A stretch of DNA of 64,000 nt from an uncultured Candidatus Rokubacteria bacterium. Lineage in GTDB: Bacteria; Methylomirabilota; Methylomirabilia; Rokubacteriales; CSP1-6. The DNA lies in NCBI GenBank assembly GCA_963771355.1, contig CAVYTA010000005.1:800001-864000 (forward strand), in the 5' to 3' direction. Positions 1-64,000 of this stretch are shown here, piece after piece. The position numbers were made by a program, and so were the translations under genes. Every line of letters begins with the position of its first letter. The stretch's first letter is position 1. The notes beneath the pieces are model-generated. The model had not been told where the DNA came from. It did not search any database and saw only the letters and a program-made list of their open reading frames with translations.

Positions 1-2
1 AC

Positions 3-107
3 GTCCCGAACCAGGCGCGCAAGCAGGACGTCGAGGTGGCGCTGAGCAATGCCTTCGGCTTCGGCGGGACCAACGCCATCCTCGCCTTCCGGAAGTATCG
101 ACCCTAG
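3..107 (+). CDS. fabF: 3' end of beta-ketoacyl-ACP synthase II (partial)
   Basis: Frame from nt 3 reads [34 protein letters not shown], with the conserved KAS C-terminal SNxFGFGGxN motif. Confidence 0.9.
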
Positions 108-173
108 AGCAGGGCCGATTCGCTTCGCCATACTTCGTTCTCGTCTGGCTCGCGACTCCACCCTGCTCCCGCG

Positions 174-620
174 GTGACCATCCCTGATCCGCTGGCCGCG
201 CTGGAGGCGCGGCTGGGGCATGTCTTCGCGGACCGCGATCTCCTCCTGGAGGCGCTCACCCACCGCTCCTGGGTCAACGAGCATCCCGGCGCGCGCGACA
301 ACGAGGCGCTGGCCTTCGTGGGCGACGCCGTCCTCGGGCTCGTGGTGGCGGAGCATCTCGCCGCCGCCGAGCCCGCCGCCGCCGTGGGCGTGCTCACCCC
401 CCGCCGCGCCGAGCTGGTCTCCGGCGCGAGCCTCGCGCGCTGGGCGGAGCGCCTCGCGCTGGGCGACTGCCTGCGCCTGGGACGCGGCGAGGCGCAGACG
501 GGCGGGCACGCCAAGGAGTCGGTGCTCGCCACCGCGCTGGAGGCCGTGCTGGGGGCCGTCTACCGCGAGGCGGGCCTGCCCGGCGCCGCCCGGGTGATCG
601 CGGCGCTGGCCCTGTGGTAG
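174..620 (+). CDS. rnc: Ribonuclease III catalytic-domain-only protein (no dsRBD)
   Basis: LEARLGHVF..LLLEALTHRSW, signature-like NEALAFVGDAVL, LRLGRGE..TGG, LATALEAVLGAVY; sits after fabF as rnc often does; stops at 148 aa. Confidence 0.8.
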   Translation: MTIPDPLAALEARLGHVFADRDLLLEALTHRSWVNEHPGARDNEALAFVGDAVLGLVVAEHLAAAEPAAAVGVLTPRRAELVSGASLARWAERLALGDCLRLGRGEAQTGGHAKESVLATALEAVLGAVYREAGLPGAARVIAALALW

Positions 621-621
621 C

Positions 622-3196
<2,575 letters not shown>

Positions 3197-3208
3197 CCGA
3201 GGCGCCCC

Positions 3209-4636
3209 ATGGCCGACATCCGCCGCGAGAGCATGCGCATTGCCGGAGAGCACGTCGTCTCCGAGCGGGTCATCGAGGTCGAGAATCCGTGGAACGGTGC
3301 GCTGGTGGGCACGGTGCCCAAGGCCACCGTGGCCGACGTCCGGCGCGCCTTCGCCGCCGCGCGCGGCTTTCGCTCGCCGCTCTCCCGTCACGAGCGCTCC
3401 CTGATCCTCGCGCGCACCGCGGAGCGGCTTGCCGCCCGGCGGGAGGAAATCTCGGACCTCATCACCGCGGAGTCGGGCCTTTGCAAGAAGGACACGCTCT
3501 ACGAGGTGGGGCGCGCGGGTGACGTCTTCACCTTCGCCGCCCACGCCGCGCTCAGCGACGACAGCCAGACCTTCCCCTGCGACGTGAGCGCCCAGGGTCG
3601 GCGCCGGCGCATCTACACGCAGCGCGAGCCCCTGCGCGCCATCGCCGCCATCACCCCGTTCAACCACCCCCTCAACCAGGTGGCCCACAAGGTGGCGCCC
3701 GCCATCGCCACCAACAACAAGATGGTGCTCAAGCCGTCGGAGAAGACGCCGCTCACCGCGCTCCTCCTCGCCGACGTGCTCTACGACGTGGGACTGCCGC
3801 CCGCCATGTTCTCGGTGGTGACGGGCGACCCCGCCGAGATCGCGGACGAGCTCGTCACCAACGCCGACTCCGAGCTGATCACCTTCACCGGCGGGGTGGA
3901 GGTGGGCAAGGCCATCGCCGGCAAGCTGGGCTATCGCCGCGCCGTCCTCGAGCTGGGCGGCAATGACCCCCTCATCGTGATGGAGGACGCCGACCTCCAG
4001 GAGGCGTCCTCCCTGGCGGTGTCGGGCGCCTACCGGAACTCCGGCCAGCGCTGCACCGCGGTGAAGCGCATCCTCGTCCAGGAGTCGGTCGCCGCCCGCT
4101 TCGTGGACCTGCTGGTGGAGAAGACCCGGCTGGTGAAGTACGGCGATCCCATGGATCCCACCGTGGACATGGGCACCGTGATCGACGAGCGGGCGGCGCG
4201 CCGCTTCCAGTCCCTGGTGGAGGACGCGATGGGGCGCGGCGCCCGGCTCCTCTACGGCAACGAGCGGCGGGGCGCGCTCTATAGCCCCACCGTGCTCGAC
4301 CGCGTTCCCGCCGACTGTGAGCTGGTGGCGCGCGAGACCTTCGGCCCGGTGGCCCCCGTGATACGCTTCGGCGACATCGAGGAGGCGATCCGCATCGCCA
4401 ACGGGACCCCTTACGGCCTCTCCTCCGCGGTGTGCACCAATCGCTGGGACTGGATCACCCGCTTCGTGAGCGGGCTCGAGGTGGGCACGGTCAATGTCCG
4501 GGAAGTGCCCGGCTACCGGCTGGAGAGCTCGCCCTTCGGCGGGATCAAGGACTCGGGCCTGGGCTACAAGGAGGGCGTGCTCGAGGCGATGAAGAGCTTC
4601 ACCAACGTCAAGACCTACTCGCTGCCCTGGCCGTGA
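3209..4636 (+). CDS. phnY: Phosphonoacetaldehyde dehydrogenase
   Basis: ALDH motifs ITPFNHPLNQVAHK, LELGGND, NSGQRCTA, ETFGP, PFGGIKDSG; lies between phnA and phnW. Confidence 0.93.
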   Translation: MADIRRESMRIAGEHVVSERVIEVENPWNGALVGTVPKATVADVRRAFAAARGFRSPLSRHERSLILARTAERLAARREEISDLITAESGLCKKDTLYEVGRAGDVFTFAAHAALSDDSQTFPCDVSAQGRRRRIYTQREPLRAIAAITPFNHPLNQVAHKVAPAIATNNKMVLKPSEKTPLTALLLADVLYDVGLPPAMFSVVTGDPAEIADELVTNADSELITFTGGVEVGKAIAGKLGYRRAVLELGGNDPLIVMEDADLQEASSLAVSGAYRNSGQRCTAVKRILVQESVAARFVDLLVEKTRLVKYGDPMDPTVDMGTVIDERAARRFQSLVEDAMGRGARLLYGNERRGALYSPTVLDRVPADCELVARETFGPVAPVIRFGDIEEAIRIANGTPYGLSSAVCTNRWDWITRFVSGLEVGTVNVREVPGYRLESSPFGGIKDSGLGYKEGVLEAMKSFTNVKTYSLPWP

Positions 4637-7080
4637 TCTCGTCCGCGCGCGCCGTCATCATCGGCGGCGGCATCGTCGGCACCTCGGTCGCCTACCACCT
4701 CGCGCGACTGGGGTGGCGTGATGTCGTGCTGCTGGAGCAGGGGAGCCTCTCCGGCGGCACCACCTGGCATGCCGCCGGCCTCGTGGGCCAGCTCCGCTCC
4801 TCCGCGAATTTCACCCGCCTCATCCGCTACAGCGCGGAGCTCTACGAGCGGCTCGAGGCGGAGACCGGCAAGGCCACCGGCTTCAAGCGCTGCGGCAGCC
4901 TCTCGGTCGCGCGCACCGCCGAGCGCATGACCCAGCTCCGGCGCAATGCCTCGCTGGCGCGCTCCTACGGCATCGAGGCCCACGTGATCGGGCTCGACGA
5001 GGCCAAGCGCCGCTATCCGTTGCTGCACATCGACGACCTGGTGGGCGCGGTGTGGATTCCCTCCGACGGCAAGGCCAACCCCGCCGACATCACCCAGGCG
5101 CTCGCCACCGGCGCCCGCGCCGCCGGCGCCCGAATCTTGGAGAAGGTCGAGGTGAAGGGCGTGACGGTGACCGAGGGCCGCGTGAGCGGGGTGGAGACCG
5201 CGGAGGGCACCATCGCCACCGAGATCGCGGTGAACTGTGCGGGCATCTGGGCGCGGGAGCTGGGCCGCCGGAGCGGGGTCACCGTCCCGCTGCACGCCTG
5301 CGAGCACATGTACATGGTGACCGAGCCCATCGCGGGGGTGACGCCGGATCTGCCCGTCCTGCGCGATCCCGACGGCCACATCTATTTCAAGGAAGAGGTG
5401 GGCGGCATCCTCATGGGCGGCTTCGATCCCTGGGCCAAGCCCTGGGGCATGGGCGGCATTCCCGCCGACTTCTCCTTCGGTACGCTGCCGGAGGACTGGG
5501 ACAAGTTCGAGATCCTCATGCGCAATGCCATTCAGCGGGTGCCCGCGCTGGAGTCCGCGCCGGTGCGGCTCTTGATGAACGGCCCCGAGAGCTTCACCCC
5601 CGACAACTACTTCATCCTCGGTGAGGCCCCGGAGGTGCGGCGCTACTACGTCGGCGCGGGGTTCTGCTCGGGCGGCATCGCCGCCGCGGGCGGGGCGGGG
5701 CAGGCTCTGGCCCAGTGGATCGCGGACGACCGGCAGCCCATGGATCTCTGGCCCGCCGACATCCGGCGCTTCGCGTCCTTCCACGGAGATCCCGCCTTCC
5801 TGCGCGAGCGCGCCAGCGAGGGGGTGGGCGTCCACTACTTCGTGGCCTTCCCCAACCGCGAGCTCACCAGCGGGCGCGGCCTCCGGCGCTCCCCGCTCTA
5901 CGACCGGCTGGCCGCCAAGCGCGCCTGCTTCGGCGCCAAGATGGGCTGGGAGCGCGCCAACTGGTTCGCACCCGCCGGGGTGGCGCCGGTCACGGAGTAC
6001 TCCTTCGGCCGCCAGAACTGGTTCCCCTACTCGGCGGCCGAGCATCGGGCCGCGCGCGAGGCGGTGGCGCTGTTCGATCAGACGTCGTTCGGCAAGCTCC
6101 TGCTCCAGGGCCGGGACGCCGAGGCGGTGCTGCAGCGGCTCTGCGCCAATGACGTGGCGGTGGCGCCGGGGCGGGTCGTCTACACGGGGCTCCTGAACGA
6201 GCAGGGCACGTACGAGAGCGACCTCACCGTGACCCGACTGACCGGCGACACCTACTTGATCGTCACCGGCGCCGCGCAGACCACGCGCGATGCCCACTGG
6301 ATCCGCCGCGAGATCGGGCCCGACGCGCGCGCGACGCTCACCGACGTGACCGGCGCCTGGGCGGTGCTGGGGCTCATGGGGCCGGGCTCGCGCGCCCTCC
6401 TGTCCAGCGTCTCGGGCGCCCGGCTGGACAGTGCCGCCTTTCCCTTCGCCACCATGCAGGAGATCGCCATCGCGGGCGCGCCCGTGCGCGCGGCGCGCAT
6501 CACCTACGTCGGCGAGCTCGGCTGGGAGCTCTACGTGCCGGTGGAGTTCGCCGCGCGCGTGTACGAGGCGCTGGAGGCGGCGGGCGCGGAGTTCGGCTTG
6601 CTGGACGCCGGCTACTACGCTCTCGACTCGCTTCGCATGGAGAAGGCCTATCGGGCGTGGGGGCGCGAGCTCACGACCGATGACACGCCGCTGGAGGCGG
6701 GGCTCGGCTTCGCGGTGGCCTGGGACAAGCCGGGCGGCTTCCGGGGGCGCGACGCCCTCCTGCGCCGGCGGGACCAGCCGCTCACCAAGCGCCTGGTCAC
6801 CTTCGTGCTCGACGACCCCGAGGCGCTCCCGCTGGGCGACGAGGCCATCTTCCATGAGAACAACCTGGCCGGCTCGGTTACCTCCGCCGGCTACGGGCAT
6901 ACGCTGGGCCGGGCGGTCGTCATGGGCTATCTCCGGCTGCCGGAGGGAGCGCGCGGCGGGATCGACGCGCGCTTCGTGGCGGACGCGAAGTTCGAGCTGG
7001 AGATCGCGGGAGACCGTTTCACCGCGCGCGCGAGCCTGCGCGCGCCCTATGACCCGCAGGCGCTGCGGGTGAAGAGCTAG
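4633..7080 (+). CDS. FAD-dependent oxidoreductase of the dimethylglycine/sarcosine dehydrogenase type with a C-terminal GcvT (THF-binding) domain
   Basis: GTG start overlaps the phnY stop (GTGA); IIGGGIVG Rossmann motif, TTWHAAGL (covalent-FAD His motif), NGPESFTPD, YVGELGWELY, SLRMEKAY; 815 aa. Confidence 0.9.
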   Translation: MISSARAVIIGGGIVGTSVAYHLARLGWRDVVLLEQGSLSGGTTWHAAGLVGQLRSSANFTRLIRYSAELYERLEAETGKATGFKRCGSLSVARTAERMTQLRRNASLARSYGIEAHVIGLDEAKRRYPLLHIDDLVGAVWIPSDGKANPADITQALATGARAAGARILEKVEVKGVTVTEGRVSGVETAEGTIATEIAVNCAGIWARELGRRSGVTVPLHACEHMYMVTEPIAGVTPDLPVLRDPDGHIYFKEEVGGILMGGFDPWAKPWGMGGIPADFSFGTLPEDWDKFEILMRNAIQRVPALESAPVRLLMNGPESFTPDNYFILGEAPEVRRYYVGAGFCSGGIAAAGGAGQALAQWIADDRQPMDLWPADIRRFASFHGDPAFLRERASEGVGVHYFVAFPNRELTSGRGLRRSPLYDRLAAKRACFGAKMGWERANWFAPAGVAPVTEYSFGRQNWFPYSAAEHRAAREAVALFDQTSFGKLLLQGRDAEAVLQRLCANDVAVAPGRVVYTGLLNEQGTYESDLTVTRLTGDTYLIVTGAAQTTRDAHWIRREIGPDARATLTDVTGAWAVLGLMGPGSRALLSSVSGARLDSAAFPFATMQEIAIAGAPVRAARITYVGELGWELYVPVEFAARVYEALEAAGAEFGLLDAGYYALDSLRMEKAYRAWGRELTTDDTPLEAGLGFAVAWDKPGGFRGRDALLRRRDQPLTKRLVTFVLDDPEALPLGDEAIFHENNLAGSVTSAGYGHTLGRAVVMGYLRLPEGARGGIDARFVADAKFELEIAGDRFTARASLRAPYDPQALRVKS

Positions 7081-7090
7081 AGGAGCCGCG

Positions 7091-8200
7091 ATGGAGCCCT
7101 ATCTCCTGACGCCGGGACCGCTCACCACCTCGCTCACCACCAAGCAGGCGATGCTGCGCGACTGGGGCTCGCGGGACGTGGAGTTCATCCGCCTCAACGC
7201 CCGGGTGCGCGAGCGGCTGGTCGAGCTGGCGGGAGGAAGCGGCACCCATGTCTGCGTGCCGCTCCAGGGCAGCGGGACGTTCCTCGTGGAGGCCATGCTG
7301 GCGACCATGGTGCCCCCGGAGGGGAAGGTGCTCCTCCTCGTCAACGGCGCCTACGGCAAACGCATGGTCCGTATGTGCGAGTACCATCGCCGCGCCCATA
7401 CGGTGATCGAGGTGCCCGAGGACCACCCCGTGGATCCCGTGGCCGTCGACGCGGCGCTGGCGGCGGACCCCGCCATCACCCACGTGGCGGTGGTGCACTG
7501 CGAGACCACCTCGGGGGTGCTGAATCCGGTGGCCAGGGTCGCGGAGGTCGTCGCCCGGCGGGGCCGCCGGCTTCTCATCGACTCCATGAGCGCGTTCGGG
7601 GCCATTCCGCTGGATGCCGCGCGCATTCCCTTCGACGCCATGGTGTCCTCCGCGAACAAGTGCCTGGAAGGCGTGCCGGGCATGGGCTTCGGCATCATCC
7701 GTCGCACCGCGCTGGAGAGCGCCCGGGGCCAGTGCGGATCGCTCTCGCTGGACCTGCACGATCAGTGGACGGCCATGGAGAAGACCGGGCAATGGCGCTT
7801 CACGCCGCCCACCCATGTCATCGCCGCTCTGGACCAGGCGCTCACCGAGCATGCCGCGGAAGGGGGCGTGGAAGGACGGGGCGCCCGCTATGCGCGCAAC
7901 TGCGGCATTCTCGTCTCGGGGCTCCGCGCGCTCGGCTTCAAGACCCTGCTCCCGGACGCGCTGCAGGCGCCCATCATCGTGACGGTGCGGATGCCCGCGG
8001 ACCCCGCCTTTCACTTCGACGCCTTCTACGATCGGCTCGCCGAGCGCGGCTACGTGATCTATCCCGGCAAGCTCACCGTGGCCGACAGCTTCCGCATTGG
8101 CTGCATCGGGCGCCTGGGGGAGGCGGAGATGCACGGCGTGCTCGACGCCATCCGGGACATTCTCAAGGACATGGGCGTGAGCCGCTGCGGTCCGGCCTGA
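7091..8200 (+). CDS. phnW: 2-aminoethylphosphonate--pyruvate transaminase
   Basis: LLTPGPLTTS, DWGSRD, HCETTSG, DSMSAFG, SSANKCLEGVPG (PLP Lys), QWRFTPPTH, IYPGKLT. Confidence 0.95.
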   Translation: MEPYLLTPGPLTTSLTTKQAMLRDWGSRDVEFIRLNARVRERLVELAGGSGTHVCVPLQGSGTFLVEAMLATMVPPEGKVLLLVNGAYGKRMVRMCEYHRRAHTVIEVPEDHPVDPVAVDAALAADPAITHVAVVHCETTSGVLNPVARVAEVVARRGRRLLIDSMSAFGAIPLDAARIPFDAMVSSANKCLEGVPGMGFGIIRRTALESARGQCGSLSLDLHDQWTAMEKTGQWRFTPPTHVIAALDQALTEHAAEGGVEGRGARYARNCGILVSGLRALGFKTLLPDALQAPIIVTVRMPADPAFHFDAFYDRLAERGYVIYPGKLTVADSFRIGCIGRLGEAEMHGVLDAIRDILKDMGVSRCGPA

Positions 8201-8244
8201 CGGCCCTTGCCCCGGTCGGCGAACCCCCGTAAGATTCCCCCGCC

Positions 8245-9625
8245 TTGAAAAAATCCGAGTCCGTGCCCGGCGCCGATCCGAGCGAGCTGGAGGCGCTGAT
8301 CCGCAAGGGGGAGATCGACACCGTCCTCACCGTCTTCCCCGACCACCTCGGCCGGCTCCTGGGGAAGCGGGTGGTGGGGCGGTACTTCCTCGATCATGTC
8401 CTCGCCGACGGCGTGCATGCCTGCATCTATCTCTTCACGGTGGACATGGAGATGGAGCCCCTGCCGGGCTTCACGCTCACCTCGTGGGAGCGCGGCTACG
8501 GCGACATGAAGCTCGTGCCGGACCTTGGGACCTGGCGGCGCATCCCGTGGCTGTCCCGCACCGCGCTGGTGTTCTGCGACGTGTTCACCGAGGAGGGCGC
8601 GCCCATCGAGGAGGCGCCGCGGTGGGTGCTGCGCCGGCAGGTGGAGCGGGCGGCCAAGGCCGGCTACGTGGTGAAGACCGCCTCCGAGCTCGAGCTCTAT
8701 CTCTTCCGCGAGTCCTTCGACGAGGCGCGCGCGAAGCGCTACCTGGATCTCACTCCGGTGTCCGGCTACCGCGAGGACTACCACATCCTCCAGACCTCCA
8801 GGGAGGAGGGCCTGGTCCAGGCCATCCGCAATCACATGGAGGCGGCGCGGGTGCCGGTGGAGTTCTCCAAGGGCGAGTGGGGGAAGGGGCAGGAGGAGAT
8901 CAATCTCCGTTACGCGGAAGCGCTCGAGATGGCGGACCGCCACGCCCTCTACAAGCACGGCGTGAAGGAGATCGCCTGGCAGCAGGGCTGCCTCGGTGAC
9001 CTTCATGGCGAAGTACGACATGGGGGCGGCGGGCTCGTCCTGTCACGTCCACTCCTCGCTGTGGGACCGGCGGACGGGCAAGGGGCTCTTCGCCGCGCGG
9101 GGCTCGCGGCGGGGGACGCCGCTCTTCCAGCAGTGGCTGGCCGGGCAGATGGCGATGGCGCGGGACCTAGCACTCCTCTACGCGCCCACCGTCAACTCGT
9201 ACAAGCGCTATCAGGCGGGCTCCTTCGCTCCCACCCGCATCGCGGCGGGCTGGGACAACCGCACCTGCGGCTTCCGCCTCTGCGGCGAGGACGCCGGCTT
9301 CCGCGTGGAAAACCGCATCCCCGGCGCCGACGCCAATCCGTACCTGGCCTTCGCCGCCACCATCGCCGCGGGGCTCCACGGGATCGAGCGAAAGCTCCCG
9401 GCGCCGCGGGCCTACGAGGGCAATGCCTACGAGGATGCGAAGCTCTCGCAGGTGCCGAAGACCTTCCGCGAGGCGCTGGACACGCTGGACCGCTCGAAGG
9501 TGGCGCGCGAGGCCTTCGGCGCCCGCGTGGTGGAGCACTATCTCCGGCTGGGGCGACTCGAGCAGGAGGCCTTCGACCAGGTCGTCACCGACTGGGAGCT
9601 AAGTCGGCATTTCGAAAGGATCTGA
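8245..9625 (+). CDS. Glutamine synthetase-like gamma-glutamyl-amine ligase (GlnA4/PuuA-like) with an apparent +1 frameshift at ~8992
   Basis: N-half ASELELYLF, KGEWGKGQEEINL; C-half VTFMAK..GSSCHVHSSL, NSYKRY, DNRTCGFR, ENRIPGADANPYL. Removing one C at 8991-8992 gives a continuous 459-aa ORF. Confidence 0.85.
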
Positions 9626-9632
9626 GAACGCC

Positions 9633-10397
9633 ATGGCGGGACGACTCAAGGGCAAGGTGGCGCTGATCACGGGCGCCGGCATGGGCATGGGGCGCGAGGC
9701 CTCGGTGCTCTTCGCCGAGGAAGGCGCCCGCGTGGTGGTGGCGGACATCAACGCCGGGGCAGCCGCCGAGACGGTGGATCTGGTCAAGAAGGCCGACGGG
9801 CAGGCGGTCGCGGTGACCGGGGACGTGGCGGTGGAGGCCGACGTGAAGCGCATGATCGAGGAAGGCGTGGGCGTCTTCGGGGCCCTGCACGTCCTCTACA
9901 ACAACGCGGGCGTGCTGTGGAAGGACAAGGACCGCGGGGTGCTGGAGACCGACGGCGTCCAGTGGGACCGGGTGATGGGGATCAACCTCAAGTCGGTGTT
10001 CTGGGTGACCAAGCACGGCATCCCGCACCTGCGGGCGGCGGGCGGCGGCTCCATCATTCTGGTGGGCTCGGTGTCGGCGCTGGCCGGCTTCACGCGGGCC
10101 CAGGACGCCTATACCGCGGCCAAGGGCGCGCTGATCTCGCTCAACAAGTCGCTCGCCATCCAGTTCGCCAAGGACGGCATCCGCTCCAACGTGATTCATC
10201 CGGGGATTGTCGAGACCCCGCTGCAGGCCCCCTACCTCAATGACGAGCTGCGGGCCGAGTTCAAGACGGGCATCCCGCTGGGCCGCATCGGCCAGCCGCG
10301 GGACATCGCCTTTGCCGCCCTCTTCCTCGCCTCCGATGAGTCGAGCTTCATGACCGGCGCGGAGATGATCGTGGACGGCGGCTTCATGGCCCAGTAA
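9633..10397 (+). CDS. Short-chain dehydrogenase/reductase
   Basis: TGAGMGMG, NNAG, YTAAKG catalytic motif. Confidence 0.9.
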   Translation: MAGRLKGKVALITGAGMGMGREASVLFAEEGARVVVADINAGAAAETVDLVKKADGQAVAVTGDVAVEADVKRMIEEGVGVFGALHVLYNNAGVLWKDKDRGVLETDGVQWDRVMGINLKSVFWVTKHGIPHLRAAGGGSIILVGSVSALAGFTRAQDAYTAAKGALISLNKSLAIQFAKDGIRSNVIHPGIVETPLQAPYLNDELRAEFKTGIPLGRIGQPRDIAFAALFLASDESSFMTGAEMIVDGGFMAQ

Positions 10398-10431
10398 GAT
10401 CCAAACGCACGAACACATGGAGGAAGCACGC

Positions 10432-11448
10432 ATGCGGACGCGCAGCTCGTGGTTCACCGGCCTGGTGGCCGGCGTCGTCGCTCTCACCGTCCTCGCCGGC
10501 CCGGCCCTGGCCCAGAAGCAGGTGGTGGTGGTCTACACCGCCATCGAGAACGAGCAGATCACGGAGTACAAGAAGGCCTACGAGAAGTCCTTGCCCAACG
10601 TGGACGTGAAGATGCTGCGACTGTCCACCGGCGACATCGCGGCGCGGTTCATGGCGGAGAAGGACAACATGCAGGCGGACCTCATCTGGGGCGTGGGCGC
10701 CACCAACCTGCTGGTGTTCAAGAACGCGGGCCTCCTGGAGCCCTATGCCCCCAAGGGGCTGGAGAAGATCCAGCCGCTCTTCCGGGACAAGGCCAACCCG
10801 CCCTCCTGGGTCGGGATCGACATCTACATGTCCGCCTTCTGCTTCAACACCGAGGTGGGGAAGAAGAACAACCTGCCCAAGCCGGAGTCCTGGGCGGATC
10901 TCACCAAGCCCGTGTACAAGGGCCAGGTGGTGATGCCGAACCCGGCCAGCTCGGGCACGGGTTATCTCTCCGTCGCTTCCATCCTGCAGCGCATGGGCGA
11001 GGCCGAAGGGTGGAAGTATCTCGATGCCCTCAATGTGAACATCGCGGAGTACACCAAGTCCGGGTCCAAGCCCTGCAAGGACGCGGCGGCGGGCGAGCGC
11101 GGCGTCGGCGTGTCCTTCGAGTACGTGGCGCTCGAGATGAAGAAGAAGGGGAGCCCGGTGGAGATGGTGCTGCCCAAGGAGGGCTCCGGCTACGAGATGG
11201 AGGCCAACGCGCTGACCAAGAAGGGGGCCAAGAATCCCGCCGCCAAGCAGTTCCTGGACTGGGCGGCCAGCGACGAGGCCATGGCGCTCTACGCGAAGTA
11301 CTTCGCCGCCGTCGGCATCGCCGGCTACCCGGTGCCCGAGGGGCTGCCCAAGGACATCAGCAAGGTGGTCTATCCCAACGACTTCGACTGGTCGGCGAAG
11401 AATCGCGACCGCATCCTCGCCGAGTGGACCAAGCGGTACGCGAAGTAG
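10432..11448 (+). CDS. Putative 2-aminoethylphosphonate ABC transporter substrate-binding protein (PhnS2/AepX-like)
   Basis: Signal peptide, VYTAIE, STGDIAARFMAEKDN, MPNPASSGTG, YTKSGSKPC; GGAGG RBS before ATG 10432; phn context. Confidence 0.85.
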   Translation: MRTRSSWFTGLVAGVVALTVLAGPALAQKQVVVVYTAIENEQITEYKKAYEKSLPNVDVKMLRLSTGDIAARFMAEKDNMQADLIWGVGATNLLVFKNAGLLEPYAPKGLEKIQPLFRDKANPPSWVGIDIYMSAFCFNTEVGKKNNLPKPESWADLTKPVYKGQVVMPNPASSGTGYLSVASILQRMGEAEGWKYLDALNVNIAEYTKSGSKPCKDAAAGERGVGVSFEYVALEMKKKGSPVEMVLPKEGSGYEMEANALTKKGAKNPAAKQFLDWAASDEAMALYAKYFAAVGIAGYPVPEGLPKDISKVVYPNDFDWSAKNRDRILAEWTKRYAK

Positions 11449-11452
11449 CCTG

Positions 11453-13405
11453 ATGCCGAGCGCGGCGTCCGCGCCCCCTCCCCATGCCGTGGGGGAGGGC
11501 GCGGCCGCCTCTCTCGACCTCGACGCCGGCCTTCGCCTTCTCGGCTACGCGAGCTTCCGGCCGGGGCAGCGCGAGGCCATCGACACCCTGCTCGGCCGCG
11601 GTCGGCTGCTGCTGGTCGCGCCCACCGGCGGCGGCAAGAGCCTGATCTACCAGCTACCCGGCAGCCTGCTCTCCGGCACCAGCCTCGTCATCTCCCCCCT
11701 CGTGGCGCTCATGCACGACCAGGTCGCGGCGCTCACCGCCCGCGGCGTGGCCGCCACCTACCTGGCGGGGACGCTCACCCCGGAGGAGCTGCGCGGGCGG
11801 ATGGCGCGGCTGGGCGCGGGCGCATTCAAGCTCGCCTACGTGGCCCCGGAGCGTCTGGCCTTTCCGGGCTTCCGGGCCCTGGTGCGCGAGCTGGACTGCC
11901 CGCTGGTGGCGGTGGACGAGGCCCACTGCATCAGCGAGTGGGGCCACGACTTCCGCCCCGAGTACCTGGAGATCGGCGGGCTCCTCGCCGAGCTGCCGCG
12001 GGCCCGCGTGCTGGCCTGCACGGCCACCGCCACCCCGGTGGTGCGCGACGAGATCCTCGCCCGTCTCAATCTGCCCGCGGAGACGCCGCAGCTCGTCCGC
12101 GGATTCGCGCGGCCCAATCTGGGCCTGCGCGCGAGGGAGACGGATCACGCGCGCCAGCGCAGTCAGATGGTGGACGAAGCGCTCGCGGAGATGCTGGAGC
12201 GCCCGGGGGCGGGGCGGGGCACCGCCATCGTCTATGCCTCCACGCGCAAGTCGGCCGAGGAGGAAGGCGCGCGGCTCGCCGGCCTCGGCTGGCGCGTGGC
12301 CGTCTATCACGCGGGGCTGGCCCCCGCCGTGCGCGACCGGGCCCAGGGCCGCTTCGCCGCCGGGGAAGCGGAGATCGTCACCGCGACCAATGCCTTCGGC
12401 ATGGGCATCGACCGGCCCGACGTGCGCGCGGTGATCCACCTCGCGCCGCCGAGCTCGCTGGAGGCCTACTACCAGGAGGTGGGCCGCGCCGGGCGGGACG
12501 GTGCGCCCGCGGTGGGCCTGCTCTTCACCTCCTCGCGCGACCTCCCACTCCGTCGCGCCCTGCTCGAGCGGGGCAGCGAGGGCGCGCCGCCCCCGGCGCC
12601 CGAGGTGGTCGAGCACAAGTGGGGGCTGTTCCTCGAGCTGGTGCGGTGGGCGGAGGGCGGCTCCTGCCGTCACGACGCCATTCTCCGCTACTTCGGGGAC
12701 GAGGCGGAGACGCTGCATGGCTGCGGCCGCTGCGACGTCTGCCTCGCCCTCGCGGATCCCGCCGCCGCCGGCGCCGCGCTCGACGCGGAGGCGACCACGT
12801 TGGTGGTCCGCAAGGCGCTGTCCGGCGTGGCCCGCGTCCACGAGCGCTTCGGGCTCGGCACCGCGGTCAAGCTCGTCCACGGAGAGGCGGATCCCCGGCT
12901 GGAGCGGGCCGGGCTCACGCGCGTCCCCACCTTCGGCAATCTGCGCGAGCACGGGGAGGAGTGGATTCTCGGCGTGCTGCGCCGCTGCGTGGCCGCGGGC
13001 TGGGTGAGCTTCACCGGCGGGGACCGGCCGGTGGTGGTGCTCACCGACGCGGGCCGGGCGGTGATGAAGGGCGAGCGCCCGGCGCGCATCCTCCTGCCCC
13101 CGCTCGGCGGAGAACGCCGGCCGACGCGCGGCCGCCGTCCCGCGCGCGGCGCCGCCCCGGTGGCGGAGGACGCGGCGGGGCCGGCGACGGAGGCCTTGTT
13201 CGAGGCGCTGCGCCGGCATCGCCTGTCGCTGGCCCGCGCGGAGGGCGTGGCGCCCTTCATCATCGCCAGCGACCGGACGCTCCGGGACATCGCGGCCATC
13301 CGGCCGGCAACCCTGGACGACCTGCGGCGCGCCTACGGCATCGGCGAGCACAAGGTGGCCCGCTACGGGGCCGGCTTCCTCGAGGTGGTGGCCAGCCATG
13401 GCTAG
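11453..13405 (+). CDS. recQ: RecQ-family ATP-dependent DNA helicase
   Basis: PTGGGKS, VDEAHCISEWGHDFRPEY, TATAT, YYQEVGRAGRDG, Zn ligands CRH..CGRCDVC, winged helix, C-terminal HRDC (PFIIASDRTL..GIGEHK). Confidence 0.93.
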   Translation: MPSAASAPPPHAVGEGAAASLDLDAGLRLLGYASFRPGQREAIDTLLGRGRLLLVAPTGGGKSLIYQLPGSLLSGTSLVISPLVALMHDQVAALTARGVAATYLAGTLTPEELRGRMARLGAGAFKLAYVAPERLAFPGFRALVRELDCPLVAVDEAHCISEWGHDFRPEYLEIGGLLAELPRARVLACTATATPVVRDEILARLNLPAETPQLVRGFARPNLGLRARETDHARQRSQMVDEALAEMLERPGAGRGTAIVYASTRKSAEEEGARLAGLGWRVAVYHAGLAPAVRDRAQGRFAAGEAEIVTATNAFGMGIDRPDVRAVIHLAPPSSLEAYYQEVGRAGRDGAPAVGLLFTSSRDLPLRRALLERGSEGAPPPAPEVVEHKWGLFLELVRWAEGGSCRHDAILRYFGDEAETLHGCGRCDVCLALADPAAAGAALDAEATTLVVRKALSGVARVHERFGLGTAVKLVHGEADPRLERAGLTRVPTFGNLREHGEEWILGVLRRCVAAGWVSFTGGDRPVVVLTDAGRAVMKGERPARILLPPLGGERRPTRGRRPARGAAPVAEDAAGPATEALFEALRRHRLSLARAEGVAPFIIASDRTLRDIAAIRPATLDDLRRAYGIGEHKVARYGAGFLEVVASHG

Positions 13406-14543
13406 CCCGGCGGCGGCGAGCCCCCCCGTGGCTCGCCCGAGCACTGCGCGGCCCGCCGCCGTCGCGCTGGAGGGCATCGCCAAGAAGTTCGGCGTCTTCA
13501 TCGCGCTGCGCGGCGTCTCGCTCTCGGTGGACCCGGGCGAGTTCGTCTGCTTCCTGGGCCCCTCCGGGTGCGGGAAGACCACGCTCCTCCGCATCATCGC
13601 CGGGCTGGAGCGGCAGAACGCCGGCGCGGTGCTGATGGCCGGACGCGACGTCTCCGCCTTGCCCGCCGCCCAGCGCAACTACGGGATCGTCTTTCAGTCC
13701 TACGCCCTCTTTCCCAATCTCACCGTGGCCCGGAACGTGGGCTACGGGCTCGAGACCCGCAAGGCCGGCAAGCGGGAGATCGCCCGGCGCGTGGACGAGC
13801 TGCTCGACCTCGTGGGGCTCCGGCACCACCGGGAGAAGTACCCGGCGCAGCTCTCCGGCGGCGAGCAGCAGCGTATCGCCCTGGCCCGGGCGCTGGCGCC
13901 GTCGCCGGCGCTGCTGCTCCTCGACGAGCCGCTCTCCGCGCTGGACGCGCGGGTGCGGCAATCGCTGCGCCACGAGATCCGCACGCTGCAGCGGCGGCTC
14001 GGCATCACCACCATCATGGTGACGCATGACCAGGAAGAAGCGCTGGCCATGGCGGACCGCATCGTGGTGATGAACCACGGCGTGGTCGAGCAGGTGGGCC
14101 CGCCGGTCGAGGTCTACATGCGCCCGCGCTCGCCCTTCGTGGCCCGCTTCGTGGGCCAGATGAACTTTCTCGACGCGGTCGCGGGCCCGCGTCCCCGCTC
14201 GGCCCACATGGGCGCGGTGGAGCTGACCCTCCCCGCCGGCGGCGACCCGGAGACGATCGCCGCCGGCCCCGGCACCCCGCTCATCCTGGCCATTCGCCCG
14301 GAGGAAATCGTGGTGGGGCCCGCCGCGCAGGGGGCGCCCAACCGCCTCATCACCCGCATCCGGAGCATTCAATTCCTCGGCTCCTTCACGCGGCTGGTGC
14401 TGATGCTGCCCGGCGACGGTGAGCGCGTGCTCGAGTGCGACGTGGCGGCCACCGCCTTCGCCGAGCTGGGCGTGGCGGAGGGTGGCGCGCTACCCCTGGC
14501 GCTCCCTCCCGAATCACTGCGCGTGTTTCGCAAGGAAAGCTAG
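13398..14543 (+). CDS. ABC transporter ATP-binding protein (putative AEP transporter, PhnT2-like)
   Basis: GPSGCGKT, VFQSYALF, LSGGEQQR, LDEP, VTHD, C-terminal TOBE-like region. Confidence 0.9.
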   Translation: MASPAAASPPVARPSTARPAAVALEGIAKKFGVFIALRGVSLSVDPGEFVCFLGPSGCGKTTLLRIIAGLERQNAGAVLMAGRDVSALPAAQRNYGIVFQSYALFPNLTVARNVGYGLETRKAGKREIARRVDELLDLVGLRHHREKYPAQLSGGEQQRIALARALAPSPALLLLDEPLSALDARVRQSLRHEIRTLQRRLGITTIMVTHDQEEALAMADRIVVMNHGVVEQVGPPVEVYMRPRSPFVARFVGQMNFLDAVAGPRPRSAHMGAVELTLPAGGDPETIAAGPGTPLILAIRPEEIVVGPAAQGAPNRLITRIRSIQFLGSFTRLVLMLPGDGERVLECDVAATAFAELGVAEGGALPLALPPESLRVFRKES

Positions 14544-14546
14544 GGC

Positions 14547-16283
14547 GTGGACGTCGTGACCCGCGAGACCGGCGCCACCATCCCGGACCGGGTGGTACGG
14601 CATCGCCTCGGGCGTGAGGACGTGATCCGTGTCGGGCTCGCGGTCGCGCTCGGCCTCGTGCTGTACCTCTTCATCCTGCTCCCCATGGTCAAGATGATCT
14701 GGCGGAGCCTGCTCGACGGCAACGGCCAATGGGTGGGTCTCGCCAACTACGCCCGCTACTTCGGCACGCCCGCCATCGCGGCGTCCATCACCAACAGTCT
14801 CTACGTGGCGGTGGTGTCCATGGTGCTCACGGTGGGGCTGGCCTTCGGCTACGCCTACGCGCTCACCCGGACGCGCATGCCGGTCCAGGGCTTCTTTCGC
14901 GTGGTGGCCATGCTGCCCATCTTCGCGCCGTCCCTGGTGCAGGCCTTCGCCTTCGTCTACGTGTTCGGCAACAACGGCATCTTCACGCGCGCCACCGGCG
15001 TGAACGTGGGGATCTACGGCGCCAAGGGCATCGTCCTCGCGGAGGTGTTCTACTGCTTTCCCCACGCGCTCCTCATTCTCATCGCCGCGCTCGCCGCCAC
15101 CGACGCCCGCCTCTACGACGCCGCCCGCACGCTGGGCGCCTCGTCGCCCAAGACCTTCCTCACCGTGACCCTCCCCGGCGCGAAGTTCGGCCTGGTGAGC
15201 GCCTGCTTCGTGGTCTTCACCACCGTCATCACCGACTTCGGCGCTCCCAAGGTGATCGGCGGGAAGTTCTCGGTGATGGCCACCGAGATCTACAATCAGG
15301 TCTCGGGCCAGCAGAACTTCACCATGGGGGCGACGGTGTCGGTGGTGCTCCTGATCCCGGCCATCCTCGCCTTCGTGGTGGACCGGATCGTGCAGCGCCG
15401 CCAGTACGCGCTGGTCACCGCCTCCGCGCGGCCGCTGGTGCCGGCGCCGCGGCCCAGCCGGGACTGGGCCGCCACCGTCTACTGCCTCCTCGTCGCCCTG
15501 GTGATCGCGGGCATCTATGCCGTCATCCTGGCGGCGTCGCTGGTGCACCGCTGGCCGTACAACCTCGGGCTCACGCTGAAGCACTATGCGTTCGACACCG
15601 TGGGCGGCTACACGCCGCTCTGGAACAGCGTGCAGGTGGCGCTGTGGACGGCGGGGCTGGGGACGGTATTGACCTTCGGCGGCGCGTACGTGGTGGAGAA
15701 GTGCCGCCCGCCCGCGCGCGGAGTGCTCTACCTCCTGTCCATCCTGCCGGTGTCCATCCCCGGCATGGTGCTGGGTCTCGCCTACATCTTCACCTTCAAC
15801 GCGCCCGGCAGCCCGCTCAACCTGCTGTACGGGACGCTCGCCATCCTCGTGGTCTCCAATGTCATCCACTACTTCACGGTGGGCTTCCTCACCGCCACCA
15901 CCGCGCTGAAGCAGATGGACGCGGAGTTCGAGAACGTGTCCGCGTCGCTGGGGGTGCCCTTCTACCGGACCTTCTGGCGGGTGACGGTGCCGATGGCGCT
16001 GCCCTCCATCGTGGCCATCAGCATGTACTTCTTTCTCAACGCCATGGTGACCCTGTCGGCGGTGGTGTTCCTGGTGGCGCCGGGGACCGAGCTGGCCGCG
16101 GTCGCAGTGCTCCTGATGGACGATGCGGGCGACACCGCGCAGGCGGCCGCCATGTCGGTGCTCATCATCGGGACCGGCCTCGGCGTGCGGCTCCTGTACT
16201 GGCTGGCCATGAAGCGCGTGACGCGGCGAACCCAGGCGTGGACGCAGCCCGGCGAGCGGCCGGCTGCCGGAGGACCGACATGA
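14547..16283 (+). CDS. Fused two-module ABC permease (putative AEP transporter, PhnU2-like)
   Basis: Two EAA-like loops (LYDAARTLGAS, FENVSASLGVP), TDFGAPKVIGG, many TM segments. Confidence 0.88.
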   Translation: MDVVTRETGATIPDRVVRHRLGREDVIRVGLAVALGLVLYLFILLPMVKMIWRSLLDGNGQWVGLANYARYFGTPAIAASITNSLYVAVVSMVLTVGLAFGYAYALTRTRMPVQGFFRVVAMLPIFAPSLVQAFAFVYVFGNNGIFTRATGVNVGIYGAKGIVLAEVFYCFPHALLILIAALAATDARLYDAARTLGASSPKTFLTVTLPGAKFGLVSACFVVFTTVITDFGAPKVIGGKFSVMATEIYNQVSGQQNFTMGATVSVVLLIPAILAFVVDRIVQRRQYALVTASARPLVPAPRPSRDWAATVYCLLVALVIAGIYAVILAASLVHRWPYNLGLTLKHYAFDTVGGYTPLWNSVQVALWTAGLGTVLTFGGAYVVEKCRPPARGVLYLLSILPVSIPGMVLGLAYIFTFNAPGSPLNLLYGTLAILVVSNVIHYFTVGFLTATTALKQMDAEFENVSASLGVPFYRTFWRVTVPMALPSIVAISMYFFLNAMVTLSAVVFLVAPGTELAAVAVLLMDDAGDTAQAAAMSVLIIGTGLGVRLLYWLAMKRVTRRTQAWTQPGERPAAGGPT

Positions 16284-16585
16284 GCGTGATGAATGTCGAC
16301 GGGTATCGCGGGCGCTTCTTCGAGGTGCTCCAGGAGACGGAGCGGAGCCAGACCGCGGTGATGACCATCGGCCCCGGGGAGGACGCGGGCCCCGAGGAGG
16401 TGCACGCCGGGGACCAGGTCATCTACGTCATCGAAGGCCAGGCCCGCGTGCGGCTGGGCGAGGCCACGCAGGCGGCGGGGCCCGGCGCCTGCGTGATGAT
16501 TCCGGCGGGGACCCGGCACCACGTGGAAAACACCGGGCAGACCCCGCTGTTCTGCCTTACCGTGTACGCGCCCCCGGCCTACTGA
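16280..16585 (+). CDS. Cupin domain protein
   Basis: ATGA overlap with the permease stop; EEVHAGDQVIYVIEG and IPAGTRHHVENTG cupin motifs; 101 aa. Confidence 0.85.
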   Translation: MSVMNVDGYRGRFFEVLQETERSQTAVMTIGPGEDAGPEEVHAGDQVIYVIEGQARVRLGEATQAAGPGACVMIPAGTRHHVENTGQTPLFCLTVYAPPAY

Positions 16586-16603
16586 GCCCAAGGAGAGCTG
16601 CCC

Positions 16604-17341
16604 GTGTCACTCGAAGGAAGGACCGCGCTCGTCACCGGCGCCGCCCGCGGCATCGGGCTCGCCATCGCGCAACGCCTCGCCGCGGACGGAGCCCGCGTGG
16701 CGATGCTCGACCTCGACCGTCCCGGAGTGGAGGCCGCCGCCAAGATGCTGGGGCCGGAGGCCTTGCCCCTGGTGGCCGACGTGACGCGGTCGGCGGAGGT
16801 GGAGCGCGCGGTGGGGGCGGTGGTGGCGCGCTGGCAGCGGCTGGACGTGCTGGTGAACAATGCCGGCATCACCGGCCGCTCCTTTCCCCTGTGGGAGCTC
16901 ACCGACGAGGACTGGCAGCGGGTCATCGACGTGGACCTCTCGAGTGTCTTCTATTGCTGCCGGGCGGCGGTCCGGGTCATGCTGAGTCAGGGCAGCGGCC
17001 GCATCGTGAACATCGCCTCCATCGCGGGCAAGGAGGGGAACCCGACGCTCGTGCCCTACTCCTCCGCGAAGGCGGGCGTGATCGGCCTCACCAAGGCCCT
17101 GGCCAAGGAAGTGGCTACCCGCGGAATCTTCGTCAACGCGGTCGCGCCCGCGGTGATCGGCACCGAGCTGCTCCAGCAGATGGAGCGGAGCACGGTGGAT
17201 CTCCTCGTCTCCAAGATCCCCATGGGGCGGGTGGGGCGTCCGGAGGAGGTGGCCGCGCTGGTGGCCTGGCTCGCCTCCGACGAGTGCTCGTTCAGCACCG
17301 GCGCCGTCTACGATCTCTCCGGCGGCCGTGCCACCTACTAG
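16604..17341 (+). CDS. Short-chain dehydrogenase/reductase
   Basis: TGAARGIG, NNAGI, YSSAKAG, DLSGGRATY. Confidence 0.9.
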   Translation: MSLEGRTALVTGAARGIGLAIAQRLAADGARVAMLDLDRPGVEAAAKMLGPEALPLVADVTRSAEVERAVGAVVARWQRLDVLVNNAGITGRSFPLWELTDEDWQRVIDVDLSSVFYCCRAAVRVMLSQGSGRIVNIASIAGKEGNPTLVPYSSAKAGVIGLTKALAKEVATRGIFVNAVAPAVIGTELLQQMERSTVDLLVSKIPMGRVGRPEEVAALVAWLASDECSFSTGAVYDLSGGRATY

Positions 17342-17789
17342 CGCCGCGCTCACGACGGATCGTGCCGGCGGTGGTGGCCTCGCGCTGCTCGCGCTGGGCG
17401 TGCTCTGGGAGAGCCGCGTGCTTCCCGTCGGTACGTGGCGCGAGCCCGGCCCCGGCGCGATGCCGGTGGGGGTGGCGCTGGTGGCGCTCGCCCTCGGCGT
17501 GGCGCTCGTCGCGCGCGGTGGGAGCGCGCCGCCGCTCGGCGGCGTGGGCTGGAGCGAAGCGCCGCGCGCCCTGGTGGTGGTGGCCGCGCTCGCCTTCCTC
17601 GCGCTGGCCTTCGAGCGCCTGGGCTATCGCTTCAGCGTCTTCGCCACCGTGCTGTTCCTGGTCGGGGCGGTGGAGCGGCGCTCACCGCTGGCCGCGGTGG
17701 TCTATGCGGCCGGCCTCGCCTGGGGGAGCTTCTTTCTCTTCAACGGCCTCCTGAAGGTCCCGCTGCCGCGGGGCCCGTTCGGGTTCTGA
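17328..17789 (+). CDS. Tripartite tricarboxylate transporter TctB-family small membrane subunit (start uncertain)
   Basis: Four hydrophobic segments, PGPGAMP and LKVPLPRGPFGF motifs; directly before tctA. Confidence 0.8.
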   Translation: MPPTSAALTTDRAGGGGLALLALGVLWESRVLPVGTWREPGPGAMPVGVALVALALGVALVARGGSAPPLGGVGWSEAPRALVVVAALAFLALAFERLGYRFSVFATVLFLVGAVERRSPLAAVVYAAGLAWGSFFLFNGLLKVPLPRGPFGF

Positions 17790-17797
17790 GCGCGGCG

Positions 17798-19297
17798 GTG
17801 CCGGAAACCCTCCAGAACCTGGCGCTGGGGTTCAGCGTCGCGCTGCAGCCGACCATGCTCTTCTACGCCTTCGCCGGCTGCGTGATCGGGACTCTCGTGG
17901 GCGTGCTGCCGGGGGTGGGACCGCTGGCCGGCATCAGCCTGCTCCTCCCCGCCACCTTCGGGCTGGACGCCACGCGCGCCATCGTGCTGCTGGCCGGCAT
18001 CTACTATGGCGCGATGTACGGGGGCTCCACCACCTCCATCCTCATGCGTATCCCCGGCGAGGCCGCCTCGGTGATGACGTGCATCGACGGCTACGCCATG
18101 GCCCGCAAGGGGCGCGCGGGCGCCGCGCTGGCCATCGCCGCGGTGGGCTCGTTCGTGGCGGGGACGCTCTCGGTGGTGGCGCTGATGCTCCTCGCGCCGC
18201 CGCTCGCCAATCTTGCGCTACGCTTCGGGCCCCCCGAGTACGCGGCGCTGCTCGTCCTGGGACTCCTCGTCCTCGCGTACATGAGCGGCGGCTCGATGCT
18301 GAAGTCGCTCGCCATGGCGGCGCTGGGGCTGCTCCTGGGGATGGTGGGCATCGATCAGATGTCCGGCTACTTCCGCTTCGCCTACGGCGTGGTGGAGCTG
18401 GGCGACGGCCTCGGCGTGGTGCCGCTGGCCGTCGGCCTCTTCGGCATCGCCGAGGTGCTGCTCACCGCGGGCCAGCCCACGCCGCCCGACGTCCAGAAGC
18501 CCCGGCTCCGCGAGCTCCTCCCCTCGCGTCGGGAATGGCGCGAGTCCGCCGCCCCCGTCCTGAGGGGCACCGGGCTGGGCTTTCTCATCGGCATCGTCCC
18601 CGGCTCGGCCCACATCATCTCGAGCTTCGTCTCCTATGCGGTGGAGCGGCGGCTGTCCCGGCGGCCGGAGGAGTTCGGTCACGGGGCGGTGGCGGGGGTG
18701 GCGGGGCCGGAGTCCGCCAACAACGCGGCGACCTCCGGCGCCTTCGTCCCCATGCTCGCGCTCGGTGTGCCCTCGGGTCCCATCCCCGCGGTGATGCTGG
18801 CGGCCATGATGGTCCACGGCGTGTCGCCCGGCCCTCTCCTCATCCAGCAGTCGCCCGCGCTGTTCTGGGGCTTCATCGCCTCCATGTACGTGGGCAACGT
18901 GATGCTGCTCGTGCTCAACCTGCCCATGGTCGGGCTCTTCGTGAACGTGCTCCGGGTGCCCTACGCGTACCTCTACCCGGGCATCATCGTGTTCTGCGTG
19001 CTGGGAGTCTACGCGGTGAACGGCAGCGTGCTGGACGTGTGGATCGCCGCCTCCATGGGCGTGCTCGGCTGGATCCTCCGCAAGCTCGACTTCGAGACGG
19101 CGCCCATCGTGCTGGGCGCCATCCTCGCCCCCATGGTGGAGATGAGCGTGCGTCAGTCGCTCGCCATGTCCGACGGGCACTACGCGATCTTCCTGACGCG
19201 GCCCATCGCCGCCGGCCTGCTCGCGGCCGGTGTCCTGCTGCTCCTGCTGGGCCTCCGGTCCTGGATTCCCTTCGCCGACAAAGGAGCCAACGCATGA
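17798..19297 (+). CDS. Tripartite tricarboxylate transporter TctA-family permease
   Basis: GTLVGVLPG, YYGAMYGGSTTSIL, GPESANNA motifs; GTG start at 17798. Confidence 0.92.
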   Translation: MPETLQNLALGFSVALQPTMLFYAFAGCVIGTLVGVLPGVGPLAGISLLLPATFGLDATRAIVLLAGIYYGAMYGGSTTSILMRIPGEAASVMTCIDGYAMARKGRAGAALAIAAVGSFVAGTLSVVALMLLAPPLANLALRFGPPEYAALLVLGLLVLAYMSGGSMLKSLAMAALGLLLGMVGIDQMSGYFRFAYGVVELGDGLGVVPLAVGLFGIAEVLLTAGQPTPPDVQKPRLRELLPSRREWRESAAPVLRGTGLGFLIGIVPGSAHIISSFVSYAVERRLSRRPEEFGHGAVAGVAGPESANNAATSGAFVPMLALGVPSGPIPAVMLAAMMVHGVSPGPLLIQQSPALFWGFIASMYVGNVMLLVLNLPMVGLFVNVLRVPYAYLYPGIIVFCVLGVYAVNGSVLDVWIAASMGVLGWILRKLDFETAPIVLGAILAPMVEMSVRQSLAMSDGHYAIFLTRPIAAGLLAAGVLLLLLGLRSWIPFADKGANA

Positions 19298-20295
19298 AAG
19301 GTCTCACGGTCATCGCCGTTCTCTTCACCGCCTCCGTCGCGGTCCTCGCCGCGGTCGTCACCGGCGCCTCCGCCCAGGAGCCGTTTCCCTCGCGTCCCAT
19401 CACGCTGGTGGCGCCGTTTCCCCCCGGCGGCGTCGCCGATCTCACCGCACGCCCGGTAGCGGCCGCGCTCGAGCGCAATCTCAAGAACCCGGTGGGCGTG
19501 GTCAACAAGACCGGCGCCGCCGGCGCGGTGGGCATGCAGTTCGTGGCCGCCAGCAAGCCCGACGGCTACACGCTCCTGCTCGCGCTGTCGAGCATCTCCA
19601 TCATCCCCGAGGCGGACAAGCTCTTCGGCCGTCCGCCCGCGTTCACGGTGGATCAGTTCGCGCCCATCGCGCTCATCTCCGCGGATCCCACCGTCCTGGT
19701 GGTGCGGGCGGAGAGCCCGTGGAAGACGGCCAAGGACTTCCTCGAGGACGCCCGCAACCGGTCCGGCCAGATCTCCTACTCGTCGTCTGGAATCTACGGG
19801 ACGCTGCACATGGCCATGGAGCTGCTCTCGCACGCGGCCCAGATCAAGCTGCGCCACGTGCCCTATGCGGGCGCGGGGCCCGCGCTCACCGCGCTGCTGG
19901 GCGGTCACGTGGACGCGCTCGCCTCCGGGCCCGCGGTGGTGCTGCCCCAGATCAAGGCGGGCAAGCTCCGCGTGCTCGCGGGCTGGGGCGAATCGCGCGT
20001 GGCGGCGCTGCCGGAGGTCCCGACCTTCAAGGAGCTGGGCTATCCGGACGCCGAGTTCTATATCTGGGCCGGCGTGTTCGCGCCGAAGGGCACCCCCGAG
20101 CCCGTGCTCGCCCGCCTGCGCGACGGGCTGCGCGCCGCCACCGGCGACCCCGAGTTCAAGGCGGCCATGGACAAGCTGGAGACCCCCATCGTGTTCAGGC
20201 AGGGGGACGAGTTCGCCCGCTTCTTCGCCGCCGACGCCAAGCGCCTGGCCGAGGGCGTGCGAAAAGTCGGAAAGATCGAGGAGAAGAAGCCCTGA
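19294..20295 (+). CDS. Tripartite tricarboxylate transporter substrate-binding protein (TctC/Bug family)
   Basis: Signal peptide, PFPPGGVADL, KPDGYTLL, HVPYAGAGPAL, PEVPTFKELG. Confidence 0.92.
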   Translation: MKGLTVIAVLFTASVAVLAAVVTGASAQEPFPSRPITLVAPFPPGGVADLTARPVAAALERNLKNPVGVVNKTGAAGAVGMQFVAASKPDGYTLLLALSSISIIPEADKLFGRPPAFTVDQFAPIALISADPTVLVVRAESPWKTAKDFLEDARNRSGQISYSSSGIYGTLHMAMELLSHAAQIKLRHVPYAGAGPALTALLGGHVDALASGPAVVLPQIKAGKLRVLAGWGESRVAALPEVPTFKELGYPDAEFYIWAGVFAPKGTPEPVLARLRDGLRAATGDPEFKAAMDKLETPIVFRQGDEFARFFAADAKRLAEGVRKVGKIEEKKP

Positions 20296-20312
20296 CGGAC
20301 GCGAGGGGCGGG

Positions 20313-20343
20313 CCACGGGCGCCGGAGTCGCCGGCGCCCGTGG
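20313..20343. terminator. Perfect 13-bp hairpin between convergent units, no U-tract
   Basis: ccacgggcgccgg-agtcg-ccggcgcccgtgg, starting 18 nt after the tctC stop. Confidence 0.55.
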
Positions 20344-20414
20344 GGAGGGTGGGTCAGGCCGCGGACGTGACCGGCCCTGCCTCGATCGCCCACTTGGTAC
20401 ATCCCCATAGGTAC

Positions 20415-20429
20415 GCAAGAGGCGTGCCG
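20415..20429 (-). promoter_or_regulatory. Sigma54 (-24/-12) promoter
   Basis: Minus strand reads cGGCACG-cctc-TTGC, matching the core consensus GGCACG-N4-TTGC with exact spacing. Confidence 0.55.
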
Positions 20430-20524
20430 CGTGGGGACGCGCGTGCCGGCGCTTACTTAGCCGCAGCGCCTGGAGCCGGAAGCAAAAATCGTAAACCTGC
20501 TCGACAGCCGGGCCGGGCGCGGCC

Positions 20525-21067
20525 CTAGATCTGGATGCCGAGCCGGAGGGCGGCGGCGAGCAGGGCGACCTTGGATACGGACTCCGTGATGCGGTCGTCC
20601 AGCGCCATCTCCACTGCCTCGCGCAGCGGCATGACGCGCCGCTCGAAGAACTCGTCGTCGTCGCCGGGCAGGGGATCGGCGATGAGGTCCTCCCCGATGA
20701 AGCAGTGCGCCTCCTCGTCCAGATAGGCGCTGGAGGGGAGGAAGCGCGTGAGGAAGGTGAGCCGGGCCGCGCGATAACCGCCCTCCTCGCGCAGCTCGCG
20801 CTGCGCGGCCGCCTCCGGGCTCTCGCCCGGCCCGCCGCCGCCGCCCGGCAGCTCCCAGGAGTCGGCGCGCGCGAGATGACGGAACTGGCGGATCAGCAGC
20901 ACGTGCTCGCGATCCACCAGCGGCACCACGCCCACGGTGAGCCCCACGTGCAGCACGGGATAGGCGCGCTCCCCGCCGGTGGGCAGCCGCCACACGTCCT
21001 CGCGCAGCGTGAGCCGGCCCATCGAGCGAAGGGTGGTGGTGCGCAGGAACTGCCAGTCAAGGGGCAT
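20525..21067 (-). CDS. NUDIX hydrolase (ADP-ribose pyrophosphatase-like)
   Basis: Nudix box GGGGGPGESPEAAAQRELREEGG, LIRQFRH, WELPGG; GAGGAGG RBS before ATG 21067. Confidence 0.88.
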   Translation of the reverse strand: MPLDWQFLRTTTLRSMGRLTLREDVWRLPTGGERAYPVLHVGLTVGVVPLVDREHVLLIRQFRHLARADSWELPGGGGGPGESPEAAAQRELREEGGYRAARLTFLTRFLPSSAYLDEEAHCFIGEDLIADPLPGDDDEFFERRVMPLREAVEMALDDRITESVSKVALLAAALRLGIQI

Positions 21068-21113
21068 GGGCGCGCCCTCCTCGCCCGCAATCTTACGTGA
21101 TAGAGTTGAGGCC

Positions 21114-21350
21114 ATGTCGCCCGAGCCCCACGACGCGCTGATGGCCAAGCTGCTCCAGGCCATCGAGGTGTCCCTGCGGGCCACCGAGGCCTCGCGCGAG
21201 GCGGTGCAGGAGATTCTCCGGCGCGGGGCGGAGACCGGCATCTTCTTCGCGGGCGCGCGGAAGCCGGACAGCGGCGACGCCTTCGATCTCACCGAGCAGG
21301 ACCGGGACTTCCTCCGCTCGCTCTCGATCCGCCCCGAACCGCGCGGCTGA
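21114..21350 (+). CDS. Small hypothetical protein (78 aa)
   Basis: MSPEPHDALMAKLL...LTEQDRDFLRSLSIR; host-like codon usage; preceded by a TGnTAGAGT extended -10. Confidence 0.65.
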   Translation: MSPEPHDALMAKLLQAIEVSLRATEASREAVQEILRRGAETGIFFAGARKPDSGDAFDLTEQDRDFLRSLSIRPEPRG

Positions 21351-21354
21351 GCTG

Positions 21355-21615
21355 ATGCGCGGGCTCCTCGTCCTCGCCGTCCTGGCCGTGCTGATCCTCA
21401 CCGTGTGGCCGCTGGTGCGGAGCGTGCTCGCGCGGATGAGCGGTCCCCCGGCGGTGGAGGGCGGCGGCGCGCGCGACGAGCTGGTGAAGGATCCCGTGTG
21501 CCAGACCTACGTGGTCCGATCGCGGGCCATCCGGAACGAGGCGGGCGGGCGTTCGGTGTACTTCTGCAGCCCGCGCTGCGCGGAGCAGTTCCGGGAGCGG
21601 GAGCGCTCCGCGTGA
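21355..21615 (+). CDS. Membrane-anchored YHS/TRASH domain protein
   Basis: N-terminal TM, then KDPVCQTYV...YFCSPRC. Confidence 0.8.
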   Translation: MRGLLVLAVLAVLILTVWPLVRSVLARMSGPPAVEGGGARDELVKDPVCQTYVVRSRAIRNEAGGRSVYFCSPRCAEQFRERERSA

Positions 21616-22448
21616 GGCTCGCGCTCTCGGGCGCCTGCGCGCCCGACTGGGCCCTCGACGACGAGCTGGGTGCCGCCGCCGCGGCGGGCTTCGAGGCCAT
21701 CGAGCTGTGGCTCCCCAAGCTCTGGGCCGGGCTGGAGCGTTCGGGGCCCGAGGCGGTGGCCACGCTCCTCAAGCGCCGCCGCCTCGCCGCCGCCGCGCTG
21801 GCGCCGATCGCGGCGGCGACCTTCCGGGACCGCGGGGGGCTCGAGGCCGTCACCGCGCAGGTGCACGGCGCCGCCGCGCTGGCCCGCGGCCTCGGCGCGC
21901 CCTGGGTGGTGGTGCAGCCGGGCGAGCGGCCCGACGGCGCCGACGAACGCGATGTCTTCCGCGAGGCGCGCCACACCTTCGGCCAGCTCGCCCTCGCCGT
22001 GGAGCGCTACGACGTCGGGCTCGCCATCATGCCGATCGGCTACGCCTGGTCCTCGCTGCGCAGCATCCGCGAGGCGGGCGACGTCATCGAGACGGTCGGA
22101 CGCCGCTCGCTCGGGCTGGCGCTGGACACCTTCCACATGCACATCGCCGGCTCGCGCCCGGAGGACGTGGGCCGCCTCCGTCCGCGCTGGATCGGGCTGG
22201 TGCGGCTGGCCGATGCGCCCGCGGGCGCGGTCGAGCTGCTCCGCGATCAGCACCGGCTGCCGCCCGGCGAGGGCGTCCTGCCCCTCGCCGACATCGTGGG
22301 CCGGGTGCGCGCGCTCGGCGCCGACGCCACCGCGGTGGTGGCCTGCCCGTTGCCGGGGGGGCACGGGGAGGCGGCGGGCTGGGTGCAGCACCTCCACGAG
22401 CGCGCCGCCGCCCTGCTCCGCGCGCCGGTGCCGGCCGGGCGCCGCTGA
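21612..22448 (+). CDS. Sugar phosphate isomerase/epimerase (xylose isomerase-like TIM barrel), metal ligands degenerate
   Basis: AAAAGFEAIELW, LDTFHMH, RLPPGEGVLPL; GTGA overlap start. Confidence 0.75.
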   Translation: MRLALSGACAPDWALDDELGAAAAAGFEAIELWLPKLWAGLERSGPEAVATLLKRRRLAAAALAPIAAATFRDRGGLEAVTAQVHGAAALARGLGAPWVVVQPGERPDGADERDVFREARHTFGQLALAVERYDVGLAIMPIGYAWSSLRSIREAGDVIETVGRRSLGLALDTFHMHIAGSRPEDVGRLRPRWIGLVRLADAPAGAVELLRDQHRLPPGEGVLPLADIVGRVRALGADATAVVACPLPGGHGEAAGWVQHLHERAAALLRAPVPAGRR

Positions 22449-22450
22449 GC

Positions 22451-23260
22451 ATGCGCTGGGAGCTGCTCGTCTGCGACCTCGACGGCACGCTGGTCGACAA
22501 GAAGACGGGAATCGATCCAGCCCTGGTGGACGGGTTCCACCGCGCGCGCGAGCACGGCCTCCTCGTTTCCCTCGCCACCGGACGCATGCCGCCGGGCGCC
22601 GAGCGCTTTCGTGACGAGCTGGGCCTGACCGCGCCCTGCATCTTCTACAACGGGGCGCTGGTCCGGGACCACGAGGCGGGCCGCGACCTCTTCTCCCTCA
22701 CGCTGCCGCGCGGACTGCTTCGCGAGATCTACGACGTCTTCTCCAACGCGCCCGTGCATCCGCTCTTCTACCGGGACGACCGGCTCTATTGCCTGGAGCA
22801 GACCTTCCCGGTGCTGGAGTACGCGGAGGAGCAGCGGCTACAGGTGGAGGCGATCCCCGACCCGGACGACTTCCTCCGTCTGGGCGCCTTCGTGAAGAGC
22901 CTCTTCATCGGGCATCCCGCCACCCTCCCCCTCGTGCGCGCCGAGCTGGAGGCCGCGGTGCAGCCGGACGCGCGGCTGGTGATGACGCGCACCGACTATC
23001 TGGAGCTCATCCCCGCCGCCGCGTCCAAGGGAGTGGCGCTCCGCTACCTCTGCGAGCACCTGGGCGTGCCGCTGAGCCAGACCATTGCGGTGGGAGACCA
23101 GGAGAACGATCTGGAGATGATCGAGGCGGCCGGGCTGGGCGTGGCGATGCCCGATGCGCCGGCGCGCGTCCGCGCCGCCGCCGGCCGGGTGGCGCCGAGC
23201 GCCCGGGACGGTGGCCTTCTCGCGCTGTTCCGCGAGCTCATGCCCGAACGATTCGTCTGA
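22451..23260 (+). CDS. Cof-type HAD-IIB hydrolase
   Basis: DLDGTL, ATGR, NGA, SKGVAL, GDQENDLEM. Confidence 0.92.
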   Translation: MRWELLVCDLDGTLVDKKTGIDPALVDGFHRAREHGLLVSLATGRMPPGAERFRDELGLTAPCIFYNGALVRDHEAGRDLFSLTLPRGLLREIYDVFSNAPVHPLFYRDDRLYCLEQTFPVLEYAEEQRLQVEAIPDPDDFLRLGAFVKSLFIGHPATLPLVRAELEAAVQPDARLVMTRTDYLELIPAAASKGVALRYLCEHLGVPLSQTIAVGDQENDLEMIEAAGLGVAMPDAPARVRAAAGRVAPSARDGGLLALFRELMPERFV

Positions 23261-23264
23261 CGCC

Positions 23265-23633
23265 TTGCCCTCCCGGGTCCTCATCGTCGACGACGAACCC
23301 GAGATCGGTCGCCTCCTGGGCCTCATTCTCCGCGGTGCCGGCTTCGAGGTCGCCGCGGTCGAGGGCGGTCGGGCCGCTCTCGCGCACCTCGCCGCGTCCG
23401 CGACCGACCTCGTCCTCCTCGACGTGATCATGCCGGAGCTGGACGGCTTCGAGACGCTGCGCCGCATCCGCGAGACCCCCGCCACCGCGACCTTGCCCGT
23501 GCTGATGCTCACCGCCAGTGCCGGCGCCGCCGATCGGGCCCGCGCGGAGAGCCTCGGCGCCAACGACTTCATCGCCAAGCCTTTCGATCCCGCCGACGTG
23601 GTGGAGCGCGTCCGCGCGGGCCTCGGAGCCTGA
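23265..23633 (+). CDS. Single-domain response regulator (REC)
   Basis: VLIVDDE, LLDVIMPELDG, LTA, KPF; TTG start inferred. Confidence 0.85.
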   Translation: MPSRVLIVDDEPEIGRLLGLILRGAGFEVAAVEGGRAALAHLAASATDLVLLDVIMPELDGFETLRRIRETPATATLPVLMLTASAGAADRARAESLGANDFIAKPFDPADVVERVRAGLGA

Positions 23634-23737
23634 GCGGCGCCTCGCGATCAAGGGGACGGCCGACGTGAAGTCACGGATGGAGACGGAGTGGGACACGATC
23701 GCCAGGAGCAACCAATCTCAAAGCGGGAGGAGACCCG

Positions 23738-24280
23738 ATGCCCCGAGTGCGTGAGATCGAGGACGACGGCGGTGACCCGATCCTGAAGGAGATCTTTGCC
23801 AAGGAGACGGAGATCTTCGGCCATGTGCTCAATACCACCAAGGTGATGGCGCATACGCCGCCCATTCTCAAGGCGGCCAAGCAGCTGGGCGCCTCCATCG
23901 AGAAGTCCGGGCTGCTCCCCGCCTCGCTCATCCCGCTCCTGAACCTGCGCGTGGCGCTCATCAACGGGTGCCCCTTCTGAATCGACATCAATGCATCCCG
24001 GGGGATGCAGGCGGGGGCGTCCGACGACAAGATCCGGCAGGTGCCGACCTGGCGCGAGAGCAGCCTCTTCTCGCCGGTGGAGCGCGACGCGCTGGAGTAC
24101 GCCGAGCGCCTGACCGTCACCGGCGACAAGGTCACCGACGAGCTCTTCGCGCGGCTGCGCGGGCACTTCAGCGAGGCGCAGATGGTGGAGCTGACCGCGG
24201 TGGTGGCGCTCGAGAACTTCCGCTCCAAGTTCAATCCGCCGCTGGGCATCGAGGCGCAGGGCTTCTGCGTGCTGCGCTGA
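23738..24280 (+). CDS. AhpD/carboxymuconolactone decarboxylase-family selenoprotein (in-frame UGA 23978-23980, CxxU)
   Basis: ORFs 23738-23980 and 24005-24280 share a frame and read through as INGCPF-U-IDINASRG; a hairpin follows the UGA. Confidence 0.8.
23992..24009 (+). promoter_or_regulatory. Bacterial SECIS-like hairpin
   Basis: tgcatcc-cggg-ggatgca, separated from the UGA by 11 nt, with a G-rich apical loop. Confidence 0.65.
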
Positions 24281-24346
24281 GCGGGACGCCGCCGGCGTGA
24301 GCGCGAGACGGGGGATCCCCGCCGCCGCCGGCGCTTTCTTCCGCGC

Positions 24347-25525
24347 ATGAGCGTCACGGGGCGCGAGTTCCGCGCGCGCTGGGTCATGCCGTTCGCGATG
24401 TTCGTGGGCACCTTCGCCTGGTCCTTCGTCTACGTGAGCCTGCCCTTCTACATCCATCGCCTGAGCACGCTGGACGAGGCGTCCACGATCAGATGGACCG
24501 GGTGGATTCTCGGGATCAGCCCGCTCATCACCGTGGTGATCGCGCCCATCTCGGGGCGGCTGGCCGGACGCGGCGATCCCAAGGCGTTCTACATGGTGGT
24601 GCAGCTGCTGCAGGGGATCGGCTTCGTGCTGATGGCGCTGGCCCGCACCCTCCCCGAGATGCTGGGGGCGCGGCTCCTGCTGGGTCTCATGGGCGCCTCC
24701 TCGACCTTCGCCTTCATCATGGCGGGACAGCGGCCCGGCGGGGACATGCGCCGTGACATCTCGGCCATTCAGTCCGCGATGACGCTGGGGCAGGTGCTGG
24801 GCCCGCCGGTGGGCGCGATGGCGGCCTCGCGCGTCGGCTTCCAGGAGTCCTTTCTCCTCGGTGGCATGCTGCTGTGGGGGTGCTGCGTCATCGTGGGGCT
24901 CGGGGCGCCCACCGGACGGGGGAAGACCGCGGCGGAGGGGCGCCCGGGACGGACCTCCCTGCTCGAGGTGGCGACGGTGTGTCTGCTCGTCCTCGCCGGC
25001 TCCAGCCAGGTGTTCTTCCTCACTGCGATCCTCCCTCAGGTGCTGCCGCCGCTCGGCATCCCCCCGGCGGATACGCTGGAGGTCGGCGGAGTGGTCATCT
25101 TCGTCACCGGCCTCGCCGCCGCGGTGGGCTCGCTGGCGGCGCCGAGGCTGGGCGAGCTGGTGGGCGATCTGCGCGCCATCGTCTGGTTCCTGGGCGCCTC
25201 GTCGCTCCTGCTCGCGCTGCAGGCGCTGGCGCCGGGCGTGTGGAGCTTCAGCGTCCTCCGCTTCTTCCAGGTGTTGTGCATCGCGCCGATCTTCCCCCTC
25301 TCGGTGGCGGCCATCGCCCAGCGCTCGTCCGGCACCGCCATCGGCTTCCTCAACTCCTCGCGGATCGGCGCCGCTTTCGTGGGGCCCGTCGTCGCCACCA
25401 CGCTCGTGACCGTCGCGCCCATCTGGACCGTCTTCGTGACGCTGGCCGCCTTCGGGCTGGCGGTGGTGCCCCTGCTGTACCGGGCCTTCGGCCATCGGGC
25501 CGCGTCGGAGGGCCGCCTGCCGTGA
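24347..25525 (+). CDS. MFS transporter
   Basis: About 12 hydrophobic segments, motif-A-like GRLAGRG, GPPVG. Confidence 0.85.
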   Translation: MSVTGREFRARWVMPFAMFVGTFAWSFVYVSLPFYIHRLSTLDEASTIRWTGWILGISPLITVVIAPISGRLAGRGDPKAFYMVVQLLQGIGFVLMALARTLPEMLGARLLLGLMGASSTFAFIMAGQRPGGDMRRDISAIQSAMTLGQVLGPPVGAMAASRVGFQESFLLGGMLLWGCCVIVGLGAPTGRGKTAAEGRPGRTSLLEVATVCLLVLAGSSQVFFLTAILPQVLPPLGIPPADTLEVGGVVIFVTGLAAAVGSLAAPRLGELVGDLRAIVWFLGASSLLLALQALAPGVWSFSVLRFFQVLCIAPIFPLSVAAIAQRSSGTAIGFLNSSRIGAAFVGPVVATTLVTVAPIWTVFVTLAAFGLAVVPLLYRAFGHRAASEGRLP

Positions 25526-26622
25526 CCGCCGAGCCGCTCGTGCGCCTCTCCGAGGTGAAGATGGAAGCGGTGGGGAAGCGCCATGGTGACGCGTGGGTGG
25601 TCCGCGACGTGTCCCTGTCCATTCTCCCCGGCGAGTTCTACACTCTGCTCGGCCCCTCCGGCTGCGGCAAGACCACCTTGCTGCGCATGCTCGCGGGCTT
25701 CGCCCGGCCCGACGCCGGCCGCATCGTCCTGGACGACGAGCCCATCGACGCGGTCCCGCCCTGGCGACGCAATGTCGGCATGGTCTTCCCGAGCTCGGCG
25801 CTGTGGCCGCACATGACAGTGGGGGAGAATGTCGCCTTCGGCCTTCGCGCGCGCGGCGTCCGCGGCGCGGAGCTCACCCGCCGCGTGGGGGAGGCCCTCG
25901 AGCAGGTGGGGCTCCGCGGCTTCGACGCGCGCCGGCCTTCTGAGCTCTCCGGCGGGCAGCCGCAGCGGGCGGCGCTGGCCCGGACCCTCGTCGTCCGTCC
26001 GCGCCTGCTCCTGCTCGACGAGCCGCTGTCGGGCCTGGACGCGCCGCTCCGCGGCCCCATGCGGCTCGAGCTCGCGCGGTTGCACCGCGAGGTGGGGATC
26101 ACCACGCTCTACGCCACTGCCGATCCGGCCGAGGCCCTCGCGCTCTCCACGCGCATCGCGGTGCTCTCGGGCGGCCGGCTCGTCCAGGAAGGGCGACCAG
26201 AAGAGGTGTACTGGCGTCCGCGCACGCGCTTCGTGGCGGAGTTCGTCGGCGCGGCCAACCTCGTGCCGGTGCGGGTGGTCGAGCGGCGCGAGATGGGCGT
26301 GCTGGTGGAGACGGACGGGGGGGCGCGCGTCCCCGTGGGCCACGGCGGCCGCGAGTGGAGCGTGGGGGCGCGGGCGCTGCTCTGCCTCCGTCCCGAGGCG
26401 CTCCGGATCGACGAGGCCGCGCTGGTTCCGGGCGGCATCGCGGGCACGGTGGCCTCGTATATCTTCGAGGGCGGGCGCGCGCTGTACGACGTCGCCATTC
26501 GGGACGCGGTGATTCGCGTGGAGATGATCACCTCCGCGCGGGTGGGCCGCGGCTTCAAGCCGGGCGACCACGTCAAGGTGGAGGTGTCGCCGGAGACCTC
26601 CATCCTGCTTCCCGCGGAGTAG
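25522..26622 (+). CDS. PotA/FbpC-like ABC ATP-binding protein, catalytically degenerate
   Basis: GPSGCGKT, LSGGQ and LDEP are intact, but the Q-loop reads VFPSS and the H-loop reads YATAD. Confidence 0.8.
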   Translation: MTAEPLVRLSEVKMEAVGKRHGDAWVVRDVSLSILPGEFYTLLGPSGCGKTTLLRMLAGFARPDAGRIVLDDEPIDAVPPWRRNVGMVFPSSALWPHMTVGENVAFGLRARGVRGAELTRRVGEALEQVGLRGFDARRPSELSGGQPQRAALARTLVVRPRLLLLDEPLSGLDAPLRGPMRLELARLHREVGITTLYATADPAEALALSTRIAVLSGGRLVQEGRPEEVYWRPRTRFVAEFVGAANLVPVRVVERREMGVLVETDGGARVPVGHGGREWSVGARALLCLRPEALRIDEAALVPGGIAGTVASYIFEGGRALYDVAIRDAVIRVEMITSARVGRGFKPGDHVKVEVSPETSILLPAE

Positions 26623-26659
26623 TGGTATCGTACGCGAACCGAGACCAGGAGGCGGATCC

Positions 26660-26980
26660 ATGGCCCAGGAGATGAAGGTGGCGGAGCTCAAGCGGCGAAT
26701 GGACGCGCACGAGCCCGTGGTGGTGCTCGACGTCCGCGACCCGTGGGAGACCGAGCTCGCGCGGCTCGATCACGCCGTCCACATCCCCATGGAGGAGATC
26801 GAGCTCCGGACGGAGGAGCTCGACCCCAAGGCGGAGACGGTGGTGTATTGCCATCACGGCGTGCGCAGCGCCGCCGTCGCGGAGTACCTCGCGCGCCTGG
26901 GCTTCGACAAGGTGTGGAATCTCGAGGGCGGCATCGACCAGTGGGCGCGGAAGGTGGACCCCCGGATGAAGCGCTATTGA
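26660..26980 (+). CDS. Rhodanese-like domain protein
   Basis: LDVRDPWE, YCHHGVRS, NLEGGIDQW. Confidence 0.9.
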   Translation: MAQEMKVAELKRRMDAHEPVVVLDVRDPWETELARLDHAVHIPMEEIELRTEELDPKAETVVYCHHGVRSAAVAEYLARLGFDKVWNLEGGIDQWARKVDPRMKRY

Positions 26981-26993
26981 GCGGAGGGCCCGC

Positions 26994-27764
26994 ATGACCG
27001 CTGACGGGACCGTTCACGTCGAGCGGCGCGGCGGCTGCGCCTGGGTGACGCTCGACCGGCCGCCGCTCAATCTTCTCGAGCCCGGCGTCATCCGCGCGCT
27101 CCGCGACACGTTCGCCGGCCTCGCGTGCGATCCCGCCGTCCGCGCGGCGGTGGTGACGGGGGCCGGACGCGCCACCACCGGCGGCATGCAGATCCAGTTC
27201 CTCATGGACCTGGGCCCGGCGGAGGCCAAGCTCTTCATCACCCAGCTCCACGAGGCCATCCAGTCCGTGCACGAGGCGCCCTTTCCCACCATCTGCATGG
27301 TGAACGGGCCCTGCCTGGGCGCGGGCTTCGAGCTGGCCCTGGCCTGTGACCTGCGGGTGATGTCGACGGAGGCCAGCTTCGGGCTGCCCGAGATCCGCAT
27401 CGGGGTGCCGTCGGTGATCGAGGCGGCGCTTCTCCCCGGCATGGTGGGCCCGGCGCGCGCCGCCGAGATCCTGCTGCTCGGCGCGCCGGTGACGGCGGCC
27501 CAGGCGCTCGAGTGGGGCCTGGTGAACCGCGTGGTGCCTCCGTCGGAGCTGGAGGCGGTGACTCAGGGGCTGGTGGAGTCGATCCTGGCCTTCGCGCCCA
27601 CCGCGGTCCGGCTCCAGAAGGAGCTGATCGTGCGCTGGCGCAATACCGATCTCCGCACCGCCATCGAGTCCGGCATCAACGCCTTCGCGCAGTCCTATGC
27701 CACCGGAGAGCCCCGCGAGGCCATGCTGGCCTATCTCGAGAAGCGGAAGCCCCGCTTCGCCTGA
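26994..27764 (+). CDS. Enoyl-CoA hydratase/isomerase family
   Basis: LDRPPLN, GAGFELALACD, FGLPE, WGLVNRVV. Confidence 0.88.
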   Translation: MTADGTVHVERRGGCAWVTLDRPPLNLLEPGVIRALRDTFAGLACDPAVRAAVVTGAGRATTGGMQIQFLMDLGPAEAKLFITQLHEAIQSVHEAPFPTICMVNGPCLGAGFELALACDLRVMSTEASFGLPEIRIGVPSVIEAALLPGMVGPARAAEILLLGAPVTAAQALEWGLVNRVVPPSELEAVTQGLVESILAFAPTAVRLQKELIVRWRNTDLRTAIESGINAFAQSYATGEPREAMLAYLEKRKPRFA

Positions 27765-27782
27765 GCGCGTCCCGTCACGTCT

Positions 27783-28538
27783 GTGCCGCGCCCCGTTCGT
27801 GCCGTCACCGTGGACTTCTGGGGCACGCTCGTCTTCGAGGGGCCGCGCGCGGACGACCGCTACCGGGAGCGGCGCCTCACCGATTTCGAGACCATCCTGC
27901 GGGCCGCAGGCTTCCGCGTGGCGGGGCGGGCGCTGGCGCGGGGCTACGAGCAGTCCGGCCGCGAGCTCACCTGGGTCTGGTCCGAGAACCGGGACGTGCC
28001 GGTGCTGCGTCACGTGGCCTCCGTGCTCGAGGGCGCCGAGCCGGGGCTGTCCGCGCGGGTGTCGAGCGCGACCCTCGAGGCTCTCGTCGAGGCCTACGCC
28101 GCGCCCGCGCTCCTGGTACCGCCCCATCCGGACACGGGGGCGCGCGCCGGGCTCGAGGCGCTGGTCGCGCGCGGGCTTCGGCTGGCGGTGATCTCGAATA
28201 CCATGCGGACTCCCGGCCGTACCCTCCGGCGCATCCTCGAGGGCCACGGGCTCCTCGCACCGTTCCAGCACCTGACCTTCTCCGATGAGGTGGGGGTGCG
28301 GAAGCCGGCGGCGGAGATCTTCCGCCTCACCCTGGACGTCCTCGGCATTCCCGCGGCGGAGGCCGTCCACGTGGGCGACGACGCCGTGCTCGACGTGACG
28401 GGCGCGCGCGAGGCGGGCCTTCGGACGGTGCAGGTGGTGGCGGCGGGCCGCGAGCCCGCCTCGCCCGCGCCCGACGTCGTCATCGAAGGGCTCGGCGACC
28501 TGCCGGGCGCCATCGAGACGCTGGAGCGGCGCGCGTGA
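27783..28538 (+). CDS. HAD-IA family hydrolase
   Basis: DFWGTL, ISNT, KP, HVGDD. Confidence 0.85.
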   Translation: MPRPVRAVTVDFWGTLVFEGPRADDRYRERRLTDFETILRAAGFRVAGRALARGYEQSGRELTWVWSENRDVPVLRHVASVLEGAEPGLSARVSSATLEALVEAYAAPALLVPPHPDTGARAGLEALVARGLRLAVISNTMRTPGRTLRRILEGHGLLAPFQHLTFSDEVGVRKPAAEIFRLTLDVLGIPAAEAVHVGDDAVLDVTGAREAGLRTVQVVAAGREPASPAPDVVIEGLGDLPGAIETLERRA

Positions 28539-29281
28539 TCCGCGCGGTCACGTTCGACTTCTGGCAGACCTTGGTCGACGACTCGCCCGACAATCTCGCC
28601 GCCCAGCGGCGCCTCCGCCTCGAGGCGCTGCGGGCCGCGCTGGCGGGGGCGGGGATGCCGGTCGATCCCGCGGAGGTCGAGGCGGGCTACGAGCGGTCGC
28701 AGCAGGTGCTCGACGCGCGCTTCTGGAGCCAGCACCGCGATCCCGCTTTCCCGGAGCAGGTGCGCATCGTGCTGGAGTGCGTGGTTCCCGGCGCGGCCGC
28801 GCGGGTGGCGGGCGGGGCGCTCGAGGCGCTCGAGCGCGGCTATGCGGAGCCCGTCCTGCGCTTTCCGCCCACCCTTTGCCCGGGCGCGGGCGAGGCGGTG
28901 CGCGAGCTCGCCGCGCGCGGCATCGCGCTCGGCATCGTCTCCAATACTGGCCGTACGCCGGGCCTGGTGCTGCGGCGCTTCCTCGAGGGGCATGACCTCC
29001 TCCGCTGGTTCCGCGCGGTCACCTACTCGGACGAGATCGGCCGCCGCAAGCCGGACGGCGAGATCTTCCGGCGCACCCTGGCCAAGCTGGGTCCCGAGGT
29101 GGCGGGGGTGCCGGCCGAGGTCGCCCATATCGGCGACAATCCCGAGGCCGACGTGGCGGGGGCCCGGGGCATGGGTATCCGGGCCGTGCACTACGCGGCG
29201 GGGGGTCGGACGCCCTCGCCCCTGGCCGATCTGGTGGTGACCGACCTGGCCGACTTTCCAGACCGCTTGCGGGCCCTGTGA
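28535..29281 (+). CDS. HAD-IA family hydrolase (tandem paralog)
   Basis: DFWQTL, VSNT, KP, HIGDNPEAD. Confidence 0.85.
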   Translation: MIRAVTFDFWQTLVDDSPDNLAAQRRLRLEALRAALAGAGMPVDPAEVEAGYERSQQVLDARFWSQHRDPAFPEQVRIVLECVVPGAAARVAGGALEALERGYAEPVLRFPPTLCPGAGEAVRELAARGIALGIVSNTGRTPGLVLRRFLEGHDLLRWFRAVTYSDEIGRRKPDGEIFRRTLAKLGPEVAGVPAEVAHIGDNPEADVAGARGMGIRAVHYAAGGRTPSPLADLVVTDLADFPDRLRAL

Positions 29282-29296
29282 TCGGCCGATTTCGTG

Positions 29297-29325
29297 TTGC
29301 GTCATAGAGGGGGTCCGCGTACTCT
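29297..29325 (+). promoter_or_regulatory. Sigma70-type promoter of apt, probably giving a (near-)leaderless mRNA
   Basis: TTGCGT-N17-TACTCT with 8 nt to the ATG and no SD. Confidence 0.55.
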
Positions 29326-29333
29326 AACCTCGG

Positions 29334-29858
29334 ATGAACACCGCCGAACTGCGCGCAAAGATTCGCGACATCAAGGACTTCCCGACCGAGGGCATCCTCT
29401 TCAAGGACATCACCACCCTCCTCAAGGACGGTCCGGCCTGGGCCTCGGTGATCGACCACCTGGCGGCCAAGTACCAGAGCGGCCTGATCGAGATCGTGGT
29501 GGGGGTGGAGTCGCGCGGGTTTATCTTCGGGGGGGCGGTCGCCCATCAACTCAAGGCCGGCTTCGTGCCCGTCCGCAAGCGTGGCAAGCTGCCCGGCCCG
29601 ACCATCGAGGAGGAGTACGAGCTGGAGTACGGTAAGGACGTCCTGGCCATCCACGAGGACGCCATCCGGTCGGGACAGAAGGTGCTCGTGGTGGACGATC
29701 TGCTCGCCACCGGCGGCACCATGGCGGCCACGCTCCGGCTCATCGAGCGCCTGGGCGGCAAGGTGGTGGGTACCGTGTTTCTCATCGAGCTCGCCTTCCT
29801 CAAGGGGCGGGAGCGCCTGCGCGGCTATGACGTGGACGCGCTCATCACGTACGATTAG
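29334..29858 (+). CDS. apt: Adenine phosphoribosyltransferase
   Basis: DFPTEGILFKDIT, ESRGF, RKRGKLP, YELEYG, VDDLLATGGT. Confidence 0.96.
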   Translation: MNTAELRAKIRDIKDFPTEGILFKDITTLLKDGPAWASVIDHLAAKYQSGLIEIVVGVESRGFIFGGAVAHQLKAGFVPVRKRGKLPGPTIEEEYELEYGKDVLAIHEDAIRSGQKVLVVDDLLATGGTMAATLRLIERLGGKVVGTVFLIELAFLKGRERLRGYDVDALITYD

Positions 29859-29866
29859 GGGACGTC

Positions 29867-31066
29867 ATGCCAGGCACAGCTGATCAGGAGGTCGTCGTCC
29901 TCCGCGGGGCTCGGACGCCCTTCGGGGACTTCGGCGGGGCGCTCCGGGACCTCTCCGCGGCGGAGCTGGGCGCGCATGCCGCGCGCGCGGCGCTCGAGCG
30001 CAGTGGGGTGACGCCCGAGCAGGTGGACCACGCGGTCTTTGGCCATGTCATCCAGGCCTCGGGCGAGGACGCGTATCTCGCCCGGCACGTGGCGCTCAAG
30101 GCCGGCTGTCCGGTGGGCGTGCCCGCGCTCACCGTCAATCGCCTCTGCGGCTCGGGCCTGCAGGCCCTCGTCACCGCCGCGCAATTGATCAAGTTGGGCG
30201 AGGCGGACGTGGTGCTCGCCGGGGGCGCGGAGAATATGTCCCAGCAGCCGCACATCATCCGCGGCGCGCGCTGGGGCCTGCGTTTCCGTCAGGGGCAGCT
30301 CGAGGACAATCTCTGGCTGGCCCTCACCGACGGGTGGAACGGGCTGCCCATGGCGGTCACCGCGGAGAACCTCGCGGCCCGTCAAGGCATCTCCCGAAAA
30401 GAGGCCGACGACTACGCCTATCTGAGCCACCAGCGCGCGGCCGCCGCCCAGCAGAAGGGCTACTTTGCCGAGGAGATCGCGCCGCTCACGCTGAAGGTGC
30501 GCGGGGGCTTCGTCGAGGTGGAGCGCGACGAGCACGTCAAGCCCGATACCACGGTGGAGAAGCTCGCCGCGCTGCCCGCCGCCTTCAAGGAAGGGGGGGT
30601 CGTCACCGCGGGCAATGCCAGCGGCATCAACGACGGCGCCGCCGCGATGGTGGTCACCACGCGCCGGCGCGCGGAGGCGCTCGGCGTCGCGCCGCTCGGC
30701 CGCATCGTGTCCTGGGGCGTGGCCGGCGTGGATCCGGACATCATGGGCATCGGCCCCGTGCCGGCCTCGCGGCAGGCGCTGCACCGGGCGGGTCTCACCG
30801 TGGAGGCCCTCGACGTGGTGGAGATCAACGAGGCCTTCGCCGCCCAGTATCTGGCGGTGGAGCGCGAGCTCGGCCTCGATCGCGCCCGGACCAATGTCAA
30901 TGGCGGCGCGGTGGCGCTCGGGCATCCGGTGGGCGCCTCCGGGGCACGGCTGGCGCTGACCACGCTGCACGAGCTGGCCCGCCGGGACGGCCGCTTCGGC
31001 CTCGCCAGCCTCTGCATCGGCGGCGGACAGGGGATCGCCATGGTATTCGAGGCGCTCCATGATTAG
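29867..31066 (+). CDS. Acetyl-CoA C-acyltransferase (thiolase)
   Basis: NRLCGSG, GNASGINDG, NEAFA, GHPVGASG, CIGGGQG. Confidence 0.95.
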   Translation: MPGTADQEVVVLRGARTPFGDFGGALRDLSAAELGAHAARAALERSGVTPEQVDHAVFGHVIQASGEDAYLARHVALKAGCPVGVPALTVNRLCGSGLQALVTAAQLIKLGEADVVLAGGAENMSQQPHIIRGARWGLRFRQGQLEDNLWLALTDGWNGLPMAVTAENLAARQGISRKEADDYAYLSHQRAAAAQQKGYFAEEIAPLTLKVRGGFVEVERDEHVKPDTTVEKLAALPAAFKEGGVVTAGNASGINDGAAAMVVTTRRRAEALGVAPLGRIVSWGVAGVDPDIMGIGPVPASRQALHRAGLTVEALDVVEINEAFAAQYLAVERELGLDRARTNVNGGAVALGHPVGASGARLALTTLHELARRDGRFGLASLCIGGGQGIAMVFEALHD

Positions 31067-31427
31067 CCGGCGCGTGCTCGTGGCGGGCGGGGCCGCTATC
31101 GTCGCGGCGGCGTGGCTGGCCTCCGCCGGGCCCGCGTCGGCCGAGAATCCGCCGGCCGCTCCCGCGCCGGCGCCGGGGAGCCCCGCGCCGGTGGGCCCGC
31201 CGGCCGTGTTCCAGCTCCTCAATCGCTCCGCGGAAACGCCGTCCGATACGACGCTGCGCGAGTCGCTGCGCCCGGATCTGGCGCCGCCGCCGTCGGGGCG
31301 GGGGTTCGAGAAGATGCCGGACGGCAGCGTGCGCTACGGCAACTTGCGGTTGCGGGGGAAAGTGAACGCCGAGTGCCCGGACGACCCGTTCCACGAGGCC
31401 CCGCCGCTGCCCCGTCGCGGCCGCTAG
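31059..31427 (+). CDS. Hypothetical exported protein
   Basis: SRRVL + hydrophobic + ASA signal peptide, Pro-rich linker; overlaps the thiolase stop. Confidence 0.55.
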   Translation: MISRRVLVAGGAAIVAAAWLASAGPASAENPPAAPAPAPGSPAPVGPPAVFQLLNRSAETPSDTTLRESLRPDLAPPPSGRGFEKMPDGSVRYGNLRLRGKVNAECPDDPFHEAPPLPRRGR

Positions 31428-31499
31428 CGCGCTCGCGCGCACGATCCTGCCGCGCGGTGGCCCCCCGGCCGCCGCCGCGGCCATCCAGGAGTGGTCAGC

Positions 31500-32357
31500 A
31501 TGGCCATCAAGAGCGTCGGTGTGATCGGATGCGGGCTCATGGGCTCCGGCATCGTCCAGGTGGCGGCCCAGGCCGGGTTCCGCACCGTGGTGGTGGAGGC
31601 GAATCAGGCGCTGCTCGACCGCGGGCTCGGGGGCCTCGGCCGCACGCTCGACGGGCTCATCGCCAAGGCCAAGCTCGACGCGGCGGGGAAGCAGCAGATC
31701 CTGGACCGCATCACCGGTGCCACCGACTTCTCCGCGTTCAAGGATTGTGACCTCGTCGTCGAGGCCATCACCGAGAACCAGGCGCTCAAGAACGAGACCT
31801 TCGCCCGGCTCGACGCCGTCTGTCCCCCGCACGCGCTGCTCGCCTCGAACACCTCGTCCTGCAACGTGACGGCGATGGCGGCCGCCACCAAGCGGCCGGA
31901 CAAGGTGCTGGGGCTTCACTTCTTCAACCCGGTGCCCCTCATGAAGCTGGTCGAGGTGGTGCAGACCATCCTCACCGACGAGAAGACGGTGGCCCAGGCC
32001 TATGAGTGGGTGCAGGCGGTGGGCAAGGTGCCGGTCCGCACCAAGGACTCCACCGCCTTCATCGTGAACCGGCTGCTGGTGCCCTATCTCCTCGACGCCA
32101 TCCGCGTCTACGAGGGCGGACTCGCCACCCTCGAGGACATCGACGCCGCCATGAAGCTGGGCTGCGGCTATCCCATGGGCCCGTTCACCCTGCTCGATCT
32201 CGTCGGGCTCGACACCACCATGTTCGTGGCCGAGGTGATGTTCGAGGAGTTTCGCGAGGCGCGCTACGCCCCACCCCCTCTCTTGAAGCGCATGGTCATG
32301 GCCGGCCAGCTCGGACGGAAGACCGGCAAGGGCTTCTACAGCTACCCGGCCAAGTAG
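31500..32357 (+). CDS. hbd: 3-hydroxybutyryl-CoA dehydrogenase
   Basis: [40 protein letters not shown]. Confidence 0.9.
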
Positions 32358-32373
32358 GGTGGACACGACCACC

Positions 32374-33538
32374 ATGCCCCATGACCTCTGGTACCTCGAC
32401 GATCGAGCAGCGGGCCATCCGGGACCTGGCGCGGGAGATCGCGCGGGAGCGCATCGCCCCCCTCGCCGCGCGGGTGGACGAGACCGAAGAATATCCCGCG
32501 GAGCAGATCCAGCGGCTGGGCGCCCAGGGGCTGATGGGGCTGCACGTCCCCGAAGAGTACGGCGGCAGTGATGCCGGCGCGCTGGCCTTCTGCCTCGCCG
32601 CGGAGGAGATCGCCGCCGCCTGCGCCGCCACCTCCACCATCTTCCTCGTCCAGAACCTCGGCGGGTACCCCATCATCCTCGCCGGGAACGCCGAGCAGAA
32701 GAAGCGCTTCCTTCCCCGCCTGGCCGCCGGCGAGATCACCGCGGCCTTCTCGCTGTCCGAGTCCGGCTCCGGCTCGGACGCGGCGGGGATGCAGTGCGCG
32801 GCGGTGCGCAAAGGCGACCGCTACGTCGTCAACGGCTCGAAGATGTGGGTGACCAACGGCTCGCACGCCGGCGTGCTCACCGTCTTCGTGAGCACCGACC
32901 GGGGCCGGCGCGGCCGCGGCGTGACCGCGCTGCTGGTGGAGCCCGGCACCAGGGGCTTCAGCGTGGGGAAGCACGAGAAGAAGCTCGGCATCCGCGGCAG
33001 CCCCACCGTCGCGCTGCACTTCACCGACTGCGAGATCCCCGTGGAGAATCGCCTGGGCGAGGAGAACGAGGGCTTCCGCATCGCCATGCGCACGCTGGAG
33101 CAGTCGCGTCCCACCATCGGCGCGCAGGCGGTGGGTATCGCCCAGGCCGCACTGGACGCCGCGGTGGGCTATGCCCGGGAGCGCCGTTCCTTCGACCAGC
33201 CCATCGCCGCCTACCAGGGCATCCAGTTCATGCTGGCGGACATGGCGATGGCGGTGCATACCTCGCGGCTCGCCGTCCACCACGCGGCGGCACTGATGGA
33301 TCGGGGCGCGGCCGGCACCGCGTTCGAGGCGTCCGTGGCCAAGTGCATGGCCTCGGACACCGCGATGAAGGTGACCACGGACGCGGTGCAGATCTTCGGC
33401 GGCTATGGCTACACGCGGGAATTCCCGGTGGAGCGCTACATGCGCGACGCCAAGATCACCCAGATCTACGAGGGGACCAACCAGATCCAGCGTCTCGTGA
33501 TCGCGCGGGAGCTGCTGGGCGAAGGAGACCAGAGATGA
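32374..33538 (+). CDS. Acyl-CoA dehydrogenase (likely +1 indel near 32404; alternative in-frame ATG at 32381)
   Basis: [41 protein letters not shown]. Removing one base gives the N-terminus [18 protein letters not shown]. Confidence 0.9.
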
Positions 33539-34814
33539 GCCGGCCCAAGGGCATCACGCGAGTCCCCCGCCGCAACTTCCTCAAGGGCGCCGCCGCCGGC
33601 GCCGCCGTGCTCGGTTTCCCGATGCCGCTGCGCGCCCAGGCCCCCGTCTTCAAGGTGGGGGTCGTCCATCCCGTGACCGGCCCGCTCGCGGAGCCGGGCC
33701 AGGCCTGCCGGCTGGGCGCCACCATGGCCGCGGAGGCCATCAATGCCGCCGGGGGCATCAAGGCCATGGGCGGCGCGAAGCTCGAGCTGATCTTCGGCGA
33801 TACGCAGACCAAGCCGGATATCGGGCGCACCGAGGCGGAGCGCGTCATCAATCAGGGCGCCCAGATGCTCATGGGCTCGTTCGACTCGGGCAGCACGGCG
33901 GCCATGGTGCCCGTGGTCCAGCAGCGGCGGGTGCCCTTCCTGGTGGACATCGCCGCCGCCGATCCCATCACCGCCAACGTGGCCAAGGCGGTGAAGGAGG
34001 GGCAGCAGAAGGTCCAGTACGTCTACCGCAACTTCCCCACCGGCATCTCCTTCGGGAGCAAGGCGGTGACATACTTCACCGAGATCTTCAAGGAGGCCGG
34101 CGTCGCGCCCAAGCGGGTGGTGCTGATGTACTGCAACGATCTCTTCGGCCAGAACGACGCCAAGGGGTTCCAGGCCGGGTACGCCGCCGCCAAGCCCGTC
34201 GTGGGAGATCGTGGACGTGATCCCGTGGCCGGAGCCGCCCGCAGGATCTCTCCACCGAGGTGTCCCGCGCCAAGGCGGCCAGGCCCGACATCATCGCGCC
34301 GATCACGCGGCCGGCCTCGGCCCAGCTCCTGCTCCCCGAGATCCGCAAGCAGCGGCTGGAGATCATGGGCATCGTGGGCCCGGGCAGCCCGGGCCTCTAC
34401 GAGGCGGGCCAGCTCGCCGTGCTCAAGGACGATCTCGAGCTCGTGATGGCCGCATGCCATGGGCGAACTTCAAGAATCCGCGGACCCAGCGGGTGGCGGA
34501 GGAATATCAGAAGCGATCGAGCGGGAAGACGTTCGACACCAACTCCGGCTACTCCTACGACGGGATGTTCGTCATCGCGGACGTGCTGGAACGGGCCAAG
34601 TCCACGGATCCCGACGTCATCGTGGACGCGATCAAGAAGACCAACTACGGCGCCGGCCTGATGCAGTACGCGGGCGCCGATCGTCTTCAACGACCTCGGC
34701 GACAACCCCAATGCCGTCACCACCATGATCCAGATCCTCGGCCAGAAGCCGGTCGCAGTGTGGCCCAAGGAGGCGGCGCTGCAGAAGTTCGTGTTCCCGC
34801 GTCCCAAGCGTTGA
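33535..34814 (+). CDS. Liv-type ABC substrate-binding protein with Tat signal, broken by about four single-base indels
   Basis: RRNFLKG Tat motif, [18 protein letters not shown]; frame jumps near 34196, 34239, 34451 and 34676 restore a 425-aa protein ending FVFPRPKR*. Confidence 0.75.
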
Positions 34815-34841
34815 CGGGTCGCCGTCGCGGGACCCGCTGAG

Positions 34842-35713
34842 GTGGACCCGACCCTGATCGGGCAGGGGCTCCTCAGCGGGCTCCTCTTCGGGGGCGTGTA
34901 CAGCCTCATGGCGGTGGGGCTGACCCTGATCTTCGGCGTCATGCGCGTGGTCAACTTCGCGCACGGCGACATGATGGTGTGGGGCATGTACCTGGCCTGG
35001 ATGCTGTCCACGCGGCTGGGCCTCGACCCCTACCTCGGCTTCGGCCTTTGCGCGGGGCCCTGTTCGCCCTGGGGTGGGCGATCCAGCGCGGGCTGGTCCA
35101 CCGCATCGTGGACGCGCCCCACGAGATGCAGATCCTTCTCATGCTCGGGGTGGCGCTGGTGCTGGAGAACCTCGCCCTCGTCGCCTTCGGTCCCGACCCC
35201 CAGCGCGTGCGCTCGCCGCTCACGGCCGCCACGGTGTGGCTGGGCCCCATCTTCGTGGACGTGGCTCGCCTGGTGACCTTCGGGCTGGCGCTGGCGCTCA
35301 CGCTGGCGCTCTGGTTCTTCCTCGCCCGCACCGACCTCGGGCAGCGGATCCGCGCCGCCGCCGACAATCCCTACGGGGCGCTGGTCATCGGCACCGACGT
35401 CGGGCGTGTGTACGCCGCCGCCTTCGGCATCGGGGCCGCCTGCGTGGGCGCGGCGGGGGCCCTCGTCTCCCCCATCCTGCCGTTCCAGCCCGCCGGCGGG
35501 CTCACGCTCTCGGTGGCCTCGTTCAACATCGTGATCATCGGCGGGATGGGCAGTCTCCTCGGCGCCTTCGTGGGCGGGCTGCTGGTGTCGCTCGCGGAAT
35601 CCCTGGGCGCCGTGTTCCTGGCTCCCTCCATGAAAGAGCTGGTGAGCTTCTCGCTCCTCATCGTGATCCTGCTCTTCCGTCCCGCCGGCCTCTTCGGCAA
35701 GCGCGGCGCATGA
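34842..35713 (+). CDS. LivH-like ABC permease (-1 indel in the G-run at ~35054-35057)
   Basis: GLTLIFGVMRVVNFAHGD in one frame, IIGGMGS and RPAGLFG in the next. Confidence 0.85.
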
Positions 35714-36672
35714 GGGGCAGGGGAATCGCCGCCGTCCTTGCCGTGGTCATCCTCGCCGCCCTGCCCGCGCTGCTCAGCTCCTACGCGATCACGGTGTTCA
35801 TCTTCATCTTCTTCTACGCCTATCTGGGCCAGGCCTGGAACATCGTGGGCGGCTACGCGGGCCAGCTCTCCGCCGGGCATGCCGCCTTCGTGGGCGTGGG
35901 CGCCTACACCTCCGCCATGCTCTCCATGAAGCTCGGGCTCACGCCCTGGATCGGGATGTTCGTGGGCGGGCTCGCGTCCGCCGCGCTCGGCGCCCTCATC
36001 GGGTTCCTCGGTTTCCGCTTCGGCCTGCGCGGCTTCTACTTCGTTCTCCTCACGGTGGCCTTTGCCGAGATCTGCCGCATCGTCGCCCTCAATACCGACG
36101 CGGTGGGGGGCGCCCTCGGGCTCTACATCACCTTCACCGGCAACCCCCGCCAGTTCCAGTTCCAGGACAACCGCGTCTACTACTACGTGGCCCTGGGCCT
36201 CATGCTCGCCGCCACCGGCCTCGTGGCCGCGCTGGAGCACCGGCGGTTCGGCGAGTACCTCACCGCCATCCGCGAGGACGAGAACGCCTGCGAGGCGCTG
36301 GGCGTCAACACCTTCAAGTACAAGATGCTGGCCATGGTGGTGTCGTCCTTCCTCACCGGGATCGGCGGGACCTTCTACGCCTACTACCTCTTCTCGCTGC
36401 AGCCGAACTCGGTGTTCGGGATCCCGCTCTCGGTGGAGATCATCATCCGGCCCATCGTGGGCGGAGCGGGCACCGTGCTCGGGCCCATTGTCGGCTCGTT
36501 CATCCTCAGTCCGCTGGGCGAGATCTCGCGCATCTACCTCTCGCAGGGCGGCTGGAGCGGCCTGCACCTCATCGTCTACGGGCTCCTGCTCATCGTGGTG
36601 GTGCTGTTCTTCCCGCAGGGCGCCTACCCGAGTTTGGTGAAGCTGGGGGCGCGCGTGCGCAATCGCCCATGA
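35710..36672 (+). CDS. LivM-like ABC permease
   Basis: GYAGQLSAGHAAF, AIREDE, GGAGT. Confidence 0.9.
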   Translation: MRGRGIAAVLAVVILAALPALLSSYAITVFIFIFFYAYLGQAWNIVGGYAGQLSAGHAAFVGVGAYTSAMLSMKLGLTPWIGMFVGGLASAALGALIGFLGFRFGLRGFYFVLLTVAFAEICRIVALNTDAVGGALGLYITFTGNPRQFQFQDNRVYYYVALGLMLAATGLVAALEHRRFGEYLTAIREDENACEALGVNTFKYKMLAMVVSSFLTGIGGTFYAYYLFSLQPNSVFGIPLSVEIIIRPIVGGAGTVLGPIVGSFILSPLGEISRIYLSQGGWSGLHLIVYGLLLIVVVLFFPQGAYPSLVKLGARVRNRP

Positions 36673-37406
36673 GCGCCTTGCTCGAGGTGAAGGGGCTCTC
36701 GAAGCGCTTTGGCGGTCTCCAGGCGGTGGACGGCCTGTCGCTGTCCATGACCGCCGGCGAGATGCTGGGGCTGATCGGACCCAACGGCGCCGGGAAGACC
36801 ACGGTCTTCCATCTCCTCTCGGGGTTCCTGGCCCCCGATGCCGGCGACGTGCGCTTCCGGGAGCGGAGCTTGGTCGGGCTCAAGCCCCACGCCATCTGCC
36901 GGCTCGGGCTGGCCCGCACCTTCCAGATCGTGCGGCCCTTCCCCCACCTCTCCGTGCTGGCAAATGTCCGCGTGGGCGCGCTGGGCCGGCACCCCGACGC
37001 GCGCGAGGCGCGGGAGCGCGCCCGCCAGGTGGTGGAGCGGGTAGGACTCGGCGCCAAGGCGGAGACGATCGCGGGCAGCCTCACGCTGTCCGACCGCAAG
37101 CGGCTGGAGCTGGCGCGCGCCCTGGCCACCGAGCCGACCCTCCTGCTCCTCGACGAGGTCATGGCCGGGCTCACCGCCACCGAGACGGCCGAGATGGTCC
37201 GGCTCATCTCCGGCATCAACCGCGACGGGGTGTCCGTGCTCCTCATCGAGCACAACATGCGCGCGGTGATGACGCTCTCGCACCGCATCGTGGTGCTCTC
37301 CTTCGGCGTGCGGATCGCCGAGGGGCTGCCCGCGCAGGTCGCCAACGATCCCCGCGTCATCGAGGCCTATCTGGGAGAAGAATATGTCCACGCTCCTCCG
37401 GCTTGA
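36669..37406 (+). CDS. LivG-like ABC ATP-binding protein
   Basis: GPNGAGKT, RTFQ, LDEV, IEH, EAYLG. Confidence 0.92.
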   Translation: MSALLEVKGLSKRFGGLQAVDGLSLSMTAGEMLGLIGPNGAGKTTVFHLLSGFLAPDAGDVRFRERSLVGLKPHAICRLGLARTFQIVRPFPHLSVLANVRVGALGRHPDAREARERARQVVERVGLGAKAETIAGSLTLSDRKRLELARALATEPTLLLLDEVMAGLTATETAEMVRLISGINRDGVSVLLIEHNMRAVMTLSHRIVVLSFGVRIAEGLPAQVANDPRVIEAYLGEEYVHAPPA

Positions 37407-38097
37407 GGGGATCGAGGTGGGCTACGGCGCCCTCACCGCAGTGCGGGAGGTGTCGCTGGAGGTCGACGTGGGCGAGACGGTGGCGCTCATCGGCTCGAAC
37501 GGAGCCGGCAAGACCACCACGCTCAAGGCCATCACCGGTCTGCTCCCCCTCCGGCGCGGGACCGTCGCGCTGGACGGCGAGCGGATCGACGGCCTGTCTC
37601 CCGCGCGCGTGGTGGGGCGGGGCATCGCACACGTGCCCGAGGGGCGACAGCTCTTTCCCACCATGAGCGTGCGGGAGAACCTCGAGCTGGGCGCCGCCGG
37701 CCCCGACGCGCGGGCCCGGCGTGCCGATACGCTCGAGTGGGTGTTCCGCCTCTTTCCCCGGCTCGCCGAGCGGACCCGTCAGCTGGCGGGCACCCTGTCC
37801 GGGGGCGAGCAGCAGATGTGCGCGATCGGCCGGGGCCTCATGGCCCGCCCGCGTCTCCTCATGCTGGACGAGCCCAGCCTCGGGTTGGCCCCGGTGGTGG
37901 TGAAGCAGATCTTCGAGGTCCTGGCCCAGATCAATCGCGACGGCACCACCATCCTCCTGGTGGAGCAGAACGTGGCCAGGGCCCTCGGGCTCGCCCATCG
38001 GGGCTATGTCCTCGAGAATGGGCGCATTGCGCTCTCGGGCCCCCGCGACGCGCTGCTCGCCAGCGGCCATATCAAGCAGGCTTACCTCGGCTTGTAG
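37384..38097 (+). CDS. LivF-like ABC ATP-binding protein
   Basis: GSNGAGKT, VPEGR, LSGGEQQM, DEPSLGL, VEQN. Confidence 0.92.
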   Translation: MSTLLRLEGIEVGYGALTAVREVSLEVDVGETVALIGSNGAGKTTTLKAITGLLPLRRGTVALDGERIDGLSPARVVGRGIAHVPEGRQLFPTMSVRENLELGAAGPDARARRADTLEWVFRLFPRLAERTRQLAGTLSGGEQQMCAIGRGLMARPRLLMLDEPSLGLAPVVVKQIFEVLAQINRDGTTILLVEQNVARALGLAHRGYVLENGRIALSGPRDALLASGHIKQAYLGL

Positions 38098-38122
38098 AAC
38101 GCACGGTAAACTGGATGGGACA

Positions 38123-41100
38123 ATGACGGAACCCGCCTACGAAGCCCTGGTCCGACGGAACCGCGAGCTCGAGGCCCTCAACGCCGTGTCGGCAACCATC
38201 GGCCGCGGCGCCGATCTCGAGACCACCGCCGGCGACGCGCTGGACGTGGTGCTCGGGCTCACCGGCATGCGCGTGGGCTGCATCTTCCGCAAGGAGGCCA
38301 CCGCGGACGAGCTCGTCCTCGTCGCGCATCGAGGTCTTCAGGCGACCGATGCGGCCTTGCTGGGCGTGCGACCGCTGCACGGCACCCAGGTCGGGGACGC
38401 GGTGCGCACCGGCCGGGTGGATATCGCGCTCCTCGACTCGCCGCCGTCGGGCAGCGCCGCGCTGCGGGAGATGGCGGCGCGGATTCCCATCCGCACCCAG
38501 ATCACCTTGCCCATCCCCCTCAAGGGCGGAATCTGGGGCGCCATGGTGCTGATGGTCCGGGACCAGCGCGCCTTCGACGCGGAGGAAGTGCGGGCCCTCG
38601 AAGCGGTGGCGGCGCAGATCGGGCTCGCGGTGGAGCGCGCCGCCCTCCTCACCGAGTCGCGGGACAAGAGCCGTCGGCTGGAGGCGCTGCGCGAGATCGA
38701 GGGGCACATTTCCGCCCAGCTCGACGTGGACGCGCTCCTGGCGGTGGTGGCGGAGTCGGTGCGGCGGCTCATCGGGAGCGCCACCGCCGTCGTCTATCTC
38801 CGCGAGGGCGACGCCCTCCGCCCGCGCGCCTGGACGCCGGACGACGCCTGGTATCGCGGCGTGCTGACGCCCATCGGCACGGGGGTCGTCGGCACCGCGG
38901 CGGCGCGCCGGCTGGGCGTGATCGAGAACGACTACGCCCGATCACCCCTGCGCCTCGAGACCTTCGTGGGCCGCTATGCCCGGGTGCTCGCCCAGCCGCT
39001 CCTCGCCGGCGACCGCGTGGTGGGGGTGCTGGTGGTCAACCGGGCCGGGGACACGCCGCCCTTCACCGACGACGATCTCGCCGTGCTCGCGGACTTCGCC
39101 AGTCGCGCCACCGTGGCGGTGGAGAACGCGCGCCTCTTCGGCGAGGCCCGGGGCCGCGCCGCCGAGTATCGCGCGCTGTTCGAAGTGGCCGGCATCATCA
39201 GCTCCACCCTCGACGTGCAGCGCGTGCTGGACGTCATCGTGGAGCGCTGCCGGGCGCTGCTGGACGTGGGCGCGGCGGGGATCTTCCGCTTCGACGCCGA
39301 CCGCGACGCGCTGGTGTACGAGCGCGGGGTCGGCCTGTCGGCCGAGTTCATCGAGTCGGTGGTCATCCGTCCGGGGGAGGGGACGACCGGCCGGAGCTAC
39401 CTCGAGGGCCATCCGGTCTGGACGGCGGACATCCTCGCGGATGCGGAGGTCTCGCTGCCCGAGACCATGCGGGCCCGCATCACCCGCGAGGGCTATCGCG
39501 CGGTCCTCTCCGTGCCCATCCGCATCAAGGGCGAGGCGTACGGAGTGCTGGCGGTGTACTGGTGGGAGGCGCGCTCGCCCGACGCGCTCCAGATCGAGCT
39601 GCTGAGCGCGCTGGCGGGCCAGGCGGCCATCGCGCTGGAGAACGCGCGGCTCTACCAGGCCGCTACCAATCGCGGCCGGCGGCTGGCTGCGCTGACCCGG
39701 CTCACCGAGACGCTCACCGCCACCCTCAGCCTCGAGGAGGTGCTGGACCGCGTGGTGCGCTCGGCGGTGGACCTCTTCGGATCGAGCGTCTCCCGCGTGT
39801 GGCTCCTGGATCCGGACGGTCGCGCGCTGTCCCTCCGCGCCAGTGCCGGCGCGGTGTCCACGGTCGCCGGCCGCACCCGCTTCGCCGCCGGGGAGGGGCT
39901 CATGGGCCACATCGTGGCCACCCGCGCGCCCCTCCTGGTGCCCGATCTCCGCGAGGATGCGCGCCCGGGGAACGTGGACAGCATTCGCGCGGAGGGCATC
40001 ATCTCGTTCGCGGGCGTGCCGCTGACGCTCGGTGATCGCGTGCTGGGGGCGCTCTCGGTGTCGGTACGCGAGCGTCGGCCCTTCGACGAGGAGGACCTGA
40101 GCCTGCTGCAGTCGCTGGGCAGCCAGGCGGCGGTGGCCATCGGGAACGCGAGCCTCTACGCGGAGACCAGCCGCCGGCTCGACGAGACCCGCGCGCTCCT
40201 CGAGGTGGCGGCGATCCTGAACTCGACCCTCGAGCCGCAGCGGCTGCTCAAGCAGGCGGCCATCCGCATCGCCCAGGTCTGCGGGGTGGACCGCTGCACC
40301 ATCGAGCGCTGGGAGGGGGACCGGGTGTTCCCGCTCATGTCCCAGTTTGCCGACGGACGCCGCGCGCCCGCCATGTGGGAGGCCTTCACCAACCTGGCGC
40401 CCTACGCGCCGCTCGAGGTGCCCGTCCACGCCCGCGCGTTCGCCACCCGCCGCCCGGTGGTGATCGACGACGCGGAGGCCAGCGATCTCATCCCCGCCCG
40501 GTGGCGGCAGAGCTACGGGCTCAAGAGCTGCATGGCGGTGCCGCTCCTCCGCGGCGACGAGCTGATCGGCATCATGAACCTCGACTGCTGCGACCGGCGG
40601 ATCACCTTCGCGCCCTGGCAGGTGGATCTCGCGATGGCCATCGCGGGCCAGCTCGCGCTGTCGCTGGAGAACGCCCGGCTCTACGCGGAGGCGCAGGAGC
40701 GACTCCGCGAGACGAGCGCGCTGCTCGCGGTGGGACAGGTGCTGTCGCAGCCGGGGACGCCCGCGCAGGTGCTGCGGCGGGTGGCGCGCGAGGCGGCCCG
40801 GGCCTTCGGCGCCGACATGGCCGGCGTCTATGCGCTCAATCCGGCGCGCGACGCGCTGGTGCCGGTGGCCGGGTATCGCGTGCCCAAGGAGCTCCTCCCA
40901 CACTTCCTCAGCCAGGCCATGGTGCTCGCGCGCATGCCCGAGCTGGCGGCGGCCTGGCGCGCGGGGCGCGCGGTGTGGACGGCGGACATGAAGGGCGACG
41001 CGCGCTTCGACCCCGCGCTGGTTCAGGGGCTCGACCCGGCGGCCACACTCTTCGCCCCCACCCTCGTTCACGGCGAGCCGATGGGCGCGCTGTCGCTCGT

Positions 41101-43378
41101 CTGGTGGGGGTCGGGGCGGGAGCCCCAGCCCGCCGAGATCCGCCTCCTCGAGGGCATCGCGGCCCAGATCGGGCTCGCCATGGAGAACGTGGAGCTCGTC
41201 CAGCAAACCGCCCGCAAGCTGCGGGAGACGGAGACTCTGCTGGCGGTGAGCCGCACGGTATCCTCCACACTCGATCTCGACCACATGCCGCGCGAGTTCC
41301 TGCGCCACGTGGCCCGCTCGCTGGGCGCGAGCACCACCGGCATCTGGCTCGTCGACGAGTCGGGCGAGTGGCTCGAGCCCTTCATGGCCTATCACCTCCC
41401 CACCGGGCCGCGCGAGGCGAATCGCCACCTGCGCCTGCGGGTCTCCGCGCACGAATTCTACGCGGAGGCGGGGCGCACGCTGCGGTCGGTAGTGTCCACC
41501 GACGTGATGAACGACCCCCGTATCCCGGATGCCGTGCGTCAGCTGGTCCCCCACCGCACCCAGCTCTTCGTTCCTATCGTCGCCAAGGACCGGATGGTGG
41601 GTGGCTTCGCCATCACGTGGCGCCACCGCGTGCGGGTCCTCGACGACGGCGAGCTGCGGATGATGGAGGCGGTGGCGAGCCAGGCGGGGGTGGCGCTGGA
41701 GAACGCGCGGCTCTTCCGCGACAACGCGCGGCGCGTGGCGGAGCTGTCCGTGCTCCACGAGCTGTCGCGCGCGGTGACGGGACGGCTGGACCGCGAGGAC
41801 CTGGTGGCCACCATCCAGCAGCAGGTAGGGCGGGTCCTGAACGTGAACTACCTGGTCCTCCTCCTCCACGACGAGGCGGCGGACGAGCTGGAGGTGGTGC
41901 TGCGCGTGGTGGACGGCGCCGTCGACGCCGCCGGGCCGCGCCGCTACCCGCGCCATGGCGTGGGCCTCATGTCGGTGGTGCTGGATACCGGGCGGCCCAT
42001 CCGGACCACCGACTATCTGGCGGAGTGCGCCCGGCGGGGTGTGGACGTGGTCCCGCGCGCGGCGGAGGTACGCCACTGGCTGGGTGTGCCCATGCGGGCG
42101 GGGGACCGGTCCCTCGGCGTGTTCGTGCTGCGGAGCGCCCAGCGCGAGTTCACCGCCGCCGACGAGCATCTCCTCGGCAATATCGCCGACCTCGCCGCCC
42201 TCGCGCTCCGGAGCGCGCGGCTGTTCGAGGAGCGGACTCGCGCCTACGGCGAGCTGGCCGCCGCCCAGGACCAGCTCGTCCGCACCGAGAAGCTGCGCGC
42301 GATGGGCGAGATGGCGTCGGGGGTGGCCCACGACTTCAACAACGTCCTCGCCACCATCGTGGGCCGCGCCCAGCTCCTCCTCAATGAGGTGCGCGACCCC
42401 AAGCACCGGCGCTGGCTCGAGGTGATCGAGCGCTCCGGCCTGGACGGGGCGCAAACGGTGCGGCGGCTCCAGGAGTTCACCCGCATCCGTCGCGACCAGC
42501 CGGTGGTGGCGGTGAGCCTCAACCGGGTGGTGGAAGAGACGCTGGAGAGCACGGAGTCGCGCTGGCGCGACGAGCCCCGGAGTCGGGGCGTCGCGGTGGA
42601 AGTGCGGACGGCGCTCGCCCCCGATCTTCCGCCGGTGGCGGGTGATCCGGCCGAGCTGCGCGAGGCGCTGATCAACCTCATCCTCAACGCGGTCGACGCG
42701 ATGCCGGAGGGCGGCACGCTGACCTTGTCCACTACCGCCGACGCCGACGGCCGGGCGGAGCTGCTGGTGGCGGATACCGGGACGGGGATGCCGGAGCATG
42801 TCCGGCAGCGCATCTTCGATCCGTTCTTCACCACCAAGGGGCCGCGCGGCACCGGCCTGGGGCTCTCGATGACCTACGGTATCCTCTCGCGGCACGGCGC
42901 CCAGATCGGCGTGGAGAGCGAGGAGGGCCGGGGGACGCGCTTCCGGCTGCGCTTCCCCGGCACGACCTTGACGGAGGCGGCGGACCCGCGCACGCCGGTG
43001 CCCGCCGCGGCCGACCGGCTGCGCTGCCTCGTGGTGGACGACGAGACCGCGGTGGGCGAGGTGCTGGGTGACATCATCGAGGCGGCGGGGCATGGGGCGG
43101 TGGTGGTGGATAGCGGCGCCGCCGCCCTCGAGCGCGTCCGCGCCGAGCCCTTCGACGTGGTGTTCACCGATCTCGCCATGCCCGGGATCTCCGGCTGGGA
43201 GGTGGCTCGGGAGGTCACCAAGCTGCGGCCGGGGGTGCCCGTCTTTCTCGTGACCGGCTTCGGGGTGGAGCTGTCCCCCCAGGAGCTGGCCGCCCACGGC
43301 GTGCGGACCGTGCTCACCAAGCCGCTCGACATGCATGAGACCATCGCCCTGCTGGCCCGGCTCCGCCGGTCAGAGTAG
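38123..43378 (+). CDS. Cytoplasmic hybrid histidine kinase: 8x GAF - HisKA - HATPase - REC
   Basis: Eight repeats ending in A[IVL]ENARL-like helices; H-box GVAHDFNN, NAVDAM, DTGTGM, FFTTK, GTGLGL; REC VVDDE..TDLAMP..KP; no TM. Confidence 0.92.
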   Translation: MTEPAYEALVRRNRELEALNAVSATIGRGADLETTAGDALDVVLGLTGMRVGCIFRKEATADELVLVAHRGLQATDAALLGVRPLHGTQVGDAVRTGRVDIALLDSPPSGSAALREMAARIPIRTQITLPIPLKGGIWGAMVLMVRDQRAFDAEEVRALEAVAAQIGLAVERAALLTESRDKSRRLEALREIEGHISAQLDVDALLAVVAESVRRLIGSATAVVYLREGDALRPRAWTPDDAWYRGVLTPIGTGVVGTAAARRLGVIENDYARSPLRLETFVGRYARVLAQPLLAGDRVVGVLVVNRAGDTPPFTDDDLAVLADFASRATVAVENARLFGEARGRAAEYRALFEVAGIISSTLDVQRVLDVIVERCRALLDVGAAGIFRFDADRDALVYERGVGLSAEFIESVVIRPGEGTTGRSYLEGHPVWTADILADAEVSLPETMRARITREGYRAVLSVPIRIKGEAYGVLAVYWWEARSPDALQIELLSALAGQAAIALENARLYQAATNRGRRLAALTRLTETLTATLSLEEVLDRVVRSAVDLFGSSVSRVWLLDPDGRALSLRASAGAVSTVAGRTRFAAGEGLMGHIVATRAPLLVPDLREDARPGNVDSIRAEGIISFAGVPLTLGDRVLGALSVSVRERRPFDEEDLSLLQSLGSQAAVAIGNASLYAETSRRLDETRALLEVAAILNSTLEPQRLLKQAAIRIAQVCGVDRCTIERWEGDRVFPLMSQFADGRRAPAMWEAFTNLAPYAPLEVPVHARAFATRRPVVIDDAEASDLIPARWRQSYGLKSCMAVPLLRGDELIGIMNLDCCDRRITFAPWQVDLAMAIAGQLALSLENARLYAEAQERLRETSALLAVGQVLSQPGTPAQVLRRVAREAARAFGADMAGVYALNPARDALVPVAGYRVPKELLPHFLSQAMVLARMPELAAAWRAGRAVWTADMKGDARFDPALVQGLDPAATLFAPTLVHGEPMGALSLVWWGSGREPQPAEIRLLEGIAAQIGLAMENVELVQQTARKLRETETLLAVSRTVSSTLDLDHMPREFLRHVARSLGASTTGIWLVDESGEWLEPFMAYHLPTGPREANRHLRLRVSAHEFYAEAGRTLRSVVSTDVMNDPRIPDAVRQLVPHRTQLFVPIVAKDRMVGGFAITWRHRVRVLDDGELRMMEAVASQAGVALENARLFRDNARRVAELSVLHELSRAVTGRLDREDLVATIQQQVGRVLNVNYLVLLLHDEAADELEVVLRVVDGAVDAAGPRRYPRHGVGLMSVVLDTGRPIRTTDYLAECARRGVDVVPRAAEVRHWLGVPMRAGDRSLGVFVLRSAQREFTAADEHLLGNIADLAALALRSARLFEERTRAYGELAAAQDQLVRTEKLRAMGEMASGVAHDFNNVLATIVGRAQLLLNEVRDPKHRRWLEVIERSGLDGAQTVRRLQEFTRIRRDQPVVAVSLNRVVEETLESTESRWRDEPRSRGVAVEVRTALAPDLPPVAGDPAELREALINLILNAVDAMPEGGTLTLSTTADADGRAELLVADTGTGMPEHVRQRIFDPFFTTKGPRGTGLGLSMTYGILSRHGAQIGVESEEGRGTRFRLRFPGTTLTEAADPRTPVPAAADRLRCLVVDDETAVGEVLGDIIEAAGHGAVVVDSGAAALERVRAEPFDVVFTDLAMPGISGWEVAREVTKLRPGVPVFLVTGFGVELSPQELAAHGVRTVLTKPLDMHETIALLARLRRSE

Positions 43379-43401
43379 AATCGGGCCGAGGCTCGAACCC
43401 C

Positions 43402-44484
43402 ATGACCAATCCCATCATCACCGAGGCGGTGCGCGCCCTCGTCGACCGCCGCGATCTCACCCGCCTCGAGGCGGCGGCGGCGATGGAAGCCATCATGTCG
43501 GGCGCAGCCACCAACGCCCAGATCGCGGCCTTCCTCACCGCGCTGCGCATGAAGGGCGAGACGGTGGAGGAGCTGATCGGCTTTGCCCAGGTCATGCGGG
43601 AGAAGGTGGTGAAGGTGCGCCCGCGGGCCGGCGACGTGGTGGGGGCCACCGGCACGGACCGCGAGATGCTCATCGATACCTGCGGCACCGGGGGCGACGC
43701 CTCCGGCACCTTCAACGTGTCCACCGCCACCGCCTTCGTGGTGGCGGGCGCCGGGCTCCGGGTGGCCAAGCACGGGAACCGTTCGGTGTCCTCCCTCTGC
43801 GGCTCGGCCGACGTGGTGGAGACTCTCGGCATCGACATCGAGCTCTCGCCCGCGCAGGTGGCGAGCTGCATCGACGAGGTGGGCATCGGCTTCCTCTACG
43901 CGCCGCTGCTCCACACCGCCATGAAGCACGTGATGGCGACACGCCGCGAGATGGGGGTCCGGACGGTGTTCAACATGCTGGGCCCGCTCACCAACCCCGC
44001 GGGCGCGAACGCGCAGGTCATCGGGGTCTACGCGGCGGCCCTCACCGACCCCCTCGCGCGCGTTCTGGCCGAGCTGGGCACCCTGCGTGCCTTCGTGGTG
44101 CACGGGGCCGACGGGCTCGACGAGATCTCCAACACCGGCGAGAGCCACATCTCCGAGGTGCACGAGGGCGTGGTGCGGTCGTCCACCGTGCGGCCCGAGG
44201 ACTTCGGCATGCCGCGCGCGGCGATCCGCGACCTCCAGGGCGGCGACCGGGAGGAGAATGCCCGCATCATCCGCCAGGTGCTGGGCGGGGAGACGGGGCC
44301 GCGCCGGGACATCGTGCTGATGAACGCGGCGGCCGCGCTGGTGGTCGGGAACAAGGCGGAGGACCTCAAGGAAGGGGTCGCGCTGGCCGCCGCCGCCATC
44401 GACGAGCGCTCCGCCGCGGGCAAGCTCGAGGATCTCATCGCGCTCTCGCGCCGTCTGGGATCCCCCCGCCGCACCCAGGGCTAG
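43402..44484 (+). CDS. trpD: Anthranilate phosphoribosyltransferase
   Basis: DTCGTGGD, FNVST, KHGNRSVSS..GSAD, RTVFNMLGPLTNP, GLDEIS. Confidence 0.95.
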   Translation: MTNPIITEAVRALVDRRDLTRLEAAAAMEAIMSGAATNAQIAAFLTALRMKGETVEELIGFAQVMREKVVKVRPRAGDVVGATGTDREMLIDTCGTGGDASGTFNVSTATAFVVAGAGLRVAKHGNRSVSSLCGSADVVETLGIDIELSPAQVASCIDEVGIGFLYAPLLHTAMKHVMATRREMGVRTVFNMLGPLTNPAGANAQVIGVYAAALTDPLARVLAELGTLRAFVVHGADGLDEISNTGESHISEVHEGVVRSSTVRPEDFGMPRAAIRDLQGGDREENARIIRQVLGGETGPRRDIVLMNAAAALVVGNKAEDLKEGVALAAAAIDERSAAGKLEDLIALSRRLGSPRRTQG

Positions 44485-44513
44485 CGGGCTCGTCGCCCGC
44501 CGGCCCCACCGCC

Positions 44514-44533
44514 GGGGGCCTGGAGGCCCCCTT
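44514..44533 (+). terminator. GC hairpin after trpD (weak terminator candidate)
   Basis: gggggcc-tgga-ggccccc followed by only tt. Confidence 0.35.
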
Positions 44534-44561
44534 GACCGTGCCTGTGACGGGGCAGTACTAT
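44532..44561 (+). promoter_or_regulatory. Sigma70-type promoter of the gntR-etf operon
   Basis: TTGACC-N18-TACTAT. Confidence 0.5.
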
Positions 44562-44680
44562 GTGGGCGGCTGGTCGTTGTAAGTGCCCGCCCTGCCGCGC
44601 CGATTTCCGTTCGGGTGCATGACGACGGCATCGTGGGGCCGGCGCAGTTCTAGAACACCGACGTTCCGGAGGCTGGTCGC

Positions 44681-45439
44681 GTGAAAGGTCGTCCACCGCG
44701 CTATCACCAGATCGCCCAGAGCTTGCGCGAGCGCATCGGCTCGGGGCAGCTCGCGCCCGGTGTGCGCCTGGACAATCAGCGCCGGCTCGCGCAGGAGTTC
44801 GGCGTCACCCTCATGACGCTGCGCCATGCCCTCGAGGTGCTGGAGCGCGACGGCCTCATCGCGCGGCGGCACGGGCTCGGCACCTTCGTGTCCACCCGCT
44901 CCGTCGAGTACGACATCTTGCAGCTCCGCACCTTCGCCGGCGACCTCTCCGCGCAGGGCGAGGACGTGGCGACGCGCTTTCTCCGTAGCCAGTTCGAGAG
45001 TGCCGATCGCGGCGTGGCCCGCGCGCTCGGCGCGCCGCCGGGCGCCCGCGTGCTCGCGCTGGAGCGGCTGCGCCTGGTGGCGGGCCGGCCCACCAGCTTC
45101 CAGGCTTCCTATCTGGCGCCCGGGCTCGGCGAGGAAGCGGCCAAGGCCGACCTCCGCGTCACCCCGCTGCGCCAGGTGCTGGCCTTCAAGCTCGGCATCG
45201 AGATCGCCTCCGCGCGCGAGACGGTGTCCGCGGTGCCGCTGGAGGTGCGCGCGGCGCGGGAGCTCGGCTGCCCCGCGGGCATGGCCTCGTTCCGCTCCGA
45301 CCGGGTGTCCGTCGCCGCCGACGGCACCGCGGTAGTCTACGATCGCGTGTTCATTCCGGGTGACCGCTTCCGGATCACCCGGGACCTTCGGTACGGCCAG
45401 GTCAACCGCGGCGACAGCCCAGAGGAGATCGAGTCTTGA
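44681..45439 (+). CDS. GntR-family (HutC/UTRA) transcriptional regulator
   Basis: YHQIAQSLRERI..LAQEFGVTLMTLRHAL..GLGTFV wHTH plus a UTRA-like C-terminus. Confidence 0.9.
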   Translation: MKGRPPRYHQIAQSLRERIGSGQLAPGVRLDNQRRLAQEFGVTLMTLRHALEVLERDGLIARRHGLGTFVSTRSVEYDILQLRTFAGDLSAQGEDVATRFLRSQFESADRGVARALGAPPGARVLALERLRLVAGRPTSFQASYLAPGLGEEAAKADLRVTPLRQVLAFKLGIEIASARETVSAVPLEVRAARELGCPAGMASFRSDRVSVAADGTAVVYDRVFIPGDRFRITRDLRYGQVNRGDSPEEIES

Positions 45440-46218
45440 AGATTTTCGTGATGGTGAAGCAAGTGCCCGACACCGCCACCCAGATGAAGATCAGCAGCGG
45501 CGATCCCAAGGCGATCGAGACCGCCGGCATCACCTGGATCGTGTCTCCCTACGACGAGTTCGCCATCGAGGAGGCGCTCCGCATCAAGGAGAAGCGCGGC
45601 CAGGGCGAGGTGGTGGCGGTGACGCTGGGGCCCGACCGGGCGAAAGAGGCGCTGCGCTCCTGCCTGGCCATGGGCGCCGACCGGGCTGTCCACCTGCTCG
45701 ATTCCGCCTGGGACGGGGGGGACACGCTGACCACCGCGCGCGCGATCGCGGCGCTGCTCAAGCAGGAGGGGCCCGCGCTGGCGGTGTTCGGCCGGCAGGC
45801 CATCGACGACGACATGGGCGCGGTGCCGGCGCAGGTGGCGGAGCTCCTGGGCTGGCCCTGCGCCTCCTGGATCATGGAGGAGGCGGTGGACGCGGGCGGC
45901 ACCTCGGTGCGCGTGGCGCGCCAGGTGGAGGGCGGTCTCGAGGTGTTCGACCTGCCGCTGCCCGCGGTGGTCTCGGCGCAGAAGGGGCTGAACGAGCCCC
46001 GCTATCCCACGCTGAAGGGGATCATGGGCGCCAAGAAGAAGGAGATCAAGGACGTGAAGGGGGCCGATCTCGGGCTCGCCCCGGAGCCGCCGGCGTTGAC
46101 CGTGGTCACCCTCGAGCCGCTGCCCGCGCGGCCGCCGGGACGGATCATCCAGGGCGAGGTCGCCGACGCCGCCAAGGAGCTCGTCCGCGCGCTGCGCGAA
46201 GACGCCAAGGCCATCTGA
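45436..46218 (+). CDS. etfB: Electron transfer flavoprotein beta subunit
   Basis: KQVPDT, PYDEFAIEEAL, AMGAD, GRQAIDDD, NEPRY. Confidence 0.93.
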   Translation: MKIFVMVKQVPDTATQMKISSGDPKAIETAGITWIVSPYDEFAIEEALRIKEKRGQGEVVAVTLGPDRAKEALRSCLAMGADRAVHLLDSAWDGGDTLTTARAIAALLKQEGPALAVFGRQAIDDDMGAVPAQVAELLGWPCASWIMEEAVDAGGTSVRVARQVEGGLEVFDLPLPAVVSAQKGLNEPRYPTLKGIMGAKKKEIKDVKGADLGLAPEPPALTVVTLEPLPARPPGRIIQGEVADAAKELVRALREDAKAI

Positions 46219-46293
46219 GAACGGTAATGGTGATGCGGTGACCAACCGCAACGTGAACAAACTCGACATCTAAGCGAGGCGAAAGAGACAGAC

Positions 46294-47283
46294 ATGGCAG
46301 GCGCGTTCTGGGGCATCGTCGAGGACGACCGGCAGGGGAATCCGAAGAAGGTGATGGCCGAAGTGCTGGGCGAGGCCGGGCGCCTCGCCGCCAAGGCGGG
46401 CGGCCAGGCGGAAGCGGTGTGGCTCACCGACAAGGCCACCGAGGCGGGGCTCAAGCAGCTCGGGGAGTGGGGCGCCAAGCGCGTGCTGCTGCTCGAGGGC
46501 GCGCCCTTCGCGCCGTATCGCGGCGAGGTGTGGGCGGCGGCGCTGGCCGATCTCGCGGGCACGGAGTCGCCCAAGGCCATCCTGGCGCCCGTGAGCACGC
46601 GGCTGCGCGAGCTGATGGCGCGCCTGGCGGCGCGGCTGGGCGCGGGGCTGTCCGCCGACTCCACCGCCCTGACGGTGGACGGCGACAAGATGGTGGCGAC
46701 CCGGCCCGTCTACTCCGGCAAGCTCCTCGCCAAGATGACCTGGGCGAAGACGCCGTGGCTGGCCACGCTCCGGCCCAACGTGTTCCGGCCGGGCGATCCC
46801 CAGCCGGGCGCGGCGCCGGCGGTGGAGAAGCCGAGCGTGACCGCTGCCGCCGCCGTCCTCAAGTTCGTGGAGCGCCGGGAGGAGTCGGCCACCGGCCTGC
46901 CCGAGCTCACCGAGGCGGAGATCGTGGTCTCCGGCGGGCGCGGGCTCAAGGGTCCCGAGAACTTCGTCATCCTCGAGTCCCTCGCCAAGGTGATCGGCGC
47001 CGCGGTGGGCGCCTCGCGGGCGGCGGTGGACGCGGGCTGGCGGCCCCATCGGTTCCAGATCGGCCAGACGGGCCGGACGATCTCGCCGAAGCTGTACCTC
47101 GGGTTCGGGATCTCGGGCGCCATCCAGCACCTGGCCGGCATGCGGACCTCCAAGGTGATCTGCGCCATCAACAAGGATCCCGAGGCGCCCATCTTCAAGA
47201 TCGCGGACTACGGCATCGTGGGGGACCTCTTCGAGGTCGCCCCCGCCCTCGAGCAAGAGTTCAAGAAGCTCCTGGAGAAATAG
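46294..47283 (+). CDS. etfA: Electron transfer flavoprotein alpha subunit
   Basis: VSGGRG, GASRAAVDAGW, QIGQTG, GISGAIQHLAGM, AINKD. Confidence 0.95.
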   Translation: MAGAFWGIVEDDRQGNPKKVMAEVLGEAGRLAAKAGGQAEAVWLTDKATEAGLKQLGEWGAKRVLLLEGAPFAPYRGEVWAAALADLAGTESPKAILAPVSTRLRELMARLAARLGAGLSADSTALTVDGDKMVATRPVYSGKLLAKMTWAKTPWLATLRPNVFRPGDPQPGAAPAVEKPSVTAAAAVLKFVERREESATGLPELTEAEIVVSGGRGLKGPENFVILESLAKVIGAAVGASRAAVDAGWRPHRFQIGQTGRTISPKLYLGFGISGAIQHLAGMRTSKVICAINKDPEAPIFKIADYGIVGDLFEVAPALEQEFKKLLEK

Positions 47284-47303
47284 TTGATCTGGACTGAGAG
47301 GGT

Positions 47304-48455
47304 ATGAATTTAGAGCTGACGGAAGAGCAAAAGGCGATCCAGAACGTCGCGCGGGACTTCGCCGAGAAGGAAGTGCGTCCGATCGCGGAGGCCATCGACC
47401 GCGAGGCCCGCTTCCCGACGGACACCGTGCGCCGCATGGGCGAGCTCGGGCTCATGGGCCTCTTCATCCCCGAGGACTGCGGCGGCAGCGGGGCGGACAT
47501 CGTGTCCTACGCCCTCGCGGTGGAAGAGCTGGCGCGAGTCTGCGCGTCCCATGCCGTCATCATGTCGGTGAACAACTCGCTGTACTGCGAGCCCGTCTAC
47601 AAGTTCGGCACGCCCGAGCAGAAGGCGCGGTTCCTGGCGCCCTACGCCTCGGGGAAGAAGCTGGGCTGCTTCTCCCTCACCGAGCCCGAGGCGGGGTCGG
47701 ACGCCACCAACCAGAACGTGTCAGCACGTCGTGAGGGCGACCAGTATGTGATCAATGGGCGGAAAGTGTTCGTGACCAATGGCCGCGAGGCGCACGCCGC
47801 GCTCATCTTCGCCCAGACCGACCGGACCCGGAAGAGCCGGGGCATCAGCGCCTTCCTCATCGAGAAAGGGACGCCCGGCTTCAATGTGGGGAAGACCGAG
47901 GACAAGCTGGGCATCCGGGCCTCGGACACCGCGGAGTTCGTGTTCGAGGACTGCCGGGTGCCCGCCGCGCACCGGCTGGGCGCGGAGGGCGAGGGCTTCA
48001 AGGTGGCGATGGTGGCCATCGACGGCGGCCGGATCGGCATCGCGGCCCAGGCGCTCGGCATCGCGGTGGGAGCGTACGAACGCTCGGTGGCCTATGCGCG
48101 CGAGCGGAAGAGCTTCGGGGTGCCCATCGGCCAGCATCAGATGGTGCAGTGGATGCTGGCGGACATGGCGACCGCGATCGAGGCCGGGCGCCTGCTCATC
48201 CTGCGCGCGGCCGCGCTGAAGGACGCCGGCCGGCCCTTTGCCCCGCAGGCGGCCATGGCCAAGCTGTTCTGCTCGGAGGCCGCGATGAAGATCGCCACCG
48301 ACGCGGTGCAGGTGCACGGCGGCTACGGCTTCATCAAGGAATACCAGGTCGAGCGCTCGTTCCGGGACGCCAAGATCACCCAGATCTACGAGGGCACCTC
48401 GCAGATCCAGAAGCTGGTGATCGCCCGCCATCTCCTGGCCGGCCCGGACGCGTAG
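47304..48455 (+). CDS. Acyl-CoA dehydrogenase (butyryl-CoA/short-branched type)
   Basis: FSLTEPEAGSD, KLGIRAS, GGRIGIAAQ, HGGYG, IYEGTSQIQ. Confidence 0.93.
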   Translation: MNLELTEEQKAIQNVARDFAEKEVRPIAEAIDREARFPTDTVRRMGELGLMGLFIPEDCGGSGADIVSYALAVEELARVCASHAVIMSVNNSLYCEPVYKFGTPEQKARFLAPYASGKKLGCFSLTEPEAGSDATNQNVSARREGDQYVINGRKVFVTNGREAHAALIFAQTDRTRKSRGISAFLIEKGTPGFNVGKTEDKLGIRASDTAEFVFEDCRVPAAHRLGAEGEGFKVAMVAIDGGRIGIAAQALGIAVGAYERSVAYARERKSFGVPIGQHQMVQWMLADMATAIEAGRLLILRAAALKDAGRPFAPQAAMAKLFCSEAAMKIATDAVQVHGGYGFIKEYQVERSFRDAKITQIYEGTSQIQKLVIARHLLAGPDA

Positions 48456-48467
48456 CGGAGGACACGA

Positions 48468-50120
<1,653 letters not shown>

Positions 50121-50135
50121 GAGGGAGAGAGAGCC

Positions 50136-51206
50136 ATGGCAACCGATCCGATCCGCGTGAGCAAGACGACGACGCCCAAGAAACACCCCAAGGACGGCGA
50201 GCTCGGCTTCGGCCAGATCTTCACCGACCACATGTTCCTGGCCGACTTCCAGGAAGAGAAGGGCTGGTACGATCCGCGCGTCGAGCCCTACGCGCCGATC
50301 CCCCTCGACCCCGCGGCGGCGGTGCTCCACTACGCGCAGGCGATCTTCGACGGCCTCAAGGCCTTCCGCGGCGTGGACGGCAAGGTCCGGCTCTTCCGCC
50401 CCCAGAAGCACATCGAGCGAATGAACAACTCCGCCCGCCGTCTGAACATCCCGCCGCTGGATCCCGAGCTCGCGCTGCGCTCCCTGGTGGAGCTGGTGGG
50501 GCTGGACCGCGAGTGGGTGCCGAAGACCATCGGCACCTCGCTCTACGTGCGGCCGGTGATCATGGCCAGCGAGCCGTTCCTCGGCGTGCGCCCGGCCAAG
50601 TCGTACATCTACTACGTGATCCTGTCGCCGGTCGGCGCCTACTATCCGGAAGGCATGGCGCCGGTGAAGATCCGGGTGGAGGAGAAATACGTGCGCGCGG
50701 TGGACGGCGGGCTCGGCGCTGCCAAGACCGGTGCCAACTACGCGGCCAGCCTCGCCGCCGGCGAGGAGGCCAAGCACGAGGGCTTCACCCAGGTGCTGTG
50801 GCTGGACGGCGTGCATCGCAAGTACATCGACGAGGTCGGGACCATGAACATCATGGTGAGAATCGGGGACGAGGTGCTCACCCCCGAGCTGGGCGGCACC
50901 ATCCTGCCCGGTGTCACGCGCGATTCGGTGCTCACCCTCCTCCGCGAGTGGGGGGTGAAGGCCACCGAGCGGCCGGTCACCATCGAGGAAGTGGCGGAGG
51001 CCCACCGGAATGGACAGCTCGCGGAAGTGTTCGGCACCGGCACCGCCGCCGTCATCTCGCCGGTGGGCGAGCTGGCCTACCAGGGCCGGCGGATGGTCAT
51101 CAAGGACGGCGGCATCGGGCCGCTGACGCAGCGACTCTACGACGCCATCGTGGGCATCCAGTACGCGCGGACGCCGGACCCGCATCGCTGGACGCTCGAG
51201 GTCTAG
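50136..51206 (+). CDS. ilvE: Branched-chain amino acid aminotransferase
   Basis: FTDHMF, LHYAQAIFDGLKAF, AKTGANYAASL, EVGTMN, ILPGVTR, GTAAVISP. Confidence 0.95.
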   Translation: MATDPIRVSKTTTPKKHPKDGELGFGQIFTDHMFLADFQEEKGWYDPRVEPYAPIPLDPAAAVLHYAQAIFDGLKAFRGVDGKVRLFRPQKHIERMNNSARRLNIPPLDPELALRSLVELVGLDREWVPKTIGTSLYVRPVIMASEPFLGVRPAKSYIYYVILSPVGAYYPEGMAPVKIRVEEKYVRAVDGGLGAAKTGANYAASLAAGEEAKHEGFTQVLWLDGVHRKYIDEVGTMNIMVRIGDEVLTPELGGTILPGVTRDSVLTLLREWGVKATERPVTIEEVAEAHRNGQLAEVFGTGTAAVISPVGELAYQGRRMVIKDGGIGPLTQRLYDAIVGIQYARTPDPHRWTLEV

Positions 51207-51219
51207 CCAGGGAGATCCC

Positions 51220-51630
51220 ATGGATTGCGTGTTCTGCAAGATCCGGGACGGGCAGATCCCCTCGTTCAAGATCCACGAGGACGAGCGCACCCTCACGTTC
51301 ATGGACATCAACCCGCTCAACTCTGGACACTGCCTGGTGGTGACCAAGGCGCACGCGGCCACCATCCACGAATCCGACGTGGAAGACCTCAAGGCGATCA
51401 TGGTTGCGGCCAAGAAGGTGGCGGCGGCCATCCAGCACGCGCTCAAGCCGGATGGGCTCAACCTGCTCCAGGCCAATGGGGGCGCCGCCTTCCAGTCGGT
51501 GGCGCACTTCCATCTCCACCTCATCCCGCGCTGGAACGGCGACGGCAAGGGCTTCGACTGGAAGCTCGTGCCCGGCAACCGTGACCAGATCATGAAGACC
51601 GGGGAGCGTTTGCGCGGGCTCCTGAAGTGA
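51220..51630 (+). CDS. HIT family hydrolase
   Basis: [19 protein letters not shown] histidine triad. Confidence 0.93.
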
Positions 51631-51644
51631 CGAAGCGCCGACGC

Positions 51645-52049
51645 ATGACCGAGCGCAAGGTCCGGGTGGTGGTGGCCAAGCCGGGCCTCGATGGCCACGA
51701 CCGCGGGGCCAAGATCGTCGCGCGCGCGCTGCGCGACGCGGGCTTCGAGGTCATCTACACCGGATTGCACCAGACGCCGGAGCAGATCGTGGCGGTGGCC
51801 GTCCAGGAGGACGTGGACGCCATCGGGCTCAGCGTGCTGTCCGGGGCCCACAACTACCTCTTCGGGCGCGTGCTGGAGCTCCTGCGCGAGAAGGGCGCCG
51901 ACGACATCGCGGTGTTCGGCGGCGGCATCATTCCTCAGGAAGACATTCTGGCCCTCAAGGCCCTGGGGGTGAAGGAGCTCTTCACCCCCGGCACGTCCAT
52001 CCAGGACATCGTCCGCTTCGTCCGCGAGAACATCCGGACCGCGGTCTGA
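51645..52049 (+). CDS. icmB: Acyl-CoA mutase small (cobalamin-binding) subunit
   Basis: [12 protein letters not shown] (DxHxxG), [15 protein letters not shown]. Confidence 0.8.
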
Positions 52050-52065
52050 TCGCCGAGGGGCCGAG

Positions 52066-53211
52066 GTGGATTTCGAGCTGACCGCCGAGCAGAAGGAAGT
52101 GCGCGCGCTGGCGCGGGAGTTTGCCGAGCGCGAGGTGGCCCCCGTCATCCGCGGGTACGACGAGACGCACGAGTTCCCGCACGAGATCCTGAAGAAGCTC
52201 GGCGGCACCGGGCTCCTGGGCGCGCTGGTGCCCGAGCAGTACGGCGGCGCCGGGCTGGACTACGTCTCCTACGCGCTGGCGGTGGAAGAGCTCAATCGCG
52301 TGGACGGCTCGGTGGGCATCACCATGTGGGCGCACAACTCGCTCTGCACCAACCACATCACGCTGTTCGGCTCCGAGGCGCAGAAGGCGCAGTATCTGCC
52401 CCCCCTCGCCCGGGGGGAGGTGCTCGGCGCCTGGGCGCTCACCGAGCCCGGCTCGGGGTCGGACGCCGCCGCCATGAAGACGCGCGCCGTCCGCGACGGC
52501 GATCACTTCGTGCTCGACGGCACCAAGGCCTTCATCACCAACGCGGGGGTGGGGAAGGTGGCGGTGGTGATGGCGGTGACCGATCCCGACCTGGGCCAGA
52601 AGGGCATCTCCGCCTTCATCCTCGAGAAGGGCCTGCCCGGCTTCAGCGCGGGGACCCCGTACCGGAAGCTCGGCCTGCACGCGTCGAACACCGCCGAGCT
52701 CGTGCTGGAGGGAGTGCGGGTCCCTGCCTCGAGCCTGCTCGGCGAGCCCAACATGGGCTTCGTCAACACCATGCAGGTGCTGGAAGGGGGGCGCATCGCC
52801 ATGGCCGCCATGGCGGTGGGGCTGGCGCAGGGCGCGCTCGACCAGGCCGTCCGCTACCTGAAGCAGCGCAGCGCCTTCGGCCGGCCCCTGGCCGAGTTCA
52901 ACGGGCTCCAGGGCATGCTGGCCGACATGGGCACCGAGGTGGAGGCGGCGCGGCTCCTCACCCTGCGCGCGGCGGGGCTCAAGGACGCGGGCAAGCCCGC
53001 CAAGGTGGCCGCGTCCATGGCCAAGGTGTTCGCCTCCGAGGTCGCGATGAAGGCCGCCACCAAGTCGCTCCAGATGCACGGCGGGGCCGGCTACATCACG
53101 GAGTTCCCCATCGAGCGGATCTTCCGCGACGCCAAGCTGACCGAGATCGGCGAAGGGACCTCCGAGATCCAGCGGATGGTCATCGCGCGCGAGATCCTGA
53201 ACTTCCGCTGA
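52066..53211 (+). CDS. Acyl-CoA dehydrogenase
   Basis: [37 protein letters not shown]. Confidence 0.93.
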
Positions 53212-53229
53212 GCGGTGAGGGGAACGAAC

Positions 53230-54018
53230 ATGGCGGGGCCGGCGGTCAACTACGTGGTCAAGGACTCGGTGGCCACCATCACGCTCAACCGTCCCGAGGT
53301 GCTGAACGCGCTGAACCTCACGCTGTCCGCGGAGCTGGCGGAGGCGGCGGAGGCGGCGGCCAAGGACGACGCGGTGTGGGTGGTGGCGGTGCGCGGAGCG
53401 GGGCGCGCATTCTCCTCGGGGATGGACCGCAAGGCGCTCTCGGCGGGCAAGATCGGCGAGCCCTTTTACCGGAACTGGGTCCGGGCCCTGAATGTTCTGG
53501 AGGATATGGACAAGCTCTCGGTGGCGGTCCTCCACGGCTACTCGATCGGCGGCGGGCTCCAGCTCGCGGTGGCCTGCGACGTGCGGCTGGCGGCCGAGGA
53601 CGCCATCATCGGACTGGGCGCCACCCAGCATGGCCTCATCCCCGACGGCTCCGTCCTCCGGCTGGCGCGGCTGGTCGGCCTGGGGCGTGCCAAGGAGCTC
53701 ACCCTGCTGAACGACCCGGTCACGCCCCGGGCCGCGCTGGCCATGGGGCTCGTGAACTGGGTGGTGCCCGCGGCCGATCTGGACCGGGAGCTGGCCGTCA
53801 TCGCGGCCAAGGCGCTCGGCTCCTCCCGCACCGCCACCGGCCACGCCAAGCGCCTCCTGCACGCCTCCTTCCACACCGATCCGCGCGCGATGATCGAGGA
53901 CGTGATGCGGGCGCAGGCGGCCTGCATGACCTCCTGGGAGATCGAGGAGGCCAACCGGGCCTGGGACGAGAAGCGCGAGGCCCGCTTCGCTCCGCCGCCG
54001 GCTGACGGCGGACGCTGA
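53230..54018 (+). CDS. Crotonase-fold protein lacking both catalytic glutamates
   Basis: LNRPEVLNAL, FSSGMD, GGGLQLAVACD, GLGATQHGLIPDG. Confidence 0.85.
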   Translation: MAGPAVNYVVKDSVATITLNRPEVLNALNLTLSAELAEAAEAAAKDDAVWVVAVRGAGRAFSSGMDRKALSAGKIGEPFYRNWVRALNVLEDMDKLSVAVLHGYSIGGGLQLAVACDVRLAAEDAIIGLGATQHGLIPDGSVLRLARLVGLGRAKELTLLNDPVTPRAALAMGLVNWVVPAADLDRELAVIAAKALGSSRTATGHAKRLLHASFHTDPRAMIEDVMRAQAACMTSWEIEEANRAWDEKREARFAPPPADGGR

Positions 54019-54770
54019 TGGCCGCCGACGTCATCCTCGAGACCGAAGGCCTCACCAAGGAGTTCCGCGGCTTCGTCGCGGTGAAGGACGTCCGCCTCCG
54101 CGTGCGCCGCGGAACCATCCACGCCCTCATCGGCCCCAACGGGGCCGGCAAGACCACCTGCTTCAACCTGCTCACGCACTTCCTCGCGCCCACCCGGGGC
54201 CGCATCCACTACAACGGCCGCGACATCACCGGCAGCAGCCCCGCCGACATCGCCCGGCGGGGCCTGGTGCGCTCGTTCCAGATCTCCGCGGTGTTCCCCC
54301 ATCTCACCGTGCTGGAGAACGTGCGCATCGCGCTCCAGCGCAAGCGGGGATCGTCCTTCGACTTCTGGCGCTCGGACCGGGTCCTGGAGGCCCTCAACGC
54401 GCGCGCGCTGGAGCTGATCGCCGACGTGGGGCTCACCGACGTGGCCGGCACCCCGGCGGTGGAGCTGCCCTACGGCCGCAAGCGCGCGCTCGAGATCGCG
54501 ACCACGCTCGCCCTGGAGCCCGAGATGCTGCTGCTCGACGAGCCCACCGCGGGCATGGGCCACGAGGACGTGGCGCGCATCTCTGCGCTCATCAAGCGGG
54601 TGGCGGCGAACCGCACCGTGCTGATGGTCGAGCACAACCTCAGCGTGGTGGAAAGCCTCTCCCACACCATCACCGTGCTGGCGCGCGGCGAGGTGCTCGC
54701 CGAGGGCGACTATGCCGCGGTGTCGCAGAATCCCGACGTGATCCAGGCCTACATGGGGACGGCGGCGTGA
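54018..54770 (+). CDS. LivG-like ABC ATP-binding protein
   Basis: GPNGAGKT, RSFQ, LPYG, LDEPTAG, VEH. Confidence 0.92.
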   Translation: MAADVILETEGLTKEFRGFVAVKDVRLRVRRGTIHALIGPNGAGKTTCFNLLTHFLAPTRGRIHYNGRDITGSSPADIARRGLVRSFQISAVFPHLTVLENVRIALQRKRGSSFDFWRSDRVLEALNARALELIADVGLTDVAGTPAVELPYGRKRALEIATTLALEPEMLLLDEPTAGMGHEDVARISALIKRVAANRTVLMVEHNLSVVESLSHTITVLARGEVLAEGDYAAVSQNPDVIQAYMGTAA

Positions 54771-55468
54771 CGGATCTCCTCACCGTGCGGGGACTCGAGG
54801 CCTGGTACGACGAGTCCCACATTCTCCACGGGGTGGACTTCGACGTGCGGGCGGGCGAGGTGGTGACCCTGCTGGGCCGGAACGGGGCGGGGAAGACCAC
54901 CACGCTCAAGTCCGTCATGGGCATCGTCACCCGGCGTCGCGGCTCGGTGCGCTTCGGCGCCCACGAGCTGATCGGGCGGCCGTCCAATGTCATCGCGCGG
55001 CTGGGGCTGGGCTTCTGCCCCGAGGAGCGCGGCATCTTCGCCAGCCTCAACGTGGAGGAAAATCTCCTGCTGCCGCCCGAGGTCGCCCCCGGGGGGCTGT
55101 CCACCGAGACGATCTTCGGTCTCTTTCCGAACCTTCGCGAGCGGCTGCGGAGCCAGGGGACCAAGCTGTCGGGCGGCGAGCAGCAGATGCTCGCCATTGC
55201 CCGCATCCTGCGCACCGGGGCGCGCCTCCTGCTCCTGGACGAGCCCACCGAGGGGCTGGCCCCGGTGATCGTCCAGCAGATCGGCGCCACCATCCGGCGC
55301 CTCAAAGGGGAGGGCTTCACCATCCTCCTCGTCGAGCAGAACTTCCGCTTCGCGGCCACCGTGGCCGATCGTCACTACGTCATGGAGCACGGCCGCGTGG
55401 TGGACATGATTCCCAACGCGGCGCTCGAGGCCAACATGCCGCGGCTGCACGACTACCTCGGGGTATAA
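54767..55468 (+). CDS. LivF-like ABC ATP-binding protein
   Basis: GRNGAGKT, LSGGEQQM, DEPTEGL, VEQN. Confidence 0.92.
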   Translation: MTDLLTVRGLEAWYDESHILHGVDFDVRAGEVVTLLGRNGAGKTTTLKSVMGIVTRRRGSVRFGAHELIGRPSNVIARLGLGFCPEERGIFASLNVEENLLLPPEVAPGGLSTETIFGLFPNLRERLRSQGTKLSGGEQQMLAIARILRTGARLLLLDEPTEGLAPVIVQQIGATIRRLKGEGFTILLVEQNFRFAATVADRHYVMEHGRVVDMIPNAALEANMPRLHDYLGV

Positions 55469-55515
55469 TGCGGCGCTCGCAGCACTCACCTCACCGATTG
55501 AAAGGAGCAGCATCC

Positions 55516-56724
55516 ATGCGTCACCGCTTCCTCATCGCGCTGACCGCCGTGGCCCTCGCCGCGGGCCCGTCGGCCGCCGAGATTTCCGACGGCACGATAA
55601 AGATTGGCGTCCTCAACGACCAGTCCAGCCTCTACTCGGACCTCGCCGGGCAGGGGTCGGTGGTGGCCGCCCGCATGGCGGTGGAGGACTACGGCACCGC
55701 CGCCAAGGGCCTCAAGGTCGAGATCATCTTCGCCGACCATCAGAACAAGGCCGACGTCGGCTCCGCGATCGCGCGGCAGTGGTACGACGTGGACAAGGTG
55801 GACGCGATCGTGGACGTCCCGAACTCGGGCGTCGCGCTCGCCATCAACCAGATCACGCGCGACAAGGGCAAGGCCTTCATCGTGTCCTCGGCGGCCTCCT
55901 CGGATCTCACCGGCAAGGCCTGCTCGCCCAATACCGTCCACTGGACCTACGATACCTGGGCCCTCGCCAACGGCACCGGCAATGCCATCACCAAGACGGG
56001 TGGCGACACCTGGTTCTTCATCACCGCCGACTACGCCTTCGGGCTGGCGCTGGAGCGTGACGTCGAGGCGGTGGTGCTCAAGAACGGCGGCAAGGTGCTC
56101 GGCAAGGTGCGCCACCCGCTCAACAATCAAGACTTCTCCTCGTTCCTCCTCCAGGCGCAGGCGTCCAAGGCCAAGATCGTCGGGCTGGCCAATGCGGGCG
56201 GCGACACGACCAACTCCATCAAGCAGGGGGCGGAGTTCGGCATCGTCAAGGGCGGCCAGAACTTCGCCGGCCTCCTCGTCTTCCTCACCGACGTGCACGC
56301 GCTCGGCCTGCCCGCCGCCCAGGGGCTCATCTTCACGGAGACCTTTTACTGGGACATGAACGACAAGACCCGGGCCTTCGCCAAGCGCTTCGCCGAGCGG
56401 AACCGGGGTATCCATCCCACCATGATCCACGCGGGGGTCTACGCGGGCGTGACCCACTACCTCAAGGCGGTGGAGGCGCTCAAGTCGGATGAGGGCGGCA
56501 AGGTGATCGCCAAGATGAAGGAGCTCCCCACCGACGATCCGCTCTTCGGCAAGGGGACCATCCGGGTCGACGGGCGAAAGGTCCACCCCGCCTATCTCTT
56601 CGAGGTCAAGAAGCCGGCGGAGTCCAAGGGGCCCTGGGACTACTACAAGCTCCGCGCGACGATCCCGGCCGAGCAGGCGTTCCGGCCGCTGGACCAGGGC
56701 GACTGTCCCCTCGTGAAGAAGTAA
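55516..56724 (+). CDS. Liv-type ABC substrate-binding protein
   Basis: AAGGAG RBS, signal peptide, KIGVLNDQS, ADHQNKAD, TADYAFG, LANAGGD. Confidence 0.9.
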   Translation: MRHRFLIALTAVALAAGPSAAEISDGTIKIGVLNDQSSLYSDLAGQGSVVAARMAVEDYGTAAKGLKVEIIFADHQNKADVGSAIARQWYDVDKVDAIVDVPNSGVALAINQITRDKGKAFIVSSAASSDLTGKACSPNTVHWTYDTWALANGTGNAITKTGGDTWFFITADYAFGLALERDVEAVVLKNGGKVLGKVRHPLNNQDFSSFLLQAQASKAKIVGLANAGGDTTNSIKQGAEFGIVKGGQNFAGLLVFLTDVHALGLPAAQGLIFTETFYWDMNDKTRAFAKRFAERNRGIHPTMIHAGVYAGVTHYLKAVEALKSDEGGKVIAKMKELPTDDPLFGKGTIRVDGRKVHPAYLFEVKKPAESKGPWDYYKLRATIPAEQAFRPLDQGDCPLVKK

Positions 56725-56749
56725 CGGTCGGCGCGGACCTGGGGCGGCG

Positions 56750-57637
56750 ATGATTCCGATTCTCGGCATCCCGCCCCAGGCCCTCTTCGGCCAGCTCCTG
56801 ATCGGCCTGATCAACGGCTCCTTCTATGCCCTCCTGAGCCTCGGCCTGGCCGTCATCTTCGGCCTGCTGAACATCATCAACTTTACCCACGGCGCCCAGT
56901 ACATGATGGGCGCTTTCGTGGCGTGGTTCCTCCTCCAGCACGCCGGGCTCGGCTACTGGTGGGCGCTCCTCCTGGCGCCCATCGCGGTCGGGCTCTTCGG
57001 GATCCTGCTCGAGCGCACCATGCTCAAGCGCCTCTATCAGCTCGACCACCTCTATGGCCTGCTCCTGACGTTCGGCCTCGCGCTCATCATCCAGGGACTC
57101 TTCCGCAACCAGTACGGCTCCTCCGGGTTGCCCTATGCCATCCCCAGCCAGCTCCAGGGCGGGCAGAACCTGGGCTTCATGTTCCTGCCCAACTATCGCG
57201 CCTGGGTCATCGTGTTCTCGCTCGTGGTCTGCCTCGGTACCTGGTACGTCATCGAGCGGACGCGCCTGGGCTCCTATCTGCGCGCCGCCACCGAGAACCC
57301 CACCCTCGTGCAAGCCTTCGGCATCAACGTGCCGCGGATGATCACGCTCACCTACGGCTTCGGCGTGGGGCTGGCCGCGCTCGCCGGCGTGATGGCCGCG
57401 CCCATCTACCAGGTCAACCCGCTCATGGGCGGTGACCTCATCATCGTGGTCTTCGCGGTGGTGGTGATCGGCGGCATGGGCTCCATCATGGGCTCGATCG
57501 TGACGGGCTTCGGGCTGGGTGTCGTCGAGGGTCTCACCAAGGTGTTCTACCCGGAGGCCTCCAACACTGTCATCTTCGTCATCATGGCGGTGGTCCTCCT
57601 GGTGAAGCCCGCCGGACTCTTCGGGAGAGCCCAGTAG
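56750..57637 (+). CDS. LivH-like ABC permease
   Basis: GLAVIFGLLNIINFTHG, VIGGMGS, KPAGLFG. Confidence 0.92.
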   Translation: MIPILGIPPQALFGQLLIGLINGSFYALLSLGLAVIFGLLNIINFTHGAQYMMGAFVAWFLLQHAGLGYWWALLLAPIAVGLFGILLERTMLKRLYQLDHLYGLLLTFGLALIIQGLFRNQYGSSGLPYAIPSQLQGGQNLGFMFLPNYRAWVIVFSLVVCLGTWYVIERTRLGSYLRAATENPTLVQAFGINVPRMITLTYGFGVGLAALAGVMAAPIYQVNPLMGGDLIIVVFAVVVIGGMGSIMGSIVTGFGLGVVEGLTKVFYPEASNTVIFVIMAVVLLVKPAGLFGRAQ

Positions 57638-58573
57638 ATGGAGCCGGCTCGGCTCGGCCACCAGTGGATCGCCTTCGCGGTGATGGTGGCCGTCCTCGCG
57701 GTGGCGCCCTTCGTCGTCTACCCCGTCTTCCTCATGAAGGCGCTCTGCTTCGGCCTCTTCGCCTGCGCCTTCAATCTCCTCATCGGCTATGTGGGCCTGC
57801 TGTCCTTCGGCCACGCGGCCTTCCTGGGCTCGGCCGGCTACGTGACCGCGCACGCCGCGAAGGTCTGGGGCTGGGGACCCGAAGCCGCCATCCTCGCGGG
57901 CGTGGCCGCCGCCGCCGTCCTGGGCCTCCTCATCGGCGCCCTCGCCATCCGGCGTCAGGGCATCTACTTCGCCATGACCACCTTGGCGCTGGCCCAGATG
58001 ATCTACTTCTTCTGCCTCCAGGCGCCCTTTACCCACGGCGAGGACGGCATCCAGTCCGTGCCGCGTGGCCGTCTCCTGGGGGTGCTGGACCTCAACCACA
58101 CCCTCACGCTCTACTTCGTCGTCCTGGCGATCTTCCTCGCCGGGTTCCTCATCATCTACCGCGCCATCCACTCGCCCTTCGGTCAGGTGCTCAAGGCCAT
58201 TCGCGAGAACGAGCCGCGCGCCATCTCGCTGGGCTACAAGGCCGACCAGTACAAGCTCATCGCCTTCGTGCTGTCCACCGCGCTCGTCGGGGTGGCCGGC
58301 GGCACCAAGGCCCTGGTCTTTCAGCTCGCCTCCCTCACCGACGTCCACTGGACCATGTCCGGCGAGGTGGTGCTCATGACCCTCCTGGGCGGGCTGGGGA
58401 CGGTGTTCGGCCCCGTGGTGGGTGCCTTCATCGTCATCACGCTGGAGAACTACCTGGCCCAGCTCGGCGCCTGGGTCACCGTCGTGCAGGGGGCCATCTT
58501 CGTGGTGTGCGTGCTGACCTTCCGGCGCGGGGTGGTGGGCGAGCTGGCGCGGCTGATTCGCAAGCCGCTGTAG
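57638..58573 (+). CDS. LivM-like ABC permease
   Basis: GYVGLLSFGHAAF, AIRENE, GGLGT. Confidence 0.92.
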   Translation: MEPARLGHQWIAFAVMVAVLAVAPFVVYPVFLMKALCFGLFACAFNLLIGYVGLLSFGHAAFLGSAGYVTAHAAKVWGWGPEAAILAGVAAAAVLGLLIGALAIRRQGIYFAMTTLALAQMIYFFCLQAPFTHGEDGIQSVPRGRLLGVLDLNHTLTLYFVVLAIFLAGFLIIYRAIHSPFGQVLKAIRENEPRAISLGYKADQYKLIAFVLSTALVGVAGGTKALVFQLASLTDVHWTMSGEVVLMTLLGGLGTVFGPVVGAFIVITLENYLAQLGAWVTVVQGAIFVVCVLTFRRGVVGELARLIRKPL

Positions 58574-58583
58574 GGCGGATCCC

Positions 58584-59090
58584 ATGACGGACTTGACGTA
58601 TCGCTCGCCAAAGACGGAAGTGCGCGAGAGCCCCATCCAGGGACGGGGCCTGTTCGCGAAGCACGCCATCGCGCGGGGAGAGATCGTGGCCGTCAAGGGC
58701 GGCCATGTGCTGACCCGGGGGGAGTGGACGGCACTCGAGGGGCAGCTCGGGCCGGCGGAGATCCAGATCTCGGAGGATCTCGTCATCGCGCCGGTGAACA
58801 ATGAGGAGCGCCACGGCGCCATGCTGTATAGCAACCATTCCTGTGATCCCAACATCGCCATCCAGGGGCAGATCGTGCTCGTGGCGATGCGGAACATCGC
58901 GCCGGGTGAAGAGCTGACGCATGACTGGGCGACGACCGACGACGGAGACTACCAGATGGAGTGCCGGTGCGGGAGTCCCCGTTGCCGCCGCGTCGTCACC
59001 GGAAAGGACTGGATGAAGCGGGAGCTGCAGGCGCGATACCAGGGCTGGTTCTGCTGGTTCCTCCAGCGGAAGATCGACGCGGGCCGGTGA
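58584..59090 (+). CDS. SET-domain protein with post-SET zinc motif
   Basis: GRGLFA, NHSCDPN, GEELTHDW, CRCGSPRC. Confidence 0.9.
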   Translation: MTDLTYRSPKTEVRESPIQGRGLFAKHAIARGEIVAVKGGHVLTRGEWTALEGQLGPAEIQISEDLVIAPVNNEERHGAMLYSNHSCDPNIAIQGQIVLVAMRNIAPGEELTHDWATTDDGDYQMECRCGSPRCRRVVTGKDWMKRELQARYQGWFCWFLQRKIDAGR

Positions 59091-59109
59091 GCGGCCGGGA
59101 CCCGCGCGC

Positions 59110-59577
59110 ATGAAGACGAGCGCCGGGCTCCTGCTCTATCGTGACGCCTTCGGTCGGCTCGAGGTGCTCCTCGTGCACCCGGGCGGGCCGTTCTGGGCGA
59201 AGAAGGACGCCGGCGCGTGGTCCATTCCCAAGGGCGAGATCGGGGCGGGGGAAGATCCCCTCGCCGCCGCGAAGCGCGAGTTCGAGGAAGAGACCGGGAC
59301 GCGGCCGCCGGGCGAGGCCATCGCGCTGCCACCGCGGCGCCAGGCGGGCGGGAAGCTCGTCCACGCGTGGGCGGTGCGGGGAGATCTGGATCCCGCCGCG
59401 CTGAAGAGCACGACCTTTACCCTGGAGTGGCCGCCGCGGTCGGGCCGCCGGCAGGAGTTCCCGGAGGTCGATCGCGCCGCCTGGTTCACGCTGGACGAGG
59501 CGCGGGACAAGATCCTGAAGAGCCAGGCGCCGTTCCTGGACGACCTCGAGCGGATCGCCGGGCGCTCCTCAGGCTAG
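59110..59577 (+). CDS. NUDIX hydrolase (predicted NTP pyrophosphohydrolase type)
   Basis: HPGGPFW, WSIPKGE..AAKREFEEETG, FPEVDR. Confidence 0.88.
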   Translation: MKTSAGLLLYRDAFGRLEVLLVHPGGPFWAKKDAGAWSIPKGEIGAGEDPLAAAKREFEEETGTRPPGEAIALPPRRQAGGKLVHAWAVRGDLDPAALKSTTFTLEWPPRSGRRQEFPEVDRAAWFTLDEARDKILKSQAPFLDDLERIAGRSSG

Positions 59578-59634
59578 GGCAGGAGGACGCTCCCGGCGAT
59601 GCCGGCCCGCGCGCGCTTTCTTGGCGGCGATAGC

Positions 59635-60000
59635 TTACTTGGCTGCTGCGGTCTTGAGCACTGCGGATGCGCAGGCCTCGGCTACGTCTCGATTGGGGTC
59701 CGCTTGCCCCGGGAACGTCGCCCAGCCGGTCTTCATCACGAACTCCGTCTGTTCCCACGACGAGGTGATGGCGGTGAGCTCGCCCAGCTTCTTGGCGCGG
59801 CCCACATCGGCCTTCTGCCCGGCGAGACAGATCGGGACCAGCGCCGCCGTGACCGCGGCATCCGACTGCTTCTGCGCCACCTGGCGCGCGGTGCTACCCG
59901 TCGTCCAGCCTCCCCAGCTGAAACCTACGATCATGGTGAGAATGCTGCCCACGACAACGCCCCAGACCCCTGGCTTGAACCACGCCCGTAGCAATTGCAT
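59635..60000 (-). CDS. Hypothetical membrane-anchored protein (121 aa)
   Basis: N-terminal TM, GFSWGGWTTG, two Cys (PIC, EAC), GWATFPG; AGGGGG RBS before ATG 60000. Confidence 0.7.
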   Translation of the reverse strand: MQLLRAWFKPGVWGVVVGSILTMIVGFSWGGWTTGSTARQVAQKQSDAAVTAALVPICLAGQKADVGRAKKLGELTAITSSWEQTEFVMKTGWATFPGQADPNRDVAEACASAVLKTAAAK

Positions 60001-60100
60001 GACGTACCCCCTGATATTGTGGATTGGTAGGCTCAAGTGTAAGGAGTTGCTTTCGGGCCCGATATTGGACCAAAGTCCACCATGATTTCGCGCTGGCGCC

Positions 60101-60358
60101 GTGAGGAGCCGCGCTGACGTGGCGCTCCGGCACCTGGGCTTCATCGATCTGCCCGCCCACGCCACGGCCGGCGGATTCGATCATGCCGCGGTGCACGAGC
60201 CGACGGGGCGGATCTACGTGGCCCACACCGCCAACGACGCCGTGGACGTGATCGCGCCGCCTATGAGGACGACGCGTGACGGTGGTGACCGCCAGGTGGC
60301 CGCGGCGGCGCGCGCCGCCGGGCCACCCCAGGTGACGAGGTCGCCCGGCGGCGCTTGA
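60101..60358 (+). pseudogene. Truncated YncE/beta-propeller-like gene fragment
   Basis: IDLPAH..GGFDHAAVH..GRIYVAHTANDAVDVI reads like one propeller blade, then the sequence degenerates. Confidence 0.5.
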
Positions 60359-60364
60359 CCGCGT

Positions 60365-61690
60365 CTACTTCCGCGGCTGCAGGTAGAGCGCAGCGGCCCG
60401 CTGTCCGACTTTCCGTCCGAGAGCGAGTCCGTCCTCGCACGCGCTGCGGAAGTGGATGCCGGCGTAGACGCGCGAATCCGCGGCCTCCCGCGCGGCCTGG
60501 GAGAAGCTCGTGAAGGACCGCGTGATCCCTGGGAAGGGCCTGTCGCTCGTGAAGCTGAAGTTGGCCTGATCGCCCAGGACAGTGGCGAGCACTACCGCGG
60601 CGGCACCGCTGAACGTGCTTTGCGTGGACGGATAGTCGGAGACGGCGGGGGTGTTCTGATGACTGTCCCAGGTCGGGTCACCCACAGTGGCATCGTTGCC
60701 GTCGTTGTCGCCCTCGCGGATGGCGGTGATCGGGCGCCACAGGTCATACACGTAGCGGATCTTGAAGCCCGCGATGTAGGCGTCCGCCATTGCCATGCTC
60801 ATGAGGGCGAGGAGCCGGGCGCTGTCCCTGAGGTCGAGGTTGCGCGAGGTCGCCACCGTGCGCGCGATGGTGTTCCAGGTGCCCGGGCCTTCGAACCAGA
60901 AGCGCGCGATCTCCGTCTGGTCGGGCGTGCGGACGGTGCTGACCTTGCCGCCGAGGTTCTTCACCTCGTTGTAGTCCCGCGCGTAGGTGGCGCTGTTCAA
61001 TGCCGGCGGCCCCGGAAGCCAGTACTGCGAGGACGAGAGCAAGGTGAACGGGGTGACATTGCCCCAGCCCGGAAGGGTCGAGGCGAGGTACCCGCGCGCC
61101 GCGTCCGGATTGGCGATGGGCGGATTGGCGGGATCGGGGTTCGGATGGGGCCGCCACTTGCCGGGACCCACGCCCGGCGTATAGGGCGCGTCGCGGGAGA
61201 CGCCGTCATCCTTGCGCAGCGTCAGCATCGCGGCACCGGCCGCGCGGCCGACGGCCACGCCCTGGTTCCGGGCGGGGCTGGCGGTGACTCGAGCGATGGA
61301 CGTGACATAGGCCTGCTCGACCAGGGCGAGCGCGGCGCCCTTCTGAGCGGGCGTGCCGAAGCTATTGACGACACCGACCAGCACCGTGTGGGCAGCCGCG
61401 GCGACGGCGACGTCGGGCGACGCGGTCGCGTCCGCGGGCCCCTCGAAGTAATAGGCGTCGTACTTACGGTTGATCGCGTTCAGCGCGTCGTGGATCGCCC
61501 CGTTCATCATCGCGAGGGTGCGGGTTGACACGATGGTGTTCTGGCCGTTGGCGTCCATGAACTTCTTGGCCGTCTCGTTCCACTGGACGACCTCGTTGGC
61601 GGCGGCGGGGGTAGCGAGGGCGAGACTCAGGAGACCGGCGACCAGAGCGGTGGGGACGGCAAGTCCGATGATTCGGGCCATACGCATCAT
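60365..61690 (-). CDS. Secreted vanadium haloperoxidase-like / PAP2 superfamily protein (copy 1)
   Basis: Signal peptide, NEVVQWN, DYNEVK.LG, WRPITAIR, YPSTQS, SRVYAGIHF; GGAGG RBS. Confidence 0.85.
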   Translation of the reverse strand: MMRMARIIGLAVPTALVAGLLSLALATPAAANEVVQWNETAKKFMDANGQNTIVSTRTLAMMNGAIHDALNAINRKYDAYYFEGPADATASPDVAVAAAAHTVLVGVVNSFGTPAQKGAALALVEQAYVTSIARVTASPARNQGVAVGRAAGAAMLTLRKDDGVSRDAPYTPGVGPGKWRPHPNPDPANPPIANPDAARGYLASTLPGWGNVTPFTLLSSSQYWLPGPPALNSATYARDYNEVKNLGGKVSTVRTPDQTEIARFWFEGPGTWNTIARTVATSRNLDLRDSARLLALMSMAMADAYIAGFKIRYVYDLWRPITAIREGDNDGNDATVGDPTWDSHQNTPAVSDYPSTQSTFSGAAAVVLATVLGDQANFSFTSDRPFPGITRSFTSFSQAAREAADSRVYAGIHFRSACEDGLALGRKVGQRAAALYLQPRK

Positions 61691-61744
61691 AGGCAATCCT
61701 CCCTCGGCAACGAATCGTTCACATCACCCGCGGAGCCCGTGCCA

Positions 61745-62794
61745 TCACGGGTTCTTGGCTTCCCAATCGCGCGCGGCATCGACCATCGACTCGAAGGCCG
61801 CGCCATACTTGAGCAGCGCCGCCTTGAGGGCCGGGTCGATATCCTTGTAGAGTCCCGCATCGTCGAGCGGCATCTTGTCCTCGCGCACCGACTGCATGAT
61901 GCGCTTGATCTCGCCCGCCGCGTGCGCGGGCGTCTGCATCAAGACGAGCCGCTTCATCGCGGTGTAGTTGTCGGGGGCGTGGCATTGGTGGCAGGTGCCC
62001 TTGCGCAGCTCGCCCGCCAGGTCCTTGAAGGCCCCTTCGAGCTGGCCCAGGTAAGGGTTGTTGCTGCGCAGCAAGCCCACGAAGAGGGTCGGGCGGGGCT
62101 GGCTCTGCCCGTTGGCATCCGTCCACATCCACTTGCCGTCGAATGCCGGCGGCGTATGGGGCAGGCTGGTCAGGCGCGGGTCGGGCTTGCCCCGAGCGGA
62201 GAATTGCATGATCACGACCTTGACCTTGGCCGGGTCGACCCAGAACGTCAGCTCGTTGGCGGCTTGATAGTCTGCCCATTTCTTGGCGTCGTGCCAGAAC
62301 GGGTACGGATACTGCCCGGGGTCCAGGGCGTTGCGGAACAAGGCGGGCGCCCGGACGCGGTAGAGCCGTTCCGTCGGATCGAAATTGATCTCGTAGTCCC
62401 CGGTGAACATGAACATCGGTAGGTACAATCCTGACATGACGTCCGGCGCGAACTGGGTGAGGTTGGTGTCCCTCAGCCGTTTGCCATCTGGATTCGGTCG
62501 GCCCCAGAGCACGATCGGCGCGATGCCTCTCCGGAACGCCGAATCTCCATACAGCGTGGCTCGGCACCGGTCGAGGGCGGCTTGATCGGCGGGACTCGCG
62601 AGAGGGCAGGCGGTGGCCGTCTGCCGGATCAACGTGCCGATGAAGTGCTCGACGGCGCCCCGCTGGGACTCCTGGGCGTCGACGCTGATGGCCATCAGCG
62701 AAATCAGCGCGCCGGCGCACAGCAGCAGGCCGCGGCGGGCGCATGCGCGTCCGAGCCCCCAGCCTCGCCCGGCGCTCGACATCAAGGTGCCCAT
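61745..62794 (-). CDS. Exported protein with a C-terminal monoheme cytochrome c domain
   Basis: Signal-like N-terminus (..SVDA|Q), single CHQCH, distal MP motif; AGGAG RBS. Confidence 0.75.
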   Translation of the reverse strand: MGTLMSSAGRGWGLGRACARRGLLLCAGALISLMAISVDAQESQRGAVEHFIGTLIRQTATACPLASPADQAALDRCRATLYGDSAFRRGIAPIVLWGRPNPDGKRLRDTNLTQFAPDVMSGLYLPMFMFTGDYEINFDPTERLYRVRAPALFRNALDPGQYPYPFWHDAKKWADYQAANELTFWVDPAKVKVVIMQFSARGKPDPRLTSLPHTPPAFDGKWMWTDANGQSQPRPTLFVGLLRSNNPYLGQLEGAFKDLAGELRKGTCHQCHAPDNYTAMKRLVLMQTPAHAAGEIKRIMQSVREDKMPLDDAGLYKDIDPALKAALLKYGAAFESMVDAARDWEAKNP

Positions 62795-62804
62795 CTCACG
62801 TCTC

Positions 62805-64000
62805 CTACGGTCGATATGGCTGCAGGTACTGGGCGAAGGCCTGGCGTCCGATTTGCTCGCCCTGGAGGATGCCGGCCACGGTTGAGCTCCGGAAGTGGAT
62901 CCCGGAGTACACGCGCGAGTCGCCATTCTCTTCCTGAGCCTCGCTGAAGCTCTTGAACGAGCGGGTGAGTCCCGCAAAGGGTGGGCCGCTGGTCATCGTG
63001 AAGCTGAGTTGATCGGTGCCGAAGAAGCGAGACATCACGACCGCGGCCGCCCCGCCGAGCACGCTGTGTGTCGATGGATACTCGGGGAGCGGCGGCGTAT
63101 TCATGAAGGTCTCCCAGGTGGGATCTCCCACCGTGGCATCGTTTCCATCCGCGTCGCCCGTCCGGATGGCCGTCACCGGCCGCCAGAAGTTGTAGAGGTA
63201 GCGTGTATCGGCCCCCGCGATGTATCCGTCGGCCATCGCGGCGTTCAGGAGGCCAAAGAGGCGGGCGTGCTCCCAGCGGTCGAGGGCGCGTGGACCGGCG
63301 ATGACGCGGGCGATCCGATTCCAGCCCTGGAGCGAGCCTTCAAACCAGAAGCGCGCGATGTCCGCCTGCGCGGCTGTCCGCACGGTGCTCTGCTTGCCGC
63401 CGAGCCGTTTCACCTCGTTGTAGTCGCGCGCGTAGGTGTCGCTGGTGAGCGCCGGGGGCGGCCGCAGCCGAAATTGCCAGGGCGCGCGCATCGTGAACGG
63501 CATCATCTGGCCCCACTGCGGGAGCATGGCCGGCCAGTTTCCGACCGCCAGGACTGCGTCGGCGATGGGCGGGTGGGCGGGCACGGGATTCGGATGCGGG
63601 CGCCACTGCCCGGGTTGTGTCCCCGGAGTGTACGCCACCTGCGCGGTGGCGCCGTCGGCCTTCCGAAGAGCCAGCATGGCCGCGGCCGCAGCTTGCCCCG
63701 CGGCAATTCCATCCTGCTTCGGGCGGCCGTGAGGAATTTCCGCGAGGGCGGCAGCATAGGCCGCCTCTGCCCTCTCCCGTCCCTTGGCCTGCTGCTCGGG
63801 TGTGCCGAAGCCGGTCAGCGCCCCGACCAGCACGTCGCGCATGGCGGCCGCCACGGCGGCCGCGGGGGTCGCCCCGGGCTCTGCTCGCGCGTCATACAGA
63901 TACGGTTCGTAGCGCCGATCGATCGCATTGAGGGCGTCGTGGACAGCCAGGTGCGCCATGGCGAGCCCGCGGGTCATCACGACGGGGTTCTGACCGCCCA
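62805..64000 (-). CDS. Vanadium haloperoxidase-like / PAP2 superfamily protein (copy 2, 5' end outside the window)
   Basis: HDALNAI, DYNEVKRLGG, WRPVTAIR, YPSTHS, SRVYSGIHF; the frame is open to the window edge. Confidence 0.85.
   Translation of the reverse strand, partial: GGQNPVVMTRGLAMAHLAVHDALNAIDRRYEPYLYDARAEPGATPAAAVAAAMRDVLVGALTGFGTPEQQAKGRERAEAAYAAALAEIPHGRPKQDGIAAGQAAAAAMLALRKADGATAQVAYTPGTQPGQWRPHPNPVPAHPPIADAVLAVGNWPAMLPQWGQMMPFTMRAPWQFRLRPPPALTSDTYARDYNEVKRLGGKQSTVRTAAQADIARFWFEGSLQGWNRIARVIAGPRALDRWEHARLFGLLNAAMADGYIAGADTRYLYNFWRPVTAIRTGDADGNDATVGDPTWETFMNTPPLPEYPSTHSVLGGAAAVVMSRFFGTDQLSFTMTSGPPFAGLTRSFKSFSEAQEENGDSRVYSGIHFRSSTVAGILQGEQIGRQAFAQYLQPYRP

Follow-up and report, generated by a model that had tools for sequence, protein, structure and literature searches.

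A folate-linked flavoprotein encoded in an AEP-degradation operon of Candidatus Rokubacteria is a candidate N-methyl-AEP demethylase

The degradation of 2-aminoethylphosphonate (AEP) to acetate and phosphate by PhnW, PhnY and PhnA is an established route. Methylated AEPs are common natural phosphonates, and the ancillary enzymes known to act on them set the nitrogen free as methylamine and are poor at handling dimethyl-AEP. It is also established that the folate-linked flavoenzymes DMGDH, DMGO and MabO remove a methyl group from their substrates. Mono-, di- and trimethyl-AEP occur naturally, and PhnW is unable to use N-methyl-AEP (PMC10590968). PbfB, PbfC and PbfD, the FAD enzymes characterised from AEP clusters, all cut the ethyl-side C–N bond instead of the N–CH3 bond and release methylamine; conversion of N-methyl-AEP into phosphonoacetaldehyde and methylamine was shown by NMR for PbfC and PbfD, and the FAD of PbfC is non-covalent (PMC10590968). 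N-methylated AEP is likewise degraded by the trimethyl-AEP oxygenases TmpA/TmpB (PMC10590968), but these are iron oxygenases unrelated to the protein described below, cutting the C–P bond and releasing glycine betaine.

The window analysed here is a stretch of 64,000 nucleotides from a soil bacterium of Candidatus Rokubacteria (Methylomirabilota; assembly GCA_963771355.1, contig CAVYTA010000005.1, positions 800,001 to 864,000 of the forward strand), and all positions refer to this window. An 815-aa protein (4633..7080, + strand, start codon GTG) is encoded inside an AEP-degradation cluster, preceded by phnA (phosphonoacetate hydrolase; 1931..3196, +; TIGR02335, 593 bits against a cut-off of 408) and phnY (phosphonoacetaldehyde dehydrogenase; 3209..4636, +; TIGR03250, 816 against 636), and followed by phnW (AEP:pyruvate transaminase; 7091..8200, +; TIGR02326, 490 against 401). 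The tight packing described in the initial annotation is present, the phnY stop overlapping the start of the gene (GTGA, 4633–4636) and the phnW ATG lying 10 nt beyond its end, at 7091. Further downstream are phnS2 (putative AEP ABC transporter binding protein; 10417..11448, +; TIGR03261, 429 against 393), phnT2 (ABC ATPase; 13398..14543, +; TIGR03265, 482 against 458) and phnU2 (ABC permease; 14547..16283, +; TIGR03262, 692 against 593), and all six of these neighbours were identified above curated NCBIfam cut-offs. A scan for promoters and terminators gave nothing exceeding shuffled sequences. In two RNA-library runs from a single study, contigs cover parts of phnA, phnY, the 815-aa gene and phnW, one of them spanning the phnY junction; as DNA may be present in these libraries, the contigs are not taken as evidence of expression.

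The 815-aa protein has the same four-domain build as DMGDH (rat 4P9S/4PAB, human 5L46), SarDH and Arthrobacter DMGO (1PJ5). The flavoprotein features first noticed were both recovered, the WHAAG motif at residues 45–49 and, with all four Pfam domains over cut-off, the GcvT portion (DAO 7–362, FAO_M 367–420, GCV_T 422–694, GCV_T_C 719–807). Fold search with the AlphaFold model (pLDDT 90.5; a single-sequence model with pLDDT 33 was discarded) gave TM scores of 0.94 for rat DMGDH and 0.90 for DMGO, with 32–33% identity to these enzymes in the structural alignment (TM 0.90–0.94). The FAD histidine, the His/Tyr pair and the folate aspartate align with those of the known enzymes. D530 aligns with DMGO D552, a position fixed by the D552A chain 3gsi, and E628 with the glutamate of the DMGO motif YVGELGWE, which we take to be E658 with a role in the folate site. 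In PDB alignments, H46 (the covalent-FAD histidine position) matches DMGO H48, and H225/Y251 match DMGO H225/Y259, the His/Tyr catalytic dyad of the family being named in PMC5082570. H225, Y251, D530 and E628 are kept in all 56 clade representatives, and H46 in 54, the other two being gaps. By these comparisons of sequence and model, membership in the DMGDH/SarDH/DMGO/MabO family (FAD plus GcvT) is confirmed, with the predicted flavin, catalytic and folate residues intact. A48 and I349, in the mapping made here, are the Ala/Ile of DMGDH, unlike the Pro/Val of DMGO, and are probably the residues gating oxygen, of the dehydrogenase type. The pocket differs from both enzymes in the loops 52–55 (GQLR here, TYFH in DMGDH, FQTN in DMGO) and 145–147 (DGK, DGH and DGL, respectively), and unlike DMGDH, SarDH and DMGO the 815-aa enzyme is encoded in a phosphonate operon.

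A protein encoded between purU and folD on an Arthrobacter tobacco-root plasmid, which from this context we infer to be MabO (4-methylaminobutyrate oxidase), is 39.5% identical over 812 residues. MabO has the same build and, by demethylating a secondary amine longer than sarcosine, offers a precedent for longer substrates, but it belongs to a separate tree branch, acts on a carboxylate and has purU and folD as neighbours, neither of which adjoins the 815-aa gene.

Judging from the genomic context, we lean towards N-methyl-AEP (perhaps dimethyl-AEP too, with loss of both its methyls) as the substrate, which the 815-aa enzyme would N-demethylate onto THF, handing AEP to PhnW. In the proposed pathway, the aminophosphonate would be imported by PhnS2T2U2, as expected from the families of these proteins, and histidyl-bound FAD would oxidise the N–CH3 bond at H225/Y251, residues that are seen in the sequence and that would act as they do elsewhere in the family. 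By the same family chemistry the one-carbon unit would be transferred to THF in the GcvT half (D530, E628) as 5,10-methylene-THF, FolD being present in the genome. AEP would then enter the established pathway of PhnW, PhnY and PhnA, which ends in acetate and phosphate. The monomethyl form is more likely than the dimethyl form to be the main substrate, because neither PbfC nor PbfD is present to handle it; a search of the source genome for PbfD over cut-off gave none, and the 815-aa protein itself scored 59 bits against the PbfD model TIGR03364, below its cut-off of 285. No PbfC orthologue (at least 38% identity) was detected in 221 loci other than that of PbfC itself. Against the demethylase reading, the proposed substrate exceeds sarcosine by one carbon in length and carries a phosphonate, and the three FAD enzymes known from AEP clusters cut a different C–N bond.

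An etfBA pair in the window had been put forward as the electron acceptor. The pair lies at 45436–47283 as annotated, but it belongs to a housekeeping acyl-CoA operon 38 kb from the 815-aa gene, which continues with genes for two acyl-CoA dehydrogenases, a methylmalonyl-CoA mutase, a class IV aminotransferase and an enoyl-CoA hydratase. It is the sole etfBA of the genome, and no ETF-QO was found in the source genome or in another Methylomirabilota genome searched. The pair was therefore set aside as evidence for a dedicated partner, and ETF coupling of the 815-aa enzyme is unsupported. ETF-QO is present in all four proteobacterial carriers searched.

The 815-aa enzyme resembles PbfB, PbfC and PbfD in being an ancillary gene product of phnWX or phnWYA clusters, with a PF01266 flavin domain and the same proposed substrate (PMC10590968). 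PbfC of Azospirillum B510 is, however, a protein of about 410 aa with one domain and non-covalent FAD, to which the 815-aa enzyme adds a folate half; the difference from PbfC asserted at the outset is borne out by an identity of 31% over 389 residues, confined to the flavin half. The products would differ as well, phosphonoacetaldehyde and methylamine for PbfC against the predicted AEP and methylene-THF. It is quite improbable, in our estimate, that the long enzyme acts as PbfC does, oxidising the ethyl-side C–N bond of N-methyl-AEP to give phosphonoacetaldehyde and methylamine while the folate half stays idle. Such cleavage has the NMR precedent of PbfC and PbfD (PMC10590968), and the long gene fills the slot that pbfC occupies in Azospirillum, as in the order phnX...phnW-pbfA-gene at one locus (L241) against phnW-phnX-pbfC-pbfA in Azospirillum (L218). 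In five pbfF-bearing rhizobial genomes, moreover, the best PbfC matches are these long proteins. Against it stand the low identity to PbfC, limited to the flavin half, the conservation of both folate residues (D530 and E628) in all 56 clade members, the retention of the covalent-site histidine where PbfC binds FAD non-covalently, and the removal of a methyl group by the characterised full-length members compared (DMGDH, DMGO and MabO).

In the 2025 paper on PbfF, Ensifer adhaerens and Shinella zoogloeoides are credited with ‘pbfC’; only GcvT-type genes were found in these two, a point again in favour of PbfC-like action. The table of that paper probably labels such GcvT-type genes ‘pbfC’, and if the demethylase reading is true, some genes now labelled pbfC perform different chemistry. 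The initial annotation had considered the route undescribed: among the literature matches listed, no description of folate-linked N-methyl-AEP demethylation was found, but the gene association is probably in print already as ‘pbfC’, and supplementary Table S1 and Fig. S1–S5 of PMC10590968 may include such long proteins under PbfC.

The linkage, defined as a phn gene within 10 kb of the enzyme gene, was surveyed at 80 genome loci and 80 metagenome loci. It was found at 63 of the genome loci, 57 of which have phnW, phnA, phnY or phnX, and at 40 of the metagenome loci, where 37 have one of these four genes, many of the loci being kin; since loci were chosen by likeness to the query and come mostly from Methylomirabilota and rhizobia, these counts are not independent. 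Of the 40 unlinked metagenome loci, 31 had a flank shorter than 4 kb. At least 10 gene orders, of both phnYA and phnX types, occur among the linked loci, which include Sinorhizobium meliloti 1021, and translational coupling of the enzyme gene inside phn operons recurs in unrelated lineages. The association is thus not peculiar to the source genome, and because it recurs in other phyla it is not due to chance. In 61 related genomes PhnW exceeded the cut-off in seven, and in all seven the enzyme gene lies directly upstream. A PhnY match was sought in five genomes with the order phnA-gene-phnW and was absent in all five, which counts against the proposed pathway there. A search for PhnX in five genomes gave no match, not even in the controls, and is given no weight.

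A sister branch (57–63% identity) served as a control: none of its eight fetched loci (11–20 kb) carries phnW, phnA or phnY, although a PhnA match is present in all eight of these genomes. Among 10 genomes with an unlinked copy, PhnW over cut-off is found elsewhere in eight. An evenly drawn sample of 151 genomes from the class of an Ensifer genome contains PhnW in 28, with the enzyme gene within 10 kb of phnW in four of these and beside pbfA or phnS2 in two further PhnW genomes; Fisher tests on this sample (18/37 against 10/114) are confounded by kinship and genome size and are not taken as proof. We consider it rather unlikely that the enzyme is an ordinary demethylase (of sarcosine, dimethylglycine, N-methyltaurine or a betaine product) travelling with phn genes in a general island for scavenging osmolytes and head groups. 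This reading draws on the eight of the 80 genome loci that are unlinked despite at least 4 kb on both sides, on the 815-aa protein being the only full-length enzyme of the DMGDH/SarDH family in the source genome, and on the database names ‘sarcosine dehydrogenase’ and ‘4-methylaminobutanoate oxidase’. Moreover, the gene is located between taurine and phn clusters, with its own DeoR regulator, in S. meliloti and S. medicae, and in Aminobacter, Shinella and Ensifer it adjoins genes for a Rieske oxygenase and another GcvT enzyme, an arrangement resembling a betaine-demethylation module. The translational coupling in unrelated lineages, with at least 10 gene orders, argues against it, as do the recruitment from separate branches together with the absence of linkage on the sister branch; the taurine neighbours are confined to Sinorhizobium among the loci seen.

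A test of whether the phn-linked enzymes form a clade had been proposed; they are not monophyletic. The main Lys147 clade comprises 59 sequences with a support of 0.97 (all supports quoted are FastTree local supports), and its 21 members included in an IQ-TREE tree of 40 sequences, built without bootstrap values, stay together; phn-linked copies at L240, L241, L244, L238 and L124 sit on other branches. As judged from these trees, the enzyme was recruited to phn loci from several family branches, so that the phn-linked enzyme is marked neither by one clade nor by one pocket residue. This repeated recruitment may be likened to the convergence of PbfB, PbfC and PbfD. All 56 clade members carry K147, as do three of 136 outsiders; it was rejected as a phosphonate-binding signature because, in the 151-genome sample, Gln stands at this position in four phn-linked copies and one copy with Lys belongs to a genome lacking PhnW. 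R55, shared by 84 of the 136 outsiders, was likewise rejected and is suggestive at most. As far as the primer sequence given in PMC3818420 indicates, R55 corresponds to glycine oxidase position 54, changed from Ala to Arg in a glyphosate-adapted variant.

Nested in the clade of the query is a sub-clade without phn genes, which adjoins a choline-kinase-like phosphotransferase gene and an amino-acid permease gene, with SurE in one locus. It opens an alternative, in our view unlikely, that the true substrate is the phosphate ester or the free alcohol, an N-methylated ethanolamine (phosphorylated or not) derived from the head groups of phospholipids. The enzyme would then stand among phn genes because shared importers and regulons handle both kinds of compound, and it might also accept both. 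More distant members adjoin a kinase or inositol-monophosphatase-family gene, and a distant branch has a PhnW-like gene and an alkaline-phosphatase-superfamily gene without PhnA over the search threshold. Two genes downstream of phnW point the same way: a split glutamine-synthetase-like amine glutamylase (8245..9625, +; Pfam Gln-synt_C in two frames) and an accompanying short-chain dehydrogenase (9633..10397, +; Pfam). The structures nearest to the glutamylase are 11zs and 5dm3, the latter presumably the Chromohalobacter ethanolamine glutamylase. The pair resembles a Streptomyces ethanolamine route (PMC6529630), and the unlinked copies at L058 and L059 come after a glutamylase and an aldehyde dehydrogenase, with an Fe-alcohol dehydrogenase too at L058. 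The operon is, however, without a kinase or phosphatase, C–P pathway enzymes adjoin in most linked loci (including the hydroxy-AEP enzymes pbfA and pbfF), and the glutamylase–dehydrogenase pair is confined to a few relatives of the source genome, in the same order at L031, L035, L038 and L056.

Identification of the glutamylase as the methylamine ligase GmaS was rejected, its two parts scoring 143 and 75 bits where the cut-off is 470, and the protein lying far from GmaS structures. Its frame is broken by one extra base near 8989, which is missing in four relatives and in contigs of three public runs and is most likely an assembly error. Intergenic gaps from phnA through to the last short-chain dehydrogenase gene are all between -8 and +44 nt. 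A RecQ-family helicase gene (11453..13405, +; Pfam, TIGR00614) amid the transporter genes keeps its position in four relatives, and no pathway role is proposed for it.

If folate-linked demethylation of N-methyl-AEP is true, it would be a route keeping the methyl carbon and tying phosphonate turnover to one-carbon metabolism, and it would account for a conserved gene adjoining phnWAY in S. meliloti 1021, a model cluster. A wider proposal, which we regard as doubtful, is that the THF-dependent N-methyl-AEP demethylase constitutes an undescribed enzyme class, recruited several times and hidden as ‘pbfC’, which, together with its Rieske and GcvT neighbours in Aminobacter, Shinella and Ensifer, would complete a betaine-like ladder from trimethyl- through dimethyl- and monomethyl-AEP to AEP. 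Through such a ladder dimethyl- and trimethyl-AEP would gain a hydrolytic fate, and their methyl groups would enter the one-carbon metabolism of soil and marine bacteria, S. meliloti 1021 included. An orthologue 62% identical to the 815-aa enzyme is present in a tractable host.

The gene G was located as an open reading frame at 4633-7080 on the forward strand of the window, with GTG as the start codon and a product of 815 aa. As described in the initial annotation, its start overlaps the phnY stop codon (GTGA at 4633-4636), and its end is followed after 10 nt by the ATG of phnW. All six of phnA, phnY, phnW, phnS2, phnT2, and phnU2 passed the NCBIfam cutoffs, and the intergenic gaps from phnA through the last SDR gene range between -8 and +44 nt, a spacing compatible with a single operon. 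In the host genome (5.5 Mb, 70% G+C), whose nearest named kin belong to the Methylomirabilota (Rokubacteria), G is the sole full-length member of its family.

The linkage of such GcvT-family genes to phn genes is real and is not unique to the host genome, recurring across genome and metagenome loci. When the best 80 of 272 confirmed loci of the genome survey were scored for phn genes within 10 kb, a phn gene was found near the G homologue at 63 and a phn enzyme gene at 57, while for the best 80 of 379 confirmed loci of the metagenome survey (query, a Steroidobacteraceae member) the numbers were 40 and 37, but the loci are not independent because they were picked by likeness and belong mostly to Methylomirabilota and rhizobia. 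The flank was under 4 kb at 31 of the 40 unlinked metagenome loci. The gene orders seen were phnA-phnY-G-phnW, phnA-G-phnW, and G-phnW-phnX; phnW-G divergent from phnAY, and phnAY-G divergent from phnW; phnWAY-transporter-DeoR-G and DeoR-G-LysR-phnWAY; phnWAY-G-pbfA-pbfF and phnWAY-G-phnS2; and DeoR-G either divergent from phnWAY or as DeoR-G-phnWAY.

Among 61 related genomes, G was directly upstream of phnW in all seven with PhnW over the cutoff, and in Sinorhizobium meliloti 1021 the G orthologue (62%; pSymB, about 1060555-1062984) adjoins the phnWAY cluster. A plasmid search starting from phnW, with four of the 113 hits examined, detected a G homologue in Ruegeria AD91A and Shinella and none in Haematobacter or Azospirillum. 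An even sample of 151 genomes, taken from the class to which an Ensifer genome belongs, had PhnW in 28; four of these carried a G-type gene no more than 10 kb from phnW, and two more carried one beside pbfA or phnS2. At all eight loci examined from a sister branch (57-63% identity), phnW, phnA, and phnY were absent, though PhnA matches exist in those genomes. Ten genomes with an unlinked G copy included eight with PhnW over the cutoff elsewhere, one with a PhnW-like gene beside phnA, and one without any. The phnA-G-phnW arrangement occurs in many Methylomirabilota, and a genome-wide PhnY match was absent in all five tested (L032, L036, L037, L043, and L053). At L125:822-3036 (genome G030), the gene for a TauD-family dioxygenase diverges from phnA and the start of G; its product might be a hydroxylase resembling TmpA or PhnY*.

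The phn-linked GcvT enzymes did not fall into one clade. The query clade is marked by K147 (FastTree support 0.98, and 0.97 in another tree in which the clade has 59 sequences), and on other branches lie L240 (phnW-phnA-phnY-G), L241 (phnX...phnW-pbfA-G), L244 (pbfA-G), and L238 (phnS2-G), all with Gln at position 147, as well as L124, linked to phnS2T2U2. Such repeated recruitment of G-type genes argues for a functional tie to the phn genes. K147 itself cannot be counted as a phosphonate-binding residue, since phn-linked copies on the other branches carry Gln. On the sister branch noted above, which has Arg at 147 (L116, L119, L122, L123, L103, L117, and L216), a phosphotriesterase-family gene was repeatedly found nearby.

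One sub-clade within the K147 clade adjoins a choline-kinase-like gene and a permease gene, without phn genes. In this sub-clade, which has a DAK motif (L201:1044-10751, L187, L200, L202, L204, and L206), the genes are divergent from those for an SDR, an amino-acid permease, and a choline-kinase-like protein; the loci also have a GntR regulator and, in one case, SurE. A substrate of phosphate-ester or ethanolamine type, to which the kinase-linked sub-clade points together with the likeness of the operon's glutamylase-SDR pair to a Streptomyces ethanolamine route (PMC6529630, in the part available), is considered unlikely.

The G protein contains the Pfam domains DAO, FAO_M, GCV_T, and GCV_T_C, and its nearest solved structures are rat and human dimethylglycine dehydrogenase (DMGDH) and Arthrobacter dimethylglycine oxidase (DMGO). 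The structure model, based on a 51-sequence alignment, gave a pLDDT of 90.5 and a TM score of 0.94 to DMGDH. By alignment, H46, H225, and Y251 match DMGO H48, H225, and Y259, and D530 corresponds to the position altered in the DMGO D552A chain; all 56 of the clade representatives compared have H225, Y251, D530, and E628. Members of this enzyme family use the flavin half to oxidise an N-methyl bond and the GcvT half to hand the carbon to THF (PMC5082570, available portion). Identity to an Arthrobacter plasmid protein, taken as 4-methylaminobutyrate oxidase (MabO) because purU and folD flank its gene, was 39.5%.

With respect to substrate, cleavage direction, and folate use alike, we infer that the G enzyme most likely transfers the methyl of N-methyl-AEP to THF, which would leave AEP for subsequent breakdown by PhnW-PhnY-PhnA. 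FolD is encoded in the host genome, and no PbfC-like or PbfD gene was found there. Monomethyl-AEP would be the favoured substrate because it is the common natural form and nothing else in the host genome handles it; dimethyl-AEP might be processed via two rounds. Residues A48 and I349 resemble dehydrogenase-type gate residues in our own mapping onto the available part of the published description. ETF-QO was found in four of four proteobacterial G carriers, and no family match was detected in the host genome and one other Methylomirabilota genome. The etfBA genes, distant from G, belong to an acyl-CoA operon (45436-54018) that also encodes methylmalonyl-CoA mutase, a class IV aminotransferase, and two acyl-CoA dehydrogenases. 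The G product is a real, recurrent candidate for an ancillary enzyme of AEP clusters, from a known family and with a substrate that is probably new.

According to the available part of PMC10590968, PbfC and PbfD, whose FAD is non-covalent, convert N-methyl-AEP to phosphonoacetaldehyde and methylamine without forming formaldehyde, and dimethyl-AEP is touched by PbfD1 only, and weakly. Neither 'folate' nor 'GcvT' appears anywhere in the main text of that paper. In the phnW-phnX-pbfA cluster of Azospirillum B510, the sole DAO gene was taken as PbfC; its product differs from the G protein in being about 410 aa long and is 31% identical to the N-half of the latter. With PbfC alone as the query, no orthologue at 38% or more was found at 221 other loci, and its best matches in five pbfF-bearing genomes (Ensifer, Shinella, and Mesorhizobium), at 30-36%, were all within frames of 814-926 aa. 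The Shinella zoogloeoides cluster carries pbfA, pbfF, and two GcvT-type genes without a single-domain PbfC. Cleavage of the PbfC type by the G enzyme is regarded as quite unlikely. In the available part of PMC12366243, Table 1 assigns 'pbfC' to E. adhaerens and S. zoogloeoides, in strains different from those analysed here, and the simplest reading is that long GcvT-type genes are so labelled. Since they apparently are, the phn association had probably already been seen under this label; no discussion of the folate half and demethylation was found in the literature searched. The published names are PbfA, B, C, D, and F, and no use of PbfE was found in the same literature.

In Aminobacter, Ensifer, and Shinella, the DeoR-G unit and phn cluster are adjoined by genes for a second GcvT enzyme (45%), a Rieske oxygenase, and a ferredoxin reductase (L136:7313-16406, L079, L073, L074, and L222), which are candidates for demethylating the trimethyl to the dimethyl form or for making up a betaine module. 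This set, together with the taurine neighbours in Sinorhizobium, is also what would be expected if G encoded an ordinary methylamine demethylase hitchhiking with phn genes, which we consider quite unlikely.

A more distant DAO-GcvT branch (41-43%) lies beside genes for a PhnW-like transaminase, below the cutoff, and an alkaline-phosphatase-superfamily enzyme about 32% identical to PhnA, in many order-level relatives. This three-gene module, present at L112:8209-13073 (genome G046) and in about a dozen order-level relatives, may represent another route, for phosphonates or phosphate esters; PhnA matches are absent from the genomes carrying it.

Within the operon, the RecQ-family helicase gene (11453-13405) between phnS2 and phnT2, with gaps of 4 and -8 nt, keeps its position in four relatives and has no apparent tie to the AEP pathway. 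A single surplus base near 8989 breaks the glutamine-synthetase-like gene (8245-9625); because it is absent from four relatives and from contigs of three public runs, an error in the assembly is its most likely origin. Elsewhere, a stand-alone RNase III catalytic domain of 148 aa without an RNA-binding domain is encoded at 174-620, and the gene for a branched-chain amino-acid binding protein (33535-34840) is split into two short open reading frames (303 and 128 aa), perhaps by a second assembly frameshift.
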